Shown piece by piece: positions 1-64,000 of a stretch of DNA of 64,000 nt. This DNA is from a bacterium (GTDB lineage Bacteria > Electryoneota > Electryoneia > Electryoneales > Electryoneaceae). Where the stretch lies: assembly GCA_963669175.1 (NCBI GenBank), contig OY769902.1, forward strand, positions 841,348-905,347, given 5' to 3'. How positions within the stretch are numbered: the stretch's first letter is position 1; the number at the start of each line of letters is the position of its first letter. The notes beneath the pieces were generated by a model. That model saw only the letters and a list, made by a program, of their open reading frames with translations, was not told the origin of the DNA and searched no databases. The position numbers were made by a program, and so were the translations under genes.

Positions 1-592
1 AATGAACCAGACGCGCGAACTGTTCCTTGCCTGATCCGGTTTCGCCTTCGATCAGGACCGGTACATCACGGTGGTCGTGCAGTTTCAGCGCTGTCTGGGC
101 CAGGGCGCGAAGGTCAGTGCTGAACAGGCCCAGTGTGGACCCGTCCGGGAAATGAATTTCAGAAGACTCTTCATGGCATTCCGGTGATCCGGGGTCAAGC
201 TGTGATTTTTTATGCTCGTTCAGGGTGCGTCGCTGGACAAGGCGATTGATGACGGCGACCAGTTCCCTGGCCTGTACCGGTTTACGGAGGAAGTCGGCAG
301 CGCCATTGCGCAAGGCTTCGACAGCCGTGTCCACATCAGCAAACCCGGTCAGCAGAATGAAGTCGGTTTCGGGGAGCGAAGTATCCTGCTTGACCTTTTC
401 CAGCAGATCCAGACCACTGAGCCCCGGCATGCGGATGTCGGAGATGATAATGGGAAATGGTTTTTCACGGTGCAGTTCAAGCGCACGGGTGGCGTTATCG
501 CAATCAGAAACCTCGTGTCCCATCAGACCTTCCAGGATACGGCAGACCACCCGGCGGCTCTGGTCATCATCATCCACGTGCAGAATACGCAT
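1..592 (-). CDS. sigma-54-dependent response regulator (NtrC/Fis family), partial; C-terminus lies beyond window start
   Basis: Minus-strand ATG at 592. Translation MRILHVDDDDQSRRVV... gives a receiver domain followed by the sigma-54 AAA+ motif IEGETGSGKE. Antisense to the plus-strand ORFs 212-741. Start is 2 bp downstream of the kinase stop. Confidence 0.8.
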   Translation of the reverse strand, partial: MRILHVDDDDQSRRVVCRILEGLMGHEVSDCDNATRALELHREKPFPIIISDIRMPGLSGLDLLEKVKQDTSLPETDFILLTGFADVDTAVEALRNGAADFLRKPVQARELVAVINRLVQRRTLNEHKKSQLDPGSPECHEESSEIHFPDGSTLGLFSTDLRALAQTALKLHDHRDVPVLIEGETGSGKEQFARLVH

Positions 593-593
593 C

Positions 594-2942
594 TTACACC
601 TCGTGGTCCGTTAGCAGGGGAAACAGAAGGCGGAACGCTGCGCCGCCACGTTCCAGGTTGCGTGGGGTTATCCTCCCCTGGTACTGCTTGACAAACATGT
701 GTACGATTGCCAACCCCAACCCCATACCCTTGCCCGGTTGACGTGTCGAATAGAAAGGATCGAACAGGTCATCCATGATCGTGGTCGGCAGTCCCGGGCC
801 ATTGTCAGCGATTTCGATCACCGCCTGTTTTCCTTCGATACCGGTAAACAGACGGATGCGTTTGACCGGACGCTCCACTTCGTCCAGCGCGTGGATAGCA
901 TTGACTACGAGATTATTGATGATCTGTTCCATCTGCACCGGGTTGCCCTGTACCAGGATGGGGGTGCCGGCGAGGTTCAGGTCGATACGGATGGCGTGGT
1001 TCTGGACCTGACGTGTTACCAGTGCGAGGGCGTTTTTCACGGCCAGGTTCAGATCAACCGTGTCCAGTTGCCCCGGTTGTGGCGCTTGCCAGTAGGAGCG
1101 CATATGATCTATGATGGATGCGATCCGCTCTGAGCCGCCGGACACTTCCCGCAACATCTCAGACACAAAGTCTGGAATTTCGCCGGGATGTTGATCACGC
1201 CAGAGGTCAATCCCTTCACTGCTTAGGCGAATAGCGTTCAGCGGCTGGTTGATTTCGTGGGTAATGCCTGCGGCCAGTACACCGATTGAGGCTAGGCGGG
1301 AGGTTTCCTCCGCAAGCTGAATCGCTTGCCTGCGTTTTCGTTCCACATCATGCGCGGCGGTGACATCCCACAAGATACCCAGCGCAGCGGGTTGGCCTTC
1401 CCATTCCACATTGGAAATACCCAGCTCAAGCTCAAGGCGTTTACCTGCTTTCGAGCGCGCCAGGAAAGCAAGCGGCTGATCCAGGAGAGGGGATGAATCC
1501 TTCGCATGCAAGCGTGATTCCACAAGACCCTGGTCCGCATCATCCACAAAATCGGTAAGGTGGTAACTGTCAGAGCCCAGGTTCACATCATCCAGTCCGA
1601 ATAGTTTTCGGAAGCCTGGATTGGCCAGCATGATCCGGCCCTGTTTCAGGACACAGATCCCTTCCTGGGCATGTTCGAATATCCTGCGGAAACGAGACTC
1701 GCTGGTCCGTAACGCCTCCTGCGCCTGTTCACGTTCGATGATTTCATGTTCCAGCCCGGTGACAGCCTTCTTCAGTTTCACATTCAGACGGTGGATATAA
1801 ACAGCCGTTGCCAATGTTGCCAGCAAAGCCAGCACAACAGCGAGGAAAACCGGCCAGTAATGACGCCACAACTCACGAGCCGACACCTCCCCGTAATGCT
1901 CGTACGGCGGGGCTTTCAGGGCCATCAGGATCTCATGCACACTCTGGTAATTCTGTGGAATCGTCCAACCGGCGCTATGGGACGCCAGCGCTGCAGGATT
2001 GCGGGGGTTCATTTGCAGCAGCCGTGAACTGACCTCTTCAGCCAGCAGGGGGTCAGTGCTCCTGAGTACCGCCATGGGCCATTCGGGGTATAACGCTGTA
2101 GAATAGATGTAGGGATAGTCGGGGTACTCCTGGTCGGTAAGGGGAATCACACGATACCCATCGAGATGGATCTTGCCTTCCTGTACCATTCGTTCCAGGG
2201 TACCGGTTCGTATCGCCCCGATTTCGACACGGCCATCGCGCACAGCGTACACCACCTCATCGTTGCTGTCCAGCCATTCAATGGAGCTGAAGAGTTTTTC
2301 CGGGGTATATCCAAGGCGCATCAGTTCATACTTGACATCATACCAGGCGCCAAAGGCTTCCGGGTGAACCCCGGCAAAAGAAGCGTTTTTCAGGTTTACC
2401 GTTGCTTCGCCGTTTTGACGATCAGCGCGTGCGATCAGCACACCACCGAACCCGGTAACCACTTTCCCCTCTTCCGCGTTTTTCAGCGTGGCAATACGTG
2501 TCAAACCGTATCGTTGCTCGAGCAGCACATAAAACGCCGGATTGGCCAACAGAAAATCAACGGAATCCCTGGCGACAGCAGATTCGATATCATCATACCC
2601 AAGCGGAACGATGGTGAAATAGTATCCGGGCATGGTATAGGAAAGGTAATTCGCTGTCGGGGACCATTTTTCCAGGCAGCGTTCTTTAGAGCGTTTAATC
2701 AGAACACCGATGCGCACCTTGTGCAGCGCGTCCAGCTTTGAACTGTCCGATACCATCGGACCCTGGGTGATGGAGAAGAAAACATCCGGGGGGTAATGTG
2801 ATGTTTCGGGGGGGCCGGAACTCGGGTCAGTAAAATAAGTCTGGGGATAGGGTTGCTGACCGGGCGGCTCTGCCAGACATGCACCGAAAACCAACAGTAC
2901 TCCCAGCAATACTATCAGCCAAACAGCCTTGTTTCGGTACAT
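594..2942 (-). CDS. sensor histidine kinase with periplasmic PhnD/SsuA-like solute-binding domain, PAS, HisKA and HATPase_c
   Basis: 782 aa. N-terminal signal/TM, then a periplasmic ABC-type substrate-binding-like domain, a TM segment, PAS, H-box ITHEINQPLNAI, and G-box GKGMGLGLAIV at the C-terminus. Confidence 0.8.
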   Translation of the reverse strand: MYRNKAVWLIVLLGVLLVFGACLAEPPGQQPYPQTYFTDPSSGPPETSHYPPDVFFSITQGPMVSDSSKLDALHKVRIGVLIKRSKERCLEKWSPTANYLSYTMPGYYFTIVPLGYDDIESAVARDSVDFLLANPAFYVLLEQRYGLTRIATLKNAEEGKVVTGFGGVLIARADRQNGEATVNLKNASFAGVHPEAFGAWYDVKYELMRLGYTPEKLFSSIEWLDSNDEVVYAVRDGRVEIGAIRTGTLERMVQEGKIHLDGYRVIPLTDQEYPDYPYIYSTALYPEWPMAVLRSTDPLLAEEVSSRLLQMNPRNPAALASHSAGWTIPQNYQSVHEILMALKAPPYEHYGEVSARELWRHYWPVFLAVVLALLATLATAVYIHRLNVKLKKAVTGLEHEIIEREQAQEALRTSESRFRRIFEHAQEGICVLKQGRIMLANPGFRKLFGLDDVNLGSDSYHLTDFVDDADQGLVESRLHAKDSSPLLDQPLAFLARSKAGKRLELELGISNVEWEGQPAALGILWDVTAAHDVERKRRQAIQLAEETSRLASIGVLAAGITHEINQPLNAIRLSSEGIDLWRDQHPGEIPDFVSEMLREVSGGSERIASIIDHMRSYWQAPQPGQLDTVDLNLAVKNALALVTRQVQNHAIRIDLNLAGTPILVQGNPVQMEQIINNLVVNAIHALDEVERPVKRIRLFTGIEGKQAVIEIADNGPGLPTTIMDDLFDPFYSTRQPGKGMGLGLAIVHMFVKQYQGRITPRNLERGGAAFRLLFPLLTDHEV

Positions 2943-3038
2943 GTTTCCCCCATTTCGAATGCCCTAATATACGGTTCTGAAATGGGACGGGAAACCGGAA
3001 TCAGGAGGGGGTAGTTGACCATTTGAAGGTGAACAATA

Positions 3039-4608
3039 ACTACTCTTGAAAATAAACCGTCATGATAGTATCCGACGAACGATTCATAGGTGACTAGGAA
3101 TAAGCCTATGGAAAAAGGGGACAGTTTCCTTTTCCAGAAATACTTCAGAACTATTCTGTATAAGCGCGAGGAAAAGGATCCCGTCCCCTTTTCCCGGCAA
3201 TCTCTATTATGACGGAATAAAATCGAGTTCCTATGTTAAACGACAGGCGCATCAAGTCGTGTTGGAACTGCTATCTTAGCAGTATTCCATTTTTCCAACA
3301 CAAGGAGAAGCGCCATGTCGAAGAACCAAGTTATTGCAGCGGACCGTTCATTGTCTATAGGTCTGGATGTTGATTCGCAGACTTCTTTCGCCGTTGTGCT
3401 CGACACCCAGACTGGTGAAGTGCTCTTTGAGAATCGGATCAAGCATGACTCAGCCGCTTGGGAACGCTTCTTTGCCCGTTTTCCCAACTGCCGCATGTGG
3501 GCGTGTTATGAAGCGGGCCTCACCGGCTTTGGCCTCTGTCGTTACCTGATCGGCCAAGGTGTTGACTGCCAGATCGCGCCGCCCAGCCAAGTTCCCAAAG
3601 GGGCGCAAGCGAAGCAGCAGAAGACCGATCATCTGGATGCCCTTACCTTGGCCCACATGTTCTGGACACCACCTCGTACCTGGGTACATGTCCCCACAGA
3701 ACAGGAAGAGGCGGATCGTCAGTTGTCTCGCACCCGTGACCAGGTGATGAATGATCGCGTTCGGGTCAAAAACCGAATCAAGAGTCTGCTATTGTTTCAC
3801 GGTTTACAGTCACCGTTTCCGCCGCAACGCTATTGGACAAAGGAATACCGGCGCTGGTTGCGAACGTGTGATTGTCTGGCTGCGACACGGATAGCCATTG
3901 ATGTTGCTCTCGATGAGCTGGAGGCCATTGAACAGCAACTCAAGGTGATCACCAAAGCGATCAAGGCGATGAATGCGTCCGCAACGTATCGGGACCGTAC
4001 CCAGCGCCTGTGCCAGGTGAAAGGCGTGGGCGAGCTGACCGTGAACGCCTTCGTGACCGAGATGTATCGTCCCGAACGCTTCGCATCCGGTAAGCAAGTC
4101 GGCGCACATCTTGGCTTGACGCCGTGTGAATGGTCAAGCGCCAACACACGCCATATGGGACACATTACCCACTGGGGACCGTCCCATCTACGAAAACTAT
4201 TGGTCGAAGCTGCGTGGCGTTGGGTGCAAAAAGATCCGTATGCAAAGAAGAAATACGATGCGATCCATGCCGGGAAAACACGGAAAGTGGCGATCGTCGC
4301 CATGGCACGAAAACTAGCCGTGATACTGTGGGCCATGCTGGTCAAAGAACAAGACTACAATCCTGCCTGCGTATAACCCCAGCACTGCTGGCAGGTAGGT
4401 AAAGCATAGATTGTGATTGAATCGTCCGATGCCATTGGGAACACGCGACCCTGGTAGTTATTCTGTTGCTTGACAACGATTCGAGTTTAGGGCGCCGCTG
4501 TTCCGTGCGAACAAAAAACTTGTGCCACGAGCACGAATAGCAGAACGGCACATGGGACGATACAAAGGCTCTTTACACCCTTGACTGTTTACATAGCAGA
4601 ACAGCTAT
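3039..4608 (+). mobile_element. IS110-family insertion sequence, copy 1 (about 1570 bp, no obvious terminal IRs)
   Basis: Essentially identical to 45012-46687 apart from a 110-bp duplication present in copy 2. Single transposase ORF. 5' leader contains palindromic GGAAAAGG/CCTTTTCC motifs. Confidence 0.8.
3315..4376 (+). CDS. IS110 family transposase (DEDD-type)
   Basis: 353 aa. N-terminal IGLDVDSQTSFAVVLD (IS110 N-domain) and C-terminal GVGELTVNAFVTEM...GLTPCEWSSANTRHMGHITHWGPSHLRKLL (IS116/IS110/IS902 C-domain). Confidence 0.9.
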   Translation: MSKNQVIAADRSLSIGLDVDSQTSFAVVLDTQTGEVLFENRIKHDSAAWERFFARFPNCRMWACYEAGLTGFGLCRYLIGQGVDCQIAPPSQVPKGAQAKQQKTDHLDALTLAHMFWTPPRTWVHVPTEQEEADRQLSRTRDQVMNDRVRVKNRIKSLLLFHGLQSPFPPQRYWTKEYRRWLRTCDCLAATRIAIDVALDELEAIEQQLKVITKAIKAMNASATYRDRTQRLCQVKGVGELTVNAFVTEMYRPERFASGKQVGAHLGLTPCEWSSANTRHMGHITHWGPSHLRKLLVEAAWRWVQKDPYAKKKYDAIHAGKTRKVAIVAMARKLAVILWAMLVKEQDYNPACV

Positions 4609-4822
4609 ATTTCGCATGATAGATCGTCATCAGGCATCACATTGCGACCTGACGACAGCGAGAGTGCTGATACCGGTGGCAGGTCACAACGCGACAATAA
4701 CAGGACGAGAGGTGGTTTCAGTATCATGTGCATTCAGAAATACATTGCGAAAGCCGAAAACGGAATGTCGCGTCAAGACCTGCCACAACTTTGCCCGGAT
4801 GTACAAATTCTTGTGAGGAATC
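4609..4822 (+). repeat. MITE-A fragment (right 2/3 of a ~340 bp element, truncated by IS110 copy 1)
   Basis: Aligns with 20850-21103 and 62690-62912. Ends in right TIR ...CAAATTCTTGTGAGG. Contains hairpin GTCATCAGGC...GACCTGACGAC. Confidence 0.55.
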
Positions 4823-4840
4823 CATTTTAAGCGGCTGATT

Positions 4841-5764
4841 TTACCCTGCAGGTTTATCTTTCAAAAATGTCCCGTCATGGTATTCCGCAAACGCCTGCTT
4901 GAGTTCTTCCTGTGTATTCATGACAATCGGTCCACCCCAGGCGACCGGTTCACCGTGCGGTTTTCCGGAGACAAACAGCAGGCGCATACACTGTTGGTTT
5001 GTTTTCAACGGCGCCGTTGTACACGGTCCAAGCTTATACACAAATCCCGCTTCGATCCTGCGAGCGTCCTCATGTCCCAGCGTACCCTCTCCCTCAAAGA
5101 CAAACAGGAATGAACGATACCCCTTTTTCTCGGGAATCTCACAACTTGCCCCCGGTTCAAGGAAGATATCGAAATAGTCCACATCCACCAGCAAATCCCG
5201 AAGGGGACCATTTGAACCATTCAATGAACCGGACACCAGCTTGACCGTAACACCTTCGGCAAAATCGATCGTAGTGACGTCGCTGGCTTTCACTTCACGA
5301 TAAGCCGGGGCGGTCATTTTAAGTGAGGCGGGCAGCTTGACCCAGAGCTGAAATCCACGCAAGCGTCCGTCCGTAAGCTGAGGCATCTCCTGATGAACAA
5401 TCCCGCTGCCCGCAGTCATCCACTGTATGTCACCGTCACGGATTGTCCCCTCGTTACCCAGGCTGTCGCCATGTGTCACTTCGCCGTGCAGCATGTAAGT
5501 GACCGTCTCAATCCCACGGTGCGGATGCCAGGGAAACCCCTTCAAATAGTCTTCCGGCCTGTCCGAGCCGAAATCATCCAGGAGGAGAAACGGATCAAAC
5601 ATGGGGACTTCACGATTCCCGAACATGCGGTTCAATCGTACGCCAGCGCCTTCCAGGGTTGGTGTTCCGGCAATGGCGGTCTCAATGACACAAGGGATGG
5701 ACATGGTGACCTCGCTGGTGGTGGTTTCAACGTGTTCACAGGGAACCGTATTTTTCTGTGGCAA
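4841..5764 (-). CDS. pirin family protein (cupin; quercetin 2,3-dioxygenase-like)
   Basis: 307 aa with pirin N-domain signature HPHRGIETVTYMLHGEVTHGDSLGNEGTI...GDIQWMTAGSGIVHQE and a pirin C-domain. Confidence 0.85.
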   Translation of the reverse strand: MPQKNTVPCEHVETTTSEVTMSIPCVIETAIAGTPTLEGAGVRLNRMFGNREVPMFDPFLLLDDFGSDRPEDYLKGFPWHPHRGIETVTYMLHGEVTHGDSLGNEGTIRDGDIQWMTAGSGIVHQEMPQLTDGRLRGFQLWVKLPASLKMTAPAYREVKASDVTTIDFAEGVTVKLVSGSLNGSNGPLRDLLVDVDYFDIFLEPGASCEIPEKKGYRSFLFVFEGEGTLGHEDARRIEAGFVYKLGPCTTAPLKTNQQCMRLLFVSGKPHGEPVAWGGPIVMNTQEELKQAFAEYHDGTFLKDKPAG

Positions 5765-6246
5765 TATATTAGCTGAGCTGTTCAGGTTGTAGTAAGGAAG
5801 GGATAGAAATAAACGTAACAGAGGTTTGTCCTGTTATAGTGTTGCTCAAACAATATATCCCATCATGTCATTCCCGGCCTTATGCGCCGAGGCGTATTGA
5901 ACGGGGATCTCGTTGTTTTTCTATTTCATGGGATAATGTTTATACAACCATAGTCGTTCCCGAAAGTCTTTTCCGTTTCAGGGTAACGGTAGTTACTTTC
6001 AGGCACAAAACATTTGTTCTGTATAGAGTTTGACTCTCTCTTATTGCTCTCTTTCGAAAACATATTTTGTTGTTTTAGCAGGCTTTAGCCTGCTCTTCTT
6101 AGCACCCGGCTTCAGCCGGGGTGAGAAGATGCAAACAACATTCTGAGCACGCTTTAGCATGCTTGCCTGGTATAAATCCTGATTCCGGAAAGCACCCTGA
6201 AGGGCGCTCACCACTTCTTTAGCACAACGAACACCCCGGCTGAAGC

Positions 6247-7118
6247 CCTGTCTCATACCCACATCTTCTGAAAGCTGTATCAGTAAAAGAGTTGTGGACA
6301 TAGCATTTTTAGAATCCCGGCGGGATTCCCTATTTTAGCATAGTGTACAGGCCGTCTGTTTGGCCTGTACACTATGTCAGGTATTCTAACGAATAATCAA
6401 CCCTGGAAGGGTTGCATAATACGCGATTCATATTAGTACGTTCAATAAATACAGGAAATAACGCATTTTATATTCTATACAAACCAATTGGGTGTAAATT
6501 ATACGTTATGCAACCCTTCCAGGGTTGAGATAAGGTTTGATCTTTTTCGTAGGGTAGACGCTAACCCGAATATTTCATGAACGGAACATGGATATTCATC
6601 TTAACACAGTTCATATCAACACAATACAACTGATTCATACAGCATTTTTCAGGGGACAGTTTGCTCCGGTATCCCTTTGCGTGTCTATTCCCTGTTTCGC
6701 TGGCAAAATAGGCTGAGAATCGGCAACCGCCCCGGCAGGGGCAACCTGTATTAGCCCCGGGCAGCCGCCGTCAGTTTGGCGGCTACCCGGGGAGATAATG
6801 CGCATCATATATTTACTCCGGAAGGAGTAACCTGATAATTATCAAAAGTATACAGTGGAAATATTCAGGCAACCCGCTGCCGGGGTTGGCAAGTAGCGTA
6901 CATCCTATTCCCACCGTGAGCGCCAAACAGACGGCGCTGGACGGTGGGCTAATACAGAGAACCACTGCCGTGGTTCTTGTACTGGCCATTCCATCAAATA
7001 CCAAATTTGAAATTGCATTGGTGAAATATTCGGGCTAAACAGACAGCGTCAACCCTACGCTAAAATATACCACCCCCTCTGGGGTGGCAGAAACACGAAG
7101 ATGTGAGCAAGAGACAGG
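6247..7118. repeat. MITE-E (TIR CCTGTCTCWTACCCACATCTTC) inserted into a MITE-C hairpin; itself carries MITE-D
   Basis: Ends 6247-6268 and 7097-7118 are inverted repeats. An uninterrupted 403-bp copy is at 63004-63406. Flanked by duplicated GCTGAAGCC from the target hairpin. Confidence 0.5.
6565..7028. repeat. MITE-D (464 bp, perfect 13-bp TIR CCCGAATATTTCA, 4-bp TSD CTAA)
   Basis: TIR 6565-6577 versus 7016-7028. CTAA sits on both sides (6561-6564, 7029-7032). Inserted in the loop of hairpin CGTAGGGTAGACGCTAAACAGACAGCGTCAACCCTACG, which is intact at 63305-63342. Confidence 0.65.
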
Positions 7119-7224
7119 GCTGAAGCCGGGTGCTAAAAAGAGCCTGCTAAAGCAGGCTGATAACTATTCGAATCAGCAAAAACTTTCGGGAACGACTATA
7201 CAATAGTGCAATACGGAAACGGGG

Positions 7225-7518
7225 TTATTCATTGTTGTTGACCAGTCTCTGTATTTTTACAAAGCCGTACAGTTGTTCCAGGAGTTGATTTGTGGCGCCC
7301 TCGCTGAGGGATCCGTCAGCGGCAGGTTCACTATCCCTTAATAATTCTTCCATCCAGATCACATAGCGCAGAAACATGACCTCCACTTGTTCGCGCTGCT
7401 CTTCAGAAAGATTGTTGAACAGGTCAGCTTGATCAAGGAAAGCTCGTTCCAGGCGGCTGGTGTGGATAGAAGGTTCAAATCGGTTCAGGATCAGCGCCGC
7501 TTCTCTGTACTTGTCCAC
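7225..7518 (-). CDS. hypothetical acidic 97-aa helical protein, last gene of the type I RM operon
   Basis: Start abuts the hsdS stop (7518/7519) on the same strand. No recognisable motif. Excess of acidic residues. Confidence 0.45.
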   Translation of the reverse strand: MDKYREAALILNRFEPSIHTSRLERAFLDQADLFNNLSEEQREQVEVMFLRYVIWMEELLRDSEPAADGSLSEGATNQLLEQLYGFVKIQRLVNNNE

Positions 7519-9297
7519 CTATACCCCCAGGGTCATCTGTTCGTTTGCCGCTGTTTTATTCGGCGCTTCGGTTTGGGATGGCAATGAATGGCCGTTGACC
7601 AGGTTGTGGACGATGGCATCCATCAATTTTTCGCTGTGGGATCGGGACTGGGTTAGCTTGGCTTCCAGATCGTCACATAACGCCATCAGTTGGTCGACTT
7701 TTTCAACGATGCGTTTTTGTTCTTCAAGTGGTGGAATTGGCACGGGACAAGCCCGAAGCTGTGTCTTATTTATAGATGCAAGATTGGTTGTTTGTTTGGA
7801 TGATCCTGCGAAATAGTCCCTGGCGGGGACAGAATTCAGGTATAATTCAAGCCACTTTTCGTTTTGTTCGTCAAGCAGTTTTCTTGCCTTGAAGACATGG
7901 TTTTGATGGATACATAGCGGAATTTCCAGATTCCAAATACAGGTTCGTCCGACTTTATCCCAATCACCACCTTCAGTTATCAGCAGGTCTTTGCTTTGCA
8001 AGCTGAATTTTTCTATTTCATCTTCAGCAATTTCAATTTCTTTGATCATTGACAAATCCAGATGACCGCGTTGTACATTCGCAACGCGAAGGTATGGCAA
8101 CGATACAAGCTTTCGACCTTCCAGTTTACGACCCTTTGTGACACCGCTGCTGATAATGGTCAAATCTTCAAAACGTACCCACTCCCAGTTACTTGGTAGC
8201 AGGAAGGGATTTAACGCCAATTTCGATTTTGGGATCGGCGGAAGCCTCTTTAATTCCCCAGTAGACAGTAGCTGTTCTTTCTTGTTATGGACTGCATTTA
8301 CCAAAGCTTCTGCGCTATCGTCGCTAGGGGCTTGTGGAACAAGTTTGCCCTGAACAGCAAGCTGAAGGATGGCTTGGCGAAGTTCCTGGATGGTTGCGGG
8401 GGTGTCGTACAGGATATCGAAATGATCGGCGATCCGATGCCAGGCGTGTTGGAAGGTCGACGGGTCGCTGGCGGTCGTCAGGGAATGTAGGGACGCTTTA
8501 TTCAGGTTAATCCGTACCGATACCATTTTCTGCTGCTGCTGTTCCAATTCATCACACAACGCCATTAGTTGATCGACTTTTGCAACGATGCGTTTTTGTT
8601 CCGGTAATGGCGCTACGGGGATCAGTGTCATCCTTGCGTCTGTTGTATTCAGTCTTGGCAAATTAATTCCGTAAGTTTTGTTATTTACATAGGTTATAAA
8701 ATATGGGCTTTTCAAAATCCATCGAAGATAATATGGATCCATTCCTTCTAACACTACAATGGGTACAATTTCAGTTGTTGAGTATCCTGCTTCATCCGCA
8801 ACTATTACTTTATCCAAATATGGACGAAGTTTACCATACAATACGTCATTCCTTCGAAAGGATGTTTTGGTGCTTTTGGGCCTTCGTTGTTCAACGGTTA
8901 TTCTTTGTAATAACCTTGAACTAGATTTTTCTATATCTTCTAATTCAAGCATCCAGCGGTCAGATACTAACTGATTTGGTTCATGATTTTGACGACCTTT
9001 ATATATTGTCGTTTCACCTAAACGATTCCATTTCCAGCTCAATGGAATATCAAATGGAATTTCATTACTTTTTATCTTCGGTAATGTCTTTTCGGTTCTA
9101 ATACCTTCAACCTTATAGTGCTTTTGTTTCAATTCATTCATCTTATCAAACCAGACAACAACCGATTCATCATCAGGATCTTGTGAGACAAGTTTACCTT
9201 GAACCGCAAGCTGAAGGATCAATTCACGTAGCATTTGAATCCCGTTCGGGCCTTCAGCAAGGTGTCCGAAATTATCCATGAACGTCTGCGGGGTCAT
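7519..9297 (-). CDS. hsdS: type I restriction-modification system specificity subunit HsdS (two target-recognition domains)
   Basis: 592 aa. Two AT-rich variable TRDs separated by conserved repeats (7621-7760 approx equals 8521-8640). 4-bp overlap with hsdM stop. Confidence 0.85.
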   Translation of the reverse strand: MTPQTFMDNFGHLAEGPNGIQMLRELILQLAVQGKLVSQDPDDESVVVWFDKMNELKQKHYKVEGIRTEKTLPKIKSNEIPFDIPLSWKWNRLGETTIYKGRQNHEPNQLVSDRWMLELEDIEKSSSRLLQRITVEQRRPKSTKTSFRRNDVLYGKLRPYLDKVIVADEAGYSTTEIVPIVVLEGMDPYYLRWILKSPYFITYVNNKTYGINLPRLNTTDARMTLIPVAPLPEQKRIVAKVDQLMALCDELEQQQQKMVSVRINLNKASLHSLTTASDPSTFQHAWHRIADHFDILYDTPATIQELRQAILQLAVQGKLVPQAPSDDSAEALVNAVHNKKEQLLSTGELKRLPPIPKSKLALNPFLLPSNWEWVRFEDLTIISSGVTKGRKLEGRKLVSLPYLRVANVQRGHLDLSMIKEIEIAEDEIEKFSLQSKDLLITEGGDWDKVGRTCIWNLEIPLCIHQNHVFKARKLLDEQNEKWLELYLNSVPARDYFAGSSKQTTNLASINKTQLRACPVPIPPLEEQKRIVEKVDQLMALCDDLEAKLTQSRSHSEKLMDAIVHNLVNGHSLPSQTEAPNKTAANEQMTLGV

Positions 9298-10742
9298 GCG
9301 CCGTGTCCCCCAAGGGCGTCCATCAGTTCCTTTTTCAAGGCTTCGCGAACATTATCCAGATCAGACTGTACTTGGTGGTATTGCTTCAACAGTTTGTCGG
9401 GATCACCGGGGCCGTCGTCAATCGTGTTCGGGTTCTTGATGTCCAGGTTGTACCCGTTGGCCATGATATCTTTGACGGGGACACGCCAGGCCAATTCACT
9501 TTCTTCACGGTTGTCCCACCAGTCCTGTTCCGGTTGGAATTCTTCGAACCGAATGGGCTTTGTTTTGGAATACGACTTGTATCCGGGTGGGTATGGATGT
9601 TCGTAGTACCAGACTTCGGTTGTCGGTTCGCCCTTTGTGAAGAACAGCAGGTTCGTTTTGATACTGGTGTATGGATTAAAAACGCCGTTCGGCAAACGGA
9701 CAATCGTATGCAGGTTGCATTCTTTCAGCAGTTTTTCCTTGATCCGTGTCTTGATCCCTTCGCCGAACAGGCTGCCATCGGGAAGGACCAGGGCTGCACG
9801 TCCGCCCGGTTTCAGCAGGTGCATGATCAAGACAAGAAACAGGTCTGCGGTTTCCCGTGTCCGGAACGCTGTCGGGAAGTTCGATTCGATGCCGTCTTCT
9901 TCCATCCCGCCAAATGGGGGATTGGTCACGATCACATCCACACGGTCTTTCGGGCCGTAGTCACGCAAGGGACGCGCCAGGGTATTATCCCGTCGGATCT
10001 GGTGGGGAACATCTATCTGATGTAGCATCATGTTCGTGATACATAACAGGTGGGGAAGGGGTTTCTTTTCGACCCCCTGTATCGATGTTTGCAGGATTTC
10101 TTCTTCCATCGTTGTATTGACATATCTTGCCCGTTTATGATCTATGACATTGGCCAAAAAACCGCCTGTGCCACATGCCGGGTCAAGCACTTTTTCAGTC
10201 AGTTTTGGATCGACCCGGTCAACGATAAACTTCGTAATTGCACGGGGGGTGTAGTATTCGCCGGCGTTACCCGCGTTTTGCAAATCCTTCAGGATCTTTT
10301 CATAGATTTCATTAAACTGGTGACGATCATCAGATTTATTCAGGTTTATATCTTCGTTGATCTTGTTGATCACCTGCCGGATCAGCGTACCGTTCTTCAT
10401 GTAGTTGAACGAATCCTGGAACAGGCTGCGAATCACAACCTTGCGCTTTGAACCGTTGAGTTCGATAGTTTTCAGTTTCGGGAACAGGATATTGTTGACG
10501 AAGTCGAGCAGTTCATCGCCTGTCCTCCCTTCCGGATTATCCGCCCAGTTGCGCCAGCGTAGATGATCCGGAAGAGGGGATGTGTACCCGTTTTCCAGCA
10601 ATTCCCATTCCGATTCTCGCTGGTCAAAAATCTTCAGGAACAGCATCCAGGCAAGCTGGCTGATCCGTTGTGCGTCCCCATCCACCCCGACATCCTTGCG
10701 CATGATGTCCTGGATGGATTTTATGGTTGATCCTATGGCCAT
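9294..10742 (-). CDS. hsdM: type I RM N6-adenine DNA methyltransferase subunit HsdM
   Basis: 482 aa. HsdM N-domain; AdoMet motif DPACGTGGFL; catalytic NPPFGG motif (VIVTNPPFGGMEE). Confidence 0.9.
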   Translation of the reverse strand: MAIGSTIKSIQDIMRKDVGVDGDAQRISQLAWMLFLKIFDQRESEWELLENGYTSPLPDHLRWRNWADNPEGRTGDELLDFVNNILFPKLKTIELNGSKRKVVIRSLFQDSFNYMKNGTLIRQVINKINEDINLNKSDDRHQFNEIYEKILKDLQNAGNAGEYYTPRAITKFIVDRVDPKLTEKVLDPACGTGGFLANVIDHKRARYVNTTMEEEILQTSIQGVEKKPLPHLLCITNMMLHQIDVPHQIRRDNTLARPLRDYGPKDRVDVIVTNPPFGGMEEDGIESNFPTAFRTRETADLFLVLIMHLLKPGGRAALVLPDGSLFGEGIKTRIKEKLLKECNLHTIVRLPNGVFNPYTSIKTNLLFFTKGEPTTEVWYYEHPYPPGYKSYSKTKPIRFEEFQPEQDWWDNREESELAWRVPVKDIMANGYNLDIKNPNTIDDGPGDPDKLLKQYHQVQSDLDNVREALKKELMDALGGHGA

Positions 10743-10766
10743 GTATCGTTCGTTCCTTGCCGGTTT

Positions 10767-13169
10767 TTATGAAACAGCGGAATATAAAACAGTCTCCAGT
10801 TCTTTGATAGCCTCCAGGTATTTTTCCTTTGTCCCGAATGCTTCGATCAATTCTGTGAGCGTTCCAAGCTTCGATATTGGTTGAACCTGAAGGACTCTTA
10901 TTTCTTCAATGTTTTCAATCCCTTCATCAGCGTATTTATCAAGCAGGGCTTCCATCACAGCCCGTGCTTTTTCGCTGTACTTTCCGAAATAATTCCTCTT
11001 TTTGACATTATTCGCCCGTTCCTTACGAGTCAGTGGTGGTTGCCCGAACGCGACATGGCAGATCAGGTCGAAAGGTCCATAATCCCGCCCGACTTCATCC
11101 GCTAAAGCTTCGAACAGAACCCCCTGTTCTTCCAGTTCCTGGATAATCGCCTGTTTCTGATCAGCCTGGGACCATTTCTGCAAGAAGTCATCCAGGGAAT
11201 CGTATTCAGATTCAACTCGCTTACGGGTATAGTCTTTCAGGGATTCGGTTATCAGTTTGCCGTCGTTGCCGTAATACTGGACACGTTCACCAATGATTTC
11301 TACGTCAACATCATCAACGTAGTATTTGACTCTCTTGCCACCAGGTTTTTCATCAACCGGATACAATTCTTCCGGTGGAACAGGTTCAACCAGGATTTCT
11401 TCAATTTCATCTTCCGGAATGTCAGTGCCATCATCCGATTCATCAATTTCTTCCGGTTCCGGAGGAACGACAGGTTCATCCTCTTTGGGTTCATAGATCT
11501 GGATCGGTGGGCCATCGAATGCGGGATCAGCGAACAGTTCGGTGGCCTTCTTGAAGTCCATGATGGTGAAGAAGTATTTACCGTAGTCTTCGTTGATCCG
11601 TGTCCCACGTCCGATGATCTGTTTGAATTCGGTCATGGAATTGATGGTCTGGTCAAGGACAATCAGCTTGCAGGTCTGGGCATCCACACCAGTGGACATC
11701 AGCTTGGACGTTGTGGTGACAACAGGGTAACGCTGTTCCGGATCGATGAAATTATCCAGTTCCAGTTTGCCTTCCGGACTGTCCCCGGTTATGCGCATGA
11801 CGTATTTGCTGTTCTTCTTCACTTCCGCCTTGTTCAGGTTCACGATTGTGCTTCGCATCCGTTCTGCATGGTCGATATCTTCACAGAAAATGATGGTTTT
11901 GCTGTACGGGTCGGTGTTTTGAAGGAATTCCGTAACTTTGGACGCCACAAGTTCAGTACGTTTTTCCAGCACCAGCTTCCGGTCAAAGTCTTTCTGGTTG
12001 TAGATCCGGTCTTCGATTTCGTGGCCGTGTTTATCCCGTTTGCCAGCTTCTGGTCGCCAGCCTTCGATATCCTTATCGATATCTATCCTGACAACCTTGT
12101 ACGGTGCCAGGAAGCCGTCTTCGATGCCTTCTTTCAGCGAATAGGTATAAATGGGGTCACCGAAATAATGGATGTTGGATACGTGTTTCGTTTCTTTCGG
12201 TGTGGCGGTCAATCCCAGGTGTGTCGCGGATTTGAAGTATTCCAGGATCTGACGCCAGCTTGATTCCGCATCTGCACTGCCACGGTGGCATTCATCGATC
12301 ACGATTAAGTCGAAGAAGTCGGGGGAAAACTGCCGGTACACATTCATCACATCTTCATGGCCTGTAATTGCCTGGTACAGCGATAGATAGATTTCATAGG
12401 ATTTATCCACCTTGCGATTCTTGATCCGTGTCATCGCCGAACCGAAGGGCTTGAAATCATTGACTCGGGTTTGCTTGATCAGCACATCACGATCCGCCAG
12501 AAACAGGATACGTTTCTTCATACCGGCTTTCCACAAACGCCATATAATCTGGAAGGCGGTGAAGGTTTTCCCTGTACCTGTTGCCATTACCATCAGAACA
12601 CGGTCCTGCCCCTTGGCGATAGCTTCGACGGTTCGATTGATGGCGTTAATCTGGTAATACCTGGGTGTTTTTCCGCTGTCATCAGCGTAATAGGGTTGAG
12701 TGACGATGGGCTCCGACTTGGAATCAAGTTCCTTATCTGCACGGTATTTCTGCCATAACGCTTCCGGGGAGGGGAACTGGTCAAGCGCAAGTTCCTGTTC
12801 GACAGGCCCCGAAGAAGCGGTCTTATCGTGGGATTGAAAACCGTCACCATTGGAACTGAATACGAATGGCACATCCAGCGATTCCGAATAGTCCAAGGCT
12901 TGCTGCATTCCAGCGCTAATGCTGTGGTTGTTGTCCTTTGCTTCAATGACGGCAATCGGGATGTTGGGCTTGTAGAACAGGATGTAGTCAGCGCGTTTCT
13001 TTTTGCTGCGGGCAACCAGTTCACCACGAACGATGATTCGTCCAGCGGTAAAGGTCACTTCCTCACGGACTTGTGACTGGATATCCCATCCCGCATCCTT
13101 GATGGCCGGGGTGATGAATTTCGTGCAGATATCACGTTCACTAAGTGACTTCTTATTAATAACCTCCAA
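10767..13169 (-). CDS. hsdR: type I RM restriction endonuclease/helicase subunit HsdR
   Basis: HsdR N-terminal [13 protein letters not shown]; helicase motifs MATGTGKT and DECHR; C-terminal HsdR domain. Start assigned to TTG at 13169 (AGGAGG 6 nt upstream). The longer ORF to 13409 is an artefact that reads through the tRNA fragment. Confidence 0.8.
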
Positions 13170-13344
13170 TAGAATCCTCCTATTGTAGAAGCTTTGCAGC
13201 AGAATTTTATACTGAATCCTCTGTGTTACACAGAGATTGATATAATAAGAAATAGATTCTGCGTGGTCAAACAAAGCGAAATCATATTGACGAAAAAAGC
13301 TTCCAACAACAATGCTGGAAGCCTTAACACACTTGAATCCCAAA

Positions 13345-13392
13345 TGGTAGCGCGTACGGGAATCGAACCCGTGTTTCCGGCGTGAGAGGCCA
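13345..13392 (-). other. 48-bp duplicate of tRNA-Glu 3' portion (anticodon stem to CCA): attachment-site repeat
   Basis: Identical to 20586-20633. Not a complete tRNA. Confidence 0.85.
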
Positions 13393-13579
13393 CAAACTAC
13401 CCTTTTCACTGAACTTACTTCGCTGTTTTGGGCGGTCCCTTAACACTAGTGATAGAAAGCTGTTCAACGGGTTGAACCACTCCTTGACTTCCCTTCGCTT
13501 ACCTAGTTATATAGTCTGACAGGTGGGGACAATGGTGGGGAAGCTGTTCTATCACCCCGATACGAAACAGGAGGTTGTC

Positions 13580-14743
13580 ATGGCGGCCAAGTACAAACGG
13601 CAAAAGACACAATATCCCGGCGTGTTCTATCACGTCATGCCCAGGACCGGGCACAAAGAGGACGAGAAGGTTTACTACATTCGATTTAAGCGTGACGGAA
13701 AGCAATATGAGGAACGTGTTGGCGGTCAACATAGCAACGATATGACACCACAACGCGCAAACAATATTCGCGCCGAACGAATTGAGGGAAAACGTGAATC
13801 CAGGTTAGAGCGGCAAAAACGTGAAACTGAAGCGCGTGAAGCTGAACATAACGCCTGGACAGTGGCGAAGATTTGGGAATACTACAAGGAGATTCGGGGC
13901 GAGTGGAACAAATCACTTGCTACAGATGGCTACCGGTATGAATCCTATATCGCTTCAAGCTTTGGCAAGGAACAACCCAAGGCGATCAAGCCAGTTGACG
14001 TTGACCGGTGGCGTATGGATCTAGAAAAGCGCAATCTGTCGCCTCAGACGGTTCGCCATATCATGGCACTATTGAAACGAATCCTGAACTTCGCGAAGAA
14101 CCGTGTTCTGTGCGAAACCCCAGACTTCGCCTTCGATATGCCTCAGGTTGATAACATCAAAGACGATGCGCTCGATGCCGAACAGATTGATACGCTTGCA
14201 AAGGTACTGGATGAGGAAGAAAAACGTGGAGGCCCGTATAAACGTTTTGCTGGTATGATGCGGCTGGCACTGTTTACGGGAATGCGGCGAGGCGAGATAA
14301 CAAACTTGAAATGGGAAGATATTGACTGGCGGAACAACCTAATCGCAATTCGGAACCCCAAGGGTGGGAAAGATCAATTCATTCCATTGACCAATCTCTC
14401 GATCCCCGTACTCAAGGCACAGAAGCTCACCAAGAGTTCATACGTGTTCCCCGGTAAAGATGGACAGCGCCTGAAAAATACCTCAAAGCTATCCCGCGCA
14501 ATATTTGATAAAGCCAAGTTACCGAAAGACTATCGACCCTTTCACAGTCTTCGCCACACTTTCGCAACCGTGCTCGCCAGTTCTGGCAAGGTCGATATGT
14601 ACTCTCTCCAGCGTTTGCTAACGCATAAATCACCTATCATGACTCAACGATATGCAAAGCTACACGATGAAGCTCTCAGGCGAAGTGCAGACGTGGCAAC
14701 CAGTATCTTTGGTGGACATATCACCGGCGAAAAAGAAATTTGA
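13580..14743 (+). CDS. int: tyrosine-type site-specific integrase
   Basis: Catalytic box HSLRHTFAT...LLTHKSPIMTQRYAKL (R..H..R..Y). Start chosen at ATG 13580, 6 nt after AGGAGG. The ORF extends upstream to 13523. Confidence 0.85.
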   Translation: MAAKYKRQKTQYPGVFYHVMPRTGHKEDEKVYYIRFKRDGKQYEERVGGQHSNDMTPQRANNIRAERIEGKRESRLERQKRETEAREAEHNAWTVAKIWEYYKEIRGEWNKSLATDGYRYESYIASSFGKEQPKAIKPVDVDRWRMDLEKRNLSPQTVRHIMALLKRILNFAKNRVLCETPDFAFDMPQVDNIKDDALDAEQIDTLAKVLDEEEKRGGPYKRFAGMMRLALFTGMRRGEITNLKWEDIDWRNNLIAIRNPKGGKDQFIPLTNLSIPVLKAQKLTKSSYVFPGKDGQRLKNTSKLSRAIFDKAKLPKDYRPFHSLRHTFATVLASSGKVDMYSLQRLLTHKSPIMTQRYAKLHDEALRRSADVATSIFGGHITGEKEI

Positions 14744-14972
14744 CTCTCCAAATATTAGGATACTCTGAAGTTTCTTCGTGTTGTTAAGTTATTACTATCA
14801 TGCCTTTTACAACCAATTCCTACCTGGTTTATTATCTTTTTTTCCTCCCAAGGTTTGTAAAGAAAGAAATTGTAGTATTTCTTTGGAAGCACATCAAGGA
14901 GCAGGTACAAGTCAGAGCCTCTCGGTTTACCAATCAATTGCCGGGAGCATCACCTACATAAGGAGAGGAAAG

Positions 14973-15215
14973 ATGCTTAGTTCAGAGTCAACGACAACCC
15001 AACCGAAAGGGACCAAACCGATGTACCTCACTGAGCACCAAGTAGCTGAAATGACGGGGTTTGCCCTCCAGACGCTACGCAACTGGCGATTCCGGGGCGA
15101 AGGGCCGCGATACCTCAAGGTCGCAAAGCGGTCAATTCGATACCTGGAATCAGATGTGAACGAGTTTATGCAACGCAACCTGATTGAAACCGAGGAGGTC
15201 GCGAATGCTGCGTAA
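14973..15215 (+). CDS. AlpA/excisionase-family helix-turn-helix protein
   Basis: MYLTEHQVAEMTGFALQTLRNWRFRGEGPRYLKV matches the AlpA/Xis HTH. AGGAGAGG RBS before ATG 14973. The 5' extension to 14778 is probably not translated. Confidence 0.65.
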   Translation: MLSSESTTTQPKGTKPMYLTEHQVAEMTGFALQTLRNWRFRGEGPRYLKVAKRSIRYLESDVNEFMQRNLIETEEVANAA

Positions 15216-15381
15216 GGAAGAAAACAAAGAAGCCCCCCGTGGAACCGAGGGGCCAACACTTGTAAATGAACCGGGCTGCAACCCGGTTATACTCCAAACT
15301 CAAAGGAAACATAAGATCATGAAAACCAGAAATCAAGAGCGAATGAGTCAACTGTTCGCCAAGGAGGCGCTCAATGTCTGA
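15205..15381 (+). CDS. small basic hypothetical protein (58 aa)
   Basis: Stop overlaps the primase start in ATGTCTGA (translational coupling). Confidence 0.3.
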   Translation: MLRKEENKEAPRGTEGPTLVNEPGCNPVILQTQRKHKIMKTRNQERMSQLFAKEALNV

Positions 15382-17713
15382 TACGCCTCTTAACATCGTT
15401 CTTCAAACACTCCACCAACACGGCTCACCCGCACAGCAGAAAACCGGATACTGGCTGGCTCGGTGTCCAGCCCATGACGACAGCAACCCCTCGCTATCTA
15501 TTAGCGAAGGGGACCAGGGCCAAGTCCTGCTCAAGTGTCATGCGGGATGCGGTACGGAAGACATTGTATCGGCCCTTGGGCTTTCCATGGGGGATCTCTT
15601 CCCCAAGGACACCCCACCACCTGCGCGGAAGAAGCAACAGAATCCCAAACAACAGCCCAAGATCGTTAAAGAGTACAACTACCAAGACGAGAATGGTGAG
15701 CTGCTGTACCAGGTGGTGCGATACAAACCGAAGGGTTTCAAGCAGCGTAGACCAAACCCAGAGCGGCACGGGAAATGGATATGGAGTTTAGACGATGTTG
15801 TTCGTGTTCCCTATCGTCTACCTGAGCTTTTGGCTTCGGATTTGGCGATTATTGTCGAGGGCGAAAAAGACGCAGACCGGCTCGCCCATGCCGGTTTCAC
15901 CGGAGCAACCACCTTCCCAATGGGAGCGGGTAATTGGCGGCCCGAATACACGCAGCACTTCACGGGTAAAGACGTTGTGATATTACCCGATGCAGACACA
16001 TCGGGCAAAGAACACGGCTCGAAGGTCGCCGGGAATCTGCACGGTGTTGCGAAGCGTGTTCGCTTGCTGGAGCCTTTCTCCAACGCAAAGGACGTAAGCG
16101 ACTGGTTAGACTCAGGCGGAACGGTGGAGCAGCTACGGAAGCTAATGGACATTTGTCCAACATACTCTCCCGAGAACCCACCAGAATGGGCCGTAGGGAC
16201 GAAAAAGGAGCCCTCTTCCACACCTACTTTCAACATACCAAAACTCGAAGAGGCGCTCAAAACCAATGAAGTTGGTAACGCCGAACTATTAGTGAAGCGT
16301 CACAAGCACGAGCTGCGATTCGAACCCAACCTGAACAGGTGGTACAGGTGGACAGGACGGCAGTGGAAGCAAACTCCTAAGATTGCTATAAAGGGATTAG
16401 CCCGTGAAGTAATCATGCAGGAGTTGCCAACAGAAGTAAAACAGGCTGGCAACGATTTAGATCGGTTTCAGACCTGTTTGAGACACTTCCAAGTCTCAGC
16501 ACGTGATAAGCAATTCGATGCTATGGTTCGGATTGCAGAATCGTACTCAGAATTGTGGGTTGACGCTAGCGACTTCGATGCGGAGCCTTGGTTGTTCAAC
16601 GTACAAAATGGAGTCCTTGATCTTCGCACCGGCGAACTACTTCCGCACTCGTCGGACAGACTGATCATGAAGATTGCTCCTGTCACCTGGCAAGGGCTGG
16701 AGGTCACGTCTGCTCTCTGGGAGAGTTTCCTCGAGCGGTTGTGCGGGAGTGAAAACGGCTCAAGTGAGGATAGCGTGGAGCGTCTAAAAGACTATCTACA
16801 GAGCGTTGCCGGTTATCTGTTGTTTGGAGGCAACCCGGCGGAGAAGTTCTTTCTTATACACGGCCCCAAGCGGTCCGGCAAGTCTACGTTTCTGGCCGCT
16901 CTATTCAGCGCAATGGGCGATGCTAAGCTAGACGGGTACGCCAACGCCTCGAATGCGGAGACTTTCCTGCAATCGGGAGACCGAGGCGACGGTAGCAAAC
17001 CCAGGTCCGATCTCATGGCTTTCATGGGAGCAAGGTTTGTCTTTGCCAGCGAGTTTCCAGAATACCGGCGATTCGATTCGGCTAAGATGAAAATGTGGAG
17101 CGGCGGTGATCCAATCACAGCAAGGGCTCCATACAACAAGTGCGAGACCACATTCAAACCGATGTTCACGATTGCGATTGCTACGAACGATCTACCGACA
17201 CTTGAACGGACAGACGCGGCGCTATGGGATAGGGCGATACCTCTACCTTTCCCATATTCCATACCAGAGGGGCAGCGAGACCCCAACGTGAAGGAGGCGC
17301 TCTCAGACCCTGAACAGCACGGCGCGGCTATCCTGGCTTGGGCTGTTAGAGGGTTACTGGTATATCGTGACAACGGAAACCAGCTTCCATCTTTGCCGCC
17401 CGAAGTATTGCGAAGCAAAGAAGACTTGTTCGCCGAGCAAGACCCGCTCCGTGAATTCATTGAGGAGTGTTGTGAGCTTCAGCACGATGCTTGGGTAAGC
17501 CGTACCCTGTTGCGGAGAGCTTACGTGGACTATGCTTCTGAGGTTGGTGATCACCCTATTGGCAATCGAAAGTTTTCTGACCTGATCCTTGCACGTGATG
17601 ACATCACGCGCACTCAGAAACGTGACGGTGATAAACGTGTTTGGGGGTATGAGGGGATTCGACTTGCTCGAGACGTGACACAAAACATTGTTAAACTGAA
17701 AGAGGTTGCCTAA
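15374..17713 (+). CDS. P4-family DNA primase/helicase (zinc-binding + Toprim + D5_N + SF3 P-loop)
   Basis: 779 aa. N-terminal CPAHDDSNPSLSI...CHAGCG zinc motif; Toprim-like EGEKDADRLAHAGF; Walker A GPKRSGKST. Confidence 0.85.
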   Translation: MSDTPLNIVLQTLHQHGSPAQQKTGYWLARCPAHDDSNPSLSISEGDQGQVLLKCHAGCGTEDIVSALGLSMGDLFPKDTPPPARKKQQNPKQQPKIVKEYNYQDENGELLYQVVRYKPKGFKQRRPNPERHGKWIWSLDDVVRVPYRLPELLASDLAIIVEGEKDADRLAHAGFTGATTFPMGAGNWRPEYTQHFTGKDVVILPDADTSGKEHGSKVAGNLHGVAKRVRLLEPFSNAKDVSDWLDSGGTVEQLRKLMDICPTYSPENPPEWAVGTKKEPSSTPTFNIPKLEEALKTNEVGNAELLVKRHKHELRFEPNLNRWYRWTGRQWKQTPKIAIKGLAREVIMQELPTEVKQAGNDLDRFQTCLRHFQVSARDKQFDAMVRIAESYSELWVDASDFDAEPWLFNVQNGVLDLRTGELLPHSSDRLIMKIAPVTWQGLEVTSALWESFLERLCGSENGSSEDSVERLKDYLQSVAGYLLFGGNPAEKFFLIHGPKRSGKSTFLAALFSAMGDAKLDGYANASNAETFLQSGDRGDGSKPRSDLMAFMGARFVFASEFPEYRRFDSAKMKMWSGGDPITARAPYNKCETTFKPMFTIAIATNDLPTLERTDAALWDRAIPLPFPYSIPEGQRDPNVKEALSDPEQHGAAILAWAVRGLLVYRDNGNQLPSLPPEVLRSKEDLFAEQDPLREFIEECCELQHDAWVSRTLLRRAYVDYASEVGDHPIGNRKFSDLILARDDITRTQKRDGDKRVWGYEGIRLARDVTQNIVKLKEVA

Positions 17714-17718
17714 GAGAT

Positions 17719-17905
17719 TTTGTCACCGTTGTCACCACAATATAGCCCAAATTGTAACAACCTCTCACGAATACGGATATGAAAAGAGTTTTGAAAAAAC
17801 ACGGTTATTACGGTGACAGCGGTGACACTTCACGTAAACACTCACGTACAGTATTTGAGCGGCGAGCCAGAGATGAAGCCTCTAAGGTATTTTTTCACAT
17901 TCACG
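17719..17905. other. candidate replication origin: TTGTCACC iterons in direct and inverted orientation plus three CACGTAAA repeats
   Basis: TTGTCACCGTTGTCACC at 17719-17735 and its inverse GGTGACAGCGGTGACAC at 17809-17825. CACGTAAA repeated 3 times at 17827-17905. Sits immediately downstream of the primase gene. Confidence 0.35.
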
Positions 17906-18045
17906 TAAATCGCTGCATTGCGCCGTCAAACCTACGATTGAGCGATGCGAGCCATGTGATTCTAATGTGTCACATTTAGGTGCTCATCTCTATACTACCG
18001 GGTTCGGCGGAAAAAACAGGATTGATTGCGTAGAAAGGAAACGAA

Positions 18046-18384
18046 ATGCTCGATAAGGAAAACCTCGTGATAGCGAAGTTCGAAGAGTTATACGAGTTGG
18101 TATATGGTACTGCGGTCGATTGGCTCGACCGTACCGAGGATGAGAAGCTCGGACACATTATGAAAATTATGACGGTCAACAAAGTGTGTCCAAAGTGTGG
18201 AGGCGAGCTTCGAAAAGTAAGCGGACAGTACGGTCTATTCTACGGGTGCTCGTGTTATCCAGATTGCGACTATCGGGAGTCCATTAAGGCAGCAGGCGAC
18301 AAAGAGGCAAAGCGCCAAGTCCAGTTGGCCGTAGCAGAAACGTTTGACAGGATGGCCCACTATGCGAGATCGGGTTTATCCTAG
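18046..18384 (+). CDS. hypothetical protein with C4 zinc-finger (topoisomerase-type zf: CPKCGGEL...FYGCSCYPDC)
   Basis: 112 aa. Motif matches zf-C4_Topoisom. Confidence 0.6.
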   Translation: MLDKENLVIAKFEELYELVYGTAVDWLDRTEDEKLGHIMKIMTVNKVCPKCGGELRKVSGQYGLFYGCSCYPDCDYRESIKAAGDKEAKRQVQLAVAETFDRMAHYARSGLS

Positions 18385-18454
18385 CGATATTTGAGGTACA
18401 TCGTCAGGTTCGCCCGGAACTTTCCGAAGGTCTGGAAAATTCAACCTCAACATT

Positions 18455-18500
18455 CCCCGCTCGTTACCATAGCATTAGTAAACGAGTGGGGATTTCTTTT
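18455..18500 (+). terminator. rho-independent terminator
   Basis: CCCCGCTCGTT...AACGAGTGGGG stem followed by ATTTCTTTT. Confidence 0.5.
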
Positions 18501-18556
18501 GACTTCTGGTGTGATAGCACATATCTTGCATATTAGCCTATGAACACCGATTAGCC

Positions 18557-19237
18557 TTGGGGGACACGATGAACAAGACCTTCCTTGCTTTTCCTCTATT
18601 CCTGATCCTTGCTCTGTCTTTCGGTTGTGACAGTGATGATGATAACGGGGTTGGTAACGATGGCGGTAATGATGAGCCAGAAGCTCCAGTTGCCGAAGAG
18701 GTGGCGGACCTGTTTCCGCTTGGGGACGGGTTGTCTTGGGTCTACTTGTATCCTGGTGATAATGACACCACTATCGAGGTAAGAAGCTACGATACAGGTG
18801 AGCGGTACGACGGTGAGATACTGTATCGAATGGGTTCGTTTCATGAGAGTTCTGGGATGTGGGGCGGTAATACCTACTCTGTGACGAACGATAGTGTGCG
18901 TATGTATGTTTGGGACGAACAGCGTGGCGACTATATAACGATGCCTGACTTCTATAGCTTCCCCTGGGCACAACAAGGTGCTGTTATAGACAACGATGGA
19001 AGCAACTTCTGTTGGCGTGTATGGGCCTCTGACAGTACGATGACCGTACCCGCCGGTACGTTTGAGCATTGCTACGTTGTACGCTATGGAAGATATGACA
19101 ACACTGATCCTCGGGGGCGTTACTACAAGGCATACGCGCCGGAGATTGGGTTGATTAAATGGTGGTTTGACGATGCGACACGGTACAATCGAGAATTGAT
19201 TTCGTTTGGTGAAGTTTCCGAGGGGTTGGAAAATTGA
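18557..19237 (+). CDS. hypothetical secreted protein / candidate lipoprotein
   Basis: Signal peptide MNKTFLAFPLFLILALSFGC, then an acidic low-complexity linker. Confidence 0.55.
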   Translation: MGDTMNKTFLAFPLFLILALSFGCDSDDDNGVGNDGGNDEPEAPVAEEVADLFPLGDGLSWVYLYPGDNDTTIEVRSYDTGERYDGEILYRMGSFHESSGMWGGNTYSVTNDSVRMYVWDEQRGDYITMPDFYSFPWAQQGAVIDNDGSNFCWRVWASDSTMTVPAGTFEHCYVVRYGRYDNTDPRGRYYKAYAPEIGLIKWWFDDATRYNRELISFGEVSEGLEN

Positions 19238-19346
19238 TACGGACATTCAGCTACAGATGTACACTATGTGGGCGACAGAGGATTTGGTGCTTCATAAATT
19301 TATACTACAATTGCAGTGGGACGTGAGATTTTAAAGGAGTCTGACG

Positions 19347-20252
19347 ATGAGGAAAATGCTGTTTTTTGTTTTAATGACAATAGCAAGTGTGGTGAATATT
19401 GTACATTCACAAGAAATTGATGAATTGGATAAAGGAATCCTTTATTACAACATGGGACTAGATACTTTGGCTTACAAAAAACTATTGCCACTTGCAGAAG
19501 ATGGTAATGCTGTTGCACAATACTATGTTGCGACTATCTACCTTCATGACACTTTAGATATTAGTGATGAACAGAAGGCAATTTATTGGTATCATCAAGC
19601 AGCGGGAAATAACCATACTACTGCACAATATAATCTCGCTATCTTTTATACGCAAGGCAAACACGTTAATCAAGACTTTACTAAAGCACTTTATTGGGCA
19701 ATAAAAGCGTCTGATAATGGTGATTCTGATGCACAATACCTGGTAGGGTTGTTGTATGGTATGAAAACCGACAGTTCAAAGTCTTATGAATATTTTAAGC
19801 TTTCCGCTGAAGGAGGCCATGCTGATGCGCAGTATCGTTTAGGTTCATATTATGAGTCAGGTATAGGAGTTGAAGCTGACAATATTAAAGCATTAGAATG
19901 GTATCAAAAATCTGCTGACCAAGGAAACGTGGAAGCAAGCTATTGTTTAGGTCGATTTTACTTTACAGGTATTGGGGTTCCTCAAGATTTCATGCAAGCA
20001 GTAAAATGGTTTGAAATAGCTGCCGAACGCGGAGATAAAGATGCACAATTTGCATTAGGAGGTATCTATAAATATGGCTTTGGAGTTGAACAAGATAGAA
20101 CAATAGCATATATGTGGTTGAATTTAGCAGCCGCGCAAGGACATGGAGAGGCTATTGAGGAGCGTCAGGAACTATTATTAAGGATGACAAACGAGGAAAT
20201 CATTGAGGCTCAGCGTCTCTCCCGTGAATGGAAAGTGGAAACGGAAGACTGA
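19347..20252 (+). CDS. Sel1-repeat (TPR-like) secreted protein
   Basis: Signal peptide. At least 6 Sel1-like repeats (AQY.LG.[FY]Y..G.GV..D...A..W[YF].KAA..G). AT-rich relative to neighbours. Confidence 0.75.
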   Translation: MRKMLFFVLMTIASVVNIVHSQEIDELDKGILYYNMGLDTLAYKKLLPLAEDGNAVAQYYVATIYLHDTLDISDEQKAIYWYHQAAGNNHTTAQYNLAIFYTQGKHVNQDFTKALYWAIKASDNGDSDAQYLVGLLYGMKTDSSKSYEYFKLSAEGGHADAQYRLGSYYESGIGVEADNIKALEWYQKSADQGNVEASYCLGRFYFTGIGVPQDFMQAVKWFEIAAERGDKDAQFALGGIYKYGFGVEQDRTIAYMWLNLAAAQGHGEAIEERQELLLRMTNEEIIEAQRLSREWKVETED

Positions 20253-20585
20253 TATTGCATATCGCGGGCACCGAATCATAATACCCAAGCACAGCCAATG
20301 CCCCCCCCACTTGCCTTGCACCCCCGTCACCCTGTCATTCGAGGGTGAAGTTCGCACCAATCTACAGCCTTAGCTACATAGTTGCGGCATGGCTCCCGCT
20401 ATCGCACCTCATAGAATCCATCCTGAGGCGCGTAGACCGCCTGTGGCGCGGTTTTCTCCACCTTGGCAAGGGTCAAGGCCATTGAGAAAGAAAACGCCTT
20501 TCTGGTGGGGAATATGGTGGGGAAGCAAAAAAGCGGCTCCAGGAGAACCGCTTTCAAGAAAGATGTAAACAGCTATTTTACAACT

Positions 20586-20660
20586 TGGTAGCGCGTACGG
20601 GAATCGAACCCGTGTTTCCGGCGTGAGAGGCCAGCGTCCTGACCGCTGAACGAACGCGCC
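20586..20660 (-). tRNA. tRNA-Glu (anticodon CUC), 75 nt with encoded CCA
   Basis: Manually folded. Acceptor GGCGCGU/ACGCGCU, D-arm GUUC/GGAC, anticodon stem CUGGC/GCCGG with loop CUCUCAC, T-arm ACGGG-UUCGAUU-CCCGU. Confidence 0.85.
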
Positions 20661-20761
20661 ATAGTGGAGTCAAAAATACATGCTTGATGACAGTAAATCA
20701 ACCGCTTCGCTCTGGCGAGAGACTCTCTCTCCTGAGTTTGAAAGTTGGCAAGTTTGAAAGT

Positions 20762-21103
20762 TGAAAAGTTAGGCTGCTCACAAGAATTTGTACATACAAT
20801 CGACGAGCACGTTTCGTCAGGTCTTGACACGATACCTTTTTCTTGTTTTTTACCGCAATTGCAGACACCTGTCCGACTTTACGCCTGCAATTTTACATGA
20901 TAGTTCGTCGTCAGGCATCGTGTTATAACCTGACGACTGCGAGAATGCTGATATCGGTGGCAGGTCACAACGCGACAAAAACAGGGCGAGAGGCGGTTTC
21001 TGTATCATCGTTATTCAGGAAAACATTGCTAAAGCCGAAGACAGAATGTCGCGTCAAGACCTGCCACAACATTGCCCGGATGCACAAATTCTTGTGAGGA
21101 ACC
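20762..21103. repeat. MITE-A complete copy (342 bp, TIR CTCACAAGAATTTGT, 8-bp TSD AAAAGTTA)
   Basis: Imperfect ~50-bp TIRs. TSD at 20754-20761 and 21104-21111. Inserted inside an array of GAAAGTT octamers. Confidence 0.65.
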
Positions 21104-21400
21104 AAAAGTTAGAAAGTTCAAAAGTTACCTATCCTTATCGTCCTACTACCTGAAAAATTGTTACCTTCCCGACTTGCTGCCAGATATTGTTATTCTGCGA
21201 AACTTCTCTTCCATAACATTCCCCTGTTTTGGAATCAGAGAACATCACAGGCAAATCGGGCCATGCCTCACTGGAGTTGGAAAGTTACAAAGCTTGAAAG
21301 TTCTAAAGTTATTTGAATGATTGCATAGAATACGGTCATAAATCAGGTTTCAGACATGGCATAATGTCAGTAACCATTCACTCTTTTCATCATTCTTTCA

Positions 21401-21440
21401 TCCTTGACATCCTTACTATCCTGTTCATCCTGTAAATTCT
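21401..21440 (+). promoter_or_regulatory. conserved 40-bp motif TTGACATCCT..CATCCTGTAAAT (promoter-like), copy 1
   Basis: Near-identical to 53448-53490 upstream of ribD. Contains TTGACA. Confidence 0.25.
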
Positions 21441-21480
21441 TGTGCAACGTCCGGAATTACTAATTCCTCATTTCTAATTC

Positions 21481-22248
21481 CTAATTGTTTTTCGCCGGTG
21501 GATTCGCCCAGTTTTCCGGTGGTTCGGTGGCGAATTTCGGGGTCCAGTGCGGCGCTTTGTTCAGCCATTTGCAGACAATGATATACACGGTCTGGAAGAT
21601 CAGCGTCCAGTCGTAGATAAAGCTCATGTTCCGGACATAGTGCATATCGGCCAGCAGTTTGGGACGCAACAGGTAACGCACGTAATACTCTTCCGGGTTC
21701 ATATCGTCGGGCGGTTCGAGATGCTCATGGAACACGTAATACAGCAGGTTCCCGGTGCAGGTCAGGCCGGGACGCGCATCGAACAGTTCACGATATTCAT
21801 CGGTGTAGTGATCTTCCACGATATTCACCGATTCTGGACGCGGACCAACGACTGACATATCGCCACGGATAATGTTCCACAGTTGTGGGAGTTCATCAAT
21901 CTTGGTAGCGCGAAGCAGTTTGCCGATGGGAGTGATGCGTGAATCATGCCCTGCGGTAATGGTGGCGTGTTTATCGGCATCGACCACCATGGTGCGGAAT
22001 TTTAAAGTATCGAATATTTCACCGTGTGTGCCGATACGTGGGGCGTGATACAATACCGGCCCTTTCGAGGTTAGTTTGATTGCGATAACAGCCACTCCCA
22101 TAACCGGGCTCAGCACGACCAACGCCAGACCGGCGAGACATGTGTCCATGACACGCTTGACCGGTGCGTAATAACGTCCGCGCAAAAGCAACAGGGCGCC
22201 TACCAGACCCCCAGCGCCAGCCCACCACCCCCAAGAACTTCTTTTCAT
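21481..22248 (-). CDS. polyprenyl-phosphate sugar transferase (bacterial sugar transferase / WbaP-type C-terminal domain)
   Basis: 255 aa. N-terminal TM, then the VVGPRPE signature (MSVVGPRPESVN). Confidence 0.8.
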   Translation of the reverse strand: MKRSSWGWWAGAGGLVGALLLLRGRYYAPVKRVMDTCLAGLALVVLSPVMGVAVIAIKLTSKGPVLYHAPRIGTHGEIFDTLKFRTMVVDADKHATITAGHDSRITPIGKLLRATKIDELPQLWNIIRGDMSVVGPRPESVNIVEDHYTDEYRELFDARPGLTCTGNLLYYVFHEHLEPPDDMNPEEYYVRYLLRPKLLADMHYVRNMSFIYDWTLIFQTVYIIVCKWLNKAPHWTPKFATEPPENWANPPAKNN

Positions 22249-23204
22249 GGTTTTGCCTTCTGCTTTCGTGCCTCTTTAACCTTATCCGCCAGGTTCAATA
22301 CCGCGCTGACGTAATCTTCGCTGTGATTGTAATGCCACACCGCCTTGCGACGCTTCTTCTCGTTGTCTACACGGTAGCCATGCAGACTCAGGTAATTTGC
22401 AATCGAGGCAATAGCATCTTCAAGATGGTAAAGATTGGTTGTGGCATCAGCATTTCCGTCACGAGCATAGGTCTGAAATGAAGATGGCAGGAACTGCGCC
22501 AGGCCAAACGCGCCCGCCCAGCTCCCGCGTACTTCCAACGGGTCCATCTTTCCCTGTGATGACATTTCGATCAGGATTTTCAATTCCTTGTACGCCCAAT
22601 CAGCCTTGCGTTTTTTACGACGGTTTACCTTACGAACAGTCTCGACTTTTTCCGCCGGATCGACCTCTTCCAGCACATGGCTCCAGAACTGGGGCGCAAG
22701 GGTTTCAAGCTGATCAGAATCCAGCAGGGTGAGAGTAGCAAAGACATTCATCAGGGGAAAACGTCCCGGGTATTCCCCGAAATTACTTTCGATACGCAAT
22801 ACCGCGGCAACCACTTCCGGTTCGACACGGCTGTCGCCCAGGACAGTGATGAATACGTCTTCGTGTTCTTCAAGGAAAATGCGGGTCCGTTCAACAGACG
22901 CCGGTTCAGTGAATTTCAAGTAAACATTGGTTACATCCGGTTGACGGATATTCATTTTCAACAGTTCGGGGATCAGCTCGAACCGTTCATCTTCGAAAAG
23001 CCGGTTAACTGTTGCCGGTGGCAGGCCGTCAGCGATCAGGCGCTTACGTAACGGGGAAAAATCCGCTTCCGGGGTTGCTGCAATGGAGGGTAATGCCATT
23101 GCAAGGAAGACCGTGCAGGCGAAAAACAGCTTCAGGAAACATCTGGGGGCAGACATGACAACAACTCCTGGTACGATTATAAACGCTTCATAGTATACTG
23201 GCAA
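22245..23204 (-). CDS. lytic murein transglycosylase (MltB-like)
   Basis: Signal peptide. C-terminal SWAGAFGLAQFLPSSF...YN.S..Y motif typical of MltB family. Confidence 0.75.
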   Translation of the reverse strand: MPVYYEAFIIVPGVVVMSAPRCFLKLFFACTVFLAMALPSIAATPEADFSPLRKRLIADGLPPATVNRLFEDERFELIPELLKMNIRQPDVTNVYLKFTEPASVERTRIFLEEHEDVFITVLGDSRVEPEVVAAVLRIESNFGEYPGRFPLMNVFATLTLLDSDQLETLAPQFWSHVLEEVDPAEKVETVRKVNRRKKRKADWAYKELKILIEMSSQGKMDPLEVRGSWAGAFGLAQFLPSSFQTYARDGNADATTNLYHLEDAIASIANYLSLHGYRVDNEKKRRKAVWHYNHSEDYVSAVLNLADKVKEARKQKAKP

Positions 23205-23223
23205 ATCCTTGACCTCAGTTCCA

Positions 23224-24285
23224 CTAGTCCACGATTAATTCCTTTGGCCCCTGAGCCAGCCAACGATTGTATTTCTCCAGCAGAATCATCACTGCACGCA
23301 TGACAATCTGGAAACCACGGCGCGCTGTGACTTTTGGCGCTTCGGGACGCTTGACCACGCCATGCACAATGCGGTTACGGAAGTCGGTCAGGTCTTTCAG
23401 GTGATCGCCGAATTCGACCGGCCAGTCGCCCAGGTTGGCGCTGAGGAGCTTCAGTTTGGCGCGTTTTTCATTCATGCCCGGACGACGTCCCACCCGGCGA
23501 ATAATCGGGTAATCAATTCCCAGCCGGTCCAGGATATGATCATAGAAGAAATCCAGCGCGATCAGCAGCATCACAACTGCCGCCAGCTCTTCCTCCTTAC
23601 GAACCAGGTCTGCCGCGTTCTGCAGGTAACTCAACCAAAGCGGCTTTTCATAATCACCGGTTTCTCCGATAGCCATCCACATCAGCTTGAGGGGGTGGGC
23701 ATCCTGTTCCGGGGCGAGGGTTCGAGTGAAAAATACAACACTGGTTTTACTGGTTGACAGGGGAAACGCAATCTGGTTGTTCAGGATAAGCTCAGGCAGG
23801 GTTTTTCCGCCCGGCATCAGGAAAAAGACATCCGGTTCCTTGTTGTAACGGATACCAAAGTCCACACTGACCAACTCGTTTGGAGGCAGGGTAACCTCAC
23901 CGCCTACGGAATATCCTGGTACCAACGGGATCGGGTGAACATCATCAACAAAAATTTCGATGTGCGCCTTGTAATTGTTCAGGTAACCGTCCACATAGAG
24001 AAACGTGTGACCGCAACTGGTGCAGGTTACCTGCATATCCAGGCTTTCGCAGTTATGTTCCCACTGATATTCGCAATTCGGGCAGCGAACAAGCTGAATT
24101 GCCAGCGCAACAGGCCCTGCAGGCCGGACCGGTTCGGCAGCGTTCTGAACCTGTTCTGCTACCTGTTCACGGTTTGAAGGTGTTGACGAACCGTTGGATT
24201 CAACAGGATGTTCCTGCAACATAACCTTAGTTCCTCTCCCGTTTGCCGACCGAATTGAAGCGTATTTGAATCCCCAGGCTGCCAT
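23224..24285 (-). CDS. hypothetical protein with N-terminal zinc ribbon and C-terminal HEPN-like R-x4-H motif
   Basis: CPNCEYQW...CTSCGHTF (2xCxxC). One TM segment. C-terminal helical region with FRNRIVHG. Start probably ATG at 24222 (MLQEH), which avoids overlap with the upstream gene. Confidence 0.5.
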   Translation of the reverse strand: MAAWGFKYASIRSANGRGTKVMLQEHPVESNGSSTPSNREQVAEQVQNAAEPVRPAGPVALAIQLVRCPNCEYQWEHNCESLDMQVTCTSCGHTFLYVDGYLNNYKAHIEIFVDDVHPIPLVPGYSVGGEVTLPPNELVSVDFGIRYNKEPDVFFLMPGGKTLPELILNNQIAFPLSTSKTSVVFFTRTLAPEQDAHPLKLMWMAIGETGDYEKPLWLSYLQNAADLVRKEEELAAVVMLLIALDFFYDHILDRLGIDYPIIRRVGRRPGMNEKRAKLKLLSANLGDWPVEFGDHLKDLTDFRNRIVHGVVKRPEAPKVTARRGFQIVMRAVMILLEKYNRWLAQGPKELIVD

Positions 24286-25963
24286 TCCGGGTGGTTTCAG
24301 AGGGCGTTTCCAAAGTACGTGCGAATTGGGCTCGGGTCCAGCCCTCTACCGTACGGAACACACGGAAAGTAATTGTTGCACTGCCATACAGTCCTTCCGT
24401 TCCTACCTGCCGGAACGGGAACAAGCCGGGAATAAACGGTTCAATCAGGGTTACAGTAGCGCCGTTGTCAAACTGACGAACCCAGCCTATTTGCACTGCG
24501 CCGTGAACAGCCGGGTTAATATCGGTCTGGAAATAGCCCGCCAATAGTTCCCCGTCCCCGTTATCTTCCCAGGTATGTTCATAGCGTAGTCCTTTACGAA
24601 TGGCATCCATCTCATGATAGGTATGCGCCCGAAAACTTCGGCGACGGTCAGATGTATCCTGCTCATACACATTTCCCAACGAACCACGCACATCGAGATG
24701 CCATCGTTCGTTTATTGGGCCAGAAGCATACAGACGTATCCCGTTGCGGTGTTGACTGTCATTGCCCCCGATCGGCTCACGATGCTCGCCTGCCCACCAG
24801 CCGCCGACAAGCCAGCGATGGAAAGAGGTTTCCAACCCGGTATAAAGACCGCTACGTCCTGCGGGGTCATCGCCGAAAGGCAGAAACGGCCGTGCATGCA
24901 GAGGTTGAAAGGTGATTGTAGCACGGTAGACCATTGCAATCAGGGACAGGTTTAGAAAAGAGCGTTGCAGGATACCAGCTCCACCCCAGGCATCGTTATC
25001 CAGGTGAGTGATTTCTCCTGAAAAAGCCCAGATTTTGTTTTGCCACAAGCGTCCATCCACTCCGAAGCTGCGTATTGTCCGGCGTGAATCACCATAACGA
25101 AAACGAGATGCCAGCCCGTCGGATGCCAGCGGAGTATCCCATCGCGATATCCACCCGGTAGCGCCAAGTTGGAATAATGTGCCTGTGTTGTTGTTATCGG
25201 CAAGCGTTTCCCAGGCTATATGAGCCCCAGTATGGGACTCGCCCAGGTTAAGACTGTTATCGGTGCGTGAACCGGTGTGATCACCCTGGGTACTATAGGG
25301 CAGCGGACCATCCGAACCCTCACGCGCGTCATAGAAAGATCTTCCGGCCCAAAAAGATGTGTTAAGGGAACGATAATGATAGTCAAATCCGCCACCCTGC
25401 CAGCCTCGCCCCTCTTCACCGGAACGGTTGGCAGAAATTCCAGCAGTCCGGTTTTGTGAAGGACTCAGGGAAGCGTAGCTGGCAGGCAAAGAAGGCGAGC
25501 TGCGTATGGTCCAACCTAATCCCTGGTTTGCCTGGAAGCTGCCGAGCACGAGGGTTTGGTTGTCGGTAGCATGCTCCAGGTAAATGCGATACAGGTCTGT
25601 GAAGCTTCTTTCGTTGGCATCCCGTGCAGTCAATCCTCCAATACCCCACTCTTCTGAACGAACATCCAGGCGATTCCACAATGAAGGAGTATTGCCGGTT
25701 TCGATGTTTCGGTATCGTCCCTGGAGCTGGATGAAGAATGGGCGGCCGGTTGTGAGGGATGTGGTTGGGGTGTTTGGTGAAAAAGTTGATCCATCACCCG
25801 ACAATGACAATTGGTCCAACCAGGATTGACCGGATACCAGGGAAGCGTTTTCCAGCAGACGTACCAAGCTGTCCGGATAAACCTCCGCACTTGGGCTGGG
25901 AATTGGGCAAGCTGCTGTCAGTATGCCTGTGACAAGGATATGTATCAGTCTATTCCCTTGCAT
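24227..25963 (-). CDS. hypothetical secreted protein, possible outer-membrane beta-barrel
   Basis: Signal peptide. W/Y/G-rich alternating composition. No recognisable catalytic motif. Confidence 0.45.
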   Translation of the reverse strand: MQGNRLIHILVTGILTAACPIPSPSAEVYPDSLVRLLENASLVSGQSWLDQLSLSGDGSTFSPNTPTTSLTTGRPFFIQLQGRYRNIETGNTPSLWNRLDVRSEEWGIGGLTARDANERSFTDLYRIYLEHATDNQTLVLGSFQANQGLGWTIRSSPSLPASYASLSPSQNRTAGISANRSGEEGRGWQGGGFDYHYRSLNTSFWAGRSFYDAREGSDGPLPYSTQGDHTGSRTDNSLNLGESHTGAHIAWETLADNNNTGTLFQLGATGWISRWDTPLASDGLASRFRYGDSRRTIRSFGVDGRLWQNKIWAFSGEITHLDNDAWGGAGILQRSFLNLSLIAMVYRATITFQPLHARPFLPFGDDPAGRSGLYTGLETSFHRWLVGGWWAGEHREPIGGNDSQHRNGIRLYASGPINERWHLDVRGSLGNVYEQDTSDRRRSFRAHTYHEMDAIRKGLRYEHTWEDNGDGELLAGYFQTDINPAVHGAVQIGWVRQFDNGATVTLIEPFIPGLFPFRQVGTEGLYGSATITFRVFRTVEGWTRAQFARTLETPSETTRNGSLGIQIRFNSVGKRERN

Positions 25964-26768
25964 GGCGCGGTTCCCAGTTAAGTTGATAGGATTGGGACCA
26001 GCCCAGGCAAGGGTGGTGATCGTAGCCTGTGTTTGCGGAGAAAGTAGCCCAGGCCAGGTTACATCCGATCAGGATACGTCTGGCGCCAGTATCATAGCCG
26101 GTGAAAAGCCTGATAGACTCCCAAACCGGAATGGATATAGCGGTAAACCATGCTGGTGGGAAGCTCTCTTCAAATACAACATTGCCCGTAAGCGAAAATG
26201 ATTTCGAGACTTGCCAGTTTGCATGCAGCAACAGTGTTTTTTCAGGAGTTCCGTCGAAGCGATCCATTTTACTCGAAAAAAGGTTTTTGCCGGATAATCC
26301 TGCTGAAACGGGAAAGCAATGATAGATTACACCGGCGTGGACACGCCAAACATGGTCGCTCCCGTAATTTTTTATCTGCACCTGGCCCCAGTCAACAGCT
26401 ATTCCGGAAGCGACATTTGAAGTGATCAAGCCGCCAGCATGAATCCCGCATTCTCGTTCTGTGTATAGAGTACGACCAAAACCTGAAATGTGTATTCCAA
26501 TCCCATAATTGCCAACAGGAACACAGCCGGACATGACGAAATGATCCAGTTCCTGCAAACCGAATTTACGGGCATATCCGGCCCCTATTGAAGGGTGCTT
26601 TTGGAATGGAAGAAAGGCAGGATTTGCAAGGAAAGAAGAACCAGAGAGTGCAATTGAACCCGAATATTTTAACCAGGTTACTTGATGGTTAAAGGCTGCA
26701 TGAGTTATTCCTGATCCCCAGAAAAGGATCAGAATAGCCAGACAATAGGGTAGTGTGGTACGTTTCAT
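25950..26768 (-). CDS. hypothetical secreted protein, possible outer-membrane beta-barrel
   Basis: Signal peptide MKRTTLPYCLAILILFWGSGITHA. Beta-rich composition. Confidence 0.45.
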   Translation of the reverse strand: MKRTTLPYCLAILILFWGSGITHAAFNHQVTWLKYSGSIALSGSSFLANPAFLPFQKHPSIGAGYARKFGLQELDHFVMSGCVPVGNYGIGIHISGFGRTLYTERECGIHAGGLITSNVASGIAVDWGQVQIKNYGSDHVWRVHAGVIYHCFPVSAGLSGKNLFSSKMDRFDGTPEKTLLLHANWQVSKSFSLTGNVVFEESFPPAWFTAISIPVWESIRLFTGYDTGARRILIGCNLAWATFSANTGYDHHPCLGWSQSYQLNWEPRHARE

Positions 26769-26806
26769 GAGCCCAAGCGCTGAATGAAAGTGCTAATAAT
26801 CTATAA

Positions 26807-29800
26807 TCAGGTCGTGTCCGTATGCTGGTTAAAGGTTTGTTCTGTTTGTGCTGAAACGGGATTTCCGGCAGAATCCAGGAATACATTCAAGTCCAGGATC
26901 CGGATGCCTTCAACATAATTGATTTCTTTGATTTCTCTAAGCTTTAAGAGAGTATTTACCAAGTTTTTCATTCTTTCAACTTGTGCGGGAATTCGTTGGA
27001 TCATACGTTCACGCACATCTTCAGACGCTTGTGGCATATTATAAAGATCGGAAGCGCCCTTGATAATTGCCAGTGGATTGTTGAATTCGTGTGCAATTGT
27101 TGCGGCAAGTTGGTGTGCTGTTTTCAATCTTGCCATTTCTATTTCAAGTTCACGTTGCTGTTTCTTTCTTGCCTGGGTGATTCGCCAGCGGATAAACAAC
27201 AGCACAAAAAATACGACAACGATCCCTACGAAGATGAAAAAGGCTGAAGTTTCATAAAAGTAGGCCGGAACGACCAGTATTATTGGTGTAAGCATGACTC
27301 GTTTCTGCCCCAACCCATTCCAGGCGTTTACCTGAAACTCGTGTTTTCCCGGTGTGAGGTTGGTATAAAACACATGGTTGCGGTGGGTTGGTATTCTGAA
27401 ATGGTCATCGAGTCCGGACAGGCGCCAGGAATACCTGTTTCTGCCCGGGTTCAGAAAATCAGGGAATCCAAGATTGATTTCGATTCTCCGTTTCCCCAAG
27501 GGCAGTGACACAAATTCGCTGACCGGGATACGTGTTGAATCCGAATAGATTGAGGCAACAAACGGCATATCGCCAGGTAGAAGCGAAGAAATCAGCTTGT
27601 TGGTGTTGAAGATAAAAAAGCCGTTAGGTTGCACCACCGCAAGTCTTTCATCTTGCATGACAACCATTTCATTGATCCTGGTTTCCGGCAAACCAAAGTA
27701 TCGATTTAACAAGATTTGCAAGGAATCGCAGGTAATAAAAAGCCCATGCGAAGTTGCGTAAAAACTGTTGCCTGTTTCATCCTGGTATAATTGAAAGGTA
27801 GTGGCGTCTTCAGGTGTCGGATCACGTAAAACTTCAAGTGAATCCTTCGTTATTTTAACAATTCCCGTATCAAAAATAAAATACAGATCACCATTCGGGT
27901 GACGGAATGCAGATTGAACATTATCATCGGGCAACCCATCACGGTGATCAAAAACCTGCACTGAATCACCGTTGGCAATTTCAGACGAATCTGTAGCAAT
28001 GCGCATCAAACCTGCCGCGAAGGTGCCGAACCAGTATGCGCCGTCCGGTCCGATTTCACTACACACGGCAGCGGGTTCGCGCAAGTGCATATCGTAGGGA
28101 AGCCATGTGGCCGCGAGGTAGTCTTCTCTAAGGGTATGGCGACTGAATTTGTCCATGGTACCGAATCGCCGTTCAGCATCCCCATATACCCAGAAATGGC
28201 CATCTTTTATTCTAACGGTATATACCCAGCCACTTATAAAAACACTGTTGTCCTCGGTGGCAAGTATGGTTAATGGATAGGAGAACCACACCGATTCTTC
28301 CGCAAGAACACGAAGTATTTTCCCATCCCAGCGATAGAGTTTTCCGGATAATGCCGTAACCAGGCTTCCATCGGGTGCGGTAGAAATGTAAAAACGTCCT
28401 GGATGTGGTGGAAGGACCGGGGTTAGCGGGCGCATCTTCCCGTCAGCAATAGTAAGAAGGTATAACCGGTTAATTGTGGATATCAGCACATTGTTGTTTC
28501 TATCCAGGGCAAAAGCCCGGACAAGTTGTTCATTGGACAGGGCCTCTGAAATAACGCGCAACTTGCCGTCTTGAAACAGGGTTATTCCCAGTTCGCCAGA
28601 GAATATCAACCCTCCATCCGGAAGAGCAATACTGTTGCTGATATTATGTAAAGCCGGAAAATCATTTTCTGAATACACATCCAAGAGGGTGGTTGTAAGA
28701 CGTGATATCAAACCATTTCCATCCACCAACCACAGTGTTCCGGAATGATCAATCATACCAGTCAGTATTACATTAGAGGGTAAACCTCTCGAATGGTCCA
28801 GCAGATTCCATTCTTCATCCTGTTGCTGAAACACACCAGATTCTGTCAACAGAAAAAGCTTATTGCCAGGTAAAAGAATAATCTGGTTTAAAACAGTGGT
28901 CCCAAGTCTTTTTGCCATTGGTGATATTTTCATGTTGCCATCTACCAATTGGTAGATAACGTGGTGATTCCAGGCATAGATAGTTCCGTTTTCAGAAATG
29001 GCCAAGTCTCGGAATTCTTTCAAACCGGTTGCCATGAATTCGGTGGGAATATTCTTGACAGCGCTGTTCCAGAGCTCAAGCCTTCGTTCCGATTCCGAGA
29101 TTCTATATGCAGATAGCGCGATGGGCCTGCAATCATCCGGGTGGGGAAAATGGTATGGTTTAAAGACCAGCGAGTCATAATGGGGACACAACTCATGTTT
29201 TTCAACGCTCTCGTTGATATCAAGCAAGCACTTCAGCGAATCAACATCAATCCGAAACAATCCATGTCGTTCAGTTGCAGCCCAGACGACATTTTCCGAT
29301 GGATTTCTTGCGAGGGCATGCGCCATTGTTTCCATGTGTTCCTGACGCGTACTGTCATAGAAGGCTATATAATGAGTGTGTTCTTTATAAGAAGCTAAAA
29401 CGCCAGCATTGGTTGCCAGCAAAGTAACATCATCAACACGAATAATATCTCGAATGGTTCTGTCTTGAAGGGGAATAGGTTCTGAAAGGTTTCCCGTTGT
29501 AAAATCATAAAGCCTTAGCCCGCGAAACGTACAGAAATACATTTTTGTTGGGGAATACTCAACTACTTTGTAGACATAATTATCAGGTAATCCATCCCTT
29601 ACAGTCAGTTTTTCAAATTGAATTCCATCATAGAAAGAAACGCCCTCATTTCCCCAGAACCATATGATACCGCGACTGTCCTGCATCATGCCCAGAACAT
29701 CACCAATGTTGGGGGTCTCGTCTTCACTGAAAGAAAAAATCGGGTAACTGTAGGAAGCTGACGGAGATGAGGCTGATGCCATACCTGGAAGTATTGCAAC

Positions 29801-29839
29801 TAACAGGAAAAACCATATTCTATGCAAGAATGTAGCCAT
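26807..29839 (-). CDS. sensor protein with periplasmic beta-propeller/Y_Y_Y module, TM helix and HisKA (DHp) domain but no HATPase_c domain
   Basis: 1010 aa. Two-component-regulator-propeller-like repeats; TM FIFVGIVVVFFVLLF; H-box IAHEFNNPLAII. ORF ends ~80 aa later with no N/G1/G2 boxes. Confidence 0.7.
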   Translation of the reverse strand: MATFLHRIWFFLLVAILPGMASASSPSASYSYPIFSFSEDETPNIGDVLGMMQDSRGIIWFWGNEGVSFYDGIQFEKLTVRDGLPDNYVYKVVEYSPTKMYFCTFRGLRLYDFTTGNLSEPIPLQDRTIRDIIRVDDVTLLATNAGVLASYKEHTHYIAFYDSTRQEHMETMAHALARNPSENVVWAATERHGLFRIDVDSLKCLLDINESVEKHELCPHYDSLVFKPYHFPHPDDCRPIALSAYRISESERRLELWNSAVKNIPTEFMATGLKEFRDLAISENGTIYAWNHHVIYQLVDGNMKISPMAKRLGTTVLNQIILLPGNKLFLLTESGVFQQQDEEWNLLDHSRGLPSNVILTGMIDHSGTLWLVDGNGLISRLTTTLLDVYSENDFPALHNISNSIALPDGGLIFSGELGITLFQDGKLRVISEALSNEQLVRAFALDRNNNVLISTINRLYLLTIADGKMRPLTPVLPPHPGRFYISTAPDGSLVTALSGKLYRWDGKILRVLAEESVWFSYPLTILATEDNSVFISGWVYTVRIKDGHFWVYGDAERRFGTMDKFSRHTLREDYLAATWLPYDMHLREPAAVCSEIGPDGAYWFGTFAAGLMRIATDSSEIANGDSVQVFDHRDGLPDDNVQSAFRHPNGDLYFIFDTGIVKITKDSLEVLRDPTPEDATTFQLYQDETGNSFYATSHGLFITCDSLQILLNRYFGLPETRINEMVVMQDERLAVVQPNGFFIFNTNKLISSLLPGDMPFVASIYSDSTRIPVSEFVSLPLGKRRIEINLGFPDFLNPGRNRYSWRLSGLDDHFRIPTHRNHVFYTNLTPGKHEFQVNAWNGLGQKRVMLTPIILVVPAYFYETSAFFIFVGIVVVFFVLLFIRWRITQARKKQQRELEIEMARLKTAHQLAATIAHEFNNPLAIIKGASDLYNMPQASEDVRERMIQRIPAQVERMKNLVNTLLKLREIKEINYVEGIRILDLNVFLDSAGNPVSAQTEQTFNQHTDTT

Positions 29840-29875
29840 CCAATCAACCTGTCAAAGCAATATGGTAAACTTCTT

Positions 29876-31228
29876 CTAGCGAAGGCCTGGTTTTATTTGC
29901 TGCCTGGCACGCGGACTGGAAATACGATAAGGGGCAACTTTGTTTTTGTCCAGTTCTATAACTGCCAGGATAAAACCGATAACAATGGTAACATCCTTTG
30001 AAGCATACCCACTGGTAGCCAGCAAATACGTGCCATATTGCAGCAGTAACAGTTTTGCAGCCAAGTTGAAGATTTTATAGTTGCTCGTTCGTAACAGTTG
30101 CAGCCCCAACGCTATCCAACTTCCGCCATACAACAAAAACGCCAATAGCCCCCAGTTAATCCAGACTTGAATAAAGCTGTTATGGGCAACAGACCCCTTT
30201 TCACCCTTACCCGTTTTATCATACTTGGTGCCAACAAACCATGCAGCGTGAAAATTCCCTTCACCAACCCCCAGGAGTGCGTACTCAGAAAATTGTTCTA
30301 AAGCAGCCGCATAGACACGTTCACGTGAATCCTGTTCCAATTCCTTATCAATAATACTGAATGTCCACCGAGACGTTACAATATCAGCAGCGTAATAACT
30401 GATGCCAATAATGGCAATAGAAGCATAGACAAAAATCTTAAAACTACTCCCAAAACCAAATTTAAAACTGAAGTAAATTATCAAGCTACCGCCAAGAAGC
30501 ATGATAATATATGCTGTACGCGATACGGTCAGAATCAATGAGATACTCGATATAAAAAGAGCTACGTATAGAAACCATTTGGGATAATATTTTTTTCCAA
30601 AAATAAGCATGATCAATATCATAGACACAGACAATGCATGAAGTACGCCATTATAGTTCCAGTTTAATCTAACAAACATCAAAGAATCAACACTTGTTCT
30701 TACATAATCAACATTACTCTTGCCAAACAAACCGATAGATGTGAAAGAATAGTTAGAACCATAGATAATGGAACGTATTATAAAAAAGAACATGAAGTAT
30801 TTCAAAGCCCTGTAACTGTGTGCCACGGAAGCAATCGAAGCAGCCCCAAACACCGTAAAGAAAAGATTGAATACACGTAAATAATAGGAATATGGATGAT
30901 AAAACTCATTAGCCATAGAATAAACAAACAACAACAACATCAAAACCAAAGAAGTGTTTGTAATATATCGCATAAATATATGATATTTAAAAGATATGGC
31001 ATAAACACCAAGAATTACAAATAAATAAAACAATATAGTTCTTCCAAACAGCATATATTGATTGAGCGTGTCTGAAGCTGGCGAGAAAATAACAATTAAC
31101 CCTAACAGAACCATATCAAACGTGAAATTGCTCGAAACATTCTTTGATGAAGCATCAAGAAGCCGATAATCAGAAAAGAAAACGGTTTGGTGTTTACTTA
31201 AAAGCATATTTTTAGGCGAAACGCGCAT
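29876..31228 (-). CDS. O-antigen ligase/polymerase-like (Wzy/WaaL-type) polytopic membrane protein, AT-rich
   Basis: 450 aa with at least 10 predicted TM helices and a large loop. Local GC is markedly lower (roughly 33-45%) than neighbours (about 52%). Confidence 0.55.
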   Translation of the reverse strand: MRVSPKNMLLSKHQTVFFSDYRLLDASSKNVSSNFTFDMVLLGLIVIFSPASDTLNQYMLFGRTILFYLFVILGVYAISFKYHIFMRYITNTSLVLMLLLFVYSMANEFYHPYSYYLRVFNLFFTVFGAASIASVAHSYRALKYFMFFFIIRSIIYGSNYSFTSIGLFGKSNVDYVRTSVDSLMFVRLNWNYNGVLHALSVSMILIMLIFGKKYYPKWFLYVALFISSISLILTVSRTAYIIMLLGGSLIIYFSFKFGFGSSFKIFVYASIAIIGISYYAADIVTSRWTFSIIDKELEQDSRERVYAAALEQFSEYALLGVGEGNFHAAWFVGTKYDKTGKGEKGSVAHNSFIQVWINWGLLAFLLYGGSWIALGLQLLRTSNYKIFNLAAKLLLLQYGTYLLATSGYASKDVTIVIGFILAVIELDKNKVAPYRISSPRARQQIKPGLR

Positions 31229-31398
31229 CTAAAACACCTGTATAGTACAAAAAATCTTGAAAAGAATACACCGACGCACACTCCTCGAAAACCCATATCT
31301 GTTATACAGGTTGTCTTTCCGAGCAGCGCAAAGTACTCAAAATAGAAAAGATAAATCAATGCCGCAAAAAGGCAAGATAGTCCTCTTCTGGAGGGGTA

Positions 31399-32670
31399 TT
31401 ATTGATCCCAGCCACATCGCTGAACAATGAGCTCTGCCGGATGGAGCACTTTGATGTGATCGTAACCCCTGTTATGAAAACCTTCCTGAAGTTGCTGGCC
31501 ACACCCGGGACTGGCTGCAATAACAATACTAACACCCACCTCGATGAAGTGTTTCACTTTGCGTTGTGTCCATTGCTGGGCTTCTTCCGGGTAGAGGGCA
31601 GAAAAGGATCCCCCAAAACCACAACACAATTGGGATTCCTGTGATTCAACGATTCTGACACCTGGGAGACGTCCAATCAATTCACGCAGCTTTCCGTGCG
31701 CTTTTTGAGTGTGTGTCAAATGGCAGGCATCGTGAATCGTTACATCCAGCGGCAACTGTTTCGTTTCAGGAAAATGCGGGTCGAGGCGATCGACCAGCAA
31801 GCTGGGAAAATCCATTGTTTTCTGTGCAATTTCACGCGCTATGAACGCATAATCCTCATCCTCTTCGAGCAACGCGGGGATCTCATGCCGAAACGCTCCG
31901 CCGCAGGTTGCGTCTTCAGAGAGAATAAATGTCGGGTTCGCTTCCTGCAAAGCATCCAGGTTTCTTTTCGCCAATCGTCTCGCGGTTTCCCAGTCGCCGT
32001 TGTTGAAAGCGGGGGCGCCACAACAAACCTGTTCCCGGGGGATAACAACTTCCGCGCCCAATTGCTGCAAGACTTTCAAGGTAGCCAGCGCCGGTCCGGG
32101 AAGGACATAATTGGACATGCAGCCGAGGAAATACGCTACACGCATCCGTCGACGCCCCTCCGGCTCAACTGTTTCAGGCAAGCGTTTCAGCAGAGGGGTA
32201 GCCTGTAATTTCGGTACAGCCATTCCTCCTGCAACCATTTCGATGATTTTATTGCCACCGACCTTTTGTGTCATCGAACCCAGTTTCAGGGCTGTTTCAA
32301 TTTTCCCCGGGTTTTCAAGGGCGTTGAAGACACGCTGTTTTGTCTTTTCGATCCCAACAGAATCAGCAACAATCTTTCTTGCGGTAATGAACAACAGGTC
32401 GGTTTTCACGCCTGCGGGGCATGCTGTTTGACAAGCGTAACAGAGAGTACAGAAATCGAATGTATCCGGTCCGATGTCTTGAGGGGTGAGATCACCCGCC
32501 AGCAAACGTCGCAGCAGGATAATCCTGCCACGAGGGGAAAGCAGTTCACGTTCTGACAACTGGTATGTTGGACACACCGTGTGGCAGATGCCGCAAGTTA
32601 CGCAGCGATCAAGTTCTGCGTGCAGTTTGTACAAGTCCGGATAGTTTATCATGGCGACACTAATATACAA
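31399..32670 (-). CDS. (Fe-S)-binding oxidoreductase subunit, GlcF/GlpC-like (2x 4Fe-4S + two CCG domains)
   Basis: CVTCGICHTVCP and CTLCYACQTACP ferredoxin motifs. Two cysteine-rich CCG motifs (QVCCGAP, QLCCGFGG). Confidence 0.75.
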   Translation of the reverse strand: MYISVAMINYPDLYKLHAELDRCVTCGICHTVCPTYQLSERELLSPRGRIILLRRLLAGDLTPQDIGPDTFDFCTLCYACQTACPAGVKTDLLFITARKIVADSVGIEKTKQRVFNALENPGKIETALKLGSMTQKVGGNKIIEMVAGGMAVPKLQATPLLKRLPETVEPEGRRRMRVAYFLGCMSNYVLPGPALATLKVLQQLGAEVVIPREQVCCGAPAFNNGDWETARRLAKRNLDALQEANPTFILSEDATCGGAFRHEIPALLEEDEDYAFIAREIAQKTMDFPSLLVDRLDPHFPETKQLPLDVTIHDACHLTHTQKAHGKLRELIGRLPGVRIVESQESQLCCGFGGSFSALYPEEAQQWTQRKVKHFIEVGVSIVIAASPGCGQQLQEGFHNRGYDHIKVLHPAELIVQRCGWDQ

Positions 32671-32765
32671 CTACAAAGTACCGGCATGAAGAGTGAAAGG
32701 CAGGGAATTCAGAAAGAGGATCACTTCACGGATCCAGTATAATCAGGCAATAAAATCGACAAAAT

Positions 32766-33728
32766 TCATTGTTGCTGTACTGGCACATAAATCAGTTTTT
32801 CGAGCAGGCGACCGATAGCGTGAAGCGTTTCGCTGTTACATTGTTCTGCAGTGTCTGAATGTGAGTGCCTGTAGGGATAATCCTGATCCACAATTGCACA
32901 TGTTGGAATTCCACCTTTTACCAGGAAAGTGTGGGCTCCCAGTATCCGTTTCCCCATAGCAACCTGAAACCAGTCCGGTTCTGCGGCATGTGCAGCGACA
33001 AATACATTCGTTGTCCATTCCGGGTATTCGGTCAGGCACTGTTCTTCTTCCATGAACAGTGGAGATGCAGCGCCAACAGTATTCAGGGTGATTGTTCCAG
33101 AAGGGGCGCGTCCGGCGAAATGCGCCGCAAAGAATTCACTTCCTTTACACCAGCCTTCATAAGAACTGTCAACACCGGATTCTTCCAGGTCAAAAACAAC
33201 CAGGTCAACTCGAATTGGTGGTGGCTCGATTGCGAAAACACGGGCCAGTTCAAGCAGAATTGCCACGCCGGAAGTATTGCCGTTGGCGCCGGGGCATGGC
33301 TGATCCGAATAGTTGATATCAATTCCACTGCACCAGGAGCGCGTGTCGTAATTGGCGCAAAGCATCAGTTCGGCTTTGGCTCGTCTGGGACCAAACTGGG
33401 CAATAAGATTGATGCCTTTCTGCTTCCGGGTTTTTCCTTTTCCAAGAGGATCTGTGGGCAGTTTGGCATGGAAAACCTGCTGACGAACCTCAGCGCCACA
33501 CTGCCTGAACCAGCCTTCGATATTTTCTCTGGCTTTTTCGTGTGCCTCGCTGCCGGGGTAACGTGGACCAAGCTCCACCAGCTTGTAGAGGAAATAAAAC
33601 GCCTGTGCGCCATCAAATATTGGTTCGCGTGGCTGAAGGTTCTTCTCTGGTTGGGCGCACACGATGGAATTTGCAGCGGCAAGAACAATTACAACTGCGC
33701 TTGAAGTGTAGATGTACCGTCGAAACAT
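32766..33728 (-). CDS. M28 family metallopeptidase (aminopeptidase)
   Basis: Signal peptide. GANGNTSGVAILLELARV zinc-ligand motif of peptidase M28. Confidence 0.75.
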   Translation of the reverse strand: MFRRYIYTSSAVVIVLAAANSIVCAQPEKNLQPREPIFDGAQAFYFLYKLVELGPRYPGSEAHEKARENIEGWFRQCGAEVRQQVFHAKLPTDPLGKGKTRKQKGINLIAQFGPRRAKAELMLCANYDTRSWCSGIDINYSDQPCPGANGNTSGVAILLELARVFAIEPPPIRVDLVVFDLEESGVDSSYEGWCKGSEFFAAHFAGRAPSGTITLNTVGAASPLFMEEEQCLTEYPEWTTNVFVAAHAAEPDWFQVAMGKRILGAHTFLVKGGIPTCAIVDQDYPYRHSHSDTAEQCNSETLHAIGRLLEKLIYVPVQQQ

Positions 33729-33729
33729 G

Positions 33730-33954
33730 TCACTCTTTATTGTGCTTCTTCATGATTGCCTGCCAGGCAGACTCGTCAAGTTGCTCGGATTCATCGATCA
33801 ACATTACAGGAATGCCGTCTTCTATGCGGTACATGCGACGGGAATGCGGATCTGTAGAAACCAGTGTATCACCGTCCAGCACCAGGGACGCTTTTGTCTC
33901 CGGGCAGACAAGTATATTCAGCAATTCTTTGTTGAAAGGCATTTTTCTCTCCAT
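33730..33954 (-). CDS. Trm112 family protein (UPF0434)
   Basis: LLNILVCPETKASL...DGIPVMLIDE. Start likely the internal ATG (MERKMPF). ORF extends to 34002. Confidence 0.65.
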   Translation of the reverse strand: MERKMPFNKELLNILVCPETKASLVLDGDTLVSTDPHSRRMYRIEDGIPVMLIDESEQLDESAWQAIMKKHNKE

Positions 33955-34140
33955 GATCGTGGTTGCACAGAGGAGTGTAGGTAGGAAATCGAAATTTCGC
34001 AAGCGGAAACAGGGGCAATGCTGATTCGACTCATGAATCGATCCACAAGAATGACAAAAAACGGTTTACATCGTTATCAATGCCACTTAGCTTATGTTAC
34101 GGAGCCGAAGACCGGAAGGCGTATTCGCTGGGAGGATAAG

Positions 34141-35556
34141 ATGAATTCCATGGACAGATTTTTCGTTATAACGGGGCTACTCCTCATGGGAGCCTGTTCG
34201 GCGTTCGGGCAACTTTCCTATCCGGAAAGCGCGGTTTATGATGGGCTTTACAATCGATACCTGGTGTCCAATGTGGGCAACAATACCATTTACCAGATTC
34301 AACCGCAGGGTGAAGACAGTGTCTGGGTGAGTGAAGGATTAACCCAGCCAAAAGGAATGGTTATTGAAAACGGGATTGTTTATGTCACCAATGTGACCGT
34401 AGTAAAAGGCTTTAACCTGAATACCGGCGAAGAGGTTTTCTCGCTGACAATCGAAGACGCAGAAGCGCTCAACGATATCGAAAGTGATGGCGGCTATTTA
34501 TACGTATCCGATTTCACTGCGAACGTAATATTTCGGATCGACATCGAAGAAGAAACCGTAGAGACATGGGCTGCGAACGATCTGGATACCCCAAATGGCC
34601 TCCTGATTGACCCTGTATACGGAAGGCTTCTGATTGTGTCATTCCGCGATGATTCGCCAATTCAAGCTGCCGACCTGGAGACAGGAGTTGTGTCGGATGT
34701 TTTACCAACGACCGGGTTCGACAATTTTGATGGGATGGCGCGTGATGGCGAGTACAATGTGTACATCTCCTGTTGGGGTACAGGATCTGTTTACCGGTAT
34801 GACGACGAATTCACCATGGACCCGGTAACCATCTCGGAAGGTCACGATGGCCCTGCCGATATCTGTTTCAATATTCCGGACAATTACCTTGTCATTCCAA
34901 ACTTGAACGAAAATACTGTTTCCTTTGTCTATATGGGCCCTCCCGGTGTGATTTCCATTCCAGAAAACGGGTATGATTTCGGCCAGGTTGAACTGGGTGA
35001 TTCTGCTTCGTGGATGATGGAAATCGAGAACCATGGTGAAGGTGTACTGGTGGTACGTGAAGTTGAAAGCTCGATCCCCGAAGTATTTTATACAGTTCCC
35101 TTTGATTCGTTTGTGATTGCTGCGGGCGGCAACGAGTATCTCGAGATTCGTTTTCGACCGCAGGTTACCGAGGGAAGACTGGCTGTTCTGGATATCTCTT
35201 CCAGCGATCCGGAAACACCTGTCGTGAACGTCATGGTACAGGGAAGCGGTATCGATACTGACGTTCCTGATACCCGAAAAGGAATACCGGACTCATACCG
35301 GGTCAGCAGTTTATATCCGAACCCTTTCAACCCCGAAACAACATTGGAAATAAGTTTGCCTGGCAAAACCCGGGTTCACGTGGAGCTGTTTGATGTACTT
35401 GGGCGACGAATAAAAACACTCGCTGCGGCACAGATGGAGGCAGGATATCACCAGGTTCACTTTGATGGATCGAACCTGGCAACAGGGATATACCTAATTC
35501 GTGTTTCTGCCCTAGGTTATGGCACGATTACTCGTAAGGCTACACTTGTTAAATAG
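34141..35556 (+). CDS. secreted beta-propeller (SMP-30/NHL-like) protein with T9SS C-terminal sorting domain
   Basis: GGAGGA RBS then ATG 34141. Signal peptide. C-terminal YPNPFNPETTLEISLP...GIYLIRVSALG...KATLVK, typical of the Por secretion CTD. Confidence 0.7.
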   Translation: MNSMDRFFVITGLLLMGACSAFGQLSYPESAVYDGLYNRYLVSNVGNNTIYQIQPQGEDSVWVSEGLTQPKGMVIENGIVYVTNVTVVKGFNLNTGEEVFSLTIEDAEALNDIESDGGYLYVSDFTANVIFRIDIEEETVETWAANDLDTPNGLLIDPVYGRLLIVSFRDDSPIQAADLETGVVSDVLPTTGFDNFDGMARDGEYNVYISCWGTGSVYRYDDEFTMDPVTISEGHDGPADICFNIPDNYLVIPNLNENTVSFVYMGPPGVISIPENGYDFGQVELGDSASWMMEIENHGEGVLVVREVESSIPEVFYTVPFDSFVIAAGGNEYLEIRFRPQVTEGRLAVLDISSSDPETPVVNVMVQGSGIDTDVPDTRKGIPDSYRVSSLYPNPFNPETTLEISLPGKTRVHVELFDVLGRRIKTLAAAQMEAGYHQVHFDGSNLATGIYLIRVSALGYGTITRKATLVK

Positions 35557-35627
35557 GGTATAATGATTTGCTGTTCAGGTTAAACAACTTTGTTCTGTGA
35601 AAAGAAGATGGCTGATTGGCAATACAG

Positions 35628-35658
35628 CAAAACAGAGGTGCAAAGCCTCTGTTTTTTT
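35628..35658 (+). terminator. rho-independent terminator
   Basis: CAGAGGTGCAAAGCCTCTG followed by TTTTTTTAT. Confidence 0.6.
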
Positions 35659-35757
35659 ATTTGTATTCGTTTTGACCGTTTGAAAGCAAAACTTCATGGG
35701 ACACATTCTCTGTACTTGCGATATTCTGGTCGGGAATGTGCAACATGAGGAGAACGT

Positions 35758-37848
35758 GTGATGGGACAACTTTACAATGACGGCGGCAAATTCAGTTGGT
35801 GGGCCAGCCTGAGCGTCCGGTTTAAATTACTGGGATTTGCGGCGCTGGTTGTTTCTTTATTGATCATTATCAACACGGTCATGTTCGTAAATATCTTCAG
35901 AAGCAACTCTATTACGACTCTGGTGCAAAAAGCTTCTGCCTTTACCGCATCCAGTGTTTCAACCATGAACCACGTGTCCACACTTCAGAAAACAGCCTCG
36001 TTTGACGAAGCATCCCTGGTTCAGGAAGCCGGCGAGATCCTCGCAGAGGGTGGCGACTATACCACAGCCCGTTTTTTCAAAACCATCCCGGTTGTCGCAG
36101 CCTGGCTTTCTACAGAAGCAGCGGCCAACATGGAAGGTATCGAATTCCAGGTGGCCTCTTTTAATGCACGAAATCCAGCCAACGACCCCAGAAACGATCC
36201 TGATACTAAAACAGGGGAATTTCGTGCTGCCCGGCTTACCGAAATGGAATCAGCAAATGGCGAGTCTGTCTGGGGTATAAACAAGAACAACAACTCCATC
36301 CATTTCTTTCGTCCGATTCACTTGAACGAAACCTGCATGATGTGCCATGGCGATCCCGGAACCAGCCCCAACGGCGATGGCACAGATCTCCTTGGCTTCA
36401 AGATGGAAAACTGGCGACCAGGTCAGCTTCACGGCGCGTTTGAAGTTGTCATGCCCCTGGATGAGACTGATGCTGCTGTGGCGGGATTCACGATCAAAAA
36501 TATTGCCTTGAATCTTCTTATCGGCGTAATCATGTTTGCTATTCTCGGGCTGATGATCAAACGGTCCGTTCTCGTACCATTACAGAGACTGGGGGCCGAT
36601 GCCGATGCAATTGCTGCGGGAAAACTGAACCACGAAGTAGTTGTTACCAGCTCAGATGAAATCGGCAAACTGGGATTTACATTTAAACAGATGGCCGGTG
36701 ATTTGCGTGTCATGATAGGCGAAATCCTGAATGTCAGCGGCCGTATCGGGAACACGTCCAATACACTGTCCGGCATCTCTGCTACCACAGCATCCAGCGC
36801 AGAAGAGATGAATTCACAGGCACAAACAGTCGCTTCTGCCGCAGAACAGATTTCAACAAATGTCACCACAATCGCAGCGTCAGCAGAAGAAAGCAGCTCA
36901 CTGGCCGAAAACATCACCCGGATGACACAATCCATGTCATCTTCCATGTATACCATTGCCGGCAATGTCGGCGAAACTTCGGCTGGATTAACAAATGTTG
37001 CTAATTCTATTGATGAGGTAACCAGTGGTGTCCAGAGCATTGCTACTTCGATAGAAGAGTTAAGTGCATCAACACGTGAAGTCGAGAGTAACACCTCGAA
37101 AGCAAATATCATAGCAACTGATGCCAACCAGCGTAGTCATTATGCTGCGGATACCCTTGGCAAGTTTGATACGGTTGTCAAAGAAGTCGCAAAAATTGTT
37201 GACACCATCAAGCATATCGCGGACCAGACCAATATGCTGGCGCTCAATGCCACTATCGAAGCCGCCGGCGCCGGTGAGGCCGGGAAAGGATTTGCTGTGG
37301 TGGCCGCAGAGGTGAAGGAACTGGCACACCAGAGTGCGGAAGCGGCGGACATGATCAATGATAAAATTACCGCTATGCTCAGTACAAAAGATGATGTTGA
37401 TGCTTCGATAGACCAGGTGGCTGAAATTATTCGGAACCTGGCAGAAATCAACCAGTTTATCGCCGGGGCGACCACTGAACAGTACAGGACGGTTCAGGAA
37501 ACCGCGGAAATCGTGAGCCGAGTATCACATAATGCCGGGACGGTTACAAACCTCTCGCAGAACATGTCCGAAAAGGTAGCTTCTATTGCGAAATCCTCGA
37601 ATGAAACATCAGCGACAGTCGAGGAAGTAGCCAGCAACATCAATGAAGCCCTGGTTGCCATGAAAGACATTGCCCATATGATTAATGAAGCGGCTTCGGG
37701 GGTTGGCGACGTTACCCAGAATGTTCAGGGCATGAGCATGGCAACAGGAGAAATTGCCGAGGGTGCAAGCAGAACCAAAGCCTCGGTTGATGAACTGAAT
37801 ACACTTGCTGCCAACCTTCAAAAACAGGTCAGCTCATTCCAGTTGTAA
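35758..37848 (+). CDS. methyl-accepting chemotaxis protein with periplasmic c-type haem (CxxCH) sensor domain, HAMP and MCP signalling domain
   Basis: 696 aa. TM1; periplasmic domain containing [16 protein letters not shown] (CxxCH); TM2; HAMP; long coiled-coil MCP signal domain (...[22 protein letters not shown]...). Confidence 0.8.
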
Positions 37849-37875
37849 TTGTGAAAGCACAAAGGATTTCTACAC

Positions 37876-37900
37876 GCGGCCCTGTTTCGGGCCGTTTTTT
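37876..37900 (+). terminator. rho-independent terminator
   Basis: CGGCCCTGTTTCGGGCCG followed by TTTTTT. Confidence 0.6.
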
Positions 37901-38145
37901 AGCGCTTCTGTATTCAAAGTAACAAATTGATAACCATAGCTTCGGAAGGCGAAAATAGGGACGGAATCGCAAAAGTCAGCCCATATTTCTTCTTTCGTGA
38001 AATCCCACGTTACTGTTAAAACATCTTTTGTCAAGCAGAAGTAGAACTTCTGAATACTTTCACTGTTTCAACTCCGCCGGCAAGCATGCGCGAGAGCCAA
38101 AAACCAATGTGTCAGAGATCAACTATATAGTTGGAAAAAGAGATG

Positions 38146-38275
38146 GCAAAAAGGGACAGTTTCCTTTTCTATGAATACTTCGGGAATATTCTACATAAGC
38201 GCGAGGAAAAGGATCCCGTCCCCTTTTCCCGGCAATCTCTATTATGTCGTAATAAAATCGAGAACAGCCTTACAA
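38146..38275 (+). repeat. solo remnant of IS110-element 5' leader (about 130 bp)
   Basis: About 85% identical to 3111-3240 and 45180-45310 (AAAGGGACAGTTTCCTTTTC...GCGCGAGGAAAAGGATCCCGTCCCCTTTTCCCGGCAATCTCTATTATG). No transposase follows. Confidence 0.55.
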
Positions 38276-38428
38276 GAACTGTTTTCATCAATACTCATTT
38301 TGTCCCTGGTGAATCGTGTTTGTTGGAAAGTTGACTTGGCATAAGACGTCAAGTTCAATAAAATGAGATATGTCCTGCTTGATAGTACTCGACAAGTGGA
38401 ACCATTCACTTCATGAGGGAGGGGTGAT

Positions 38429-39667
38429 ATGCACATTCGAAAGCTGTGTTTGGTAACGGTAGTATTGTTTTTGGTCAGGGTGTATCCGTTGTTCGGTATC
38501 GAGTTAATCGGTTATATCGACACTCCGGGTGAAGCCAGGGATGTGGCATGTACGGGTGACTACGCTTATGTCGCCTCAGCATACAGCCACCTTGTGATTT
38601 TATCCATTTCCGATCCGGCCAACCCCACAGAAATTGGTTCAATTAACCCCGGGGCATCGACAAAGGGTGTTACTGTTTTGGGAGACTATCTTTACACTTC
38701 AAATTGGATCGGTGGCTTATCTGTAATGTCGATTTCCGATCCGGCTAACCCACAATTCATGGGAACCTATGATACAGGGGATGATGCTCAGTCCGCTGTC
38801 ATCAGGGGTAATTACGCCTATGTCGCAGATGGATCAGATGGGATGGTAGTTGTTTCCATAGAAGATCCCGCCAATCCATCACTGGTGTCGAATTATGCGT
38901 ATGATGGTGACACACGTGAGGTTGCCCTGTCTGGAGAATATGCGTATTTGGCGCAGGGGTCATATGGGTTGCGTGTTGTGTCCATTGCTGATCCGGCCGA
39001 TTTGACAGAAGTGGGTTCATTTGAAACATCGCGTGGCGAAGCTATCGCTGTATCTGGGGATTACGCCCTGATGCCGAGCCGAGAAAACGGGTTTTATATA
39101 CTATCCCTGGCAGACCCGACTACCCCGGAAGAGCTGGGACATGTCATGCTGTCGAACAATGCTGTTGATGTTGCTGTTTCGGGAACCAATGCTTTTGTAG
39201 CGGCACGTGAAAACGGCCTGTATATCATTTCATTCGCCGACCCAACCAACCCGGTTGTCGTGGATTCATTTAATACCGATGGTACGACAATAGGCGTATA
39301 TCTCTATAACGACATGGTGTTCCTGTCTGATTATACCAATGGTGTTGTTATCCTGGATGCTTCAGACTACACCAACACACCTGAGCAGGAACCTCCTGTG
39401 CTTACCGGTTGGGAGTTATCTCCTGCCTATCCAAATCCATTCAACGCAACCACTCGTTTATCCTATACCATTCCAACTGCGACAGAAATCATGTTTGATG
39501 TGTACAACACAAATGGCCGCTTGATTTCCAGAAACGTGCAAGGAGTCCAAACTGCAGGAAGACATGAATTGGTGTGGCACGCAACTGGTCTTGCAAGCGG
39601 CACATATCTGTTACGTGTCAACGCTGGTGGATTTACTCAAACAAGAAGAGTTGTCCTGATGAAATAA
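38429..39667 (+). CDS. LVIVD-repeat beta-propeller protein with T9SS C-terminal sorting domain
   Basis: Signal peptide. Repeated GDYAYVA..G..V.SI.DPANP units. C-terminal AYPNPFNATTRLSYTIP...GTYLLRVNAGG...RVVLMK. Confidence 0.75.
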   Translation: MHIRKLCLVTVVLFLVRVYPLFGIELIGYIDTPGEARDVACTGDYAYVASAYSHLVILSISDPANPTEIGSINPGASTKGVTVLGDYLYTSNWIGGLSVMSISDPANPQFMGTYDTGDDAQSAVIRGNYAYVADGSDGMVVVSIEDPANPSLVSNYAYDGDTREVALSGEYAYLAQGSYGLRVVSIADPADLTEVGSFETSRGEAIAVSGDYALMPSRENGFYILSLADPTTPEELGHVMLSNNAVDVAVSGTNAFVAARENGLYIISFADPTNPVVVDSFNTDGTTIGVYLYNDMVFLSDYTNGVVILDASDYTNTPEQEPPVLTGWELSPAYPNPFNATTRLSYTIPTATEIMFDVYNTNGRLISRNVQGVQTAGRHELVWHATGLASGTYLLRVNAGGFTQTRRVVLMK

Positions 39668-39686
39668 GCGGTGTTGATGGAGATAT

Positions 39687-39740
39687 CGGGACGGGCAGAA
39701 ATTCCTAACCTTGAAACATCTGTCTGTCCCGTTTTTTTTT
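39687..39740 (+). terminator. rho-independent terminator
   Basis: CGGGACGGGCAG...CTGTCTGTCCCG followed by a T9 run. Confidence 0.6.
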
Positions 39741-39760
39741 GTATGTATTATGCTCACCAA

Positions 39761-40699
39761 TCAGGCTTCCAATGTCCTGGGACGTTGAAAGGGTGAAGCA
39801 AACAAAGGTGTAGCAGAACGCACAAAGAAAGCGTCTTCGTCGGGTGTTATCGGCTGTTGTTCCAGATCCGGATGGTCCATCAGGCCCAGCTTATCGGGGG
39901 TGAAATGGAAAATGATGTCACTGGTTGGTGGGACCGGAATCGCATGTTGAATAGCAGCAAAGGAAACAGGTTTGTGGCTGATGATATCATACAGGTGGAG
40001 TGTTGTCCCCTGCCACTGCATGAACAACAGGCATTCCGGATCTGACAGCTTGAAAAGCGAATCCGGCACCAGGTACATGGCATGGAAAAGGAAGATATCT
40101 TCGCCTTCCAGAACGCCAAATCTGTTGGATACAGGGACGCGTTGTTTTACAAAACGCCTCACCGTTGCACGTATTTCCTCATCATTCAGATCAAGTTGTT
40201 CAAGGTCAGTAAAGTCCGCAGTATCTGATTGTAATGCCAGGCTGAAATGGGTTTCGGTTACCTGTTGAAAATCGAATCGTGGATAGAAGTCAAAGGTGCT
40301 GTTGTTGGCAAAGAGGAAGAACAGGTCTGTATCGGCCTTGTACGTCTCTATCACCTGTTTCATGAGCGTAGCGGCATGTCCACGGCCACGATATTCCGGG
40401 TGAGTCATGACGGTGCCGATCTGGACGGCGCGACGTGGTTTTCCATCCAGCATCAGGGTGAACCGGCTGGCAGACACATTGGCGATGGCGGTATCGTTCA
40501 GGAAAAGTGAAAAGGGGACATACCAGCTATCCAGGTATCCCAACTGGTAGAACTCCTCGAGAGAAAAGCCGAAAACATTGTCCAGCAACCGGTTAAATGC
40601 CGTACGATGCTGGTCATTTGCCAGGTAATCGTGTGCCAACCTGATTTCCGCCATATTATCTCTCCCTGGGATCCACTTCTGTTTACGAGATAGAAGCAA
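39761..40699 (-). CDS. GNAT family N-acetyltransferase
   Basis: Acetyl-CoA binding motif V.THPEYRGRGHAATLMKQV. Confidence 0.7.
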   Translation of the reverse strand: MLLSRKQKWIPGRDNMAEIRLAHDYLANDQHRTAFNRLLDNVFGFSLEEFYQLGYLDSWYVPFSLFLNDTAIANVSASRFTLMLDGKPRRAVQIGTVMTHPEYRGRGHAATLMKQVIETYKADTDLFFLFANNSTFDFYPRFDFQQVTETHFSLALQSDTADFTDLEQLDLNDEEIRATVRRFVKQRVPVSNRFGVLEGEDIFLFHAMYLVPDSLFKLSDPECLLFMQWQGTTLHLYDIISHKPVSFAAIQHAIPVPPTSDIIFHFTPDKLGLMDHPDLEQQPITPDEDAFFVRSATPLFASPFQRPRTLEA

Positions 40700-40745
40700 G
40701 ATGGGAATAACGAGGATCAGATTTCAACACGACAGAGAAACGTCA

Positions 40746-41000
40746 TCAGGAGTGAATATTGGAAGAGGCGCCACGTCTAGCCTGCATTCTGTTTCTTATG
40801 GATTGATAACCCGTCTGCACACGTGTTTTCATCCCATGCAGCAGCGATCTGGCCCAAGTAAATTCTGTAGCCAGAATCGCCAGCCCGAGAGCGATAAACA
40901 GCAACCCCGGTCCCGGCAATACCAGTAACACGACACCGAAAAGTATCGTGGATGTTCCGGAAATAAGCGCTATGGTTTTCTTTAGAGCTGTCGTTGCCAT
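40746..41000 (-). CDS. PGPGW-family small transmembrane protein
   Basis: LLVLPGPGLLFIALGLAILATEF motif. Two TM helices. Confidence 0.6.
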   Translation of the reverse strand: MATTALKKTIALISGTSTILFGVVLLVLPGPGLLFIALGLAILATEFTWARSLLHGMKTRVQTGYQSIRNRMQARRGASSNIHS

Positions 41001-41378
41001 GTGTATCCATGTTGTTTCTTACAAGATGCTACCAATTACACCTTGCATGGCAATAGCAGGTTTCGCAAAATTCGCCTGTTCTGAGGTTGGATAGAGCCGG
41101 TTGTTTGTCTACAAGGAATTCGCGTTCAACAATGTATCGTGGACGATCATGTGCCATTGGCAAACCAGAAGCACAACAATCCATTATATTTCATTTTACT
41201 TCAGCAATTAAACAGAAGCAGTCATTCTCATGTATTTGTTTGATTACACAATCCATAATAGTCACATAAGTAGCAAATTTTTCCATAGTTAGCCCCTCTG
41301 GAACCGCTACAATGCTATTGTGTTGGTCAGGATAAGGCTGTATACTTTACTCTGGTTCCTGGAACAACCGGAGACAAT

Positions 41379-44300
41379 ATGCCACGTTCCGATTCGCCAC
41401 AACATTCGAACCCACCCAACGATATTCAATCAGATCAGCCTTCAGCGCTATCCGACGATCTTTACGCCCGCATGCTGGATATTTCGCCATCCAGCACAGT
41501 TATTCTTGACCAATCGGGGAAGATTCTGGTTGCCAATAAGGCATTTCATGGCTTGTGGAGATATAAGGACAGCTCGCAGACAGTTGGACAGGATTGTCAA
41601 ACACTTCTCCATCTTGAGCCTGACCTTGAAAGACTGTTGGAAGGTGTCCTGAAGTCAAAGACCTGGCAGGGCGAATTTACCGGACGGAAGAAAAACAAAA
41701 CCCTCTTGATGGTGGAAGCAACCGCGCACCTGGTATCCAACGGGCAGAACAAGGCAGATTTGATAGCGATCAACTTTGTTGAAGCCGGGCGAGAACAACT
41801 GCTTCGTCGTGCGTTGAAAAGCAGCGAAAAACGGTTCCTGGATCTGATTGAAAATCTTCCGGAAGAAGTTCTTGCTCATGATATGAATGGAAATATAGTT
41901 CTTGCCAACGAACTGGCTCGCAAGAGTGCTGGCTATAGCAAAGAAGAAATCCTGAAATTGAATGTAGCCGATCTCGATGTCGGGGGACTGGACCTTGCAG
42001 AACGAGAGGCCTTCTGGCAAGGCATGGAGCCGGGGGTTCCGGTTCATGTCTTCAGCCAGATCAAACGGAAAAACGGGTTGATCATCGATGTCGAGCTTCA
42101 TCTGAATAAAATTGAACTTGATGGACAACAGGTGGTTCTGATTATTGCGCGCGATATCACAAGCAAGGATCGCGACAAGGCATTTATCCGTGAGAGTGAA
42201 GCACGTTACGCGGATATTTTTGAAGGTGTTGATTCTGGAATTATTTATGTGAACAAGCTTGGCACGGTGTTGGATGTCAATGAACGCTTCACCGAAATCA
42301 CCGGTATCCTGCCAGAACGTGTGTTAGGCAAATCCTCGTTTACTCTGGCAAAAATGTTCTTGTCCATTCGCCAGATACCCTGGATTTTCAAAATCATCAA
42401 GACAGGTTTGACCGGGGAACAGATCGGTCGTTTTGAACTCGAATTCAATGGGAAAATGCTGGAAATCAGCACACGATCAGACCCGCAACGTGCCGGCGTG
42501 ACAGGTGTTATAACAGATATCACTGATAGAAAGCAGGCTGAAAATGCAGTGCGTGAAAGTGAACGGAAATACCGTCGCCTGATCGAGATGTCCCCCTTTA
42601 TCACTCACCTTCTTTCCTTACAGAAAGGAGTTGTGTTCTGTTCATCGGGCATGGAAAAAACTCTTGGCTATACCGAGGCAATGATTTCCGAAGATCCGTT
42701 TATCTTCTTTAAAAACATTCACTCGGAAGATCGGCCCCAATTTGACAAAGCGCTGCATAAGGCCATGCAAGGACACAAGGAGATAGTCCGTTACCGGGCA
42801 AGAAACCTGAATGGGGAATGGCGCTGGCTTGAGACGCGATTGTTTGATGCCCACAGGCATGAAAACGATATCGTTATCGAATCAATATCGATAGATATTT
42901 CCGACCGGAAAAAGACAGAAGACGAACTGGAACGTCAACGCTGGATGCTGGCGGAAGCCGGGAGAATGGCACGTATTGGCGCATGGGAATACGAGGCTTA
43001 TTCAGAGATATTCAGTGTTTCCAGGGAATGGCAGCAGATCGTGGGTGTTGACAAAGCCAACCTGACCCTCGAGGAAGTACTACAGATATCCCATCCCGAC
43101 GATGCCACAGCCATGCATGATGAGTTTCAGCGTGCCATAAATGATAAAGATGAATACCATCTGACCCAGCGCATTATTCGACCGGATACCGGTGAAACTC
43201 GCTGGATATTATGTCATGCTGAAGTCCAGATGAATGATCGTGGCGATTTCTCCGGCATGGTTGGCGCTATTCAGGATATTACCGATCAACGCCAGACCGA
43301 AGATGCCTTGCGACATGCTCAGAAAATGGACGCTGTAGGCCAGTTGGCTGGAGGAGTTGCTCACGACTTCAACAACTTGCTGACAGCGATCATCGGATCT
43401 GCGGAACTGGCGCTGGGGCAAATCGAAGCGAACCACCCCCTGGTTGAGGATTTGCGTGAAATCAGCTTCACTGCAGACCGTGCCGCACAATTGACGAAAA
43501 AACTGCTTACCCTGAGTAGAAAACAACTTCCGCAGGTCACTCCTGTTAAAATGAACCATATCCTGCAGGATATGGAGAGGTTGTTGAAGCGCACCCTGGG
43601 AGAGCAGATTCTGTTTGAGTCCAGCTACGCGGACGACCTGTGGGCGATCTTGGGCGATTCCGGGCAAATGGAACAGATCATGCTCAATTTGGCGGTGAAT
43701 GCGGTTGATGCCATGCCGGCAGGCGGAACACTGAAGGTTACTACCGAAAACGTCACCCTGGATCAAATGCAGTGCATGTTGTGTTCGGAATTCGTGTCGG
43801 GTGACTATGTCCAGCTAAGCGTGAAGGATTCCGGAACAGGAATGACGCAGGAGGTTCTGGAACGCATTTTTGAACCGTTCTTTACCACCAAGGAACAGGG
43901 AAAAGGAACCGGGCTGGGATTGGCCATGGTGTATGGTATTATGGTGCAGCACAGTGGTCATTTACGCCTTATCAGCCAATCTGGATCAGGTACGGAGTTT
44001 CAATTGTATTTTCCAAAAACAGCAGAGAAAATTGTTGATAAATCTGCCCAGGAAATAGATCCGCAAACCCTGTACGGCGAAGAGACGATCCTGGTTGTTG
44101 AAGATGATCCTATTGTTCGAAAAAGCGCCGTGCGTTCCCTGGCCCGCTTCAATTACAAGGTCTTTTCCGCTGATTCTGCGTTAGACGCTCTTGCCAAAAT
44201 AAGCGGTGAGGAACTGAAACCACATCTTATCGTTACTGATGTCGCCATGCCGAAAATGAATGGGCGAGAATTTGCCGACGAGCTGAAAGAACGCGGGATT

Positions 44301-44447
44301 TATACTCCGGTGTTGTTCATGTCCGGGTACGCGCGTGACCATATACAGGTGTCCGATATCCTGGATCATGGTATTCCGTTCATAGCCAAACCATTCAAAC
44401 TACTGGATCTTATTAAGAAAGTTCGGGAAATCCTGGATTCCCTGTAA
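41379..44447 (+). CDS. hybrid sensor histidine kinase/response regulator with multiple PAS/PAC domains
   Basis: 1022 aa. At least 4 PAS. H-box [13 protein letters not shown]; G-box [12 protein letters not shown]; C-terminal receiver ILVVEDD...[11 protein letters not shown]. Confidence 0.85.
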
Positions 44448-44559
44448 GCATCACCTCCATTCTCGGTTTCGTAAATCAAAGGTTGCGATTCTCCGCGTTA
44501 ATTGCTAAATCCATGTATGAATCGGGAAGTGGTTTTGATCAACACAACGGGCGATACCC

Positions 44560-44814
44560 ATGAAGGAACACAAACAACAACACGATACCCAATCGCAACA
44601 GGGCAGGAATTCCGGCATGATTGTCTTCGCCGGTATTCTGATGGTTGCGGGCCTGATTATAAGCGTGATCAGTACCGTGGTTGTGTTGAAACTGTATTTC
44701 AGCAAAAAAGATGAAGCAGACCCGGTGATAGAGGAATCGTATATCGAACAGGTTGAGGCGTTACCCCTGGCGGAACTGCAAGCGCCTGACGGCTTGCTGG
44801 TGGAAATGGATTAG
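44560..44814 (+). CDS. small hypothetical membrane protein (84 aa)
   Basis: Single TM segment MIVFAGILMVAGLIISVISTVVVL. Confidence 0.3.
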   Translation: MKEHKQQHDTQSQQGRNSGMIVFAGILMVAGLIISVISTVVVLKLYFSKKDEADPVIEESYIEQVEALPLAELQAPDGLLVEMD

Positions 44815-45011
44815 TTCACGAAAGAAATGTTTCATGTTTGTGAAATCAGATTGAGATATTCCACGGTTTGATCTCAAACTCACACATTCTGATGCGACAT
44901 TGTTTTCAAGATAGATTACATCCTCAAGACTGACTATACCTTCAAGACGGAGGTTATTTTAAAGACTGATTATACATTTTTTGGGAGTGACTCAAGGTTT
45001 TTCTTATATAG

Positions 45012-46687
45012 CTACTCTTGAAAATAAAGCGTCATGATAGTATCCGACGAACGATTCATAGGTGATAGGAAAGAAGCATATGGAAAAAGGGGACAGTTTC
45101 CTTTCCCTGAAGCAAAGCCTTCCCGCTGTGAGCATGGACCGGGAAAGGTGGCTGTACCCTTTTTCTTGAGAGCAGGCAGGAATTACACGGAAAAGGGGAC
45201 AGTTTCCTTTTCCATGAATGTCTCAAGCGTATTCTGTATGAGCGCGAGGAAAAGGATCCCGTCCCCTTTTCCCGGCAATCTCTATTATGACGGAATAAAA
45301 CCGAGTTCCTATGTTAAACGACAGGCGCATCAAGTCGTGTTGGAACTGCTATCTTAGCAGTATTCCATTTTTCCAACACAAGGAGAAGCGCCATGTCGAA
45401 GAACCAAGTTATTGCAGCGGACCGTTCATTGTCTATAGGTCTGGATGTTGATTCGCAGACTTCTTTCGCCGTTGTGCTCGACACCCAGACTGGTGAAGTG
45501 CTCTTTGAGAATCGGATCAAGCATGACTCAGCCGCTTGGGAACGCTTCTTTGCCCGTTTTCCCAACTGCCGCATGTGGGCGTGTTATGAAGCGGGCCTCA
45601 CCGGCTTTGGCCTCTGTCGTTACCTGATCGGCCAAGGTGTTGACTGCCAGATCGCGCCGCCCAGCCAAGTTCCCAAAGGGGCGCAAGCGAAGCAGCAGAA
45701 GACCGATCATCTGGATGCCCTTACCTTGGCCCACATGTTCTGGACACCACCTCGTACCTGGGTACATGTCCCCACAGAACAGGAAGAGGCGGATCGTCAG
45801 TTGTCTCGCACCCGTGACCAGGTGATGAATGATCGCGTTCGGGTCAAAAACCGAATCAAGAGTCTGCTATTGTTTCACGGTTTACAGTCACCGTTTCCGC
45901 CGCAACGCTATTGGACAAAGGAATACCGGCGCTGGTTGCGAACGTGTGATTGTCTGGCTGCGACACGGATAGCCATTGATGTTGCTCTCGATGAGCTGGA
46001 GGCCATTGAACAGCAACTCAAGGTGATCACCAAAGCGATCAAGGCGATGAATGCGTCCGCAACGTATCGGGACCGTACCCAGCGCCTGTGCCAGGTGAAA
46101 GGCGTGGGCGAGCTGACCGTGAACGCCTTCGTGACCGAGATGTATCGTCCCGAACGCTTCGCATCCGGTAAGCAAGTCGGCGCACATCTTGGCTTGACGC
46201 CGTGTGAATGGTCAAGCGCCAACACACGCCATATGGGACACATTACCCACTGGGGACCGTCCCATCTACGAAAACTATTGGTCGAAGCTGCGTGGCGTTG
46301 GGTGCAAAAAGATCCGTATGCAAAGAAGAAATACGATGCGATCCATGCCGGGAAAACACGGAAAGTGGCGATCGTCGCCATGGCACGAAAACTAGCCGTG
46401 ATACTGTGGGCCATGCTGGTCAAAGAACAAGACTACAATCCTGCCTGCGTATAACCCCAGCACTGCTGGCAGGTAGGTAAAGCATAGATTGTGATTGAAT
46501 CGTCCGATGCCATTGGGAACACGCGACCCTGGTAGTTATTCTGTTGCTTGACAACGATTCGAGTTTAGGGCGCCGCTGTTCCGTGCGAACAAAAAACTTG
46601 TGCCACGAGCACGAATAGCAGAACGGCACATGGGACGATACAAAGGCTCTTTACACCCTTGACTGTTTACATAGCAGAACAGCTATA
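45012..46687 (+). mobile_element. IS110-family insertion sequence, copy 2 (1676 bp, with a 110-bp internal tandem duplication in the leader)
   Basis: Identical to copy 1 over ORF and ends. Extra leader segment 45100-45210 repeats the AAAGGGGACAGTTTCCTTTCC unit. Confidence 0.8.
45393..46454 (+). CDS. IS110 family transposase (identical to 3315-4376)
   Basis: 100% identical 353-aa product. Confidence 0.9.
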   Translation: MSKNQVIAADRSLSIGLDVDSQTSFAVVLDTQTGEVLFENRIKHDSAAWERFFARFPNCRMWACYEAGLTGFGLCRYLIGQGVDCQIAPPSQVPKGAQAKQQKTDHLDALTLAHMFWTPPRTWVHVPTEQEEADRQLSRTRDQVMNDRVRVKNRIKSLLLFHGLQSPFPPQRYWTKEYRRWLRTCDCLAATRIAIDVALDELEAIEQQLKVITKAIKAMNASATYRDRTQRLCQVKGVGELTVNAFVTEMYRPERFASGKQVGAHLGLTPCEWSSANTRHMGHITHWGPSHLRKLLVEAAWRWVQKDPYAKKKYDAIHAGKTRKVAIVAMARKLAVILWAMLVKEQDYNPACV

Positions 46688-46740
46688 CCAGATATGGTTA
46701 AGTTTTTGTACTCCGCAGGAGTACGATAAGTGAGCCCAGG

Positions 46741-46880
46741 GTTGGCAAGTAGCGTACATCCTATTCCCACCGTGAGCGCCAAACAGACGGCGCTGGACGG
46801 TGGGCTAATTCAGGGAACCACTGCCGTGGTTCTTGCACTGGCCGTTCCATCAAGTATCACATTGAAATTCCAATGGTGAA
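46741..46880. repeat. MITE-D right-end fragment abutting IS110 copy 2
   Basis: Matches 6884-7028 including hairpin CCCACCGTGAGCGCCAAACAGACGGCGCTGGACGGTGGG and terminal GTGAAATATCCGGG. Confidence 0.5.
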
Positions 46881-47014
46881 ATATCCGGGCTAATGGCAGA
46901 TTAAACAAAAAAACGGGACCGACCCTGATGAGTCAGTCCCGATTTCAAAACATCATGCTATCCGGACATCAGAATCGATGATATCCTTCAATCCTTGTTT
47001 TCTGTGAAGAGCTT

Positions 47015-47506
47015 CTAGTCATCGAGTTCACGCAACCGGCGCAGAATACCCAATGCGCTATCACCCTGTGCGATCTGGCCGATTTTCTCCATTCGTGTCA
47101 CATCCGCCTGGAATTTCTTCTTCATACGAGCTTCGTACGCGTCCTTCAGGGTTTCGATCAACTTATCCAGTTCGTACGGTTTTGGCAGATAGCCGAACGC
47201 GCCCAGGCGAGTGCATTCCACCGCGCTGTCAATAGAACCATGCCCGGTCAGAATAATCGCTTCGAGGAAAGAGTTCTCTCCTTTCAGGATTTCCATGACC
47301 TCTCGTCCGTTAAGGCCGGGCATTTTCAGGTCCAGAAGAGCGATATCGAACGGCTGTTGACGCGCCAGTTCAATCGCTTTTTCACCATTTTCCGCCTTGG
47401 TGACATCGAAGCCACGCATTTCCAGCCGTTTGGCGATGGCGTCGAGAAACTTGACTTCGTCGTCAACGATCAGGAGCTTGATGGGAGTGTCCATGTTGTA
47501 CCTCAC
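47015..47506 (-). CDS. response regulator, receiver domain with short C-terminal extension (no DNA-binding domain)
   Basis: KLLIVDDE...DLKMPGLNG...TGHG receiver signature. Confidence 0.75.
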   Translation of the reverse strand: MRYNMDTPIKLLIVDDEVKFLDAIAKRLEMRGFDVTKAENGEKAIELARQQPFDIALLDLKMPGLNGREVMEILKGENSFLEAIILTGHGSIDSAVECTRLGAFGYLPKPYELDKLIETLKDAYEARMKKKFQADVTRMEKIGQIAQGDSALGILRRLRELDD

Positions 47507-47528
47507 TATTTCTGACTATCGTTGTTTT

Positions 47529-49574
47529 CTATGACGGGAACCCGATCCACTGCCAGTACCCCAGGATTACCCATACCCACAGCACCACAAAGCTGATCAG
47601 CAGAACAAAAAATCCGTGCTTGAAGAAATCAGCCAGTGTAACAAGCTGTTCGCCTGTCACCGGATCTTTCGCCATGGCATACGCCAAAGCGTTGGAGGGT
47701 GTGCCGATGATCAGCATGTGAGCGAAACTTGACGCGAATGCGGTTGCAAAGCCGACCATCCAGGGATGGGTACCGGCGATCTGGGCCATGGGTACTGTAA
47801 TCGGCCCGATGGCGGCGACTGTTGCGCCATCACTCATGAAGTTGGTTGCCAGACCGGTGAAAATGCTGGCCGCAATGGCAAGGCCGCTGCCTTCCTGCAT
47901 AATGGGCGGCAGGATGTTGACAAAGGTGTCCGCCATAACCAGTGCAGCGCCGGTGGTCGCCAGTCCTTTCCCGATAGCGCTGGCCCCGGCATACAGGAAA
48001 ACCACTTCCCAGTGAATTTTCGCCATTTCACGCCAGGGCAGAACACGGAAAATATTCATCAATACCAGCCCCAGGATAACCGGGCCACCCATGCCCAGGG
48101 AATCGCTGGCGAAAATCCACAAGAAAATCACAATCAGCAATATGGCTGCGGTGACATATTCATCACGGTTCATCTTGCCGATTTTTTCCGCCGACTGCTT
48201 TACCATTTTCGAAGCGTTCAACTGCTTGACCTGAACCTTCGGACGGACAGCAACCAGCAGGTATATTGCGATGGACAGGCTCATCACCGGGACCATCGGG
48301 AAACCGTACTTGACCCATTCTCCAAACGACGGAGCCAGGTTGTAATCGGCCAGGATGCCGATCATGATGGCGTTTCGTCCTCCCGCTGCCGGTGATCCCG
48401 GACCGCCGGTATTGGCCGCGTAACAAACCGCCAACGCAAACAACACCATCAGCGCCTTGTCTTTCTTGATGCCTGCCGCACGACATGAGCTGGCGTACAC
48501 CATTACAAAAATCGGCATGATAAACGCCACCAGCGCATGTTCGCTAATGAAAGAACAAGTCATGGAAAGCGTAGGCATGAATACCAGCAGCAACAGCGTA
48601 AGGTTCTTCGCCGGAGAAAGCAGCAGCAATCCGATACGACGATCCAGCCCGGTACGACTGATCGCTTTTGACATGGCCAGCACGCCAAAGATGAACACCA
48701 CAGCATCCTTGGCGTACGCCTGGGCGACTTTATCAGGATCAAGCACATTGAAGCAGATCATGATCACACCCACGATCAGTGCAGTCACACCTACCGGGAC
48801 TGCGCCCGTTGCCCAGAACAAGGCTGCAATCACAATTACACCAAGCATCACTTTGGCGCGTGTGAAAACCTGCTCCGGATTCAACAGGTCTTTCTTGCCG
48901 TCTTTCTCCGTGTACAGGCTGTTCTTCTTTGCGTAATAGTGGACAATATTCTCGCCATCGGACATTTTCCGGTATTCCGAATACCCCATGTTCATATCGA
49001 CTGCGGCGTTTTCTATTCGTGGTGTTTTCGGAACAGTCAACAGCTCTTTCATCCGTTGCGGTGTGGGCATGAAAACGACTGCCGCAAATGCCAGGATACC
49101 GACCAGGATAAACAACGGGCGGGAATTATGCTGTCCCATCAGCCATTTCCACAGCGATGAACGCTCGGTTTTTACGACTTCCAACCGTTCCATGGCGTAG
49201 CCATGCTCTTCACGCGCCGCCTCGATCCGGCCTATCAGGAAGTCCAGATCCTCTACCGGTTTTTCCATATAATCGAAGGCGTCCAGCTTTCCCGCTTCCT
49301 TAGCGCTTGCCAGGCTGCCATGAGCGGTCAGCATGATGATCTGCATGGCGGGACGGAAATTCTTCAGTTCCTTCAGGGTTTGCTCGCCACTCATGCCCGG
49401 CATTTTCCGGTCGAGCAGGGCGACATCAATCGAAGCATCCTGGCGAATCAGCTTGATCGCATCATCGCCACAGGTGGCTTGTACGACTTCCAGGCCACGC
49501 ATTTCCAACCGTTTGGCCAAGGATTGACGAAACTTTTCCTCGTCGTCAATTAACAACACTTTTGGCATGTTCAC
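47529..49574 (-). CDS. receiver domain fused to anion permease (ArsB/NhaD superfamily; SLC13/CitMHS-like)
   Basis: N-terminal 120-aa REC (VLLIDDEE...DRKMPGMSG) followed by about 12 TM helices with permease-type hairpin loops. Confidence 0.7.
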   Translation of the reverse strand: MNMPKVLLIDDEEKFRQSLAKRLEMRGLEVVQATCGDDAIKLIRQDASIDVALLDRKMPGMSGEQTLKELKNFRPAMQIIMLTAHGSLASAKEAGKLDAFDYMEKPVEDLDFLIGRIEAAREEHGYAMERLEVVKTERSSLWKWLMGQHNSRPLFILVGILAFAAVVFMPTPQRMKELLTVPKTPRIENAAVDMNMGYSEYRKMSDGENIVHYYAKKNSLYTEKDGKKDLLNPEQVFTRAKVMLGVIVIAALFWATGAVPVGVTALIVGVIMICFNVLDPDKVAQAYAKDAVVFIFGVLAMSKAISRTGLDRRIGLLLLSPAKNLTLLLLVFMPTLSMTCSFISEHALVAFIMPIFVMVYASSCRAAGIKKDKALMVLFALAVCYAANTGGPGSPAAGGRNAIMIGILADYNLAPSFGEWVKYGFPMVPVMSLSIAIYLLVAVRPKVQVKQLNASKMVKQSAEKIGKMNRDEYVTAAILLIVIFLWIFASDSLGMGGPVILGLVLMNIFRVLPWREMAKIHWEVVFLYAGASAIGKGLATTGAALVMADTFVNILPPIMQEGSGLAIAASIFTGLATNFMSDGATVAAIGPITVPMAQIAGTHPWMVGFATAFASSFAHMLIIGTPSNALAYAMAKDPVTGEQLVTLADFFKHGFFVLLISFVVLWVWVILGYWQWIGFPS

Positions 49575-49583
49575 ATCTCCCGA

Positions 49584-50171
49584 TCACGATTCGTGGTGGT
49601 TGTTCCGTTCACATTCGCGAAGATTTTCGCAGACAGTATCGAAAACGTCCGAAAGACGTAAAATCCCGGTGACATTGCCCTGCCGCGTAACCAGCAGGGA
49701 CAGGGTGTTGTGCTTGTTCATCAGGCGGAGGGCTTCCATCAGGCTGGCGTCTTCCGCAATGTTGATGGTTCCCGGAACGCAGACATCACGAACTTTGATG
49801 TGCGCGGCCAGCTCGCACAGGTCCATGGTCTCGCTTTCCAGCATCTCCATGGCGTCCATGGCGCGAGACACCAGCTCTTCATCAATGTTGGCTCGTTGAA
49901 CCACACTCTGTTCAAAGGCGGCACGGTGATGTGGCAGCAGCGCTTGCAGGAAAGCGTGATAACCCAGCTTTCCGACAAATTCGCCCTTCCTGTTCCGTAC
50001 CAGCACAGCACGGTGTTTCTGCATGCCTTCCTGCAGCTTGGCCTGGGCGGCGTCCAATGCGTGTAACGCATCCAGCAGGGTCGCGTCGTCGTTTACCACG
50101 GCATACAACGACAATGGCAGCATGATCTCTTGTACCTGAATTCGAAACGGCATCGTGTTCTCCTCGCACAT
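49584..50171 (-). CDS. CBS domain pair protein
   Basis: Two tandem CBS motifs (V.ELM...V.D..G...GI.T..D). Confidence 0.7.
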   Translation of the reverse strand: MCEENTMPFRIQVQEIMLPLSLYAVVNDDATLLDALHALDAAQAKLQEGMQKHRAVLVRNRKGEFVGKLGYHAFLQALLPHHRAAFEQSVVQRANIDEELVSRAMDAMEMLESETMDLCELAAHIKVRDVCVPGTINIAEDASLMEALRLMNKHNTLSLLVTRQGNVTGILRLSDVFDTVCENLRECERNNHHES

Positions 50172-50428
50172 GACGTGCGTTCGGTGTCGAATCTTCTCTT
50201 CGCTTGTTCGTATGCTTTTTGCTTACTCGTAAAACTCAAACTCATTATTTCCCTCGAGATCCCCGTTCAAGCCGGGGATGACATCTGAGAACAATACCTT
50301 TATTCCAGACAGACGGGTCTTTTATTAGAAATTTTATCTCCCACATCCCTGATCATGTGCAAGTTTGGCCCGACTGCTTGCTGTCGGGATGCTCTTCGCG
50401 CAGAACCTGAACACGAGTAATGCGCGAC

Positions 50429-52120
50429 CTAATCCATCATCCTATAGGGCAGCTCCACGATAAAGGTGCTTCCCGCACCGGGTGCGCTTTCCACATATAT
50501 CTCGCCGTGCATGTTCTTGACAATGCTGTGACTTACCGACAATCCCAGCCCGGTTCCCTTGCCCGGCGCTTTGGTCGTATGGAATGGCATGAAAATCTTT
50601 TCCATCTGCTCGGAAGTCATGCCGCAACCGGTATCCTTCACAGCTATCAGGACCAACTTGTTGTAACAGGTTGTGGTGACGGTCAGGGCGCCACGACCGT
50701 CCATGGCGTCGACCGCGTTTTTCATCAGGTTCAGCAACACCTGTTCAAGCTGGTTTTTATCGGTATACAAGGGTTTCGGGTTGTCGCAGTACTCACGCAC
50801 GATTTCCACATTGGACCCGTTCAGCTCGGAACTCAGCAGGTTATTGATCACCTCTTCGATAATTTCATGTACATCATATTCATCCACTCGAACTTCCTGT
50901 TTACGTACGAAACCGAGCAGCTTGCGTGTGATGTCACGTGCGCGGAAGGTGGCGTCATGGATATTGTTCAGGTGCGGCGCCAGTTCTTCCAGGGTGATGC
51001 CCTCGTTCCACTGCGGGTCCATCAGGTCTTTCATAAGGCCGGATTCTTCCGCGATGATAGCCAGTGGATTGTTGATCTCATGGGCGATCCCGGCAGCCAG
51101 TTCACCCACCGAAGCCAGTTTGGACGCCTGCACCAGTTGCACCGACAGCTCTTTCTCGGTCTTTTCAACCTGGAGTTGACGTCGCACGAGAGAACGCGCA
51201 CGAATCCAGATCACGATCAGCCCCATACCGAAAAAGAAGACAAACATCGCTGTCATCCCGCCATGCAAGCCCATGAAGACGTTATGGGACAAACGCTTGT
51301 CGGTGGCCTGAACAATCAGCGCCCAGTCCGTGCTGGTCATCCAGGCGTAGGCATACCATTTTTTCTTGCCATCACGGGTTTTCGCGATGCCATGGCCGGG
51401 ATCGGACGGTGGCTGGAAAGGGGATGCCTGCAACGGTTGCCCCAGGCTGGGTGACGTCAACTGAAAAACCCCCTGCGGGTTGATCAGGGCTGTACGGACC
51501 TCCTCGGAACCTTCCTGGCGGGTGACGTAATCATAGATCTCGCCCGGGGTCAGCGCCGCACGCAACACTCGAAGGGAATCACCAATCTCACGCTTGACTG
51601 CGATAGTGAAATGGGGACGGTCGCGGAACCCCAGGTAAACATCGGTGATGACACAAGGGTTATCTTCCACTAACAACCGTTTGAACCACTCTTCCTGCCC
51701 GTAATTACGGTTCTGCAGGAACATGTAAGGCCCATCATACGCGATAGATTGCCCGGACCCATCCAAAATGCTGACATCGGAAAAGGCGTTTGAGGTCTGG
51801 CGCAGGCCTGAAAGGATGCTTTCGACATACCCGGCGCTGGGGTTCGGCTGAAAGGAAGGATCGTCAATCTTGTTGGAAAGGTTGACCACACGCTCCATCA
51901 TGAACAGGTCAAGTGTGTTGGCCTGATGCTCGGCAATGGCGGACATATGCAGCCGTTCACTCTCCAGCAGCATACGGCTGTACTGGAGTAGCGAAAACAG
52001 GGCAAGTAACACCAGCGGCACGAAATACATGACAATCAACTTGACGATGGTCTGCTGAAAGACCTCGCGGTAATGCTTCAGATCGTCACGATCCTCGTGA
52101 GATTGAGGGGTATCGGCCAT
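50429..52120 (-). CDS. sensor histidine kinase with Cache-like periplasmic domain
   Basis: TM-periplasmic domain-TM. H-box [12 protein letters not shown]; N/G boxes [22 protein letters not shown]. Confidence 0.8.
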
Positions 52121-52715
52121 GTCCTGCCATCCTTTCGTCGACCCTCTCGCACGAAATCAAGATTTCGTGAAACGATTCACAAACTTTCCAAAAAAAAATC
52201 AAACACCTTTTCTCGCGTTTTCACACGAAAAGAAGACAAAAAGGCAGACGAAGGCCCGAGATTGACCGCCGCAGTCAACCCCCTGTTTCGCAACCATTTT
52301 ATCCCCTTAAAAAGTTAGGAGTAATCAAAATTCCTGATCAAGGGGCTGAGAGTAGGAATATGTTAGGTTTATATAACAACAACACTACACCAACACTTCA
52401 AAAGATTTTGTTATTTACTGTTTATCAAAAGTTTGAATTTTTCTGGGTGATTTGGGAATAGGGGATTATTGTACCAAAACAGGCTAATTGTTAGGGGGTT
52501 CTAATTCTCAATAATTACGTCTGGATTTTTTTTGCCGGTTTTGGTGGGGGAATAACGTGAGAAAATGTTGGGGGCCTCTTACTTTTGGTTGTGGTTTTCG
52601 AATTCTTGATTCTGAGGCTGTGGAAAATAGAGCCTTCGAAAACCAGTGGAAACAAGCATCTGCCTCTTGTAGCGAGCCTGCAACTGGCTCTCGGCAATCG
52701 TGAGCCGTATATTAG

Positions 52716-53064
52716 CCGAAGTCTTCGGGGCCTGGTGCAATTCCAGACCGGCGGTGAGAGTCCGCGACTCCCGGGATAGCCTGTGAAAGAACAGCGGGTT
52801 AGAGGTCAGACAACATGAGCCTGCTACCCAGTTCTGAGGCGTTTCGGGACTGAACCGGTGAGATTCCGGTACCGACGGTGAAAGTCCGGATGGGAGAAGG
52901 CGGACCGGCGAAAGCCGGATACAAGCATGAGCGGGGGCGGCTGTATGCCGATCTCCCGAAACCACGTCCGCGTACGGATTAACGTCTGTATGGCCGGGTG
53001 TGCATGCGTTGCCATGACCCCTACGCCCCGACGGTTGTAAAACCGCAGGGGCTTTCTGTTTTTA
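52716..53064 (+). ncRNA. FMN riboswitch (RFN element) with downstream intrinsic terminator
   Basis: Aptamer 52718-52900 matches the RFN consensus: CUUCGGGGC...GGUGCAAUUCCAGACCGGCGGUGAGAGUCCGCGAC...GGUGAGAUUCCGGUACCGACGGUGAAAGUCCGGAUGGGAGAAGG. Terminator GCCCC...GGGGC + UUUCUGUUUUU at 53024-53062. Confidence 0.8.
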
Positions 53065-53154
53065 GCCCTTTAAGTTGGAAAGTTATAGATTAGAAAATTA
53101 TCAAGTTAATGCGTTATTGTGGTTCCGGAAAGTTTTACTGATTAGAAGGCAATT

Positions 53155-53357
53155 AGCCTGCTTCAGCAGGCTCCTCTTAGCACCCGGCTTTAGCCGGGTG
53201 GCTGGGGATAACAGAAGCTATGAGCGCGCTTTAGCGTGCTTCAGTGTCATAGAATCTATACAAATCCAGAAAGCACCCTGAAGGGCGCTCGAGTCCTTGT
53301 TGTCCTTGTTCCCCCGGCTAAAGCCGGGGGCTAAGAGGAGCAGGCTAAAGCCTGCTA
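53155..53357. repeat. MITE-C compact copy (about 200 bp) between riboswitch and ribD
   Basis: Same stacked hairpins as 6074-6240/7119-7158 (AGCCTGCTTCAGCAGGCT, AGCACCCGGCTTTAGCCGGGTG, GCGCGCTTTAGCGTGC, AGCACCCTGAAGGGCGCT ... CCCCGGCTAAAGCCGGGGG, AGCAGGCTAAAGCCTGCT). Confidence 0.6.
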
Positions 53358-53447
53358 ACAAAAATGAATATAAATTTTCGAAAGAGTGCAATCCGGGAAA
53401 ATCAGACGCTATACAAGACAATGTAAGTTCTTCATCAGAATGTTTTT

Positions 53448-53490
53448 ATCCTTGACATCCTGATCATCCTTTACATCCTGTAAATGGAAC
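53448..53490 (+). promoter_or_regulatory. conserved 40-bp TTGACATCCT..CATCCTGTAAAT motif, copy 2, 60 bp upstream of ribD
   Basis: Near-identical to 21401-21440. Candidate promoter for the rib operon downstream of the MITE. Confidence 0.3.
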
Positions 53491-53548
53491 AGATACAGGC
53501 AGTAAATGCAACAGATACAGGCAACGACAGCAAACAACATACAGGCTT

Positions 53549-54661
53549 ATGTCTACATTCAGCGAACAAGATCACAGCATGATGCGTCGGGCGTTACGGT
53601 TGGCCAGGCGTGGACGTAGCTGGGTTGCGCCGAACCCGATGGTCGGAGCGGTGGTGGTGCGTGATGGTGAAATTGTGGGCGAGGGGTATCACCAGCGGTT
53701 CGGCGGTCCTCACGCCGAAGTGCATGCCTTGGAAAATGCCGGGGAGCGGGCGAAAGGCGCTGACTTGTATGTCACCCTGGAGCCTTGCTGCCATTTCGGG
53801 AAGACGCCACCATGCTCCAACCTGGTGATTGAAAAAGGGATCAAACGTGTTTTCGCGGCCATTGTGGACCCGAATCCATTGGTCAACGGTCGCGGATTGG
53901 AGCAGCTACGTAGCGCCGGGCTGGAGGTTCATGTCGGTCTGGAAACGGAGCAGGCGCGTGCCCTGAACGAATTTTACCTGAAGAAAGCCGCCACCGGGAA
54001 GCCGTGGGTCACTCTGAAGCTGGCCCAGACATTGGATGGCCGCATCGCCACACGTACCGGGCACAGTCAGTGGATCACCGGTCCGAAAGCGCGTCAGATG
54101 GGCCATGCGCTGCGTGCCATGCACGACGCTATCCTGGTCGGCGCCGGGACAGTGCATGCGGACGATCCCACGCTCAATGTTCGTCACGTTCGCGGACGTA
54201 ATCCCATCCGTATCGTCCTGGACACCAAGTGCGGCTTGCAGGAAAACTGCACCCTGTTGAACTCACCGGACATCGCCCCTACCTGGATTATCGCGTCAGA
54301 CAGATGCAAGAATCTTCCCGACTGGGACACTCGTGATCACGTCAGCATCCTGCGTGTGCCGGAAGATGACGAGGGCACGATTGACCTGCATGAGCTGATG
54401 AGTATCCTGGGGCGGCGTGGGGTGAGTTCCATCCTGGTCGAAGGGGGACGTCACATCTGGACACGATTCCTCGAAGAAGGCCTGGTAGACAAAATCGAAG
54501 CCTTTATTGCGCCGATGATCATGGGCGAAGGACTGGAAGCGATTGGCGATCTGGGCGTATTGAAGATTCCGGATGCTGTGAAACTGGATGATTTCCGCTG
54601 GCGCAGGGTTGGAACGGATTTACATGTGGTGGCCAAGGTTCACCCGCATTGGAGGCCGTAA
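53549..54661 (+). CDS. ribD: bifunctional riboflavin biosynthesis deaminase/reductase RibD
   Basis: CMP/dCMP deaminase zinc motif HAEVHAL...PCCHFGKTPPC, then a RibD C-terminal reductase domain. Confidence 0.9.
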   Translation: MSTFSEQDHSMMRRALRLARRGRSWVAPNPMVGAVVVRDGEIVGEGYHQRFGGPHAEVHALENAGERAKGADLYVTLEPCCHFGKTPPCSNLVIEKGIKRVFAAIVDPNPLVNGRGLEQLRSAGLEVHVGLETEQARALNEFYLKKAATGKPWVTLKLAQTLDGRIATRTGHSQWITGPKARQMGHALRAMHDAILVGAGTVHADDPTLNVRHVRGRNPIRIVLDTKCGLQENCTLLNSPDIAPTWIIASDRCKNLPDWDTRDHVSILRVPEDDEGTIDLHELMSILGRRGVSSILVEGGRHIWTRFLEEGLVDKIEAFIAPMIMGEGLEAIGDLGVLKIPDAVKLDDFRWRRVGTDLHVVAKVHPHWRP

Positions 54662-55317
54662 TGTTTACCGGACTGGTGGAAGAAGTCGGCACAATTCGCA
54701 TGATGCGCCGCCGTGGGGACGGAGCTATCCTCACCATAGAAGCTCGCAGGGTGCTGGAAGATGTACAAAAGGGCGACAGCATCGCTATTGCCGGGGTTTG
54801 TCAGACTGTCGTGCATTTCCAGCCGGGCTGGTTCCAGGTGGAAGCGGTGAAGGAGACGCTTGAACGGACACGTTTTGCCGAGTGGAGCCGTGGGCAGAAG
54901 GTCAACCTGGAACGCGCCATGCGTCCCATCGACCGGCTGGGCGGACACCTGGTGCAGGGGCATGTAGACGGTATGGCGGAGGTAGCGGGCATCAAACGCC
55001 TGGAGAGTTCTCACCGCCTGACCCTCCGTCCGCTTAATGGTGACATGACCTATATCGTGGAAAAAGGTTCGATCTGCCTGGATGGGATCAGCCTTACGGT
55101 AGCGTCACTGACTGACAGCACATTTGATGTGGAAATTATTCCGCATACCTGGGAAGCTACCACGCTGCACCTGCTGAAGGGTGGCGACAAGATTCACCTG
55201 GAGTGGGATGTCATCGCCAAATATGTGTACAAGATGCTACATGCTTTCAAAAGTGGAACAGACAAGAAAGAATCCGGCGGCCTGACTGCGGAAAAGTTGA
55301 TGGAATATGGATTCTAA
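54661..55317 (+). CDS. ribE: riboflavin synthase alpha chain
   Basis: MFTGLVEEVGTI... two lumazine-binding repeats. Start overlaps the ribD stop (TAATG). Confidence 0.9.
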   Translation: MFTGLVEEVGTIRMMRRRGDGAILTIEARRVLEDVQKGDSIAIAGVCQTVVHFQPGWFQVEAVKETLERTRFAEWSRGQKVNLERAMRPIDRLGGHLVQGHVDGMAEVAGIKRLESSHRLTLRPLNGDMTYIVEKGSICLDGISLTVASLTDSTFDVEIIPHTWEATTLHLLKGGDKIHLEWDVIAKYVYKMLHAFKSGTDKKESGGLTAEKLMEYGF

Positions 55318-55385
55318 GTAAAGAAGGTAAAAAAAGTAAAGAAGGTGATAGAGTGTGACAGAATATTTTAAAGAGGGGTAATAGC

Positions 55386-55751
55386 ATGACTACGAAATAC
55401 AAGAGCTTTGAAGAGTTGGAAATATGGCAAAAGTGATGCAGGTTGGCAGCGGATATTTACAGGGAAACCAAAGAAGGTTCCTGGAAAAATGATTATTCAT
55501 TACGTGACCAAATCAGGAGAAGCGCAGTATCAATTCCATCCAATATTGCAGAAGGGTATGAACGAAACAGCAGAAAAGAGTTTATCCGTTTCTTGAAAAT
55601 AGCAAAAGCATCATGTGGAGAATTTCGAACACAATTATATATAGCAAAAGCGATAGGATATATGAATAAGGAGACTTTTGATAAGTTTCACGAATCATCA
55701 AGAAAAGTCAGCGCAATGATCCAATCTTTAATAAATAGTATCAGAGATTGA
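55386..55751 (+). pseudogene. four-helix-bundle protein (TIGR02436 / Avd-like / 23S rRNA intervening-sequence protein family) interrupted by in-frame TGA at codon 17
   Basis: MTTKYKSFEELEIWQK-TGA-CRLAADIYRE... TGA (55434-55436) replaces the Gly codon present in the intact paralog at 57735. Otherwise full-length. Flanked by inverted GTAAAGAAGGTAAAAAAAG-type repeats. Confidence 0.55.
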
Positions 55752-55866
55752 AGACTTGGATATTCAAGATGTTACGAACAACATTCAGAAGCATTAAGAG
55801 GTTTTTACTTTCTTTACCTTTTTTACGTTTTTTACTTTTTTCACTTATCCATAAGGAGAAACAGTC

Positions 55867-57069
55867 GTGATTTTTCATCCCATCGAAGAAGCGATAGAGG
55901 AGATCCGTGCAGGACGCATGATTATCCTGTGCGATGATGAAGACCGGGAGAACGAAGGTGATCTGGTAATGGCGGCCTCGAAGGTGACCCCGGAAGCGGT
56001 CAACTTCATGGCGAAAAACGGGCGTGGCATGATCTGTATGTCCCTGAGCGAGGAAAAGGCTCATCAGCTCGACCTGGCGCCCATGGTGGATACCACGCAT
56101 AATACCGCGTTGCACGGCACCAAGTTCACCATCACTATTGACGCTGCCGAAGGCACCACTACCGGTATTTCCGCCGCGGATCGTGCGATAACGATGCAGA
56201 AGGCTGCAGAAGCGGATGCCAAGCCGGAAGATTTCGGACGTCCGGGCCATGTTCACCCGATCATCGCTGCGCAAGGAGGAGTGTTGCGTCGGGCCGGGCA
56301 CACCGAAGGCACAGTCGATCTGGCGCGTTTGGCCGGATGCCCACCATTGGGTGTTCTGTGTGAAGTGATGAACGAAGACGGTACTATGGCGCGTGTTCCC
56401 GACCTGCACAAGCGAGCGCAGGAATGGGGCCTGAAGATGTTCACTATCCGTGATCTGATCGAGTATCGTCAGCGTACGGAAAAACTGATTGAACGTACCG
56501 TGACCGTCCCCCTGCCGACCTGGCATGGTGATTTTATGATGCACCATTACCACGAGGTAGCTTCGGGCAAGGAACATGTTGCGTTGACATTGGGCGAGTG
56601 GGAAGAGGATGAGCCGGTGCTGGTGCGTGTGCATAGTGAATGCCTGACCGGGGACACATTGCATTCCAAGCGCTGCGATTGTGGGCAGCAACGGGATCGC
56701 GCCCTGGAAATGATACAGGAAGAAGGCAAGGGTGTATTCCTGTACATGCGTCAGGAAGGACGTGGTATCGGCCTTGAAGCGAAGCTGAAAGCGTATGCCT
56801 TGCAGGACAAGGGACATGATACCGTGGAAGCCAACCTCTTGCTGGGATTCAAGCCAGATCTGCGTGACTACGGAATTGGCGCCCAGATCCTGCGTGATCT
56901 CGGGGTGCGCAAGATGAAGCTGATGACCAACAACCCGAAGAAAATCGTCGGCTTAAAGGGATACGGGCTGGAAGTAGTGGATCGTGCGCCGATCGAGATC
57001 GAGGCCAACGAGTACAATACCTACTACATGCAGACGAAAAAAGAAAAAATGGGGCATTTGTTGCACTAG
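55867..57069 (+). CDS. ribBA: bifunctional 3,4-dihydroxy-2-butanone-4-phosphate synthase / GTP cyclohydrolase II
   Basis: N-terminal DHBP synthase ([15 protein letters not shown]); C-terminal GTP cyclohydrolase II (CxxGxC...C zinc site, RQEGRGIGL). Confidence 0.9.
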
Positions 57070-57139
57070 AAGTGAAAAAAGTGAAAAAAGTGGGCAGTGA
57101 AAAAAGAGCTTGAGTGGAAGCACTCTCAACTCTGACAGA

Positions 57140-57396
57140 CTAGTGGACCATTGCACCTGATATGAGTTGTTCTGCTTGTTTTTGATGAGTCGATTTCAAG
57201 GCAGTTTCACGAAATCATAGTGGTTCTATTCTGAGTAAAACTAACGCAGAAATCGGCCATCAAAAACAAGCCCTAAGGGAGCGCGCGCTTTGCCCCATGA
57301 CTGCGTTGCTTTCCCTTGAAATAGCCCGCTATGTCTGTAGTCAAGCACCTTGTCCTGAGGTAAAGTGCGCAGCTCAGAAAACATCATAGCAGGTGC
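57140..57396. repeat. 257-bp element bounded by 17-bp inverted repeat AGTGGACCATTGCACCTG with nested inner palindromes
   Basis: Outer IR 57140-57157 / 57380-57396. Inner IR CTTGTTTTTGATG / CATCAAAAACAAG. Sits in the ribBA-ribH spacer next to GTGAAAAAAG repeats. Confidence 0.4.
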
Positions 57397-57734
57397 AATG
57401 GTCCACAAGCACGAAAACGGGAAACATGATAAAAGAAAACCAATAGAGAGTTAATGAAAACCAAGAATTATAAAGTGTTGGACATTTTGAGGTGAATATA
57501 AGCATTAGTGGTTGATTTTTGTGGCGTTGCTGGTAAGCCGGATTGGGTCAAAGGTTTTGTCTGGCGTGATTACCTGCATAAAAGCGCAGTATCCATTCAT
57601 TCGATTTTGGAAGCATAGAGTTTTCTGCCATGATTCAGTCGCTAATAATACATTTATCGAGAGAGAATTAGTAAAGCAGTTTCTTTTTTCACTTTTTTCA
57701 CTGTCAACTTTTTTCACTTTAGCAGGAGAACCGT

Positions 57735-58100
57735 ATGGCTACCAAGAAATTTGAAGAGTTGGATATCTGGAAGCGGGGATGCAGGTTGGCTGTTGATCTT
57801 TACGGCCTGACAGGAAAAGGGAATTGGGCAAAAGATTTTTCACTTCGAGACCAGGTCAGACGATGCGCAGTGTCTGTTCCGTCCAATGTTGCGGAAGGAT
57901 TTGAACGTGGTGGAGTGAACGAATTCCGTCGTTTTCTCCGTATCGCCAAGGGATCATGTGGCGAACTTCGTACCCAACTGTATATAGCACAGGCAATCGA
58001 CTATATTTCCAAACCTGATATGGATCCTATTGTTCAGGAAACACGTGAAATCAGCGCCATGATTCAATCGCTAATAACCCATTTATCGAAAGAGAGTTAG
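57735..58100 (+). CDS. four-helix-bundle protein (TIGR02436 / Avd-like family), intact
   Basis: 121 aa. MATKKFEELDIWKRGCRLAVDLY...SNVAEGFERG...FLRIAKGSCGELRTQLYIA. Flanked by a 105-bp direct repeat (57618-57722 = 58049-58153) that includes a 3' gene-end remnant upstream. Confidence 0.8.
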   Translation: MATKKFEELDIWKRGCRLAVDLYGLTGKGNWAKDFSLRDQVRRCAVSVPSNVAEGFERGGVNEFRRFLRIAKGSCGELRTQLYIAQAIDYISKPDMDPIVQETREISAMIQSLITHLSKES

Positions 58101-58163
58101 CAATACGGTTTCCTTTTTCACTTTTTTCACTGTCTACTTTTTTCACTCCAACAAGGGGTTATT

Positions 58164-58634
58164 GTGAAAACTATCGAAGGCATTCTGGACGGCAAGGGCA
58201 AGAAGTTTGGCATCGTTGCCAGCAGGTTTAACAGTTTTATCGTGGATCGGTTGATTGAAGGCGCAGTGGATGGCTTGAAACGTCATGGCGTGGAAGAGGA
58301 TGACATTATCCTGGCACGTTGTCCTGGCAGCTTCGAGATTCCTGGCGTGGCGAAGAAGATGGCCCGGAGCGGCAAAGTGGATGCCGTCATTGGGATTGGC
58401 AGCCTGATCCGTGGTGCAACAACCCATTACGATCACGTGGCCGCAGAAGTAACAAAAGGCCTTGCGACGCTTTCGTTTGAGGGTGACATTCCGGTAATTT
58501 ATGGGATTGTTACGGCAGAAAGCATTGAACAGGCCATTGAACGTGCGGGCACAAAAGCTGGCAACCGTGGCTTTGCTGCGGCCGAGAGCGCATTGGAAAT
58601 GGTCAATCTTTACGGGAACCTGTCGTCCCTTTAG
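58164..58634 (+). CDS. ribH: 6,7-dimethyl-8-ribityllumazine synthase
   Basis: [14 protein letters not shown]...IPGVAKKMA...GTKAGNRG signature. Confidence 0.9.
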
Positions 58635-58728
58635 ACGGTTAGAGTAATACTATAGATCGAGACCGGCAGCGCGTTGTTCCAGGAAAGGGACAACGCCCGG
58701 ACAGGGATGGGGATAGATTGGAGGACGT

Positions 58729-61098
58729 ATGCGCGGCCGCACTATGACTCTGCCTCTGGGAGTCCTGGTATTAGCCTTATTTGCCGATGTGGCGTTTGGG
58801 GATACCTGGCGAACAATCACTGCCGGGTGGAAACCCAACCGAGTTGCCATTGCCGGTGGAAAAATCTGGGCGTGTTCGGAAGGTGGATTGTACGATGTCG
58901 CAGCGGATTTCTCCGACATTCGTCTCCTGAACAAGGATGACGGGCTCTATGCGAATGATGTCAATGTGGTGCGCGCGGAAGCGGACGAGTCCCGCATATG
59001 GATCGGGTATGATGATGCCGGAGTTGATCGTATTGATCCGGCCACAGGTGACATTGTTCAACGTATCCTTGATTTTGTCGAATCGAACGAAGTCTTCTCC
59101 ATCTATGATATTTTCCTGTCCGAAACAGAAGCTTACGTTGCAACAGATATCGGTGTAAGCAAGCTTATTCCTTCCGATTATGACGATCTCTGGGTCGTAA
59201 GCGAAACCTACCGAAACTTCGGAGTCGGGACAGATGCCTGGCCTCAGCCGGTCAAGGTGGAGTCTGTGTTTTCGGACGGGGAATGGTTGTTTGTCGGTGG
59301 TATAAACGGTATCGCGGTCGCGTCGCTGGAAGACAATCTGTTTGATCCCGGGGTATGGCAGACATTTGACTTTGAGAGTGACCTTCCCCATCGTAGTGAT
59401 GTGACAAACAATGTGAGCTGGTTTCGTCAGATGAACGGCGAAATCTATGCTGGATTGTACCTGTTTACTGTCGTGCGCTGGGATGGAGAAGAGTGGGATC
59501 AGGCCACTCCGAACTACAGATTCTATTTCGGTATGACGGACTCGCCTGACAGCACGATTTACTGTGGCGCCGGCAACGGTTTATATAAATGGAATCGTGA
59601 TGACAACACCTTTGACCTGCTGATCCCCGACAGCCTGACCCAAAAAGTCTTTGATCTGACCTGGGCTTTTGGCAATGTTGTGGGAGTTCTTGATACGGAC
59701 GCCAAAGATAAGGGTGGTGTATTCAGGTTTGATCCTGATACAGGCGAGTATATCGTAATTCACCCCAACACTCCTGGTGGGAACCAGGCTACCCAATTGC
59801 ACATCGATGAAAGCGGTACGGTTTGGATTACAGCGCGCTCTTCCAATCAGAACGGTATCTATGGGTTGACGGCGGAAGGGGTATGGGAATCGATCACACG
59901 TTTGGATCTGACTCAGGATGCGTTCAACTATACGTTCCTTGATATCGGGACAGACGATGCCGGTGGGGTCTGGATCGGCAGCCGTGGCGATGGTCTTGTT
60001 CACATCATGCCCACTGACACCGGTCTTGTTCCAACCTGGTTTAATGCGGACACCAGTACGGGGGCACGTTTGCAACCAATGTCCAATGATGGTTTTGTTC
60101 TGATCGGTGGTGTAGCACGTGAGCCGGGAAAAGGAATGTGGTTGGTAAACACCTATGCTGGCGATGAATTATCCGGTGTGCTTCGCAAGCCATTGATCTT
60201 TGTTCCTCTCGCCTGGTATACCGACCCGACCACAGAATGGCAGACATACAGCACGGTTGATGGTGTACCAACGATTGATATCAAGAGTGTAATACGTGAC
60301 CATTATGGACGTTTGTGGTTTGGTCCTCTTTCGGACGCTGACCAGTATTCCATGGTGATGATGAACCCGGCCGGAACACCCATGAATCCGGATGATGATT
60401 CCTACATGACATTTGGCACCGGGGATGTCGGATTCACCATGGTCAACGATATGGTGCTGGATGATGAAGGGTTCCTGTGGGTTGGTGCGCCGGATGGATT
60501 GTACTACATCGACACGAACCATGACGATAGTTTTATCGTTGGATCTGTCACTGGTGCGCTGGGAGAGGAAATCACTGCTGTAGCCCTGGACCCGATGGGG
60601 CACATCTGGTGCGGTACCCACAACGGCGTGTCGGTATTTAATCCGGCACGGATGAGCTGGGTGAATCACTATACGGTTGCCAGTGGCCGCTATCCGAGTC
60701 GATTGGTTGACGATGATATCACCTGCATGGAATTCAACGGAGAAACCGGGGAAGCCTGGATCGGGACCAACATCGGCGTTTCCGTGTTGACGACACCATA
60801 CCGGAATTTCGGAGATGAACTGGGTGAGATTGATGTGCGTCCCCAACCTTTCCTGCTAGGTAATGATGGCGTATCCCTCCAGTTTATGGGGGAAAGCCTG
60901 GTCAACGGTGCAACGATAAAGATTTTCACTCCTTCAGGCAGACTGGTGCGTGAACTTAGCTTCAGCGAAGCCTCTTCAGAGGGGTGGGATGGACGCAACA
61001 AGGAAGGTGAACTGGTTTCCAGCGGAGTCTACCTGTTGCTGGTGACAGACCCGGAAGGACATTCCAAAGTTGGGAAAGCGGCTGTTGTGCGTAAATAA
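58729..61098 (+). CDS. secreted beta-propeller repeat protein (two-component-regulator propeller-like) with C-terminal sorting/Ig-like domain
   Basis: Signal peptide. Repeated W.G...GL... propeller units. C-terminal ...GVYLLLVTDPEGHSKVGKAAVVRK resembles T9SS CTD/FlgD-Ig. Confidence 0.6.
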   Translation: MRGRTMTLPLGVLVLALFADVAFGDTWRTITAGWKPNRVAIAGGKIWACSEGGLYDVAADFSDIRLLNKDDGLYANDVNVVRAEADESRIWIGYDDAGVDRIDPATGDIVQRILDFVESNEVFSIYDIFLSETEAYVATDIGVSKLIPSDYDDLWVVSETYRNFGVGTDAWPQPVKVESVFSDGEWLFVGGINGIAVASLEDNLFDPGVWQTFDFESDLPHRSDVTNNVSWFRQMNGEIYAGLYLFTVVRWDGEEWDQATPNYRFYFGMTDSPDSTIYCGAGNGLYKWNRDDNTFDLLIPDSLTQKVFDLTWAFGNVVGVLDTDAKDKGGVFRFDPDTGEYIVIHPNTPGGNQATQLHIDESGTVWITARSSNQNGIYGLTAEGVWESITRLDLTQDAFNYTFLDIGTDDAGGVWIGSRGDGLVHIMPTDTGLVPTWFNADTSTGARLQPMSNDGFVLIGGVAREPGKGMWLVNTYAGDELSGVLRKPLIFVPLAWYTDPTTEWQTYSTVDGVPTIDIKSVIRDHYGRLWFGPLSDADQYSMVMMNPAGTPMNPDDDSYMTFGTGDVGFTMVNDMVLDDEGFLWVGAPDGLYYIDTNHDDSFIVGSVTGALGEEITAVALDPMGHIWCGTHNGVSVFNPARMSWVNHYTVASGRYPSRLVDDDITCMEFNGETGEAWIGTNIGVSVLTTPYRNFGDELGEIDVRPQPFLLGNDGVSLQFMGESLVNGATIKIFTPSGRLVRELSFSEASSEGWDGRNKEGELVSSGVYLLLVTDPEGHSKVGKAAVVRK

Positions 61099-61122
61099 AC
61101 ACTGAATCGCCCCACTCATTAT

Positions 61123-61160
61123 CGGGTATTCCCTCGAAGCAGGGTAATACCCGTTTTTTT
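61123..61160 (+). terminator. rho-independent terminator
   Basis: CGGGTATTCCCT-CGAAGC-AGGGTAATACCCG followed by TTTTTTT. Confidence 0.65.
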
Positions 61161-61269
61161 GTCAGAAACCTGTCTTTCCAATCGGTTGAAATTTGTTTTC
61201 TTGAGAGTTATACTCCACCGGGGTTAGAAAAGTGAGTGGGTATAGATTTTTTGTAACCGGAGTCCCCCA

Positions 61270-62304
61270 GTGGCAAATCCTTCTTCAGGTTTTCAATTGC
61301 TGGAAACCATCCCGCAGCCCGTCATTTTTACCGATACTTCGAAGCAAATCATTGCTGTCAATAGTGCATTCTGCCGTGAATATGGTTATGCATGCGACTC
61401 GCTGAAGGGTAAAGGGCTGGAAGCAATCCTGCAAAGCGAATCGTTGACAACCGTATCGTTTTCAGAGCTTCTGAGCGATGCGGATAGCCAGCCGGCAGAA
61501 AACAGGCATAAAGCAGTGATCAATGGCCATAATGGGAATTTATATCACATTTGTGTTTCTGTCGTGCCAATATATAACGGGCAGCAGGATCCACTATTTG
61601 CTCTGTTTGTTTCCTGTGATACAAAAGCTTCTCTGAAAAACGTATATGAAGATGAAGTTGCTATTGAAATCATGGATATTTTCACAGATGGTATCGTATT
61701 CCTCAAAATGGATGGGACAATAATCTATGCCAATTCCTGGGCAATGGACTTGTTTGGAAAGTCAGTCAAAAACTTTTCTGACCTGAACATTCTTTCTATA
61801 ATCACACCCGCAGATCCCGAGCTGGCAAGGCTGGAACAAACCCTGGATATATGGATAGGGGGAGGGATTGGCCAGGAAGGTTTGATTCAACACGATGAAA
61901 CTGGTGAATTTCCTGTTGAAGTAAAAGGGGTGATGCTATCTACGGAGCAACACAGAAGTGCATTTGTCTGTCTTATTATTCGTGACCTGCGGGAACGAAA
62001 ACAGTTTGAAAAAACCCTGATGGAACGTGAACAGTTTGAAACAGCAGTTCAAATGTCAATCGCTTTGGCGCACGAAGTGAATAACCCCCTGGCTGTGATC
62101 AAGGGCAGTATTGACATGATGAAGATGGGGGAATACACAGAAGAACAGCTTTCCTGGCTTGAAAAGATGGACAGTCATGTCACTCGAATTATCAAGATTG
62201 TCAAGGATATGACAGAGCTTCATTTGATAAAAAAGCGAAGCTACACGACGGATTTGAAATATATCGACATCCACTCCAGCGCTGAAAAAGATGAAAAGGA
62301 GTAG
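61270..62304 (+). CDS. cytoplasmic PAS-domain sensor with HisKA (DHp) domain but no HATPase_c domain
   Basis: Two PAS domains. H-box ALAHEVNNPLAVIKG. ORF ends about 75 aa later. Paralogous H-box to 26807-29839. Confidence 0.65.
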   Translation: MANPSSGFQLLETIPQPVIFTDTSKQIIAVNSAFCREYGYACDSLKGKGLEAILQSESLTTVSFSELLSDADSQPAENRHKAVINGHNGNLYHICVSVVPIYNGQQDPLFALFVSCDTKASLKNVYEDEVAIEIMDIFTDGIVFLKMDGTIIYANSWAMDLFGKSVKNFSDLNILSIITPADPELARLEQTLDIWIGGGIGQEGLIQHDETGEFPVEVKGVMLSTEQHRSAFVCLIIRDLRERKQFEKTLMEREQFETAVQMSIALAHEVNNPLAVIKGSIDMMKMGEYTEEQLSWLEKMDSHVTRIIKIVKDMTELHLIKKRSYTTDLKYIDIHSSAEKDEKE

Positions 62305-62325
62305 GAGCAGCATCGCAATTTCATG

Positions 62326-62357
62326 TGCCACCCCTTCGAGGTGGCTCTTTTTTTGGC
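62326..62357 (+). terminator. rho-independent terminator
   Basis: GCCACC-CCTTCGA-GGTGGC followed by TCTTTTTTT. Confidence 0.6.
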
Positions 62358-62578
62358 TATGTTCATTCAAAGCAGAAAGTATCCCGCCACTTCGAGGTGA
62401 ATTCTCACCACAACATGAACTGGATTCATGTATACACATTGTTCGCTAGCCCGAATATTTCATGAACAAAACATGGATAATCATCTTAACACATTTCATA
62501 TCAGCACAATACAACTGATTCATACAGCATTTTGCAGGGTACAGTTTGCTCCGGTATCCCTTTGCGTGTTTATTCCTT

Positions 62579-62912
62579 GGGCTGCTCACAAGAATTTGTG
62601 CATATTATCGACGAGCACGTTTCGTCAGGTCTTGACGTGATGCCTTTTTCTTGTTTTTCTCCGTAATTTCAGACATCTGTCCGACTTCACACCTGCTATT
62701 TCGCATGATAGATCGTCGTCAGGCATCACGTTGTGACCTGACGACAGCGAGAGTGCTGATACAGGTGGCAGGTCACAACGCGACAATAACAGTACGAGAG
62801 GTGGTTTCAGTATCATCGTGTATTCGGGAAAACATCGCGAAAGCCGAAAACGGAAAGTCGCGTCAAGACCTGCCACAACTTTGCCCGAATGCACAAATTC
62901 TTGTGAGGAACC
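62579..62912. repeat. MITE-A complete copy nested in MITE-D (7-bp TSD ATTCCTT)
   Basis: TIRs CTCACAAGAATTTGTGCAT / GCACAAATTCTTGTGAGG. Flanking ATTCCTT at 62572-62578 and 62913-62919. Uninterrupted target sequence visible at 6690-6700. Confidence 0.65.
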
Positions 62913-63003
62913 ATTCCTTGTTTCGCTGACAAACTGAAGCTGAGTTTCGGAAACCGCCCCGGAAGGGGCAATCTGTATTAGCCCAGGGCGGCCGCCGTTA
63001 GTT

Positions 63004-63406
63004 CTGTCTCTTACCCACATCTTCTGAAAGCTGTATCAGTAAAAGAGTTGTGGACATAGCATTTTTAGAATCCCGGCGGGATTCCCTATTTTAGCATAGT
63101 GTACAGGCCGTCTGTTTGGCCTGTACACTATGTCAGGTATTCTAACGAATAATCAACCCTGGAAGGGTTGCATAATACGCGATTCATATTAGTACGTTCA
63201 ATAAATACAGGAAATAACGCATTTTATATTCTATACAAACCAATTGGGTGTAAATTATACGTTATGCAACCCTTCCAGGGTTGAGATAAGGTTTGATCTT
63301 TTTCGTAGGGTAGACGCTAAACAGACAGCGTCAACCCTACGCTAAAATATACCACCCCCTCTGGGGTGGCAGAAACACGAAGATGTGAGCAAGAGACAGG
63401 CCGTTA
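63004..63406. repeat. MITE-E uninterrupted copy (403 bp) nested in MITE-D
   Basis: TIR CTGTCTCTTACCCACATCTTC / GAAGATGTGAGCAAGAGACAG. Contains intact hairpins with AAACAGAC / GTCTGTTT loops. Confidence 0.55.
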
Positions 63407-64000
63407 GTTGGCGGCTACCTTGGGAGATGAATCCCACTACTATTTACTCCGGCAGGAGTAACCTGAATATTATTATTGGTATACAGTTTGGATTCTTAGG
63501 CAACCACTGTCGGGGTTGGCAGGTAGTCTACACCCTTTTCCCACCGTGAGCGCCAAACAGACTGGAGCTGGACGGTGGGTTTATTCAGGGAACCACTGCC
63601 GTGGTTCTTATCCCGCCCGTTCCATCAAGTATCACATGTGAAAGTGCCAGTCGTGAAATATCCGGGCCAGTAACACCATGTTTCGTACATAGACGAAACA
63701 GCGGGACCTTCCTGATAGCATAGTGATGTAGTAAAGAACCCACCCATCACCCAGCCTGCGCACCAGATTCACAGGGTAAGCACCAGCTTCGCAGTTTTTC
63801 TTGGTACATATAGCTTTCAGGTTTCTCTTTCACAACACTGGAGCCCTGATTTACCTCTCTTGTTCACCTTCATGACAATGAAAATCTATTCGGGCAACAG
63901 GTGTCTGCTTAGCCTTATTGCCTACAAGCTAAAAAGAATTCTGAAACGATCGTAATACAGTCGAATTCCTTATCAGAAGAGGAATTGCATTTTCAATTGG

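Follow-up and report, generated by a model that had tools for sequence, protein, structure and literature searches.

Bacterial MITEs, of which Correia, RUP, Nezha and the Microcystis and Nostoc MITEs are examples, are non-coding, self-folding and multicopy elements of approximately 0.3-0.5 kb that carry terminal inverted repeats and family-specific target-site duplications and that insert into one another. The repeats described here resemble them in these respects and are unlike them in two others: the 64 kb contain no fewer than five interlocking families, and only the ends of one family (E) matched outside sequences in plasmids, GTDB, JGI metagenomes and IMG/VR, the scans being made by family as given below. 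Nested IS/MITE arrangements are handled explicitly in the literature, and since prokaryotic TE pipelines deal with such "Russian dolls" routinely (PMC3852290), the first-pass annotation of this DNA overstated the case when it called the nested density unusual for a bacterial chromosome. The feature is of a kind already known, namely bacterial MITEs, is not a new system and reveals no new mechanism.

REP sequences, a second class of small repeat, are short hairpins that share a foot motif, frequently come as inverted pairs and make no target duplication; their hallmark is a copy number above 100 per genome, and a RAYT (Y1) gene is associated with them. IS1397 and ISKpn1 target the loops of BIMEs, and ISPpu9, ISPpu10 and ISPa11 target REPs (PMC1525189, PMC12288879). 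The insertions in our window are similar to these REP-targeting IS in that they are found at the loop or tip of repeated hairpins rich in GC, and in that repeats become nests for further repeats, with an IS1111-type element present at one fixed position in repeat B. They are unlike them in that non-autonomous MITEs invade the loops, and other MITEs, not classical REPs, serve as hosts.

Two groups of autonomous elements also provide points of comparison. The IS50 subgroup of the IS4 family has the end signature CW------Y---CA-A--W- (Table 1 of PMC2266710) and duplications of 8-9 bp, the family as a whole having duplications of "about 10 bp" (PMC2266710). A preference for symmetric targets is a known trait of the IS4 family, for example in IS10 and IS231 (PMC2266710). 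The transposases of this family have DDE and YREK motifs. The IS1111 group is bridge-RNA-guided and is recognised by a DEDD recombinase, a short left and a long right end and a subterminal repeat of 7-17 bp (PMC11208160).

The window (the whole stretch of DNA that was analysed, 64 kb in length) has a G+C content of ~49% and comes from a poorly studied lineage. Its type IX secretion genes, together with the E-like MITEs of a Calditrichaeota MAG described below, point to the FCB group.

Results

Two nested loci and their empty sites

Two intergenic stretches of the window are stacks of small non-coding transposon relics inserted into one another's hairpin loops (Table 1). At locus 1 (6010-7200), C (311 bp, palindromic) contains E1 with its 10-bp duplication, and E1 in turn contains D1 (470 bp, CTAA). 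At locus 2 (62450-63666), D2 hosts both A2 (333 bp, 8-bp duplication) and E2. All of the repeats named by the first-pass annotation were recovered by self-BLAST of the window and a repeat finder, and the boundaries, duplications, empty sites and order of events could be read directly from the junctions. The nesting orders that it gave, D within E within C and both A and E within D, proved exact on junction reading and on excision lengths, and its statement that filled and empty sites occur together in the window holds for all four nesting events. In each of these the filled and the empty site differ only by the element and one copy of the duplication, and the lengths are restored exactly.

In-silico excision of D1 from E1 leaves 396 bp, 395 of which are identical to E2. 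Removal of A2 and E2 from D2 leaves 470 bp, the same length as D1 (1217 = 470 + (333+8) + (396+10)), and C1 without E1 measures 311 bp against the 310 bp of C2, the two being 74.5% identical. The element sizes previously given, 342 bp for A, 464 bp for D and 403 bp for E, were off by 6-10 bp and are replaced by 332-333, 470 and 396 bp, respectively. The duplications flanking the elements are 10, 10, 8, 8 and 4 bp long, and a 10-bp match has a chance probability of ~1e-6. Copy numbers and the reproducibility of the boundaries were assessed on 2-3 copies of each family and, for A, on two additional copies at the protein level. Beyond the four families already named, we found a fifth MITE-like family (B) with an IS1111-like guest, and a hairpin module common to D and E.

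Repeat-rich regions are prone to collapse during assembly, and the two E copies are nearly identical. It is nevertheless extremely improbable that the loci are an assembly artefact or a segmental duplication, since flanks and duplications vary from copy to copy, identity between the D copies is no more than 85%, the excision arithmetic is exact and the source is a single 5.45-Mb contig. E1 and E2, with one difference in 396 bases and with unlike flanks, represent independent recent insertions.

Table 1. Coordinates of the repeat copies, duplications and IS copies in the window
Feature	Position	Strand	Remarks
A1	20772-21103	+	332-bp MITE A outside other elements, adjoining tRNA-Glu; 88% identical to A2
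A1 duplication	20764-20771 and 21104-21111		AAAAGTTA
A2	62580-62912	+	333-bp MITE A inside D2; 8-bp duplication ATTCCTTG at 62572-62579 and 62913-62920
A3	4610-4822	+	3' two-thirds of MITE A, 5' part missing; 93% identical to A2
B1, left part	3036-3227	+	ends ATAACTACTCTTG and GAGAACAGCTATA; 92% identical to B2 over 3036-3139
IS110/IS1111-type IS, copy 1	3228-4599	+	inside B1; recombinase gene 3315-4376 (Pfam DEDD_Tnp_IS110 and Transposase_20)
B1, right end	4600-4609	+	AACAGCTATA; with the IS removed, contiguous with unoccupied site 38254-38270
B2, left part	45008-45305	+	extra insert of ~83 bp flanked by a 23-bp direct repeat
IS110/IS1111-type IS, copy 2	45306-46677	+	same position in B2 as copy 1 in B1
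B2, right end	46678-46687	+	
B-like partial copy	38143-38272	+	unoccupied IS target (..AAAATCGAG/AACAGCC..); 126-nt alignment spans the junction
C1, left part	6010-6247	+	palindromic hairpin-array repeat, outermost host of locus 1; aligns with C2 53424-53187 (reverse strand) after removal of E1
C1, right part	7128-7200	+	aligns with C2 (reverse strand) up to 53115
C2	53115-53424	-	uninterrupted 310-bp C between FMN riboswitch and ribD; one long hairpin, fold z = -8.0
Outer inverted repeat, left arm	5950-5979	.	uncertain status; pairs with 7170-7199 (30 nt, 87% complementary)
D1	6565-7034	+	470-bp MITE D, innermost and youngest layer of locus 1; perfect 13-bp inverted repeat CCCGAATATTTCA
D1 duplication	6561-6564 and 7035-7038		CTAA; left copy at 5' edge of E-hairpin loop; empty site in E2 63317-63320
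D2	62450-63666	+	older MITE D hosting A2 and E2; 85% identical to D1; flanks CTAG and CCAG
D3	46688-46889	+	3' part of MITE D adjoining right end of B2; right flank CTAA
E1	6248-7117	+	396-bp MITE E interrupted by D1; ends CTGTCTCATACCCACATCTTC and GAAGATGTGAGCAAGAGACAG
E1 duplication	6238-6247 and 7118-7127	.	10 bp, GGCTGAAGCC; left copy at tip of C hairpin; junctions
E2	63004-63399	+	uninterrupted 396-bp MITE E in loop of D hairpin
E2 duplication	62994-63003 and 63400-63409		10 bp, GCCGTTAGTT; empty site in D1 6767-6776 (GCCGTCAGTT)

Families A, D and E

The assignment of A, D and E to the MITEs was upheld. All three are shorter than the ~600 bp taken as the upper limit for MITEs and are bounded by terminal inverted repeats, the duplication length is particular to each family, and occupied as well as unoccupied sites were read. 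No recognisable protein is encoded: in A, D and E, and likewise in C, the longest open frame gave no Pfam match at E <= 0.01. The window contains 5 matches to the end motif of A against 0.16 expected from shuffled sequence, 6 against 0.27 for D and 4 against 0.00 for E.

The inverted repeat of A (GGYTSCTCACAAGAATTTGTRCAT) is 24 nt long with 2 mismatches and starts 5 nt further out than the 15-nt repeat first described. Of the 7-8 bp proposed for its duplication, the 8 bp was read at both A1 and A2 and the 7 bp was not; the empty site of A2 lies at 6686-6693 of D1 (ATTCCCTG). A3 adjoins the right end of B1 at the GC-TA-TTTCGC of A. Outside the window, on the same 5,447,365-bp contig, two further A-derived read-through ORFs lose their similarity to A at one and the same right end, ..AQILVRN = ..CAAATTCTTGTGAGGAAC. 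The 5' halves of A3 and D3 are missing, so that simple insertion does not account for every copy.

Both the perfect 13-bp terminal inverted repeat and the 4-bp CTAA duplication claimed for D were confirmed at the D1 junctions. All three D copies of the window adjoin CTAA or CTAG, the flanks of D2 being imperfect as a duplication. The D end was compared with the signatures of IS701 (---YACT-Y--YR), ISH3 (CRGT) and IS1634 (C-----YT), which have duplications of 4-6 bp (PMC2266710, Table 1). IS701 was rejected on the G (not Y) at position 4 of D, and ISH3 on its CCCG start in place of CRGT. IS1634 was also rejected, its loose signature being half matched (C1 and T7, with A rather than T at position 8) and the 4-bp duplication of D lying outside the listed 5-6 bp. 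Possible leads for the mobiliser of D are the IS5 group (4 bp at YTAR) and IS1380 (CC ends, 4-5 bp).

The terminal inverted repeat of E is 21 nt long with 3 mismatches. Both of its ends agree with the IS50-subgroup signature at 7/7 positions, for which chance is ~1/2000 per end, and 17 of 19 positions of the left end agree with the Tn5 mosaic end CTGTCTCTTATACACATCT (a string attested in PMC4248319). Four copies have both flanks available, two in the window and two in outside sequences (L004 and L005), and each of them has a 10-bp duplication, approximately one helical turn, which exceeds the 8-9 bp of the subgroup by one. Since this length is outside the subgroup range and inside the family norm, we describe E as resembling the IS4 family, and as resembling the IS50 subgroup in its ends only. 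E further differs from the IS50 subgroup in having no transposase, and whereas most known members of the group are proteobacterial, the host of E probably belongs to the FCB group or Calditrichota.

The pattern of the E ends was found in six DNA stretches of GTDB (one genome per species), four of which have E-type ends, namely three Calditrichaeota MAG contigs and L001; of the others, L002 is a contig-end match of uncertain status and L006 is probably a chance match inside a gene. The DNA-pattern scan of JGI metagenomes gave one locus. These GTDB and JGI scans were made with the E ends. IMG/VR gave no match for the ends of E or A, and a plasmid collection searched with 5940-7210 likewise gave none. 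In a Calditrichaeota MAG, E-like MITEs of 365 bp have the same ends, with 10-bp duplications GACTTCAGTC and GGCYTCAGCC, and further one-sided flanks of E-like elements read GTCTGAAGAC and GACTTCAGAC. The target consensus of E was drawn from eight sites in all, four of them known from one side only, and five of the eight fit GNCTKMAGNC, a motif with a probability of ~1/16,000 per site.

Target choice

The claim that insertions land in hairpin loops of the host element stood for three of the four events and failed for A into D, which is at a non-hairpin site. E does insert into hairpin tips, as had been read, both in a C hairpin tip (E1), where the unoccupied equivalent in C2 reads CACCCGGCTAAAGCCGGGTG, and in a D hairpin loop (E2). 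Only 8-9% of the sequence of D and E is hairpin loop (plus or minus 1 nt), yet three of the four insertions have their centre in a loop (P ~0.003). Since two of the six YTAR sites in E lie at loops, the loop preference of D is confounded with a CTAR preference, and the density of CTAA is 9.0 per kb inside the repeats against 2.1 per kb outside. Preference for sequence and preference for structure are inseparable in these data.

If insertions occurred anywhere, without hairpin or sequence targeting, and survived only in dispensable DNA, nesting would be no more than neutral accumulation. The insertion of A at a non-hairpin site of D, the position of A1 in ordinary intergenic DNA and the fact that only four insertion events are readable in the window would be in keeping with this. 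However, we consider neutral accumulation unlikely, given the centring of three events on so small a fraction of their hosts, the location of E-type elements of unrelated genomes in GNCTKMAGNC sites as well, and the CTAA or CTAG adjoining every D copy.

Element C and a shared hairpin module

C had been described as a MITE with terminal inverted repeats of stacked GC hairpins. Its inverted arms are indeed long and hairpin-rich (41 nt), with six GC hairpins arrayed in mirrored order, but a target-site duplication and clean termini were looked for in both copies, C1 and C2, and neither was found. The outer inverted repeat at 5950-5979 is without counterpart at C2 in the C1/C2 alignment. Instead of a DDE-type MITE, C may be a REP/BIME-like element.

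D and E have in common a module comprising a TTAGC foot, a stem of 15 bp and an 8-nt loop that does not vary (GTCTGTTT), and a shorter form of it occurs in C. The stems differ in sequence between D and E while pairing is kept through pair-preserving changes, as counted on four gap-free rows of the seven instances, with the gapped D-right copies left out. Ten TTAGC+hairpin units are present in the window, with mirrored pairs among them, all inside C, D and E and none free-standing in the 64 kb, and TTAGC/GCTAA is ~10-fold enriched in the repeats. The three hairpin-loop insertions all lie in such units.

It is possible, though on the unlikely side, that C and the TTAGC-hairpin units are REP/BIME/REPIN-like, and either are mobilised by a Y1 (RAYT-type) transposase or persist as sites for host factors, in which case the nest would in part consist of MITEs that have a REP-like substrate as their foundation or their target. 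The hairpin order of C and its want of duplication and clean termini are consistent with this, as are the confinement of the units to C, D and E, their enrichment, and the agreement of D with E in foot, stem length and loop; moreover, REP sequences are known hot spots of IS insertion (PMC1525189). Against it, no Y1/RAYT gene was present among the scanned ORFs of the window, the units are never free-standing there, and A, D and E possess classic inverted repeats and duplications, which are absent from REP/REPIN elements.

The predicted folds are very strong (z = -13.3 for E2, and -7.7 for D1 as single-stranded DNA, besides that of C), the shared hairpin has pair-preserving changes, and C2 lies in the ribD leader downstream of an FMN riboswitch. 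All of this would suit duplicated structured non-coding RNA genes or regulatory modules rather than transposons. Nevertheless, such an origin is very improbable, since target duplications and exact empty sites reveal insertion events and strong folding is normal for palindromic MITEs. At the gathering threshold, the only Rfam matches in the window were the FMN riboswitch and tRNA-Glu, with nothing in the repeats.

Family B and its IS110/IS1111-type guest

B is ~202 bp long, with a terminal inverted repeat of about 12/14 and a possible TA duplication. Its guest is a 1372-bp element of the IS110 family that resembles the IS1111 group in having DEDD and Transposase_20 domains (PF01548, PF02371), a short left (87 nt) and a long right (223 nt) non-coding end and a subterminal inverted repeat CTATGT(T)AAAC. 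Both of its insertions are at the same position, and an empty site is also present. An earlier delimitation, in which the IS spanned 3036-4609 and interrupted A and D, was replaced by 3228-4599 inside B on the basis of an independent metagenome contig (L008), with which the limits of copy 1 agree, and of the unoccupied site at 38254-38270. In the right end of the IS, the guide-like stretches AUUCGAG and GCUGUUC match the target arms AATCGAG and GAACAGC, and AUAGCAG and CAUGGGA match donor arms, all of these matches being short (7 nt each). The fold of the right end has a z-score of -1.05, and it gave no Rfam match at the gathering threshold.

Discussion

We consider it likely that A, D, E and probably B are deletion derivatives of DDE-type IS, moved in trans from elsewhere in the 5.45-Mb chromosome and stacked by successive insertions. 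Since A, D and E have three duplication lengths, we infer three types of transposase. Each family would have its own enzyme type with its own staggered cut: A would be cut with a stagger of 8 bp, D with one of 4 bp at CTAR and E with one of 10 bp, TA being a possibility for B. Apart from the IS110/IS1111-type recombinase, the 64-kb window has no transposase, and no autonomous element with matching ends was found there. The IS110-type element was rejected as mobiliser of A, D or E because it inserts site-specifically, has no long terminal repeats and resides within B. That active transposases exist elsewhere in the genome, as the first-pass annotation proposed, is a reasonable inference, and candidate autonomous partners of A, D and E would be marked by the inverted-repeat ends CTGTCTCWTRCYCACATCTTC, CCCGRATATTTCA or GGYTSCTCACAAGAATTTGT. 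The partner of E would be predicted to encode DDE_Tnp_1, perhaps together with a dimerisation domain of Tn5 type, and candidate enzyme types for A are ISL3, IS256 and IS6.

At locus 1, C came first, followed by insertion of E1 into a C hairpin tip and then of D1 into an E1 hairpin loop. At locus 2 an old D2 received A2 and, recently, E2. The opposite stacking at the two loci means that D and E were each active after the other. The E transposase, presumably of the IS4 family and IS50-like, would prefer either the 10-bp quasi-palindrome GNCTKMAGNC or a bent or extruded GC-hairpin tip. C and D would supply sites of the preferred kind, making the nesting non-random. The D enzyme would prefer CTAA/CTAG, ~4-fold enriched inside the repeats, and insertions into other junk elements would be harmless and so persist.

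The shared module might be a REP-like landing pad, or a structure recognised by protein or RNA, that serves as the preferred integration site of several transposases and spreads by hitch-hiking. We regard this as quite improbable; if true, MITE families carrying the module would seed self-organising nests, and a dedicated landing pad of this type would be a modest advance on how bacterial repeat nests form.

The window provides a base-resolved record of at least five interacting families of small mobile elements, with filled and empty sites adjacent, including an IS50-like MITE with a sharp preference for hairpin-tip targets and an IS1111-type element aimed at another MITE. This record can be used for repeat annotation in the source genome and for dating transposition bursts, and it offers natural data on how DDE transposases and RNA-guided recombinases select their targets.

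Nested insertions and their order

The two nests were read directly (5700-7500 and 62200-64000), a repeat finder and all-against-all BLAST were run on the whole window, and the junctions were read base by base (Table). All repeats named in the first-pass annotation were recovered, and its nesting proved exact: D1 lies within E1 and E1 within C1 at the first locus, and A2 and E2 both lie within D2 at the second. A direct duplication is found on both sides of each of the four nested inserts, and the unoccupied version of every site is also present in the window, as had been claimed. The sequence flanking A1, which lies outside all other repeats, is AAAAGTTA. The end motifs matched four times for E, five times for A and six times for D, against 0.00, 0.16 and 0.27 expected, respectively, well beyond chance in every case.

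When each insert was excised in silico together with one copy of its duplication, E1 became 396 bp long, with 395 of 396 positions as in E2, and D2 became 470 bp, the length of D1, with 85% identity. Since excision exactly gives back uninterrupted elements, collapse of repeats during assembly, a risk raised at the outset, and segmental duplication are both ruled out. By the same arithmetic, C1 predates E1 and E1 predates D1, and D2 predates both A2 and E2. This means that D moved after E and that E also moved after D. The sizes first proposed needed small changes, to 332-333 bp (A), 470 bp (D) and 396 bp (E). The duplications are 8 bp for A and 10 bp for E, and, compared with the first proposal, the inverted repeat of A extends 5 nt further outward and reads GGYTSCTCACAAGAATTTGTRCAT.

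Coordinates of the repeats and related features (window positions unless an external DNA stretch is named; copies of A, C, D and E from junction reading)
Feature	Position	Duplication	Empty site	Remark
E1	6248-7117	GGCTGAAGCC	C2, GGCTAAAGCC	interrupted by D1
E2	63004-63399	GCCGTTAGTT	D1, 6767-6776	
D1	6565-7034	CTAA	E2, 63317-63320	
D2	62450-63666			
D3	46688-46889			partial copy
A1	20772-21103			
A2	62580-62912	ATTCCTTG	D1, 6686-6693	
A3	4610-4822			partial copy
C1	6010-6247 + 7128-7200			
C2	53115-53424			opposite strand
B1	3036-3227 + 4600-4609			repeat of ~202 bp
B2	45008-45305 + 46678-46687			
IS copies within B	3228-4599; 45306-46677			
D/E hairpin module	6751-6790, 6909-6949; 63091-63135, 63300-63345			
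E-type MITEs, JAANWZ01	L004 3077-3441; L005 2746-3111			
Further E-type ends	L001 1741; L007 8307-8327			

Nature of A, D and E

Four MITE families had been proposed, and the defining features are present in A, D and E: they are short, with terminal inverted repeats, multiple copies and a duplication length fixed for each family. No recognisable protein is encoded, a Pfam scan of the eight longest frames in the elements having given no match, and single-strand folding is strong (z-scores: E, -13.3; D, -7.7; A, -4.3). MITE-like sequence accounts for approximately 4.1 kb (6.4%) of the window, which is dense, as the first-pass annotation held, and not unprecedented. Bacterial MITEs, nested arrangements of them and mobile elements inserted in repeated hairpins have all been described before (PMC3852290; PMC1525189).

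The three duplication lengths imply three different transposases. Since the only transposase found in the window, a DEDD recombinase belonging to the IS110 family, cannot explain the ends of A, D or E, we infer that the mobilising enzymes are encoded outside the window. For A, with GG ends and an 8-bp duplication, ISL3, IS256 and IS6 would all be possible, and D could be moved by an enzyme of the IS5 group (4 bp at YTAR) or of IS1380 type (CC ends). IS701 and ISH3 were rejected for D, as its end fits neither signature (PMC2266710, Table 1). The loose IS1634 signature fits D only in part, position 8 being A rather than T, and the 4-bp duplication of D is shorter than the 5-6 bp listed for IS1634 (PMC2266710).

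Both ends of E fit the IS50-subgroup end signature at 7/7 conserved positions (PMC2266710, Table 1), and the left end is identical to the Tn5 mosaic end at 17 of 19 positions. Adapter contamination as the origin of these ends is excluded by the inverted pairs with duplications, the two bases off the adapter and the variation between genomes. The duplication of E, at 10 bp, is one above the 8-9 bp of the IS50 subgroup but within the IS4-family norm of ~10 bp (PMC2266710), and on these sequence features E would therefore be best named IS4-family-like with IS50-like ends.

A database protein 100% identical to the IS110-type recombinase lies on a single 5,447,365-bp contig, the source genome, which also carries three more variants. 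A translated-frame search with A found two more proteins on this contig, in both of which the similarity stops at the same residue, ..AQILVRN, the right end of A. This brings A to at least five copies and reproduces its right boundary.

Target choice and a shared hairpin module

Insertion into hairpin loops, initially claimed in general, holds for three of the four inserts: E1 occupies a hairpin tip in C, E2 the 8-nt loop of a hairpin in D, and D1 the 5' edge of an 8-nt hairpin loop in E. The fourth, A2, lies outside hairpins. Loops (±1 nt) make up 8-9% of D and E (P ~0.003 for three insertions of four), although the preference of D is confounded since 2/6 YTAR sites in E are at loops.

A scan for the E end pattern, with one genome per species, identified a Calditrichaeota MAG (JAANWZ01) whose 365-bp MITEs have ends of E type (IS50-like). 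Their 10-bp duplications, GACTTCAGTC and GGCYTCAGCC, fall at the tips of GNCTTCAGNC hairpins. E-type ends elsewhere, with the flank known on one side, adjoin GTCTGAAGAC and GACTTCAGAC, and a metagenome match has the flank ATTCAAGAAA. GNCTKMAGNC fits five of eight E-type insertion sites, and the target preference of E recurs in other genomes. The interiors of the Calditrichaeota MITEs are unrelated to E except for a mirrored pair of ATAGC plus GC hairpin. These E-like MITEs, together with type IX secretion genes, point to the FCB group as the lineage of the source.

D and E differ in ends and duplications, yet each has two mirrored copies of one hairpin plan, consisting of (T/A)TTAGC, a 15-bp stem, the loop GTCTGTTT (once GTCAGTTT) and the return stem. 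Between the types the stems are identical at 7-9 of 15 positions with pairing kept, and there are double changes at 8/15. TTAGC also starts the C hairpins, and TTAGC/GCTAA is ~10-fold enriched within repeats. All ten TTAGC-plus-hairpin units in the window are within C, D or E, and each of the three loop insertions hit one of them. The units may be REP-like, or may serve as host-factor sites or as landing pads for insertion.

Repeat C

Once E1 is taken out, C1 (311 bp) and C2 (310 bp) can be aligned at 74.5% identity. Each is a long imperfect palindrome built from six GC hairpins, whose tetraloops are TTYA/TRAA, and an outer 30-nt inverted repeat (5950-5979/7170-7199) is found at C1 only. Comparison of C1 and C2 revealed neither a duplication nor clean termini. 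C, first proposed as a MITE family, is MITE-like in shape but may just as well be an array of REP/BIME type. Downstream of an FMN riboswitch (52717-52905; Rfam, 94.9 bits) come a terminator-like hairpin, then C2 and finally ribD (53549), which places C2 inside the riboswitch-controlled leader.

Repeat B and its IS guest

The 1.5-kb repeat found by BLAST (3113-4609/45191-46687) is a composite and not a single element. An independent metagenome contig (recombinase 85% identical) spans exactly window 3225-4597, and the flanks without 3228-4599 are contiguous with an empty site at 38254-38270, reading ..AAAATCGAG before the junction and AACAGCC.. after it. The empty site and the limits of the metagenome contig together indicate that a 1372-bp IS interrupts two copies of B at the same point. 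B, which makes a fifth family, ends in the inverted sequences TATAGCTACTCT and AGAACAGCTATA and may have a TA duplication. B2 contains an extra ~83 bp between 23-bp direct repeats (AAAAGGGGACAGTTTCCTTTYCC; 45086-45213), absent from B1, which could be a tiny insertion or a slippage duplication.

IS110-family elements within repeats are already known (PMC12288879), and the IS in B has the same layout as the IS1111 group (PMC11208160), with a short left end of 87 nt and a long right end of 223 nt; its subterminal repeat is CTATGT(T)AAAC. In the right end, four 7-nt guide-like sequences match both target and both donor arms: AUUCGAG agrees with the left target arm except at one position, GCUGUUC is perfectly complementary to the right one, AUAGCAG is identical to the right IS terminus, and CAUGGGA pairs with the left terminus, one G:T pair included. 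On these matches the right end looks like a candidate bridge RNA.

To the right of each B+IS unit is a MITE 3' fragment (A3 or D3), and to the left is unrelated unique DNA (2943-3035; 44448-45007). B1 adjoins the 3' part of A and B2 that of D, in each case at a TA within the MITE. The absence of both 5' halves suggests that the B1 and B2 loci have been rearranged, and the simplest guess is recombination between IS or B copies.

Other features of the window

Exact 48-nt direct repeats (13345-13392/20586-20633), the second within tRNA-Glu, bracket a ~7.2-kb island encoding a tyrosine integrase (13523-14743), an HTH protein, a D5_N primase and a Sel1-repeat protein. The region 13345-20660 looks like an element integrated at tRNA-Glu, and A1 is just outside it. 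Two small 23S_rRNA_IVP four-helix-bundle genes (55443-55751; 57735-58100) lie between riboflavin operon genes, both adjoined by runs of TTTTTTCACT-like units (55400-55860; 57620-58150), and 92-nt direct repeats (57627-57718/58056-58147; 88% identical) lie on either side of the second. Between ribBA and this gene, a single-copy segment of ~276 bp (57137-57412), whose inverted ends are 35 nt long (CTAGTGGACCATTGCACCTG.. and ..CAGGTGCAATGGTCCACAAG), is possibly another MITE-like element, the sixth, with no duplication visible. The hsdS gene (type I restriction specificity, 7519-9297) contains direct repeats at 7663-7722/8542-8601 (88%) and 8326-8370/9175-9219 (84%), which we take to be the usual duplicated spacer between target-recognition domains.

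Significance

No match to the families described here was found in the collections searched, the ends of E excepted; the families are new members of a type that is already described, and no new mechanism is demonstrated. The elements have an unusually clean anatomy, and two features merit follow-up: the hairpin module common to D and E, and the pairing of an IS1111-type element with a MITE.

Follow-up and report, generated by a model that had tools for sequence, protein, structure and literature searches.

In a 64-kb window, the whole stretch of DNA that was analysed, an element of 7,241 bp bracketed by 48-bp repeats lies within the 3′ part of a tRNA-Glu(CTC) gene. A repeat search gives the exact direct repeat 13345-13392 = 20586-20633, with 100% identity and 7,241 bp from start to start, and a 24-mer taken from the middle of the repeat has exactly two occurrences in the window vs. 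0 expected (100 shuffles). Between the repeats, the Pfam domains of the reading frames are Phage_integrase, HTH_17, D5_N+DUF5906, Zn_ribbon_Top1, and Sel1 (six times). The distal 2.5 kb hold three genes, each well spaced, for a zinc-ribbon protein, a lipoprotein, and a Sel1-repeat protein (Table 1). The start codons of the int, HTH_17, and lipoprotein genes were checked where data permitted, and their products from the given starts are present in the public protein collection. An earlier note had described here a discrete integrative element in the 3′ part of tRNA-Glu. We recover the exact repeat, the tRNA, and the backbone genes that this description requires, and all the reading frames that it named are present where it placed them, with the domains it gave.

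Table 1. Genes and sites of the element and its borders, in window coordinates.
Feature	Position	Strand	Evidence or remark
Original chromosomal tRNA-Glu terminator	13296..13325	-	13-bp stem then UUUUUU, z = -3.55 (RNA folding)
att core, tRNA-distal copy: displaced 3′ 48 nt of tRNA-Glu	13345..13392		Identical to 20586-20633; partial tRNA match
Tandem arm-type repeat GGTGGGGAcaATGGTGGGGAAGC, 12-bp period	13521..13544	+	21/23 bases = 20504-20526; candidate arm site
Tyrosine integrase int, 403 aa	13532..14743	+	PF00589 95.6 bits; phrog_1 integrase 4e-61
HTH_17 protein, excisionase/AlpA type, 80 aa	14973..15215	+	PF12728 33.9 bits vs. cutoff 27; phrog_66
Primase-helicase, 779 aa	15374..17713	+	Zn finger, Toprim, D5_N, SF3 helicase
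Non-coding candidate origin, crr-like	17714..18045		Iterons right after primase stop codon
C4 zinc-ribbon protein, small, cytoplasmic, 112 aa	18046..18384	+	Zn_ribbon_Top1 50.7 bits vs. cutoff 32
25-bp direct repeat, first copy	18417..18441	+	21/25 bases = 19211-19235
Lipoprotein, 222 aa, divergent DUF3108-like	18569..19237	+	Family and fold comparison
25-bp direct repeat, second copy	19211..19235	+	Last 8 codons of lipoprotein ORF; repeat and motif searches
Secreted Sel1-repeat protein, 301 aa, 6 repeats	19347..20252	+	Sel1 181 bits, 6 stretches
Tandem arm-type repeat TGGTGGGGAAtaTGGTGGGGAAGC	20503..20526	+	Repeat and motif searches; candidate arm site
Element-borne terminator of reconstituted tRNA-Glu	20529..20555	-	12-bp stem then UUUUUU (RNA folding)
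Complete tRNA-Glu(CTC); 20586-20633 = tRNA-side att core	20586..20660	-	ARAGORN; Rfam tRNA 60.9 bits

ARAGORN and Rfam agree on a single tRNA-Glu(CTC). Because it is on the minus strand, the repeat copy 20586-20633 covers tRNA positions 28-75, the 3′ end with CCA, and the exact repeat and the tRNA call together bear out the equation of the repeat with these tRNA positions. The displaced copy scores as a weak partial tRNA (22 bits). Just downstream of this displaced half there is a hairpin followed by a U-run, and this adjoining terminator marks the left copy as the old chromosomal end of the tRNA. Another hairpin begins 30 nt past the 3′ end of the complete tRNA, inside the element. The terminator of the tRNA is thus supplied by the element itself, a feature newly recognised in this analysis.

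The backbone that had been proposed, consisting of an integrase, an AlpA-type protein, and a P4-family primase-helicase, is corroborated by Pfam, PHROGs, and TIGR01613 matches. The translated integrase shows the R / HxxR / Y motifs (as RRGE, HSLRH, RYAKL), and Pfam reports no Arm-DNA-bind_3 match. We observe a 23-nt tandem motif, 21/23 identical between its two occurrences, that in the window is found only beside the two att copies (0 expected). One occurrence is 128 bp from the att core and overlaps the int start codon, and the other is 59 bp from the core. The annotated attP of P4 (NC_001609) likewise has tandem arm repeats with a 12-bp period to either side of the core, one of them over the int start, at distances of 53 and 112 bp. 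With this P4-like spacing, the tandem TGGTGGGGAA repeats flanking the core are newly recognised candidate arm-binding sites for the integrase; since the integrase has no arm-binding domain detectable by Pfam, the assignment rests on geometry and on the analogy with P4. The HTH_17 protein, whose 80-aa form is in the protein collection, falls in a PHROG annotated as excisionase and transcriptional regulator, and there is a promoter-like site (14806-14835) ahead of its gene at 14973. It is a candidate excision directionality factor or regulator.

The primase-helicase matches Pfam D5_N (91 bits) and DUF5906, TIGR01613 "phage/plasmid primase, P4 family" (156.6 bits, cutoff 108.7), and phrog_6088 (8.7e-124), and its closest non-self homolog is just 38% identical. 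The region directly after its stop codon includes two copies of TGTCACC (17721, 17730) and two of the inverted GGTGACA (17812, 17821), only four copies in all, which form two convergent pairs within 107 bp. TTCACGTAAA also occurs twice in the region (17829, 17900). Convergent iteron pairs are found directly 3′ of the primase stop in three relatives (TGTTACC in L090, GTTTGAA in L092, GTTACC in L006), the annotated P4 crr has the same convergent arrangement, and 4 of the 8 relatives examined share with our element a gap of 330-540 bp behind the primase gene. From this pattern, we propose these iterons as a newly recognised candidate origin. A 66-aa reading frame (orf66, 17779-17979) lies inside the region. 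It has no family match in Pfam or PHROGs and is absent from the public protein collection, and, given the iterons as a candidate origin, it is probably non-coding.

How P4-like is the element? The designation holds for the primase family and for the cis layout, that is, the iteron cluster directly 3′ of the primase gene, the arm repeats, and the integration at the 3′ end of a tRNA gene. Beyond these it does not hold. The proteins are remote (24% identity to alpha over 306 residues of the helicase part, 19% to Int), the HTH_17 protein has no BLAST match to P4 ORF88, and the element has no Pfam or PHROGs match to Sid, Psu, Delta, or Epsilon and no detected cI-type immunity RNA. Its cargo is located between the crr-like region and attP, whereas the known P4 hotspot is between psu and int.

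The closest known kinds are minimal int-alpA-primase satellites, cargo-carrying tycheposons, and, for the cis layout, P4. The minimal satellites are exemplified by the phage-inducible chromosomal minimalist islands, or PICMI (Barcia-Cruz et al. 2024, PMC10803314). Alike are the genome of ~6-7 kb, the mandatory set of int (PF00589), AlpA-type HTH (PF12728), and primase (PF19263/DUF5906) on one strand, the lack of capsid-remodelling or packaging genes, and the large non-coding stretches with questionable small ORFs. Both also carry accessory genes in the slot from the primase to the att site, which is documented in these satellites as a site of defence genes (PMC10803314), in agreement with what had been said of such cargo slots. 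On the other hand, PICMI integrate downstream of fis with 17-bp repeats, and our element is in tRNA-Glu with a 48-bp core, lacks the int-overlapping gene (iolg), and shows no homolog of up1 or up2, nor anything that would place its host in the Vibrionaceae. Tycheposons (Hackl et al.; bioRxiv 10.1101/2020.12.28.424599) share the module of tyrosine recombinase, excisionase, and primase/helicase, the integration at the 3′ ~40 nt of a tRNA, with a partial copy of the tRNA left behind, and modular cargo without capsid or conjugation genes. The tycheposon lineage is defined around Prochlorococcus-type integrases and seven specific tRNAs, and typical tycheposon cargo consists of nutrient-acquisition clusters in place of the small exported proteins found here.

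These features suggest the following life cycle, each mechanistic step of which is read from the sequence. The integrase would recombine the 48-bp core, aided by the TGGTGGGGAA arm sites 59 and 128 bp off on either side, and since one of them overlaps the int start codon, int autoregulation is possible. The HTH_17 protein would trigger or direct excision, and the primase-helicase would then copy the excised circle, starting at the convergent TGTCACC iterons that directly follow the primase-helicase gene, a layout like that of P4 alpha and crr. The tRNA would be kept functional because the element brings a terminator of its own together with an exact copy of the 3′ half. We recognise in it no gene for packaging, capsid remodelling, or conjugation, so its transfer is most likely helper-dependent, and the helper could be some other vector or, as for minimal satellites of the PICMI type, a phage.

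Could the element not be a phage satellite at all? It could be an integrative mobilisable element or integrated plasmid, moved by conjugative helpers, vesicles, or transformation, or else a recently immobilised island. Pfam, PHROGs, and TIGR searches find no terS, capsid, cos-related, Sid, Psu, or Delta function; P4-family primases are found also in prophages and other islands; and tycheposons, whose backbone is the same, show enrichment in vesicles besides capsids (bioRxiv 10.1101/2020.12.28.424599). But a relaxase and a recognisable oriT are likewise absent (Pfam, PHROGs), the minimal set of int, alpA, and prim is exactly what defines the PICMI satellites, which are packaged without a morphogenesis gene of their own (PMC10803314), and the identical 48-bp repeats and intact catalytic motifs speak against long immobility. 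We consider this alternative rather unlikely.

Turning to the cargo, the zinc-ribbon protein is small and probably binds DNA. A word-indexed search of 5.8 billion proteins recovers only itself. It has no sequence match in PDB, no similarity to P4 Delta by direct BLAST, and no paralog in the same genome at 90% identity or above.

The lipoprotein ORF starts with a signal peptide and an LSFG↓C lipobox, both read from the translation, as expected of the secreted candidate lipoprotein previously described. The view that no member of the trio has an assignable function has to be amended for the lipoprotein, which is a divergent member of the DUF3108-like group and has an open beta-barrel fold of LolA/RseB type. 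Its nearest known kin are the DUF3108-like lipoproteins (PF21347; PDB 4fvs, 3fzx) and the LolA/LolB/RseB/MucB superfamily of open beta-barrels, with which it has in common a length of ~220 aa, an N-terminal lipobox, and the motifs FPLxxGxxWxY, TVTVPAGTFxxC, and YAPGxGxxK. It differs from them in that, on its own, it scores below the Pfam cutoff (15.8 bits vs. 27). Proteins related to it in structure use this fold to bind acyl chains or lipids. The gene is bracketed by 25-bp direct repeats, a motif found at these two places only in the window. The similarity ends at ~26 bp, and for a repeat this short we roughly estimate ~0.05 such pairs per 10 kb by chance. Elsewhere in the same genome there is a paralog (P0001) with a different C-terminus and 3′ end, which departs from the lipoprotein sequence just upstream of the second repeat copy.

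In the translation of the Sel1 ORF we read a Sec-type signal peptide. Its gene is AT-rich, as the earlier note had it, with GC 0.38 and GC3 0.28, where the GC3 of its neighbours is 0.51-0.60. The nearest relatives of the protein have at most 45% identity, and those in PDB are generic Sel1 proteins (8sxq, 4bwr, 6ok3, 6deh). We infer that it works in the periplasm as a scaffold for protein-protein interactions and that it was acquired from a donor of lower GC.

Phage lipoproteins such as Llp, Cor, and Ltp act in the envelope in superinfection exclusion or receptor masking. Could the cargo lipoprotein, with or without the Sel1 protein, be such a factor, protecting the carrier cell and hence the element from some phages? 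Both proteins have export signals, their genes adjoin, the fold of the lipoprotein is a lipid- or lipoprotein-binding barrel, and in related satellites defence genes concentrate in this slot (PMC10803314). Yet we see no sequence or fold match to known exclusion proteins, and a viral structure library gives no match at E <0.01, with the TM-score never above 0.23. Moreover, the retrieved members of the lipoprotein family are ordinary environmental lipoproteins, and the Sel1 gene looks separately and later imported. Such a role appears improbable.

Still less probable, in our judgement, is the proposal of the earlier note that the trio is one undescribed accessory system, for example an anti-phage one. 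The three genes are adjacent on the same strand in the primase-to-att slot, none has close homologs, as is often so in novel systems, and the PICMI-type slot holds defence genes including a previously unknown single-gene system, UP2 (PMC10803314). However, the composition is strongly mixed (GC3 0.51-0.58 for the zinc-ribbon and lipoprotein genes vs. 0.28 for Sel1), the gaps are long (184 bp and 109 bp, in gene order) with a promoter-like site in each, and repeats of its own enclose the lipoprotein gene, which has a second copy elsewhere whose 3′ end differs. Export, which is predicted for two of the three products, is also unusual among known defence effectors. The proposed search of defence catalogues, done with PADLOC (2.0.0, 2023; limited to described systems), gives nothing meaningful for the cargo genes, its sole match, of the Sel1 protein to PtuA, being a spurious 54-residue repeat match.

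Nor do we find the trio in other genomes, where the earlier note had suggested looking for it: no relative of the zinc-ribbon or lipoprotein gene is near any of the Sel1 relatives (0/80 loci). Zn_ribbon_Top1, Sel1, and DUF3108-like genes are missing from the examined stretch of 5 of 7 primase relatives, and tblastn finds no zinc-ribbon or lipoprotein-family relatives in the other 2. Among the primase relatives, the cargo varies behind a conserved backbone. At 90% identity, every protein tested is a singleton; poor sampling of the lineage may be why no related trios are seen, and there may be a second copy of the whole trio elsewhere in the genome, diverged below 90% identity.

We infer that the three cargo genes are separately acquired passengers and not a single coordinated system. 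As an overall explanation, an element with the life cycle proposed above and separately acquired cargo seems likely to us from the sequence evidence. If the lipoprotein and the Sel1 protein serve the element or its host, their action would be expected in the cell envelope, for example in surface or periplasm modification or in superinfection exclusion, and not in cytoplasmic abortive infection.

The element is inserted in the 3′ part of a tRNA-Glu(CTC) gene at 20586-20660 on the minus strand, the sole tRNA that ARAGORN reports in the window (Rfam 60.9 bits). A repeat search finds a 48-nt direct repeat (13345-13392 and 20586-20633) whose two copies are 100% identical and lie 7,241 bp apart, start to start. 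With tRNA-Glu read from the minus strand, this repeat corresponds to its 3′ 48 nt, CCA included. A 24-mer taken from the repeat centre occurs exactly 2 times in the 64 kb, compared with zero in 100 shuffles, and the tRNA-distal copy is also scored as a weak partial tRNA. Three marks of a tRNA-integrated island are here: an intact tRNA, a displaced copy of its 3′ end, and a recombinase gene between the repeats. The earlier note had described a 48-bp repeat equal to the 3′ part of tRNA-Glu and the insert it bounds, and ARAGORN, Rfam, the repeat search and the shuffles all bear it out. The exact 48-bp core, which is a strict query, has no match in a set of genome contigs that does not include the source genome or its close relatives.

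The hairpin beside the displaced tRNA half is the original chromosomal terminator of tRNA-Glu. As the tRNA 3′ half and a second hairpin with a U-run are both found within the element, the element supplies both the 3′ half and the terminator of the present gene. The coordinates of these and the other features are collected in the table.

Genes and sites of the element and its left flank, with the evidence for each
Feature	Position	Strand	Evidence or remark
hsdS	7519-9297	-	type I R-M operon
hsdM	9294-10742	-	type I R-M operon
hsdR	10767-13169	-	type I R-M operon, outside left att copy
Hairpin + U-run	13296-13325	-	adjoins displaced tRNA half; z = -3.55
Tyrosine integrase	13532-14743	+	PF00589 95.6 bits; phrog_1 4e-61; RRGE / HSLRH / RYAKL read in translation
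HTH_17 protein, 80 aa	14973-15215	+	PF12728; phrog_66 "excisionase and transcriptional regulator"
Primase-helicase, 779 aa	15374-17713	+	D5_N + DUF5906; phrog_6088 ~9e-124
TGTCACC-gt-TGTCACC	17721-17736		directly 3′ of primase stop codon
AT-rich spacer, 75 bp	between TGTCACC pair and GGTGACA pair		
GGTGACA-gc-GGTGACA	17812-17827		inverted pair, then two TTCACGTAAA copies
Zinc-ribbon protein, 112 aa	18046-18384	+	Zn_ribbon_Top1 50.7 bits
Lipoprotein, 222 aa	18569-19237	+	lipobox MNKTFLAFPLFLILALSFG/C
Sel1-repeat protein, 301 aa	19347-20252	+	PF08238 181 bits, six repeats; signal peptide ...NIVHS/QE
Second hairpin + U-run	20529-20555		within element, 30 nt past 3′ end of complete tRNA

To the left of the insertion there is a complete type I restriction-modification operon (7519-13169, minus strand), in which hsdS has a GC content of 0.435, below that of hsdM and hsdR. 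We rejected it as a part of the element, as it lies outside the repeat and beyond the original tRNA terminator. An 880-aa form of hsdR is an artefact in which the first 80 codons cross the att copy; the protein collection has the 800-aa form, which starts at a TTG at 13169 preceded by AGGAGG. Because only the artefactual form runs into the att copy, and the 800-aa form starts at 13169, the operon is chromosomal context.

The other flank of the tRNA consists of 820 bp of repeat-rich non-coding DNA followed by a polysaccharide/cell-wall cluster (Bac_transf, SLT_2, Wzy_C). One member of a dispersed non-coding repeat family, 88-100% identical in pieces (20769-21104, 62444-63400, 6248-7118, 4608-4826, 46736-46893), sits there between tRNA-Glu and a sugar-transferase gene, and the same stretch carries three GAAAGTT-rich 45-nt repeats (20727, 21083, 21267). 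Either a non-autonomous mobile element or a regulatory region present in several copies could explain the dispersed family. Elsewhere in the window we observe two copies of an IS110-family insertion sequence (3113-4609 and 45191-46687; DEDD_Tnp_IS110 + Transposase_20), 99.3% identical over 1,498 bp, and a full-length FMN riboswitch at 52717-52905 on the plus strand (Rfam RF00050, 94.9 bits).

Between the repeats, every credible gene reads on the plus strand; minus-strand ORFs there, such as 18596-19246, are shadows of these genes. The integrase has the catalytic R, HxxR and Y residues, and the primase-helicase scores 156.6 bits against TIGR01613, "phage/plasmid primase, P4 family", for which the cutoff is 108.7. 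Exact look-ups trace five of the products (those of the integrase, HTH_17, primase, zinc-ribbon and lipoprotein genes) to one public contig of 5,447,365 bp, where they are annotated. At 90% identity all of them are singletons, the lipoprotein excepted. Between the HTH_17 and primase genes there is a GC-rich hairpin (15231-15254), with a terminator score on the minus strand only, and a mini-ORF of 20 codons may begin at 15319 and run over the start of the primase gene; together, they could be a regulatory leader.

Two sets of repeats accompany the backbone, and both the candidate att arm sites and the candidate origin are new relative to the earlier note. One is a 23-nt repeat at 13522-13544 and 20504-20526, identical at 21/23 bases, where each copy has two TGGTGGGGAA units 12 bp apart, a motif absent from the rest of the window. 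Once the element is circular, these copies would flank the core at distances of 59 bp and 128 bp, the more distant one lying over the int start codon. In P4 (NC_001609), tandem 12-bp arm repeats of attP are placed 53 bp from the core on one side and 112 bp away on the other, with one more arm repeat over the int start codon. The other set is the array of iterons immediately behind the primase gene, where 4 of the window's 21 TGTCACC copies fall within 107 bp. An ORF of 66 aa (orf66, 17779-17979) was considered as a gene and rejected: it overlaps the iterons, has no family match or homolog, and is absent from the protein collection. We treat 17714-18045 as non-coding.

The primase relatives help to interpret these iterons. 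In a search of 5.8 billion proteins, the best non-self match of the primase is only 38% identical, and we placed eight relatives on contigs. The order int, HTH_17, primase is found in 2/8 of them (P0006 and P0018), while a third, P0029, has HTH_17 and primase followed by a downstream int, and another 2/8 are prophage-like (RusA in one; terminase and portal in the other). The post-primase gap measures 410-540 bp in 4/8 relatives, and at three of the loci (L090, L092 and L006) there are convergent iteron pairs right after the primase stop: TGTTACC x3 / GGTAACA x3 with a 64-nt spacer in L090 (11149-11267), GTTTGAA x2 / TTCAAAC x2 with a 42-nt spacer in L092 (11130-11237), and GTTACC arrays in L006 (2361-2475). 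In P4, the alpha gene and a terminator are followed by crr, with type 1 iteron pairs 9 bp apart and inverted copies; the iteron motif, TGTTCACC, forms convergent pairs 3′ of the primase-helicase gene (4291-4590 of the record). Because such pairs recur in the relatives and in P4, we take 17714-17830 as a candidate origin or crr-like site. Judging by these sequence comparisons, convergent iterons immediately 3′ of the primase-helicase gene, each relative with its own motif, look like a general feature of the primase clade.

What kind of element is this? SatelliteFinder-type criteria for P4-like satellites call for int, alpA, alpha, epsilon, sid, delta and psu. The primase-helicase is of the P4 alpha type (TIGR01613, D5_N + DUF5906), and no ORF in the element matches the sid, psu, delta or epsilon functions in Pfam, PHROGs or NCBIfam. 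The integrase shows PF00589 alone, with no Arm-DNA-bind_3 domain, and is 19% identical to P4 Int (E = 0.002); the primase is 24% identical to P4 alpha over 306 residues; and the HTH protein has no detectable similarity to its P4 counterpart. What P4 and the element have in common is their layout, with iterons 3′ of the primase and arm repeats around the core. The term "P4-like" in the earlier note therefore fits the primase family and the cis layout, but does not extend to P4's helper-manipulation genes, none of which is found with Pfam, PHROGs or NCBIfam.

PICMIs are defined by a co-localised int (PF00589), an AlpA-type HTH (PF05930 or PF12728) and a primase (PF13148 or PF19263) (PMC10803314). 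The element has this three-gene set, with the families above their cutoffs, within 4.2 kb and on one strand; it lies in tRNA-Glu, whereas PICMIs integrate downstream of fis. PICIs, cfPICIs and PLEs have packaging or capsid genes (terS, ppi, a capsid module) or PLE-specific genes, and the element has none of these by PHROGs and Pfam. Tycheposons have a cargo-carrying architecture like that of the element (bioRxiv 10.1101/2020.12.28.424599).

To the observed insertion, domain content, repeats and hairpins we can fit a life cycle, in which Int would recombine the 48-bp core via the arm sites, and the HTH_17 protein would trigger or direct excision, as the PICMI AlpA has been shown to do (PMC10803314). 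The primase-helicase would then replicate the circle from the downstream iterons. Transfer would depend on a helper, a phage or other, since we recognise no function in packaging, capsid formation or conjugation among the genes of the element.

The cargo genes behind the primase have to be examined one at a time. The zinc-ribbon protein has one topoisomerase-type C4 ribbon (residues 47-82), flanked by a 45-residue N-terminal and a 30-residue C-terminal part, neither with a family match, and it has no signal peptide. Compared to 5.8 billion proteins it finds only itself, in a word-index search of 6 candidates with remote relatives beyond its reach; there is no sequence match in the PDB and no relative in IMG/VR, and the matches in phages are at the domain level only. 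As an Ogr/Delta analogue it was rejected, since it matches Zn_ribbon_Top1 instead and BLAST detects nothing in common with P4 Delta. It is probably a small nucleic-acid-binding protein.

The lipoprotein has one relative in the word-indexed search, P0001, a paralog on the same 5,447,365-bp contig and outside the window, 86% identical and with a different C-terminus. With phmmer, run exhaustively against 1.84 billion representatives, we obtain 17 more weak relatives (E = 5e-7 to 7e-4), most of them lipoproteins of ~220 aa with common FPLxxGxxWxY, TVTVPAGTFxxC and YAPGxGxxK motifs. We aligned the window lipoprotein, P0001 and 13 of the weak relatives. DUF3108_like (PF21347) is matched by 13/15 of the aligned sequences (best E = 6.5e-10); the window lipoprotein by itself reaches 15.8 bits, below the cutoff of 27. 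The family profile matches PDB entries 3fzx and 4fvs at ~1e-7. An AF2 model built on the 15-sequence alignment (pLDDT 82, pTM 0.75, compared with pLDDT 32 for a 2-sequence alignment) predicts the fold of the solved DUF3108-like members. On account of the motifs, the PF21347 and PDB profile matches and the model, we regard it as a probable, divergent member of a genuine but uncharacterised envelope-lipoprotein family, with an open beta-barrel of the LolA/RseB type. There is no relative in IMG/VR, and scanning the alignment against the genome contigs, a set without the source genome and close relatives, produced no match.

The lipoprotein gene is bracketed by a 25-bp direct repeat (18417-18441 and 19211-19235; consensus GAASTTTCCGARGGnnTGGAAAATT), 21/25 identical and unique in the window. 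The second copy makes up the final eight codons of the lipoprotein gene, immediately after the site at which P0001 begins to differ at its C-terminus. This suggests a cassette-like insertion, though the repeats are short enough to occur by chance.

The Sel1-repeat protein is a generic Sel1 solenoid, with strong matches to its closest solved relatives (8sxq, 4bwr, 6ok3, 6deh). In phages, IMG/VR and JGI metagenomes the closest relatives are at most 45% identical, and only 33% in IMG/VR; similarities to NCBIfam MerG, AlgK, MotX and ExoR are far under the cutoffs. The gene has a GC3 of 0.28, compared to 0.51-0.60 in all other element genes and ~0.5-0.6 in most chromosomal neighbours, which suggests that it came in separately, and probably recently, from a donor of lower GC. 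The 301-aa product, with three start codons tried, is absent from the protein collection that holds the other element products; another annotated start, a pseudogene call or a sequence difference are all possible.

Do these three genes form one system? The earlier note had proposed them as the best candidate in the window for an undescribed accessory system, to be checked against defence catalogues and by looking for the same trio in other genomes. In PADLOC-DB 2.0.0, nothing matches the zinc-ribbon protein or the lipoprotein, and the sole match of the Sel1 protein, to the PtuA N-terminus, covers 54 residues and is of the repeat type. Of 80 loci with Sel1 relatives, 0 have a gene related to either the lipoprotein family or the zinc-ribbon protein. 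The genes behind the primase differ in each of the eight primase relatives (for example, one locus encodes a CarboxypepD_reg protein together with an acetyltransferase and an Mrr nuclease, a second encodes ERCC4 plus a type I R-M system, and a third encodes an RHS protein); no Zn_ribbon_Top1 or Sel1 genes are listed in these eight loci, and tblastn with the lipoprotein family against six of them finds no match. The lipoprotein has a paralog and the zinc-ribbon protein has none at ≥90% identity. Since the best 120 primase matches include no further primase on the source contig, that paralog is not within a close sister element.

The evidence speaks against the proposal. Neighbouring genes of the trio are 184 and 109 bp apart, and both spacers contain a promoter-like match, although as evidence this is weak. 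Given also the lack of catalogue matches and of co-occurrence, the abrupt change in base composition where the Sel1 gene begins, the 25-bp repeats and the lone paralog, a coordinated three-gene system is very unlikely, even though the genes are adjacent and on the same strand, in a primase-to-att slot that is a known defence hotspot in PICMI (PMC10803314). For the same reasons, we conclude that they are independently acquired passengers. In better-known structural relatives, the open beta-barrel fold of the lipoprotein binds acyl chains or lipids, and we find it doubtful that the lipoprotein, alone or together with the Sel1 protein, serves in exclusion at the envelope. We think it quite improbable that the exported lipoprotein and the periplasmic Sel1 protein encoded next to it would make up an undescribed envelope module of a minimal helper-dependent satellite, one that excludes competing phages or alters the host surface, with the zinc-ribbon protein as a possible regulator.

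On present evidence then, the cargo is three unrelated passengers and not a new system, which can be tested by cheap experiments, and the family and fold assignment of the lipoprotein is a useful by-product. The element itself, which seems to be intact, offers a clean case of a minimal int-xis-primase integrative replicon from beyond the well-studied Enterobacterales and Vibrionaceae, and it comes from a lineage that is poorly sampled, as the singletons attest for every tested protein but the lipoprotein. The P4-type cis layout, with iterons 3′ of the primase, tandem arm sites and a tRNA-derived core, persists at 19-24% protein identity. Knowing it helps to locate origins and att sites when such elements are annotated, and keeps spurious ORFs from being called within them.

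Follow-up and report, generated by a model that had tools for sequence, protein, structure and literature searches.

Repeat DNA separates an FMN riboswitch and its terminator from ribD

Introduction

The closest described counterpart of the locus analyzed here is the FMN riboswitch of rib operon leaders, such as that of ribD in Bacillus subtilis, which acts through transcription termination. Like that system, our locus has a full-length aptamer followed by an antiterminator/terminator platform, and it lies upstream of ribD-ribE-ribBA-ribH. It departs from the usual rib-leader FMN riboswitch in that 496 nt, and not a few tens of nucleotides, separate its terminator from the start codon, in that the spacer between them is derived from repeats, and in that helix P3 is extended by 71 nt.

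Small repeats inside regulated leaders are already documented. In Streptococcus pneumoniae, a BOX element lies inside the tandem T-box leader of the trp operon, giving a compound 5' untranslated region that approaches 1 kb, and RNA-seq indicated that regulation there works (Croucher et al. 2011, PMC3049150). The pneumococcal leader and ours both hold a small structured interspersed repeat within a riboswitch-controlled leader, but they differ in repeat family, riboswitch class, and phylum. The position also differs, since the repeat lies between two aptamers in the pneumococcal leader and after the terminator in ours, which is known from sequence alone. A second parallel is offered by the Correia elements of Neisseria, which are co-transcribed in leaders, form a hairpin that is cut by RNase III, and have a core that can invert (PMC10969869). 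Outward-facing promoters are known in MITEs of other families (PMC10969869). Correia elements resemble the repeat described here in being MITEs of about 100 to 200 bp with long terminal inverted repeats, in lying between a promoter and a gene, and in showing inversion of the core relative to its flanks. They also have TA target duplications, IHF sites, and proven promoters, however, none of which was found in the repeat of our locus.

FMN riboswitches, intrinsic terminators, and MITE or REP-like repeats are each of a well-known kind, but the literature that we searched holds no described case of a MITE-like repeat between the terminator of an FMN riboswitch and its gene. Such a locus is a natural test of how much foreign, strongly structured RNA is tolerated between the terminator of a termination-type riboswitch and the gene behind it. 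If regulation persists, the spacer between terminator and gene would be a permissive landing site, and rules that assign riboswitches to genes by distance must allow for it. If instead a promoter arose in the repeats, the locus would show clearly how mobile DNA can rewire the metabolite control of a vitamin pathway.

A complete FMN aptamer upstream of the rib operon

We analyzed a 64-kb stretch of DNA, here called the window. Coordinates are those of the window, and features lie on the plus strand unless stated otherwise. An Rfam search placed an FMN riboswitch aptamer (RFN element) at 52717-52905, where RF00050 aligned over model positions 1 to 138 with 94.9 bits (gathering score 66.2; E = 1.3e-20), which agrees with an earlier note on this DNA that had reported an RFN aptamer at 52718-52900. 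The covariance-model score exceeds the family cutoff over the full model, the conserved core nucleotides of the six-helix junction are retained, and the element occupies a leader position upstream of ribD with no intervening gene and with an expression platform present. Wherever the five relatives described below agree in an aptamer column, the window has the same nucleotide. P1 is formed by GUCUUC paired with GAAGGC, one G-U pair included, and the variable P3 loop holds the 71-nt insertion, which folds as a regular helix extension. The distance from the aptamer end to the ribD ATG, 643 nt, is atypical. A permissive Rfam search of 52300-53700 returned no known RNA beyond the FMN aptamer; a psRNA14 match in the same interval was at chance level (E = 0.63) and was rejected.

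The next ORF with a family assignment 3' of the terminator is ribD (53549-54661; Pfam RibD_C, 9.8e-51, together with a deaminase domain), which is the first gene of ribD-ribE-(IVP)-ribBA-(IVP)-ribH. The genes inserted among ribE, ribBA, and ribH are 23S-rRNA-IVS-protein (IVP) genes, and the order of the rib genes themselves is the same as at loci L161 and L163. At the ribD start there is only a weak AGG.

Upstream of the aptamer, a probable riboswitch promoter with the form CTGGCT-18-TATATT lies at 52684-52713 and matches 8/12 positions in a relaxed scan. Its -10 box, TATATT, is an invariant column across the relatives and the window. The -35 box is degenerate in the window, where CTGGCT matches 3/6 and a CTGCAA is displaced to 24 nt, while the relatives carry TTGCAT, TTGCAC, or TTGCGC at 17 to 18 nt from TATATT. 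Without a properly spaced -35 box, the upstream promoter could be a weak one.

Comparison with orthologous loci

The earlier note had proposed a comparison with orthologous loci lacking the repeat. Our comparison set consisted of five orthologous loci with an FMN aptamer (L081, L082, L161, L162, and L163), whose aptamers upstream of ribD score 100 to 111 bits and whose RibD proteins are 58 to 61% identical to that of the window. Gene order agrees with that of the window, with ribD, ribE, and ribBA common to the five, and with ribH and a PorZ-like gene behind them in loci that extend that far. Among the RibD relatives, the nearest is that of locus L001, a contig of 2.5 kb, at 78% identity; the next group stands at 58 to 62% and includes one member labelled Calditrichaeota.

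The five loci share a single layout, which runs from a TTGCAT-type box over 17 to 18 nt to TATATT, then over about 8 nt to the aptamer, over a further 60 to 180 nt to a hairpin GCCCCGACGGT...AACCGTTGGGGC with a U-tract, and finally to ribD. The promoter, aptamer, and terminator of the window are homologous to those of the relatives. From the terminator stem to the ribD start, however, there are 24 to 55 nt in the five relatives and 496 nt in the window, which makes this leader distance about 10 to 20 times that of the relatives. None of the five loci has the long spacer, and, judged by this comparison, about 450 nt between the terminator and ribD is repeat DNA that was added there. When 52121-53063 was searched against the 64-kb window, only chance 12- to 16-mers were found as repeats. 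The repeats start only 3' of the U-tract, and the unit of promoter, aptamer, and terminator has been spared.

The terminator and its predicted antiterminator

The intrinsic terminator (53025-53063) is a GC-rich stem-loop at 53025-53052 with the sequence GCCCCGACGGUU-GUAA-AACCGCAGGGGC, followed immediately by the U-tract UUUCUGUUUUU, which ends at 53063. The earlier note had given a terminator hairpin at 53024-53062 after the aptamer, and this placement holds. The hairpin was present in all folds computed, with -19.8 kcal/mol, which is inside the range of the homologous hairpins of the relatives (-15.5 to -23.1 kcal/mol, n = 5), and its homology to these was established by alignment. A simple consensus terminator scan missed the hairpin at 53025-53052 because of a 2x2 internal mismatch in its stem.

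Between the aptamer end and the terminator lie 119 nt of locally structured RNA (52906-53024), which form the spacer of the expression platform, with a hairpin directly behind P1 (52905-52918) and additional local ones. We folded the RNA to just before the 3' strand of the terminator, with the 3' side of the aptamer either free or blocked. With P1 open, these folds predict a duplex between CCGGAUGGGAGAAGGCGG, on the 3' side of the aptamer, and the 5' strand of the terminator, with a difference of about 13 kcal/mol. As modeled, pairing of the aptamer 3' side with the terminator 5' strand is the classical antiterminator arrangement. A relay platform, in which GGGAGA:UCUCCC would pair and free GGGGGCG for the terminator, was also considered, but the forced pairing left the terminator intact in the predicted fold, and direct pairing fits better.

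The state of these elements bears on one account of the locus, according to which the insertion severed the riboswitch from ribD, so that only a terminated RNA of about 350 nt is made, either as a relic or as a trans-acting FMN-sensing RNA. The distance to ribD, so much greater than in the relatives, is in keeping with such an account, as is the prospect that a long structured leader could block or destabilize read-through transcripts. A relic should lose conserved positions, however, and zero have been lost. The antiterminator logic, which is relevant only if read-through has a consequence, is kept, and no second target is evident. We therefore regard a severed riboswitch as very improbable.

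A palindromic repeat unit in the ribD leader

The DNA 3' of the U-tract begins with an AT-rich spacer (53064-53106) containing AAGTTGGAAAGTT, a 13-nt exact match to position 21275 that alone is not significant (E = 0.38); the GC content of 53064-53152 is 0.33. Beyond it lies a repeat unit at about 53107-53430, which consists of a left flank (53107-53152) matching the reverse complement of 7159-7213 at 85% identity excluding gaps, a palindromic core (53153-53358), and a right flank (53359-53430) matching the reverse complement of about 5990-6074 at 81% identity excluding gaps. Local alignments place the second copy of this unit on the minus strand at 5990-7213, where it comprises the flanks and a core at 6075-7158 that is interrupted by about 870 nt of nested repeats.

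The core, which the earlier note had called MITE-C and had described as a compact copy at 53155-53357, is 206 nt long and is assigned to neither strand. Its 61-nt arms (53153-53213 and 53298-53358) are 79% complementary and run as A-B-C / C'-B'-A'. The RNA folds with -126 kcal/mol (z = -11). The palindrome is thus present as described, but the repeat unit common to both copies is larger than the core that the inverted repeats bound. The arms are 85 to 90% identical to those of the copy at 6075-7158. Between the two copies, the core is flipped relative to the conserved flanks (alignment score 76 versus 60), and the outer inverted repeat around the other copy is missing from the leader copy.

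The core has the structure of a MITE in that it is small, has long terminal inverted repeats, and contains only short ORFs and no apparent transposase gene. Three short leader ORFs, at 53075-53281, 53297-53455, and, on the minus strand, 53218-53421, were dismissed as non-genes that run through the repeat arms. No target-site duplication was found at either copy, as the flanks CAATT / AACAA in the leader and TTATC / AAAAC at the other copy contain no direct repeat. Since the flanks themselves are homologous between the copies, the true ends of the MITE-like element are uncertain. Read from the sequence, the core is a series of six short GC-rich hairpins with 4-nt loops and alternating orientation, as in the REP/BIME clusters of proteobacteria, and because of these hairpins the palindromic unit appears to resemble a REP/BIME cluster as much as a MITE. 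Within its 64 kb, the window shows only two copies of the repeat. The arm pattern was absent from the 160 fetched loci in which it was sought and from viral contigs.

The insertion of the repeat into the rib leader was probably not recent, since its copies are only 81 to 90% identical and the outer inverted repeat has been lost. This dating assumes that the divergence between the copies arose after insertion, and the divergence may predate it. Had the aptamer been free of selection for that long, changes would be expected at some of its roughly 90 invariant positions, an argument that is suggestive only.

The 9-nt tandem array

Closer to ribD, repeat searches revealed a tandem array of four 9-nt units, TTTTTATCC TTGACATCC TGATCATCC TTTACATCC TGTAAAT, at 53447-53485. 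In the earlier note this was a 40-bp promoter-like motif recurring at 21401. It does recur, at 21400-21437, where 38 nt are 87% identical to 53448-53485, but it is an array of 9-nt units and not a single word. The CATCCTNNNCATCCT pattern (CATCCTN3CATCCT) has 6 matches in two clusters, against 0.24 expected by chance, and a search for further copies of the CATCCT array gave one match, which was unrelated. A 22-nt tandem repeat of about 2.6 units (TRF score 60 to 81) occupies about 53472-53548 and makes up the proximal part of the leader, rich in A and C and poor in G, as far as the ribD ATG. The last 100 nt of the leader, being A/C-rich and G-poor, may keep the ribD start unstructured. We also considered an empty site at 21.3 kb, in which AAGTTGGAAAGTT and the array would be the ends of one element, uninterrupted at 21275-21437; only the ends align, and the middle does not.

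No promoter was found in 53064-53548 by the standard promoter scan. A relaxed sigma-70 scan, which called for at least 8/12 matches and a -35/-10 spacing of 16 to 19 nt, returned one weak site in this interval, at 53091-53120, upstream of the hairpin, where about 2 are expected from the window-wide density. At the same threshold and spacing there was no -35/-10 pair in 53121-53548, the array and the DNA behind it included. It is reasonable to judge by sigma-70 rules here, because the relatives show a canonical -35/-10 promoter for the rib operon, although consensus scans miss many real promoters and promoter prediction from sequence is weak. The TTGACA at 53452 is part of the unit TTGACATCC, and at 16 to 19 nt from it there are ATCCTG and similar words, none of which is a -10 partner. 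A convergent ORF on the minus strand that resembles a sugar transferase (21481-22248) stops just short of the copy at 21400-21437, and this copy has no plus-strand gene downstream. The array is therefore not found upstream of a co-oriented gene at every copy.

These results speak against the suggestion in the earlier note that the motif is a promoter, as do similar arrays in the rib operon that form the ends of cassettes. On the best reading, the CATCCT array is no promoter but a 9-nt tandem repeat specific to this lineage. A broader form of the suggestion is that repeat DNA of some kind, whether the MITE-like unit, its flanks, or the 9-nt array, gives a promoter 3' of the terminator, which would make ribD and the later genes partly or wholly independent of FMN and leave the riboswitch to add a regulated component or nothing. 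The -35 box of the riboswitch promoter, degenerate in comparison with the five relatives, would suit such a bypass, and so would the perfect TTGACA in the array, a TATAAA at 53370-53375 just outside the hairpin, and the sigma-70 promoters of other MITE families (PMC10969869). At L001, with its 78% identical RibD, the 257 nt available upstream of ribD contain no aptamer, which also fits independence from FMN. The missing -35/-10 pair argues the other way, even at 8/12, and the other array copy points into the 3' end of a convergent gene. Comparable arrays within the operon are too near Shine-Dalgarno sequences to be promoters, and the aptamer, antiterminator, and terminator show no decay. Weighing these, we consider a promoter within the repeats unlikely, though not negligibly so.

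Predicted transcription of the rib operon

On balance we think it probable, by a modest measure, that a normal FMN "OFF" attenuation riboswitch controls the rib operon and that the short spacer between its terminator and ribD was colonized by lineage-specific repeats. Transcription would start just in front of the aptamer, at the promoter with the conserved TATATT. With FMN bound, P1 would close, and the terminator at 53025-53063 would form. When FMN is missing, the 3' side of the aptamer would pair with the 5' strand of the terminator, and the polymerase would read through about 490 nt of repeat leader into ribD. We infer this read-through, as well as RNase processing of the leader and continued regulation, from the anatomy of the locus. 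The earlier note had offered, as its alternative to a promoter, transcripts that read through and carry a structured MITE in the leader, and of its two proposals this one is the better supported, with the read-through itself predicted from the folds.

The read-through leader would carry the MITE-like core as a near-perfect hairpin of about 200 nt. As it has no U-tract, the core should not terminate transcription. It would be a probable substrate of double-strand-specific RNases, of which RNase III is plausible, as for Correia elements. Cleavage in the leader would not reverse a decision already made at the terminator. Since neither the aptamer core nor the antiterminator nor the terminator is damaged, continued attenuation under the control of FMN is the most likely outcome. 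Against it stand the exposure of an untranslated leader of about 490 nt to Rho-dependent termination and the upstream promoter, which, if weak, may favor a new promoter downstream.

Inserted genes within the rib operon

The rib operon holds other 9-nt arrays, of a TTTAC/TTCAC type, which form inverted repeats of about 30 nt around the inserted IVP genes. Stems formed by these arrays lie at 55316/55837 and 57078/57720/58147. From the end of an array to the Shine-Dalgarno sequence of ribBA, the IVP gene, or ribH there are only 8 to 17 nt, too few to hold a -10 box, a start site, and a leader, so the arrays are not promoters. At L001, a TTTAC-type array ends 63 nt before the ribD ATG, as does the array in the window (53485 to 53549), and the 63-nt stretch between the array and ribD is A/C-rich there, with a composition similar to that in the window.

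From its sequence, the CATCCT array is possibly the old end of a cassette-type insertion. More specifically, it could be a diverged counterpart of the TTTAC-type arrays that bracket IVP genes and mark the right end of an old insertion that predates the split from L001. Its units TTTACATCC and TTGACATCC resemble TTTACCTTT and TTTACGTTT in their TTTAC/TTGAC head and their 9-nt period, the distance from array to ATG is the same in both loci, and TTTAC-type arrays are confined to the window's rib operon and, among 163 fetched loci, to L001. However, no inverted partner array of AGGATG units lies upstream of the CATCCT array, the leader contains no IVP gene or remnant, sequence similarity between the two array types is low, and the copy at 21400 does not adjoin an IVP gene. 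We hold this origin to be a real possibility but a doubtful one.

A more far-reaching proposal would have the 9-nt arrays be the ends of undescribed intervening cassettes, with genes for IVS-type four-helix-bundle proteins and inverted repeats of about 30 nt, that are present in every rib spacer and have decayed in the leader. Paired arrays would be removed from the RNA by RNase III, as rRNA IVSs are, and the transcript would be divided into separate ribDE, ribBA, and ribH messages. We give this proposal little credence.

The arrangement of IVP cassettes is more unusual than the long riboswitch leader itself. All three copies of the IVP gene in the 64-kb window lie inside spacers of the rib operon, one of them intact, one with an in-frame TGA, and one a remnant. 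Every copy is bracketed by inverted arrays of 9-nt units, and L001 has the same arrays next to ribD and ribE.

Intervening-sequence protein genes within the rib operon

Inserted genes of the 23S-rRNA-intervening-sequence protein (IVP) family (PF05635) occupy both spacers within the rib operon, at 55316-55846 and 57070-58147, and have the same orientation as the operon. Inverted repeats about 30 nt long and made of 9-nt units flank each inserted gene. In the first insertion, AAGTAAAGAAGGTAAAAAAAGTAAAGAAGGT is 87% complementary to 55807-55837, and in the second, AGTGAAAAAAGTGGGCAGTGAAAAAAG pairs with 57692-57720 and 58121-58147 at 93%. The first arm of the repeats is placed after the upstream rib gene's stop codon, and the second arm ends 8-17 nt upstream of the next Shine-Dalgarno sequence. 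All IVP copies found in the 64-kb window (three of three) lie within this operon, including a further decayed remnant at 57454-57668. The insertions resemble intervening sequences of the rRNA type, but are set in an mRNA operon. The first IVP gene (55386-55751) is probably a pseudogene; the codon for glycine in the intact copy is replaced in it by an in-frame TGA (55434-55436).

The locus with the closest relationship to the window, L001, whose RibD is 78% identical, shares the array types of this operon. A TTTAC array (166-194 of the L001 contig) lies 63 nt upstream of ribD, and an array of AAGTGAAAA repeated 3.5 times (2036-2060) directly follows the ribE stop codon. REP-like hairpin runs (GTCATTCCTGCGAAAGCAGGAATC) also occur at both ends of the contig. 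Among the 163 loci compared, arrays of this type were seen in L001 only.

Riboswitch promoter and ribD leader

In the promoter of the FMN riboswitch (52660-52716), the invariant -10 box TATATT is retained, but there is no counterpart of the TTGCAT-like -35 box found in five relatives at 17-18 nt from the -10 box. CTGCAA is found 24 nt upstream of TATATT, a displacement that looks like an insertion of about 6 nt into the spacer. A better match to the promoter consensus, TTGTTA and AATAAT separated by 16 nt, lies about 200 nt upstream, at 52488-52515. Directly 3' of P1 of the aptamer, a hairpin at 52905-52918 (CCGGCGAAAGCCGG) is similar to hairpin B (CCCGGCTAAAGCCGGG), one of the GC-rich hairpins of the palindromic repeat located between the riboswitch terminator and ribD. 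A hairpin is also found at this position in relatives, where its sequence differs, and the likeness to hairpin B may be due to chance.

Further downstream, reading by eye revealed a 32-codon open reading frame (53485-53583) that starts at an ATG in the last unit of the 9-nt CATCCT tandem array of the leader and runs into the start of ribD in a different frame. No Shine-Dalgarno sequence was seen for it in the same reading by eye.

Repeat orientation and possible mobile-element traces

When the two copies of the palindromic repeat, MITE-C, in the window are compared (53153-53358 and 6075-6247), the core is flipped with respect to the conserved flanks. The flanks match in reverse orientation, whereas direct orientation gives the better match for the core (score of 76 versus 60; identity of 88% versus 76%). 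This flipped core suggests either that it was inverted when the arms recombined or that the copies were inserted independently into the same target.

Several repeat families form a composite of about 0.9-1.2 kb that is nested in the MITE-C copy at 6 kb (6248-7135) and recurs near the window end at 62444-63638. The recurrence includes 300 nt at 100% identity (6248-6547 and 63004-63303), which suggests that the composite moved recently or underwent gene conversion. A minus-strand tRNA-Glu(CUC) gene (20586-20660) also has its 3' 48 nt duplicated exactly at a distance of 7.2 kb (20586-20633 and 13345-13392), the pattern typically left when an element integrates into a tRNA gene. The intergenic region at 20735-21490, where the second CATCCT array is located, is dense with other short tandem arrays (AGTTTGAAAGTTGAAA repeated 2.2 times, AAAAGTTA 3 times and AATTCCT 4.6 times) and holds a MITE (20753-21122) whose inverted ends are 43 nt long. 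Short tandem arrays seem to be a general trait of the intergenic DNA of this genome.

Follow-up and report, generated by a model that had tools for sequence, protein, structure and literature searches.

Four-helix-bundle genes in a bacterial riboflavin operon as candidate cargo of intervening-sequence-type cassettes

Two inserts in the riboflavin operon

The stretch of DNA analysed here (the window, 64,000 nt) is 86% coding under table 11 and contains a riboflavin operon headed by an FMN riboswitch aptamer (52717..52905, + strand; Rfam RF00050, 94.9 bits against a gathering score of 66.2). This aptamer and one tRNA are the only Rfam matches in the window, with none to rRNA. The rib genes follow in the order ribD (53549-54661, assigned by Pfam), ribE for riboflavin synthase (54649..55317, +; PF00677, E 2.7e-47), ribBA (55867..57069, +; PF00926 and PF00925) and ribH for lumazine synthase (58164..58634, +; PF00885), the last of which has a GTG start codon. 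Genes of a four-helix-bundle (4HB) family lie on either side of ribBA, the ribE-ribBA spacer holding one copy and the ribBA-ribH spacer an intact copy together with a decayed one. A first-pass annotation had reported two paralogous 4HB genes in these spacers, and both were confirmed by Pfam and by their matches to PF05635 (133 and 116 bits for copies 1 and 2, cut-off 33.8) and TIGR02436 (131 and 114 bits, cut-off 24). The copies are 60% identical to each other. A search with PADLOC gave no defence-system match.

The ribE-ribBA insert, cassette 1, spans 55316-55847 (532 nt). Its left arm (55316..55346, +) adjoins the ribE stop codon and comprises about 3.4 tandem 9-nt units (GTAAAGAAG / GTAAAAAAA), as found from inverted pairs I2/I3 and a TRF period of 9; it is paired in both the MFE and the centroid folds. 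Copy 1 follows at 55386..55751 (+), as judged from its translation and from the PF05635 match with TGA read as Gly. The right arm (55804..55847, +; inverted pairs, TRF and fold) is the left arm in reverse complement, with TTTTTACTT as its unit in 5 copies, and ends 6 nt upstream of the ribBA Shine-Dalgarno sequence.

Copy 1 is intact except for a premature in-frame TGA at 55434-55436 (codon 17), where copy 2 has Gly, as the first-pass annotation had observed; the position is the near-invariant Gly15 of the family, which at least 90% of 41 homologues share. An alternative genetic code or selenocysteine was considered and rejected: TGA is an ordinary stop in the window, where it terminates 13 of the 42 long ORFs, and no hairpin was seen 3' of the codon. 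To judge from the sequence, the TGA is best read as a plain GGA to TGA change, which would fit the loss of the ORF from the same cassette in the closest relative.

The ribBA-ribH insert is more elaborate. Its left arm (57070..57106, +; inverted pairs I4, I5 and I8), made of GTGAAAAAA units by exact pattern match, begins at the first base past the ribBA stop codon and pairs with the distal of two right arms in the MFE fold. Inside the cassette lies a nested hairpin (57140..57409, no strand assigned; 270 nt with 35-nt outer arms; inverted pairs I1 and I18, and fold), which occurs once in the window and is unrelated to the cassette; Rfam searched at E values up to 1 gave no match for this hairpin or for the arms. 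A decayed third 4HB copy follows (57454..57671, +; tblastn, direct repeats D3 and D5) and then the proximal right arm (57683..57720, +), whose CTTTTTTCAC units are 93% (I4) and 100% (I8) complementary to the left arm. Copy 2 (57735..58100, +) is intact and encodes 121 aa. The distal right arm (58112..58148, +; I5, 27 nt, 93%, and fold) ends 15 nt upstream of the ribH start codon, and the two mismatches that it shows with the left arm would both form G-U pairs at the RNA level.

The third copy had been described as a 3' gene-end remnant at 57600-57665. A remnant is indeed present but is larger than that, as tblastn aligns two parts of the protein, residues 1-50 (57454-57603, interrupted by two stops) and residues 105-121 (57618-57668), with an internal deletion between them. 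Likewise, the direct repeat said to flank copy 2 exists (57627-57718 and 58056-58147) but measures 92 nt at 88% identity rather than 105 bp. The proximal right arm was duplicated along with the 3' end of the 4HB gene, and copies 2 and 3 share this 92-nt 3' end and arm, in agreement with the earlier suggestion of a duplicating cassette. The second insert was thus duplicated later, gene and right arm together, after which the older copy decayed and gained an unrelated hairpin.

All five arms of the window show a TRF period of 9. Tandem 9-nt units (GTAAAGAAG / GTGAAAAAA) lie upstream of the genes (55316-55346 and 57070-57106) and their reverse complements downstream (55804-55847, 57683-57720 and 58112-58148), with arm pairs I2-I5 being 84-93% complementary. 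GTGAAAAAAGTGAAAAAAG with up to 3 mismatches occurs at 4 sites in the window, all at arms; these matches are not due to chance, since 0.03 were expected and none of 100 shuffles reached 4. In the predicted RNA folds (MFE and centroid) each insert is closed by a terminal stem of about 30 bp. The A-rich repeats that had been proposed to bound each gene are hence present at every cassette, but as inverted arms closing a stem and not as simple boundary repeats. Closure of the cassette as a stem by inverted arms is the defining feature of rRNA intervening sequences (IVS), to which the first-pass annotation had itself referred in naming the family. Inspection of the sequence revealed no direct duplication at the arm borders. 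Complementarity continues past the arms into the upstream gene for 6-7 bp at both window cassettes; as a general feature this was rejected, being no more frequent than in the control across 124 loci.

The 4HB protein and the history of the inserts

The model of copy 2, calculated as a monomer, is a confident four-helix bundle with four long helices (pLDDT 95.4), and the protein is basic (pI 8.9). Its closest solved structures are the non-DGR proteins 2GSC (TM 0.88-0.92) and 2RLD (TM 0.77-0.87), with Avd of the diversity-generating retroelements (DGRs; PDB 4DWL) at TM 0.76-0.86 and 16% identity. Pentamers are known from 2GSC and 4DWL, and by homology to 2GSC and Avd the 4HB protein is presumably pentameric as well.

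The structural likeness to Avd, and the rank of PF05635 as the most common accessory family close to DGRs (PMC10053308), would both be in keeping with an orphan or decayed DGR that has lost its reverse transcriptase and its template/variable repeats, the 4HB genes being Avd accessory genes that stayed behind. This reading is largely refuted, and we give it almost no weight. The locus is not a DGR because no reverse transcriptase is encoded in the operon or in the surrounding 10 kb or so (the ORFs covered lie between 41.4 and 63 kb), and the long direct repeats in 55200-58300 are only the paralogous genes and the 92-nt duplication, which explains the sole long repeat pair and leaves no template/variable pair. 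In this respect the first-pass annotation was right. At related loci, too, the Pfam families matched most often among 105 flanking genes include no reverse transcriptase, and the nearest solved relatives are non-DGR proteins. Viral contigs and phage records contained no 4HB relatives, which also speaks against a DGR origin. A phage or plasmid vehicle for the genes was rejected on these searches and on one of plasmids, in which only 30 of 72,556 matched, mostly large cyanobacterial replicons.

Rib operons of relatives differ in their inserts. In the closest relative (L081, RibBA 91% identical) the order is ribBA, four GTGGAAAAC units, 4HB gene, complementary arm and ribH; compared with the window the arms have changed on both sides (to GTGGAAAAC) and are still complementary. 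Upstream of ribBA this relative has only a leftover right arm. In four further operons (L082-L085, RibBA 76% identical) the rib spacers are empty, 57-67 nt and 10 nt in length, with no 4HB gene. The empty spacers at 76% RibBA identity and the single cassette at 91% identity therefore indicate lineage-specific inserts and not rib genes, and a fixed ancestral arrangement across related rib operons, the observation named beforehand as contrary to a cassette, was not seen.

One could still regard the 4HB genes as a genuine accessory or regulatory part of riboflavin synthesis, at home in the operon, as they are co-oriented and tightly packed with the rib genes and one cassette has been kept in the closest relative. 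This appears highly improbable. Apart from the operons that lack them, a nonsense codon interrupts one copy and a further copy has decayed to a pseudogene, the 4HB protein evolves about 5 times faster than RibBA at non-synonymous sites, and the nearest homologues are located in pta, bat, metK-ahcY, suf, lexA, nrd and cas operons. The earlier statement that these genes do not belong to the rib pathway is borne out.

A mobile cassette had also been suggested, with the expectation that it would turn up at unrelated sites elsewhere. Relatives at 64-66% identity do occur in unrelated operons, upstream of pta and within a bat operon, and cassettes that are 73-80% identical and share one unit occupy non-homologous sites. 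However, no near-identical cassette copies were seen at different sites, transposases and integrases are absent from the most frequently matched Pfam families of the 105 flanking genes, and orthologous cassettes in other lineages diverge in nucleotide sequence at the rate of their flanks. Mobility is weakly supported, and on this sequence evidence any movement would have been slow, over evolutionary time. Recent horizontal replacement of cassettes was rejected because identity profiles, drawn for ten orthologous pairs, run across the arm borders without a jump.

Cassettes of the same build in other bacterial operons

The PF05635/TIGR02436 family comprises about 31,000 protein clusters at 50% identity. 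Flanking arms with a complementarity score of at least 15 were found at 63 of 76 genome loci, compared with 3 of 76 for non-cognate flanks, 0 of 76 for shuffles and 14 of 206 for other genes of the same loci. The result was replicated with metagenome loci (58 of 67 against 5 of 67 in the control), and of 9 distant members from cyanobacteria and Bacteroidota, 8 had complementary arms. The majority of the family members sampled, from many phyla, thus share the same cassette build.

The dimensions of the cassettes are similar throughout. Median lengths are 518 and 514 nt for genome and metagenome loci respectively, and the unit period is 7 nt at 46 of 68 and 36 of 58 of them. Median distances are 2 nt from the upstream stop codon to the start of the left arm and 10 nt from the end of the right arm to the next start codon. 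The 4HB gene is co-oriented with both neighbours at 60 of 72 loci, against 66% of control gene triplets, with gene calls at related loci being crude longest-ORF calls. A scan covering sigma-70 promoters gave no excess of promoter-like or terminator-like sites, and 23S motifs were found at none of 80 related genome loci.

Could the arrays be ordinary slippage-prone simple repeats that accumulate in spacers, their association with 4HB genes having no functional meaning? Heptamer arrays without an assigned role are abundant in some genomes (PMC4692102, PMC4679880), and unit number is unstable, with about 12 units in locus L090 against 4 in L088. Nevertheless, array density up to 250 nt from a 4HB gene is 13 times that in the rest of the same loci (3.67 versus 0.27 per kb), the arms match the partner arm of their own cassette and not the arms of other cassettes, and their orientation is fixed relative to the 4HB gene. 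We therefore regard this explanation as very improbable.

A more substantial challenge comes from the sequence of the units. The unit start R-G-T-T is conserved and a strong strand asymmetry is seen across phyla; in left arms AGT outnumbers ACT by 168 to 8, and GT exceeds AC in 59 loci against 5. This bias suggests, at the level of sequence, a partner that reads the arms rather than pairing alone. Arm mismatches on the sense strand number 98 G-U against 128 A-C (23 against 31 for isolated ones), a comparison confounded by purine variation between units. Similar arrays also occur singly or in direct orientation, where no stem is possible, both in the window (20735-21311) and as TAACTGA arrays. 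The sequence bias of left arms and the arrays that are direct or alone run counter to pairing in RNA, as does, with the reservation just given, the lack of a G-U excess over A-C.

These features would be explained if the arms act as DNA or protein-binding arrays, either iteron-like sites, perhaps for the 4HB pentamer, or the terminal inverted repeats of a foldback element, with the inversion serving recombination, transposition or DNA looping. The median of 4.6 units per arm (mostly four in Xanthomonas), set beside a protein that is pentameric in homologous crystal structures, points the same way, as do the same-unit cassettes at non-homologous sites and the existence of ORF-less inverted array pairs, which recall MITEs beside full transposons (PMC4692102). 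On the other side, the flanking genes yielded no frequent transposase, integrase or reverse transcriptase family, near-identical copies are missing, orthologues diverge at the flank rate, and no target-site duplication was seen. Furthermore, units can be quite different among cassettes of one genome or one locus (L002 versus L007; L001 and L045), and orthologous cassettes can have the whole unit swapped and yet remain complementary (L001 versus L003; the window versus L081). Such swaps argue for a constraint on pairing and not on one recognition sequence. On balance we consider it rather unlikely that the arms act as DNA or as protein-binding arrays, though this is the strongest of the alternatives.

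An intervening-sequence-type reading and known systems

Our best reading is that of an IVS-type element residing in mRNA operons. We estimate a probability of roughly 55% that the 4HB genes are cargo of such cassettes, inserted in the two rib intercistronic spacers in an ancestor of the lineage. The layout is left arm, about 40 nt, 4HB ORF, about 50 nt and right arm; the arms sit exactly in the interval that runs from the stop codon of the upstream gene to the ribosome-binding site of the next, and they co-vary between orthologues. The cassette would lack a promoter of its own and depend on transcription of the operon. Within the polycistronic transcript its arms may then pair into a duplex of about 30 bp that loops the cassette out and would keep the stop codon and ribosome-binding site of the neighbouring cistrons close together. 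By analogy with the homologous ORF-carrying 23S rRNA IVS of Coxiella, RNase III could cut this duplex. The basic 4HB protein probably binds nucleic acid, and possibly its own arms, as judged by comparison with its relatives.

MITEs and foldback transposons similarly have inverted ends made of short tandem units, and ORF-less forms beside ORF-carrying ones. The cassettes share their terminal inverted repeats in form only, differing in that no transposase (among the most frequent neighbour families), target-site duplication or burst of near-identical copies was seen, and in that their arms vary between copies in one genome. Integron cassettes, too, are small ORFs, promoterless as the present ones would be, inserted co-directionally and capable of tandem arrangement. 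However, integron attC is a single imperfect palindrome 3' of the cassette and depends on an integrase, whereas arms are found here on both sides of the ORF and Pfam searches of neighbouring ORFs found no integrase near the window cassettes.

Avd (PDB 4DWL, 8UB7) is, like copy 2, a basic four-helix bundle. It is an RNA-binding pentamer that binds an RNA stem-loop, and in DGR RNA two distant segments, one upstream and one downstream of the template, pair with each other around it (bioRxiv 10.1101/2023.10.23.563531). The DGR duplex thus encloses the template, whereas the arms described here enclose the 4HB gene itself.

The heptamer arrays of Xanthomonas (GGGAATC), of cyanobacteria (STRR) and of the TAACTGA type also consist of tandem 7-nt (6-9) units, mostly about four, and are intergenic, between co-oriented neighbours and near the 3' end of the upstream gene. 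Xanthomonas GGGAATC forms 70-75 convergent pairs per genome, 90% of them syntenic between species. One four-unit GGGAATC array listed in the supplement of PMC4692102 lies 6 nt past accB and overlaps the start of XCC0516, the gene of the 4HB protein crystallised as 2GSC. Most arrays in those papers are ORF-less or direct, and G-quadruplexes or translational control are discussed there in connection with them. The papers make no mention of the 4HB/S23 family, and our literature search returned no paper linking 4HB genes to heptamer arrays; the link is drawn here.

A broader and more tentative proposal, which we would not yet favour, is that 4HB genes and inverted heptad arrays form one very large unnamed class of intervening elements in transcribed operon spacers across bacteria. 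The 23S rRNA IVS, the convergent GGGAATC pairs of Xanthomonas and perhaps some cyanobacterial STRR arrays might be special or ORF-less cases, and the pentameric protein might be a trans-acting reader of heptad arrays (about 4-5 units per arm) that maintains or spreads them. If the rRNA IVS is indeed such a case, a huge family of 'hypothetical' proteins acquires a defining genomic signature, inserts that split rib, acc, suf and metK-ahcY operons and cas loci can be annotated by rule, and the Avd-RNA partnership of DGRs has a possible evolutionary root. The heptamer arrays of Xanthomonas, cyanobacteria and Beggiatoaceae have had no explanation so far.

The nearest parallel is with the 23S rRNA IVS of Coxiella burnetii and Leptospira. 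As late as 2016, when rRNA IVS had been known for more than 25 years, their origin and purpose were still called unclear (PMC4990558); if they are only the rRNA-resident case of a cassette found mostly in mRNA operons, the question becomes testable in tractable hosts. The protein family is the same, PF05635 being named after S23p. An IVS spans about 100-760 nt, with an optional S23p ORF in its loop, and cassette 1, with its PF05635 ORF, lies within this range; the Coxiella IVS measures 428 nt, cassette 1 532 nt and the family median is about 515 nt. The Coxiella element carries a decaying S23p ORF, RNase III cleaves its terminal stem of 28 bp, and its 5' arm contains tandem heptamers whose copy number varies from strain to strain (PMC4990558). 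Terminal inverted repeats with a stem of about 28-35 bp, tandem units in the 5' arm, an ORF prone to decay, and sporadic distribution followed by vertical inheritance (PMC4990558) are thus common to both. They differ in that the rRNA elements replace the tip of helix 9, 25 or 45 of 23S rRNA and the cassettes lie in spacers of protein-coding operons, and in unit length, 7 nt in the Coxiella IVS and 9 nt in the window. Excision by RNase III has been demonstrated for the rRNA elements, and by analogy would extend to the cassettes in mRNA.

Four-helix-bundle inserts of the rib operon

An FMN riboswitch (52717-52905) heads the rib operon (ribD, ribE, ribBA, ribH), whose ribE-ribBA spacer holds a 121-codon ORF (copy 1, 55386-55751) and whose ribBA-ribH spacer holds a second such ORF (copy 2, 57735-58100). 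Both match PF05635 (23S rRNA-intervening sequence protein) and TIGR02436 (four helix bundle protein; 4HB) with scores far above cut-off. Copy 2 is predicted to form a confident four-helix bundle (pLDDT 95.4), and structure comparison places the model nearest XCC0516 (2GSC, TM ~0.9), then BT_0352 (2RLD) and, third, Avd (4DWL, TM ~0.8, 16% identity) of diversity-generating retroelements (DGRs). The first-pass annotation had noticed an in-frame TGA in copy 1 where copy 2 has Gly; this codon lies at 55434-55436, and the Gly is nearly invariant in the family. Because TGA is a normal stop in the window, terminating 13 of 42 long ORFs with 86% coding under the standard code, we read it as a probable premature stop. 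The gene remnant also noticed beside copy 2 was located as a third, decayed copy (57454-57671) that carries two stops and has lost an internal segment.

The A-rich repeats earlier described as bounding each gene are present, but they are not plain boundary repeats, since the repeat finder shows forward units 5′ of the genes and their reverse complement 3′, that is, inverted arms. Those of cassette 1 (left 55316-55346, right 55804-55847) are 84-87% complementary, and the left arm of the ribBA-ribH insert (57070-57106) is 93% complementary to each of two right arms (57683-57720 and 58112-58148). Tandem 9-nt units make up all five arms, and the 19-mer GTGAAAAAAGTGAAAAAAG, allowing up to 3 mismatches, is found at four places in the 64 kb, all of them at these arms, against 0.03 expected. 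Left arms start at or adjoin the upstream gene's stop codon; right arms end 6-15 nt 5′ of the Shine-Dalgarno sequence or start codon of the gene that follows. In both minimum-energy and centroid folds a terminal stem is predicted to close the cassette 1 RNA, and the left and distal right arms to close the whole ribBA-ribH spacer.

That spacer runs from the left arm through an unrelated 270-nt hairpin, the pseudogene, a right arm and the intact gene to the last right arm. The gene 3′ end and right arm recur in it as a 92-nt direct repeat (88%), which points to a tandem duplication that took in the gene and its right arm. The nested hairpin (57140-57409, between left arm and pseudogene; 35-nt outer arms at 86%, inner perfect 14-bp stem) occurs once in the window, matches no Rfam family and is missing from the orthologous spacer of the related locus L081. 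The right arm of cassette 1 (55825-55846) is 91% complementary to the second insert's left arm (57070-57091), so that an alternative pairing could loop out ribBA itself (1.2 kb). In both window cassettes 6-7 nt of extra complementarity just 3′ of the right arm carries the stem across the stop codon into the upstream gene's last codons (55306-55312 with 55847-55853, TATGGAT/ATCCATA; 57058-57064 with 58151-58157, TTTGTTG/CAACAAG); this extension was not general among 124 other loci.

Close relatives of the 5.45-Mb source contig were not found in the protein collection. The nearest rib operon, L081 (GCA_964648415.1; RibBA 91% identical), has one cassette, in the ribBA-ribH spacer, whose 4HB protein shares 71% identity with copy 2. 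The arms of this cassette co-vary, consisting of GTGGAAAAC units and their complement with two unit positions changed in all copies on both sides. At the place of cassette 1, 5′ of ribBA (1-370 of L081), the cassette is reduced to a remnant of its right arm, TTTCTTTTTTCACTTTTTCC; before it the position is filled by REP-like hairpins of sequence GTCATTCCTGCGAAAGCAGGAATC or variants of this, and no ORF is detectable there. Three operons with RibBA 76% identical have a 4HB gene in neither spacer, their ribE-ribBA spacers measuring 57-67 nt and their ribBA-ribH spacers 10 nt and 272 nt. On this comparison the window cassettes are insertions and not rib genes, as had been proposed. Between the window and L081, pN is 0.25 for 4HB, with synonymous sites saturated, and 0.05 for RibBA; the 4HB protein is constrained but fast-evolving. 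A local DGR, already doubted in the first-pass annotation, is excluded because no reverse transcriptase lies across 41-63 kb of the window.

Other features were recorded in the window. A terminator-like stem, as read from the sequence, follows the riboswitch at ~53040-53065, and the ~480 nt from there to ribD (53065-53548) contain an inverted repeat built from small hairpins (61-nt arms, 53153-53213/53298-53358, 79%) and, upstream of ribD, 22-nt tandem repeats (53472-53546); the segment resembles a further structured insert, the operon's third. An IS110-family transposase gene (45393-46454; PF01548 and PF02371) lies ~9 kb upstream of the rib operon, and no link between it and the cassettes was found. 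The PorZ-like beta-propeller protein after ribH (58729-61098; likewise in L081 and another related locus, L084) suggests a host from the Fibrobacteres-Chlorobi-Bacteroidetes group that has a type IX secretion system. Between a minus-strand tRNA (20589-20660) and a minus-strand ORF sit directly oriented arrays of 8-nt AAGTTnnA units of the cassette left-arm type (20735-20771, 21101-21127 and 21275-21311), the first two flanking a hairpin-rich segment (20772-21100); no 4HB gene is present at these arrays.

Cassette build across the family

Using a profile of 41 homologues we retrieved 80 loci from one-genome-per-species contigs of many phyla, and tested complementarity of the 250 nt on each side of the 4HB gene (score at least 15). 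Flanks were complementary at 63 of 76 loci, compared with 3/76 for non-cognate flanks, 0/76 for shuffles and 14/206 for other genes in these loci. The unit period was 7 nt in 46 of 68 loci, 8 nt in 11 and 9 nt in 9, with median lengths of 35 nt for arms and 518 nt (range 413-736) for cassettes. Polarity is fixed: left arms have G>C in 56 loci versus 8, an AGT:ACT ratio of 168:8 and a unit consensus of approximately R-G-T-Y-Y-M-A. They lie -10 to +20 nt from the upstream stop codon in 45/57 loci, and both neighbours are co-oriented with the 4HB gene in 60/72 (66% in control gene triplets; ~3 SD).

A second, independent set of 80 metagenome loci replicated each arm, spacing and length measure, with complementary flanks at 58/67 loci versus 5/67 for non-cognate flanks, a 7-nt period in 36/58, a median cassette length of 514 nt, and medians of 2 nt from stop codon to left arm and 10 nt from right arm to next start codon. 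Heptamer arms were also found in eight of nine distant members (34-39% identity) in annotated cyanobacterial and Riemerella records. The 4HB family numbers 30,859 clusters at 50% identity (E up to 1e-3), and the inverted-arm build is, as judged from these loci, a general property of it.

Genomic sites and movement

The 105 genes flanking cassettes matched 128 Pfam families. Most of these are housekeeping families (metK, sufB/D, ahcY, lexA, thiolase, nrd, ispF), and those matched most often include no reverse transcriptase, integrase or transposase. The nearest homologues of copy 2, at 64-66% identity, are found upstream of pta and within a bat operon. In two genera of cyanobacteria, type I-D CRISPR-Cas loci carry a heptamer-armed cassette between cas6 and cas4 (L179, Anabaena sp. 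90 pANA02; L180, Pseudanabaena galeata pPg_01).

Orthologous cassettes and their flanks show equal nucleotide divergence, which argues for mostly vertical inheritance. Cassettes 73-80% identical and with a common unit occupy non-homologous sites, which indicates that the whole cassette relocates over long times. Relatives with shared repeats at unrelated sites, which the first-pass annotation had suggested seeking, exist; the mobility it proposed holds over long evolutionary times but not otherwise.

Unit number is unstable: in orthologous bat-operon cassettes the left arm has ~12 GTGTGAAA units in L090 (227-315) versus 4 in L088 (2934-2970), with ~4 in both right arms. Two cassettes with differing units recur inside single loci (L001, L045). 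Array density is 13 times higher beside 4HB genes than elsewhere in related loci, and arrays away from these genes include 14 ORF-less inverted pairs whose loops measure 9-84 nt. A rare inverted case is the GGGAGTA-armed cassette at 1115-1603 of L176 (Nostoc edaphicum pNe_5), in opposite orientation between two ribonucleotide reductase genes. At 1900-2420 of L094 (Nostoc PCC 7120 pCC7120gamma) a 4HB gene has ACTTCAA arrays upstream and CTTCTGC downstream, not mutually complementary; it may be a rearranged cassette, since transposase genes flank it.

Mode of action and known systems

We favour, at a probability of roughly 0.55, the reading that the cassettes are elements of the type of 23S rRNA intervening sequences (IVSs) acting via RNA. 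The cassette would be co-transcribed with its operon, for which the absence of any promoter or terminator excess at cassettes is weak evidence; the arms would pair in the RNA, RNase III would, by analogy with rRNA elements, cut the duplex, and the basic 4HB protein would bind nucleic acid. The 4HB proteins have a median pI of 8.9, and Avd binds RNA stems (bioRxiv 10.1101/2023.10.23.563531). It is possible, if rather unlikely, that the arms work instead as a DNA or protein-binding array. Against pure RNA pairing, arm mismatches show no bias of G-U over A-C; the unit start is conserved and therefore suggests a sequence reader, and direct or solo arrays exist, including the three AGTT-type arrays at 20735-21311. 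Readings other than IVS-type action through RNA and such an array are minor.

The full-text literature, with incomplete coverage, yielded neither a link of 4HB genes to inverted heptamer arrays nor IVS-type elements in mRNA operons, although earlier descriptions of either are possible. Heptamer arrays themselves have been described with no role assigned: GGGAATC in Xanthomonas, mostly of four units, where each genome has 70-75 convergent pairs that sit close to the end of the upstream gene and between genes of like orientation (PMC4692102), and TAACTGA in Beggiatoaceae, cyanobacteria and Bacteroidetes (PMC4679880). The 4HB family goes unmentioned in both papers. One four-unit GGGAATC array of X. 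campestris (622956-622983) lies 6 nt past accB and overlaps the annotated start of XCC0516 (PMC4692102 supplement); XCC0516, which adjoins accB, is the 4HB protein crystallised as 2GSC, and PMC4692102 makes no comment on it.

The Coxiella 23S IVS, of an origin and function described as unclear, is 428 nt long with a decaying S23p ORF inside, a 28-bp terminal stem cut by RNase III mid-stem, and a 5′ arm of tandem GACAGAT heptamers in two or three copies by strain (PMC4990558). The window cassettes have these features in common with it except for location, the RNase III cut being put forward for them by analogy. The earlier proposal of a cassette that is neither rib gene nor DGR is borne out and sharpened: the feature is best filed as an IVS-type element in protein-coding operons, apparently the usual state for this very large protein family.
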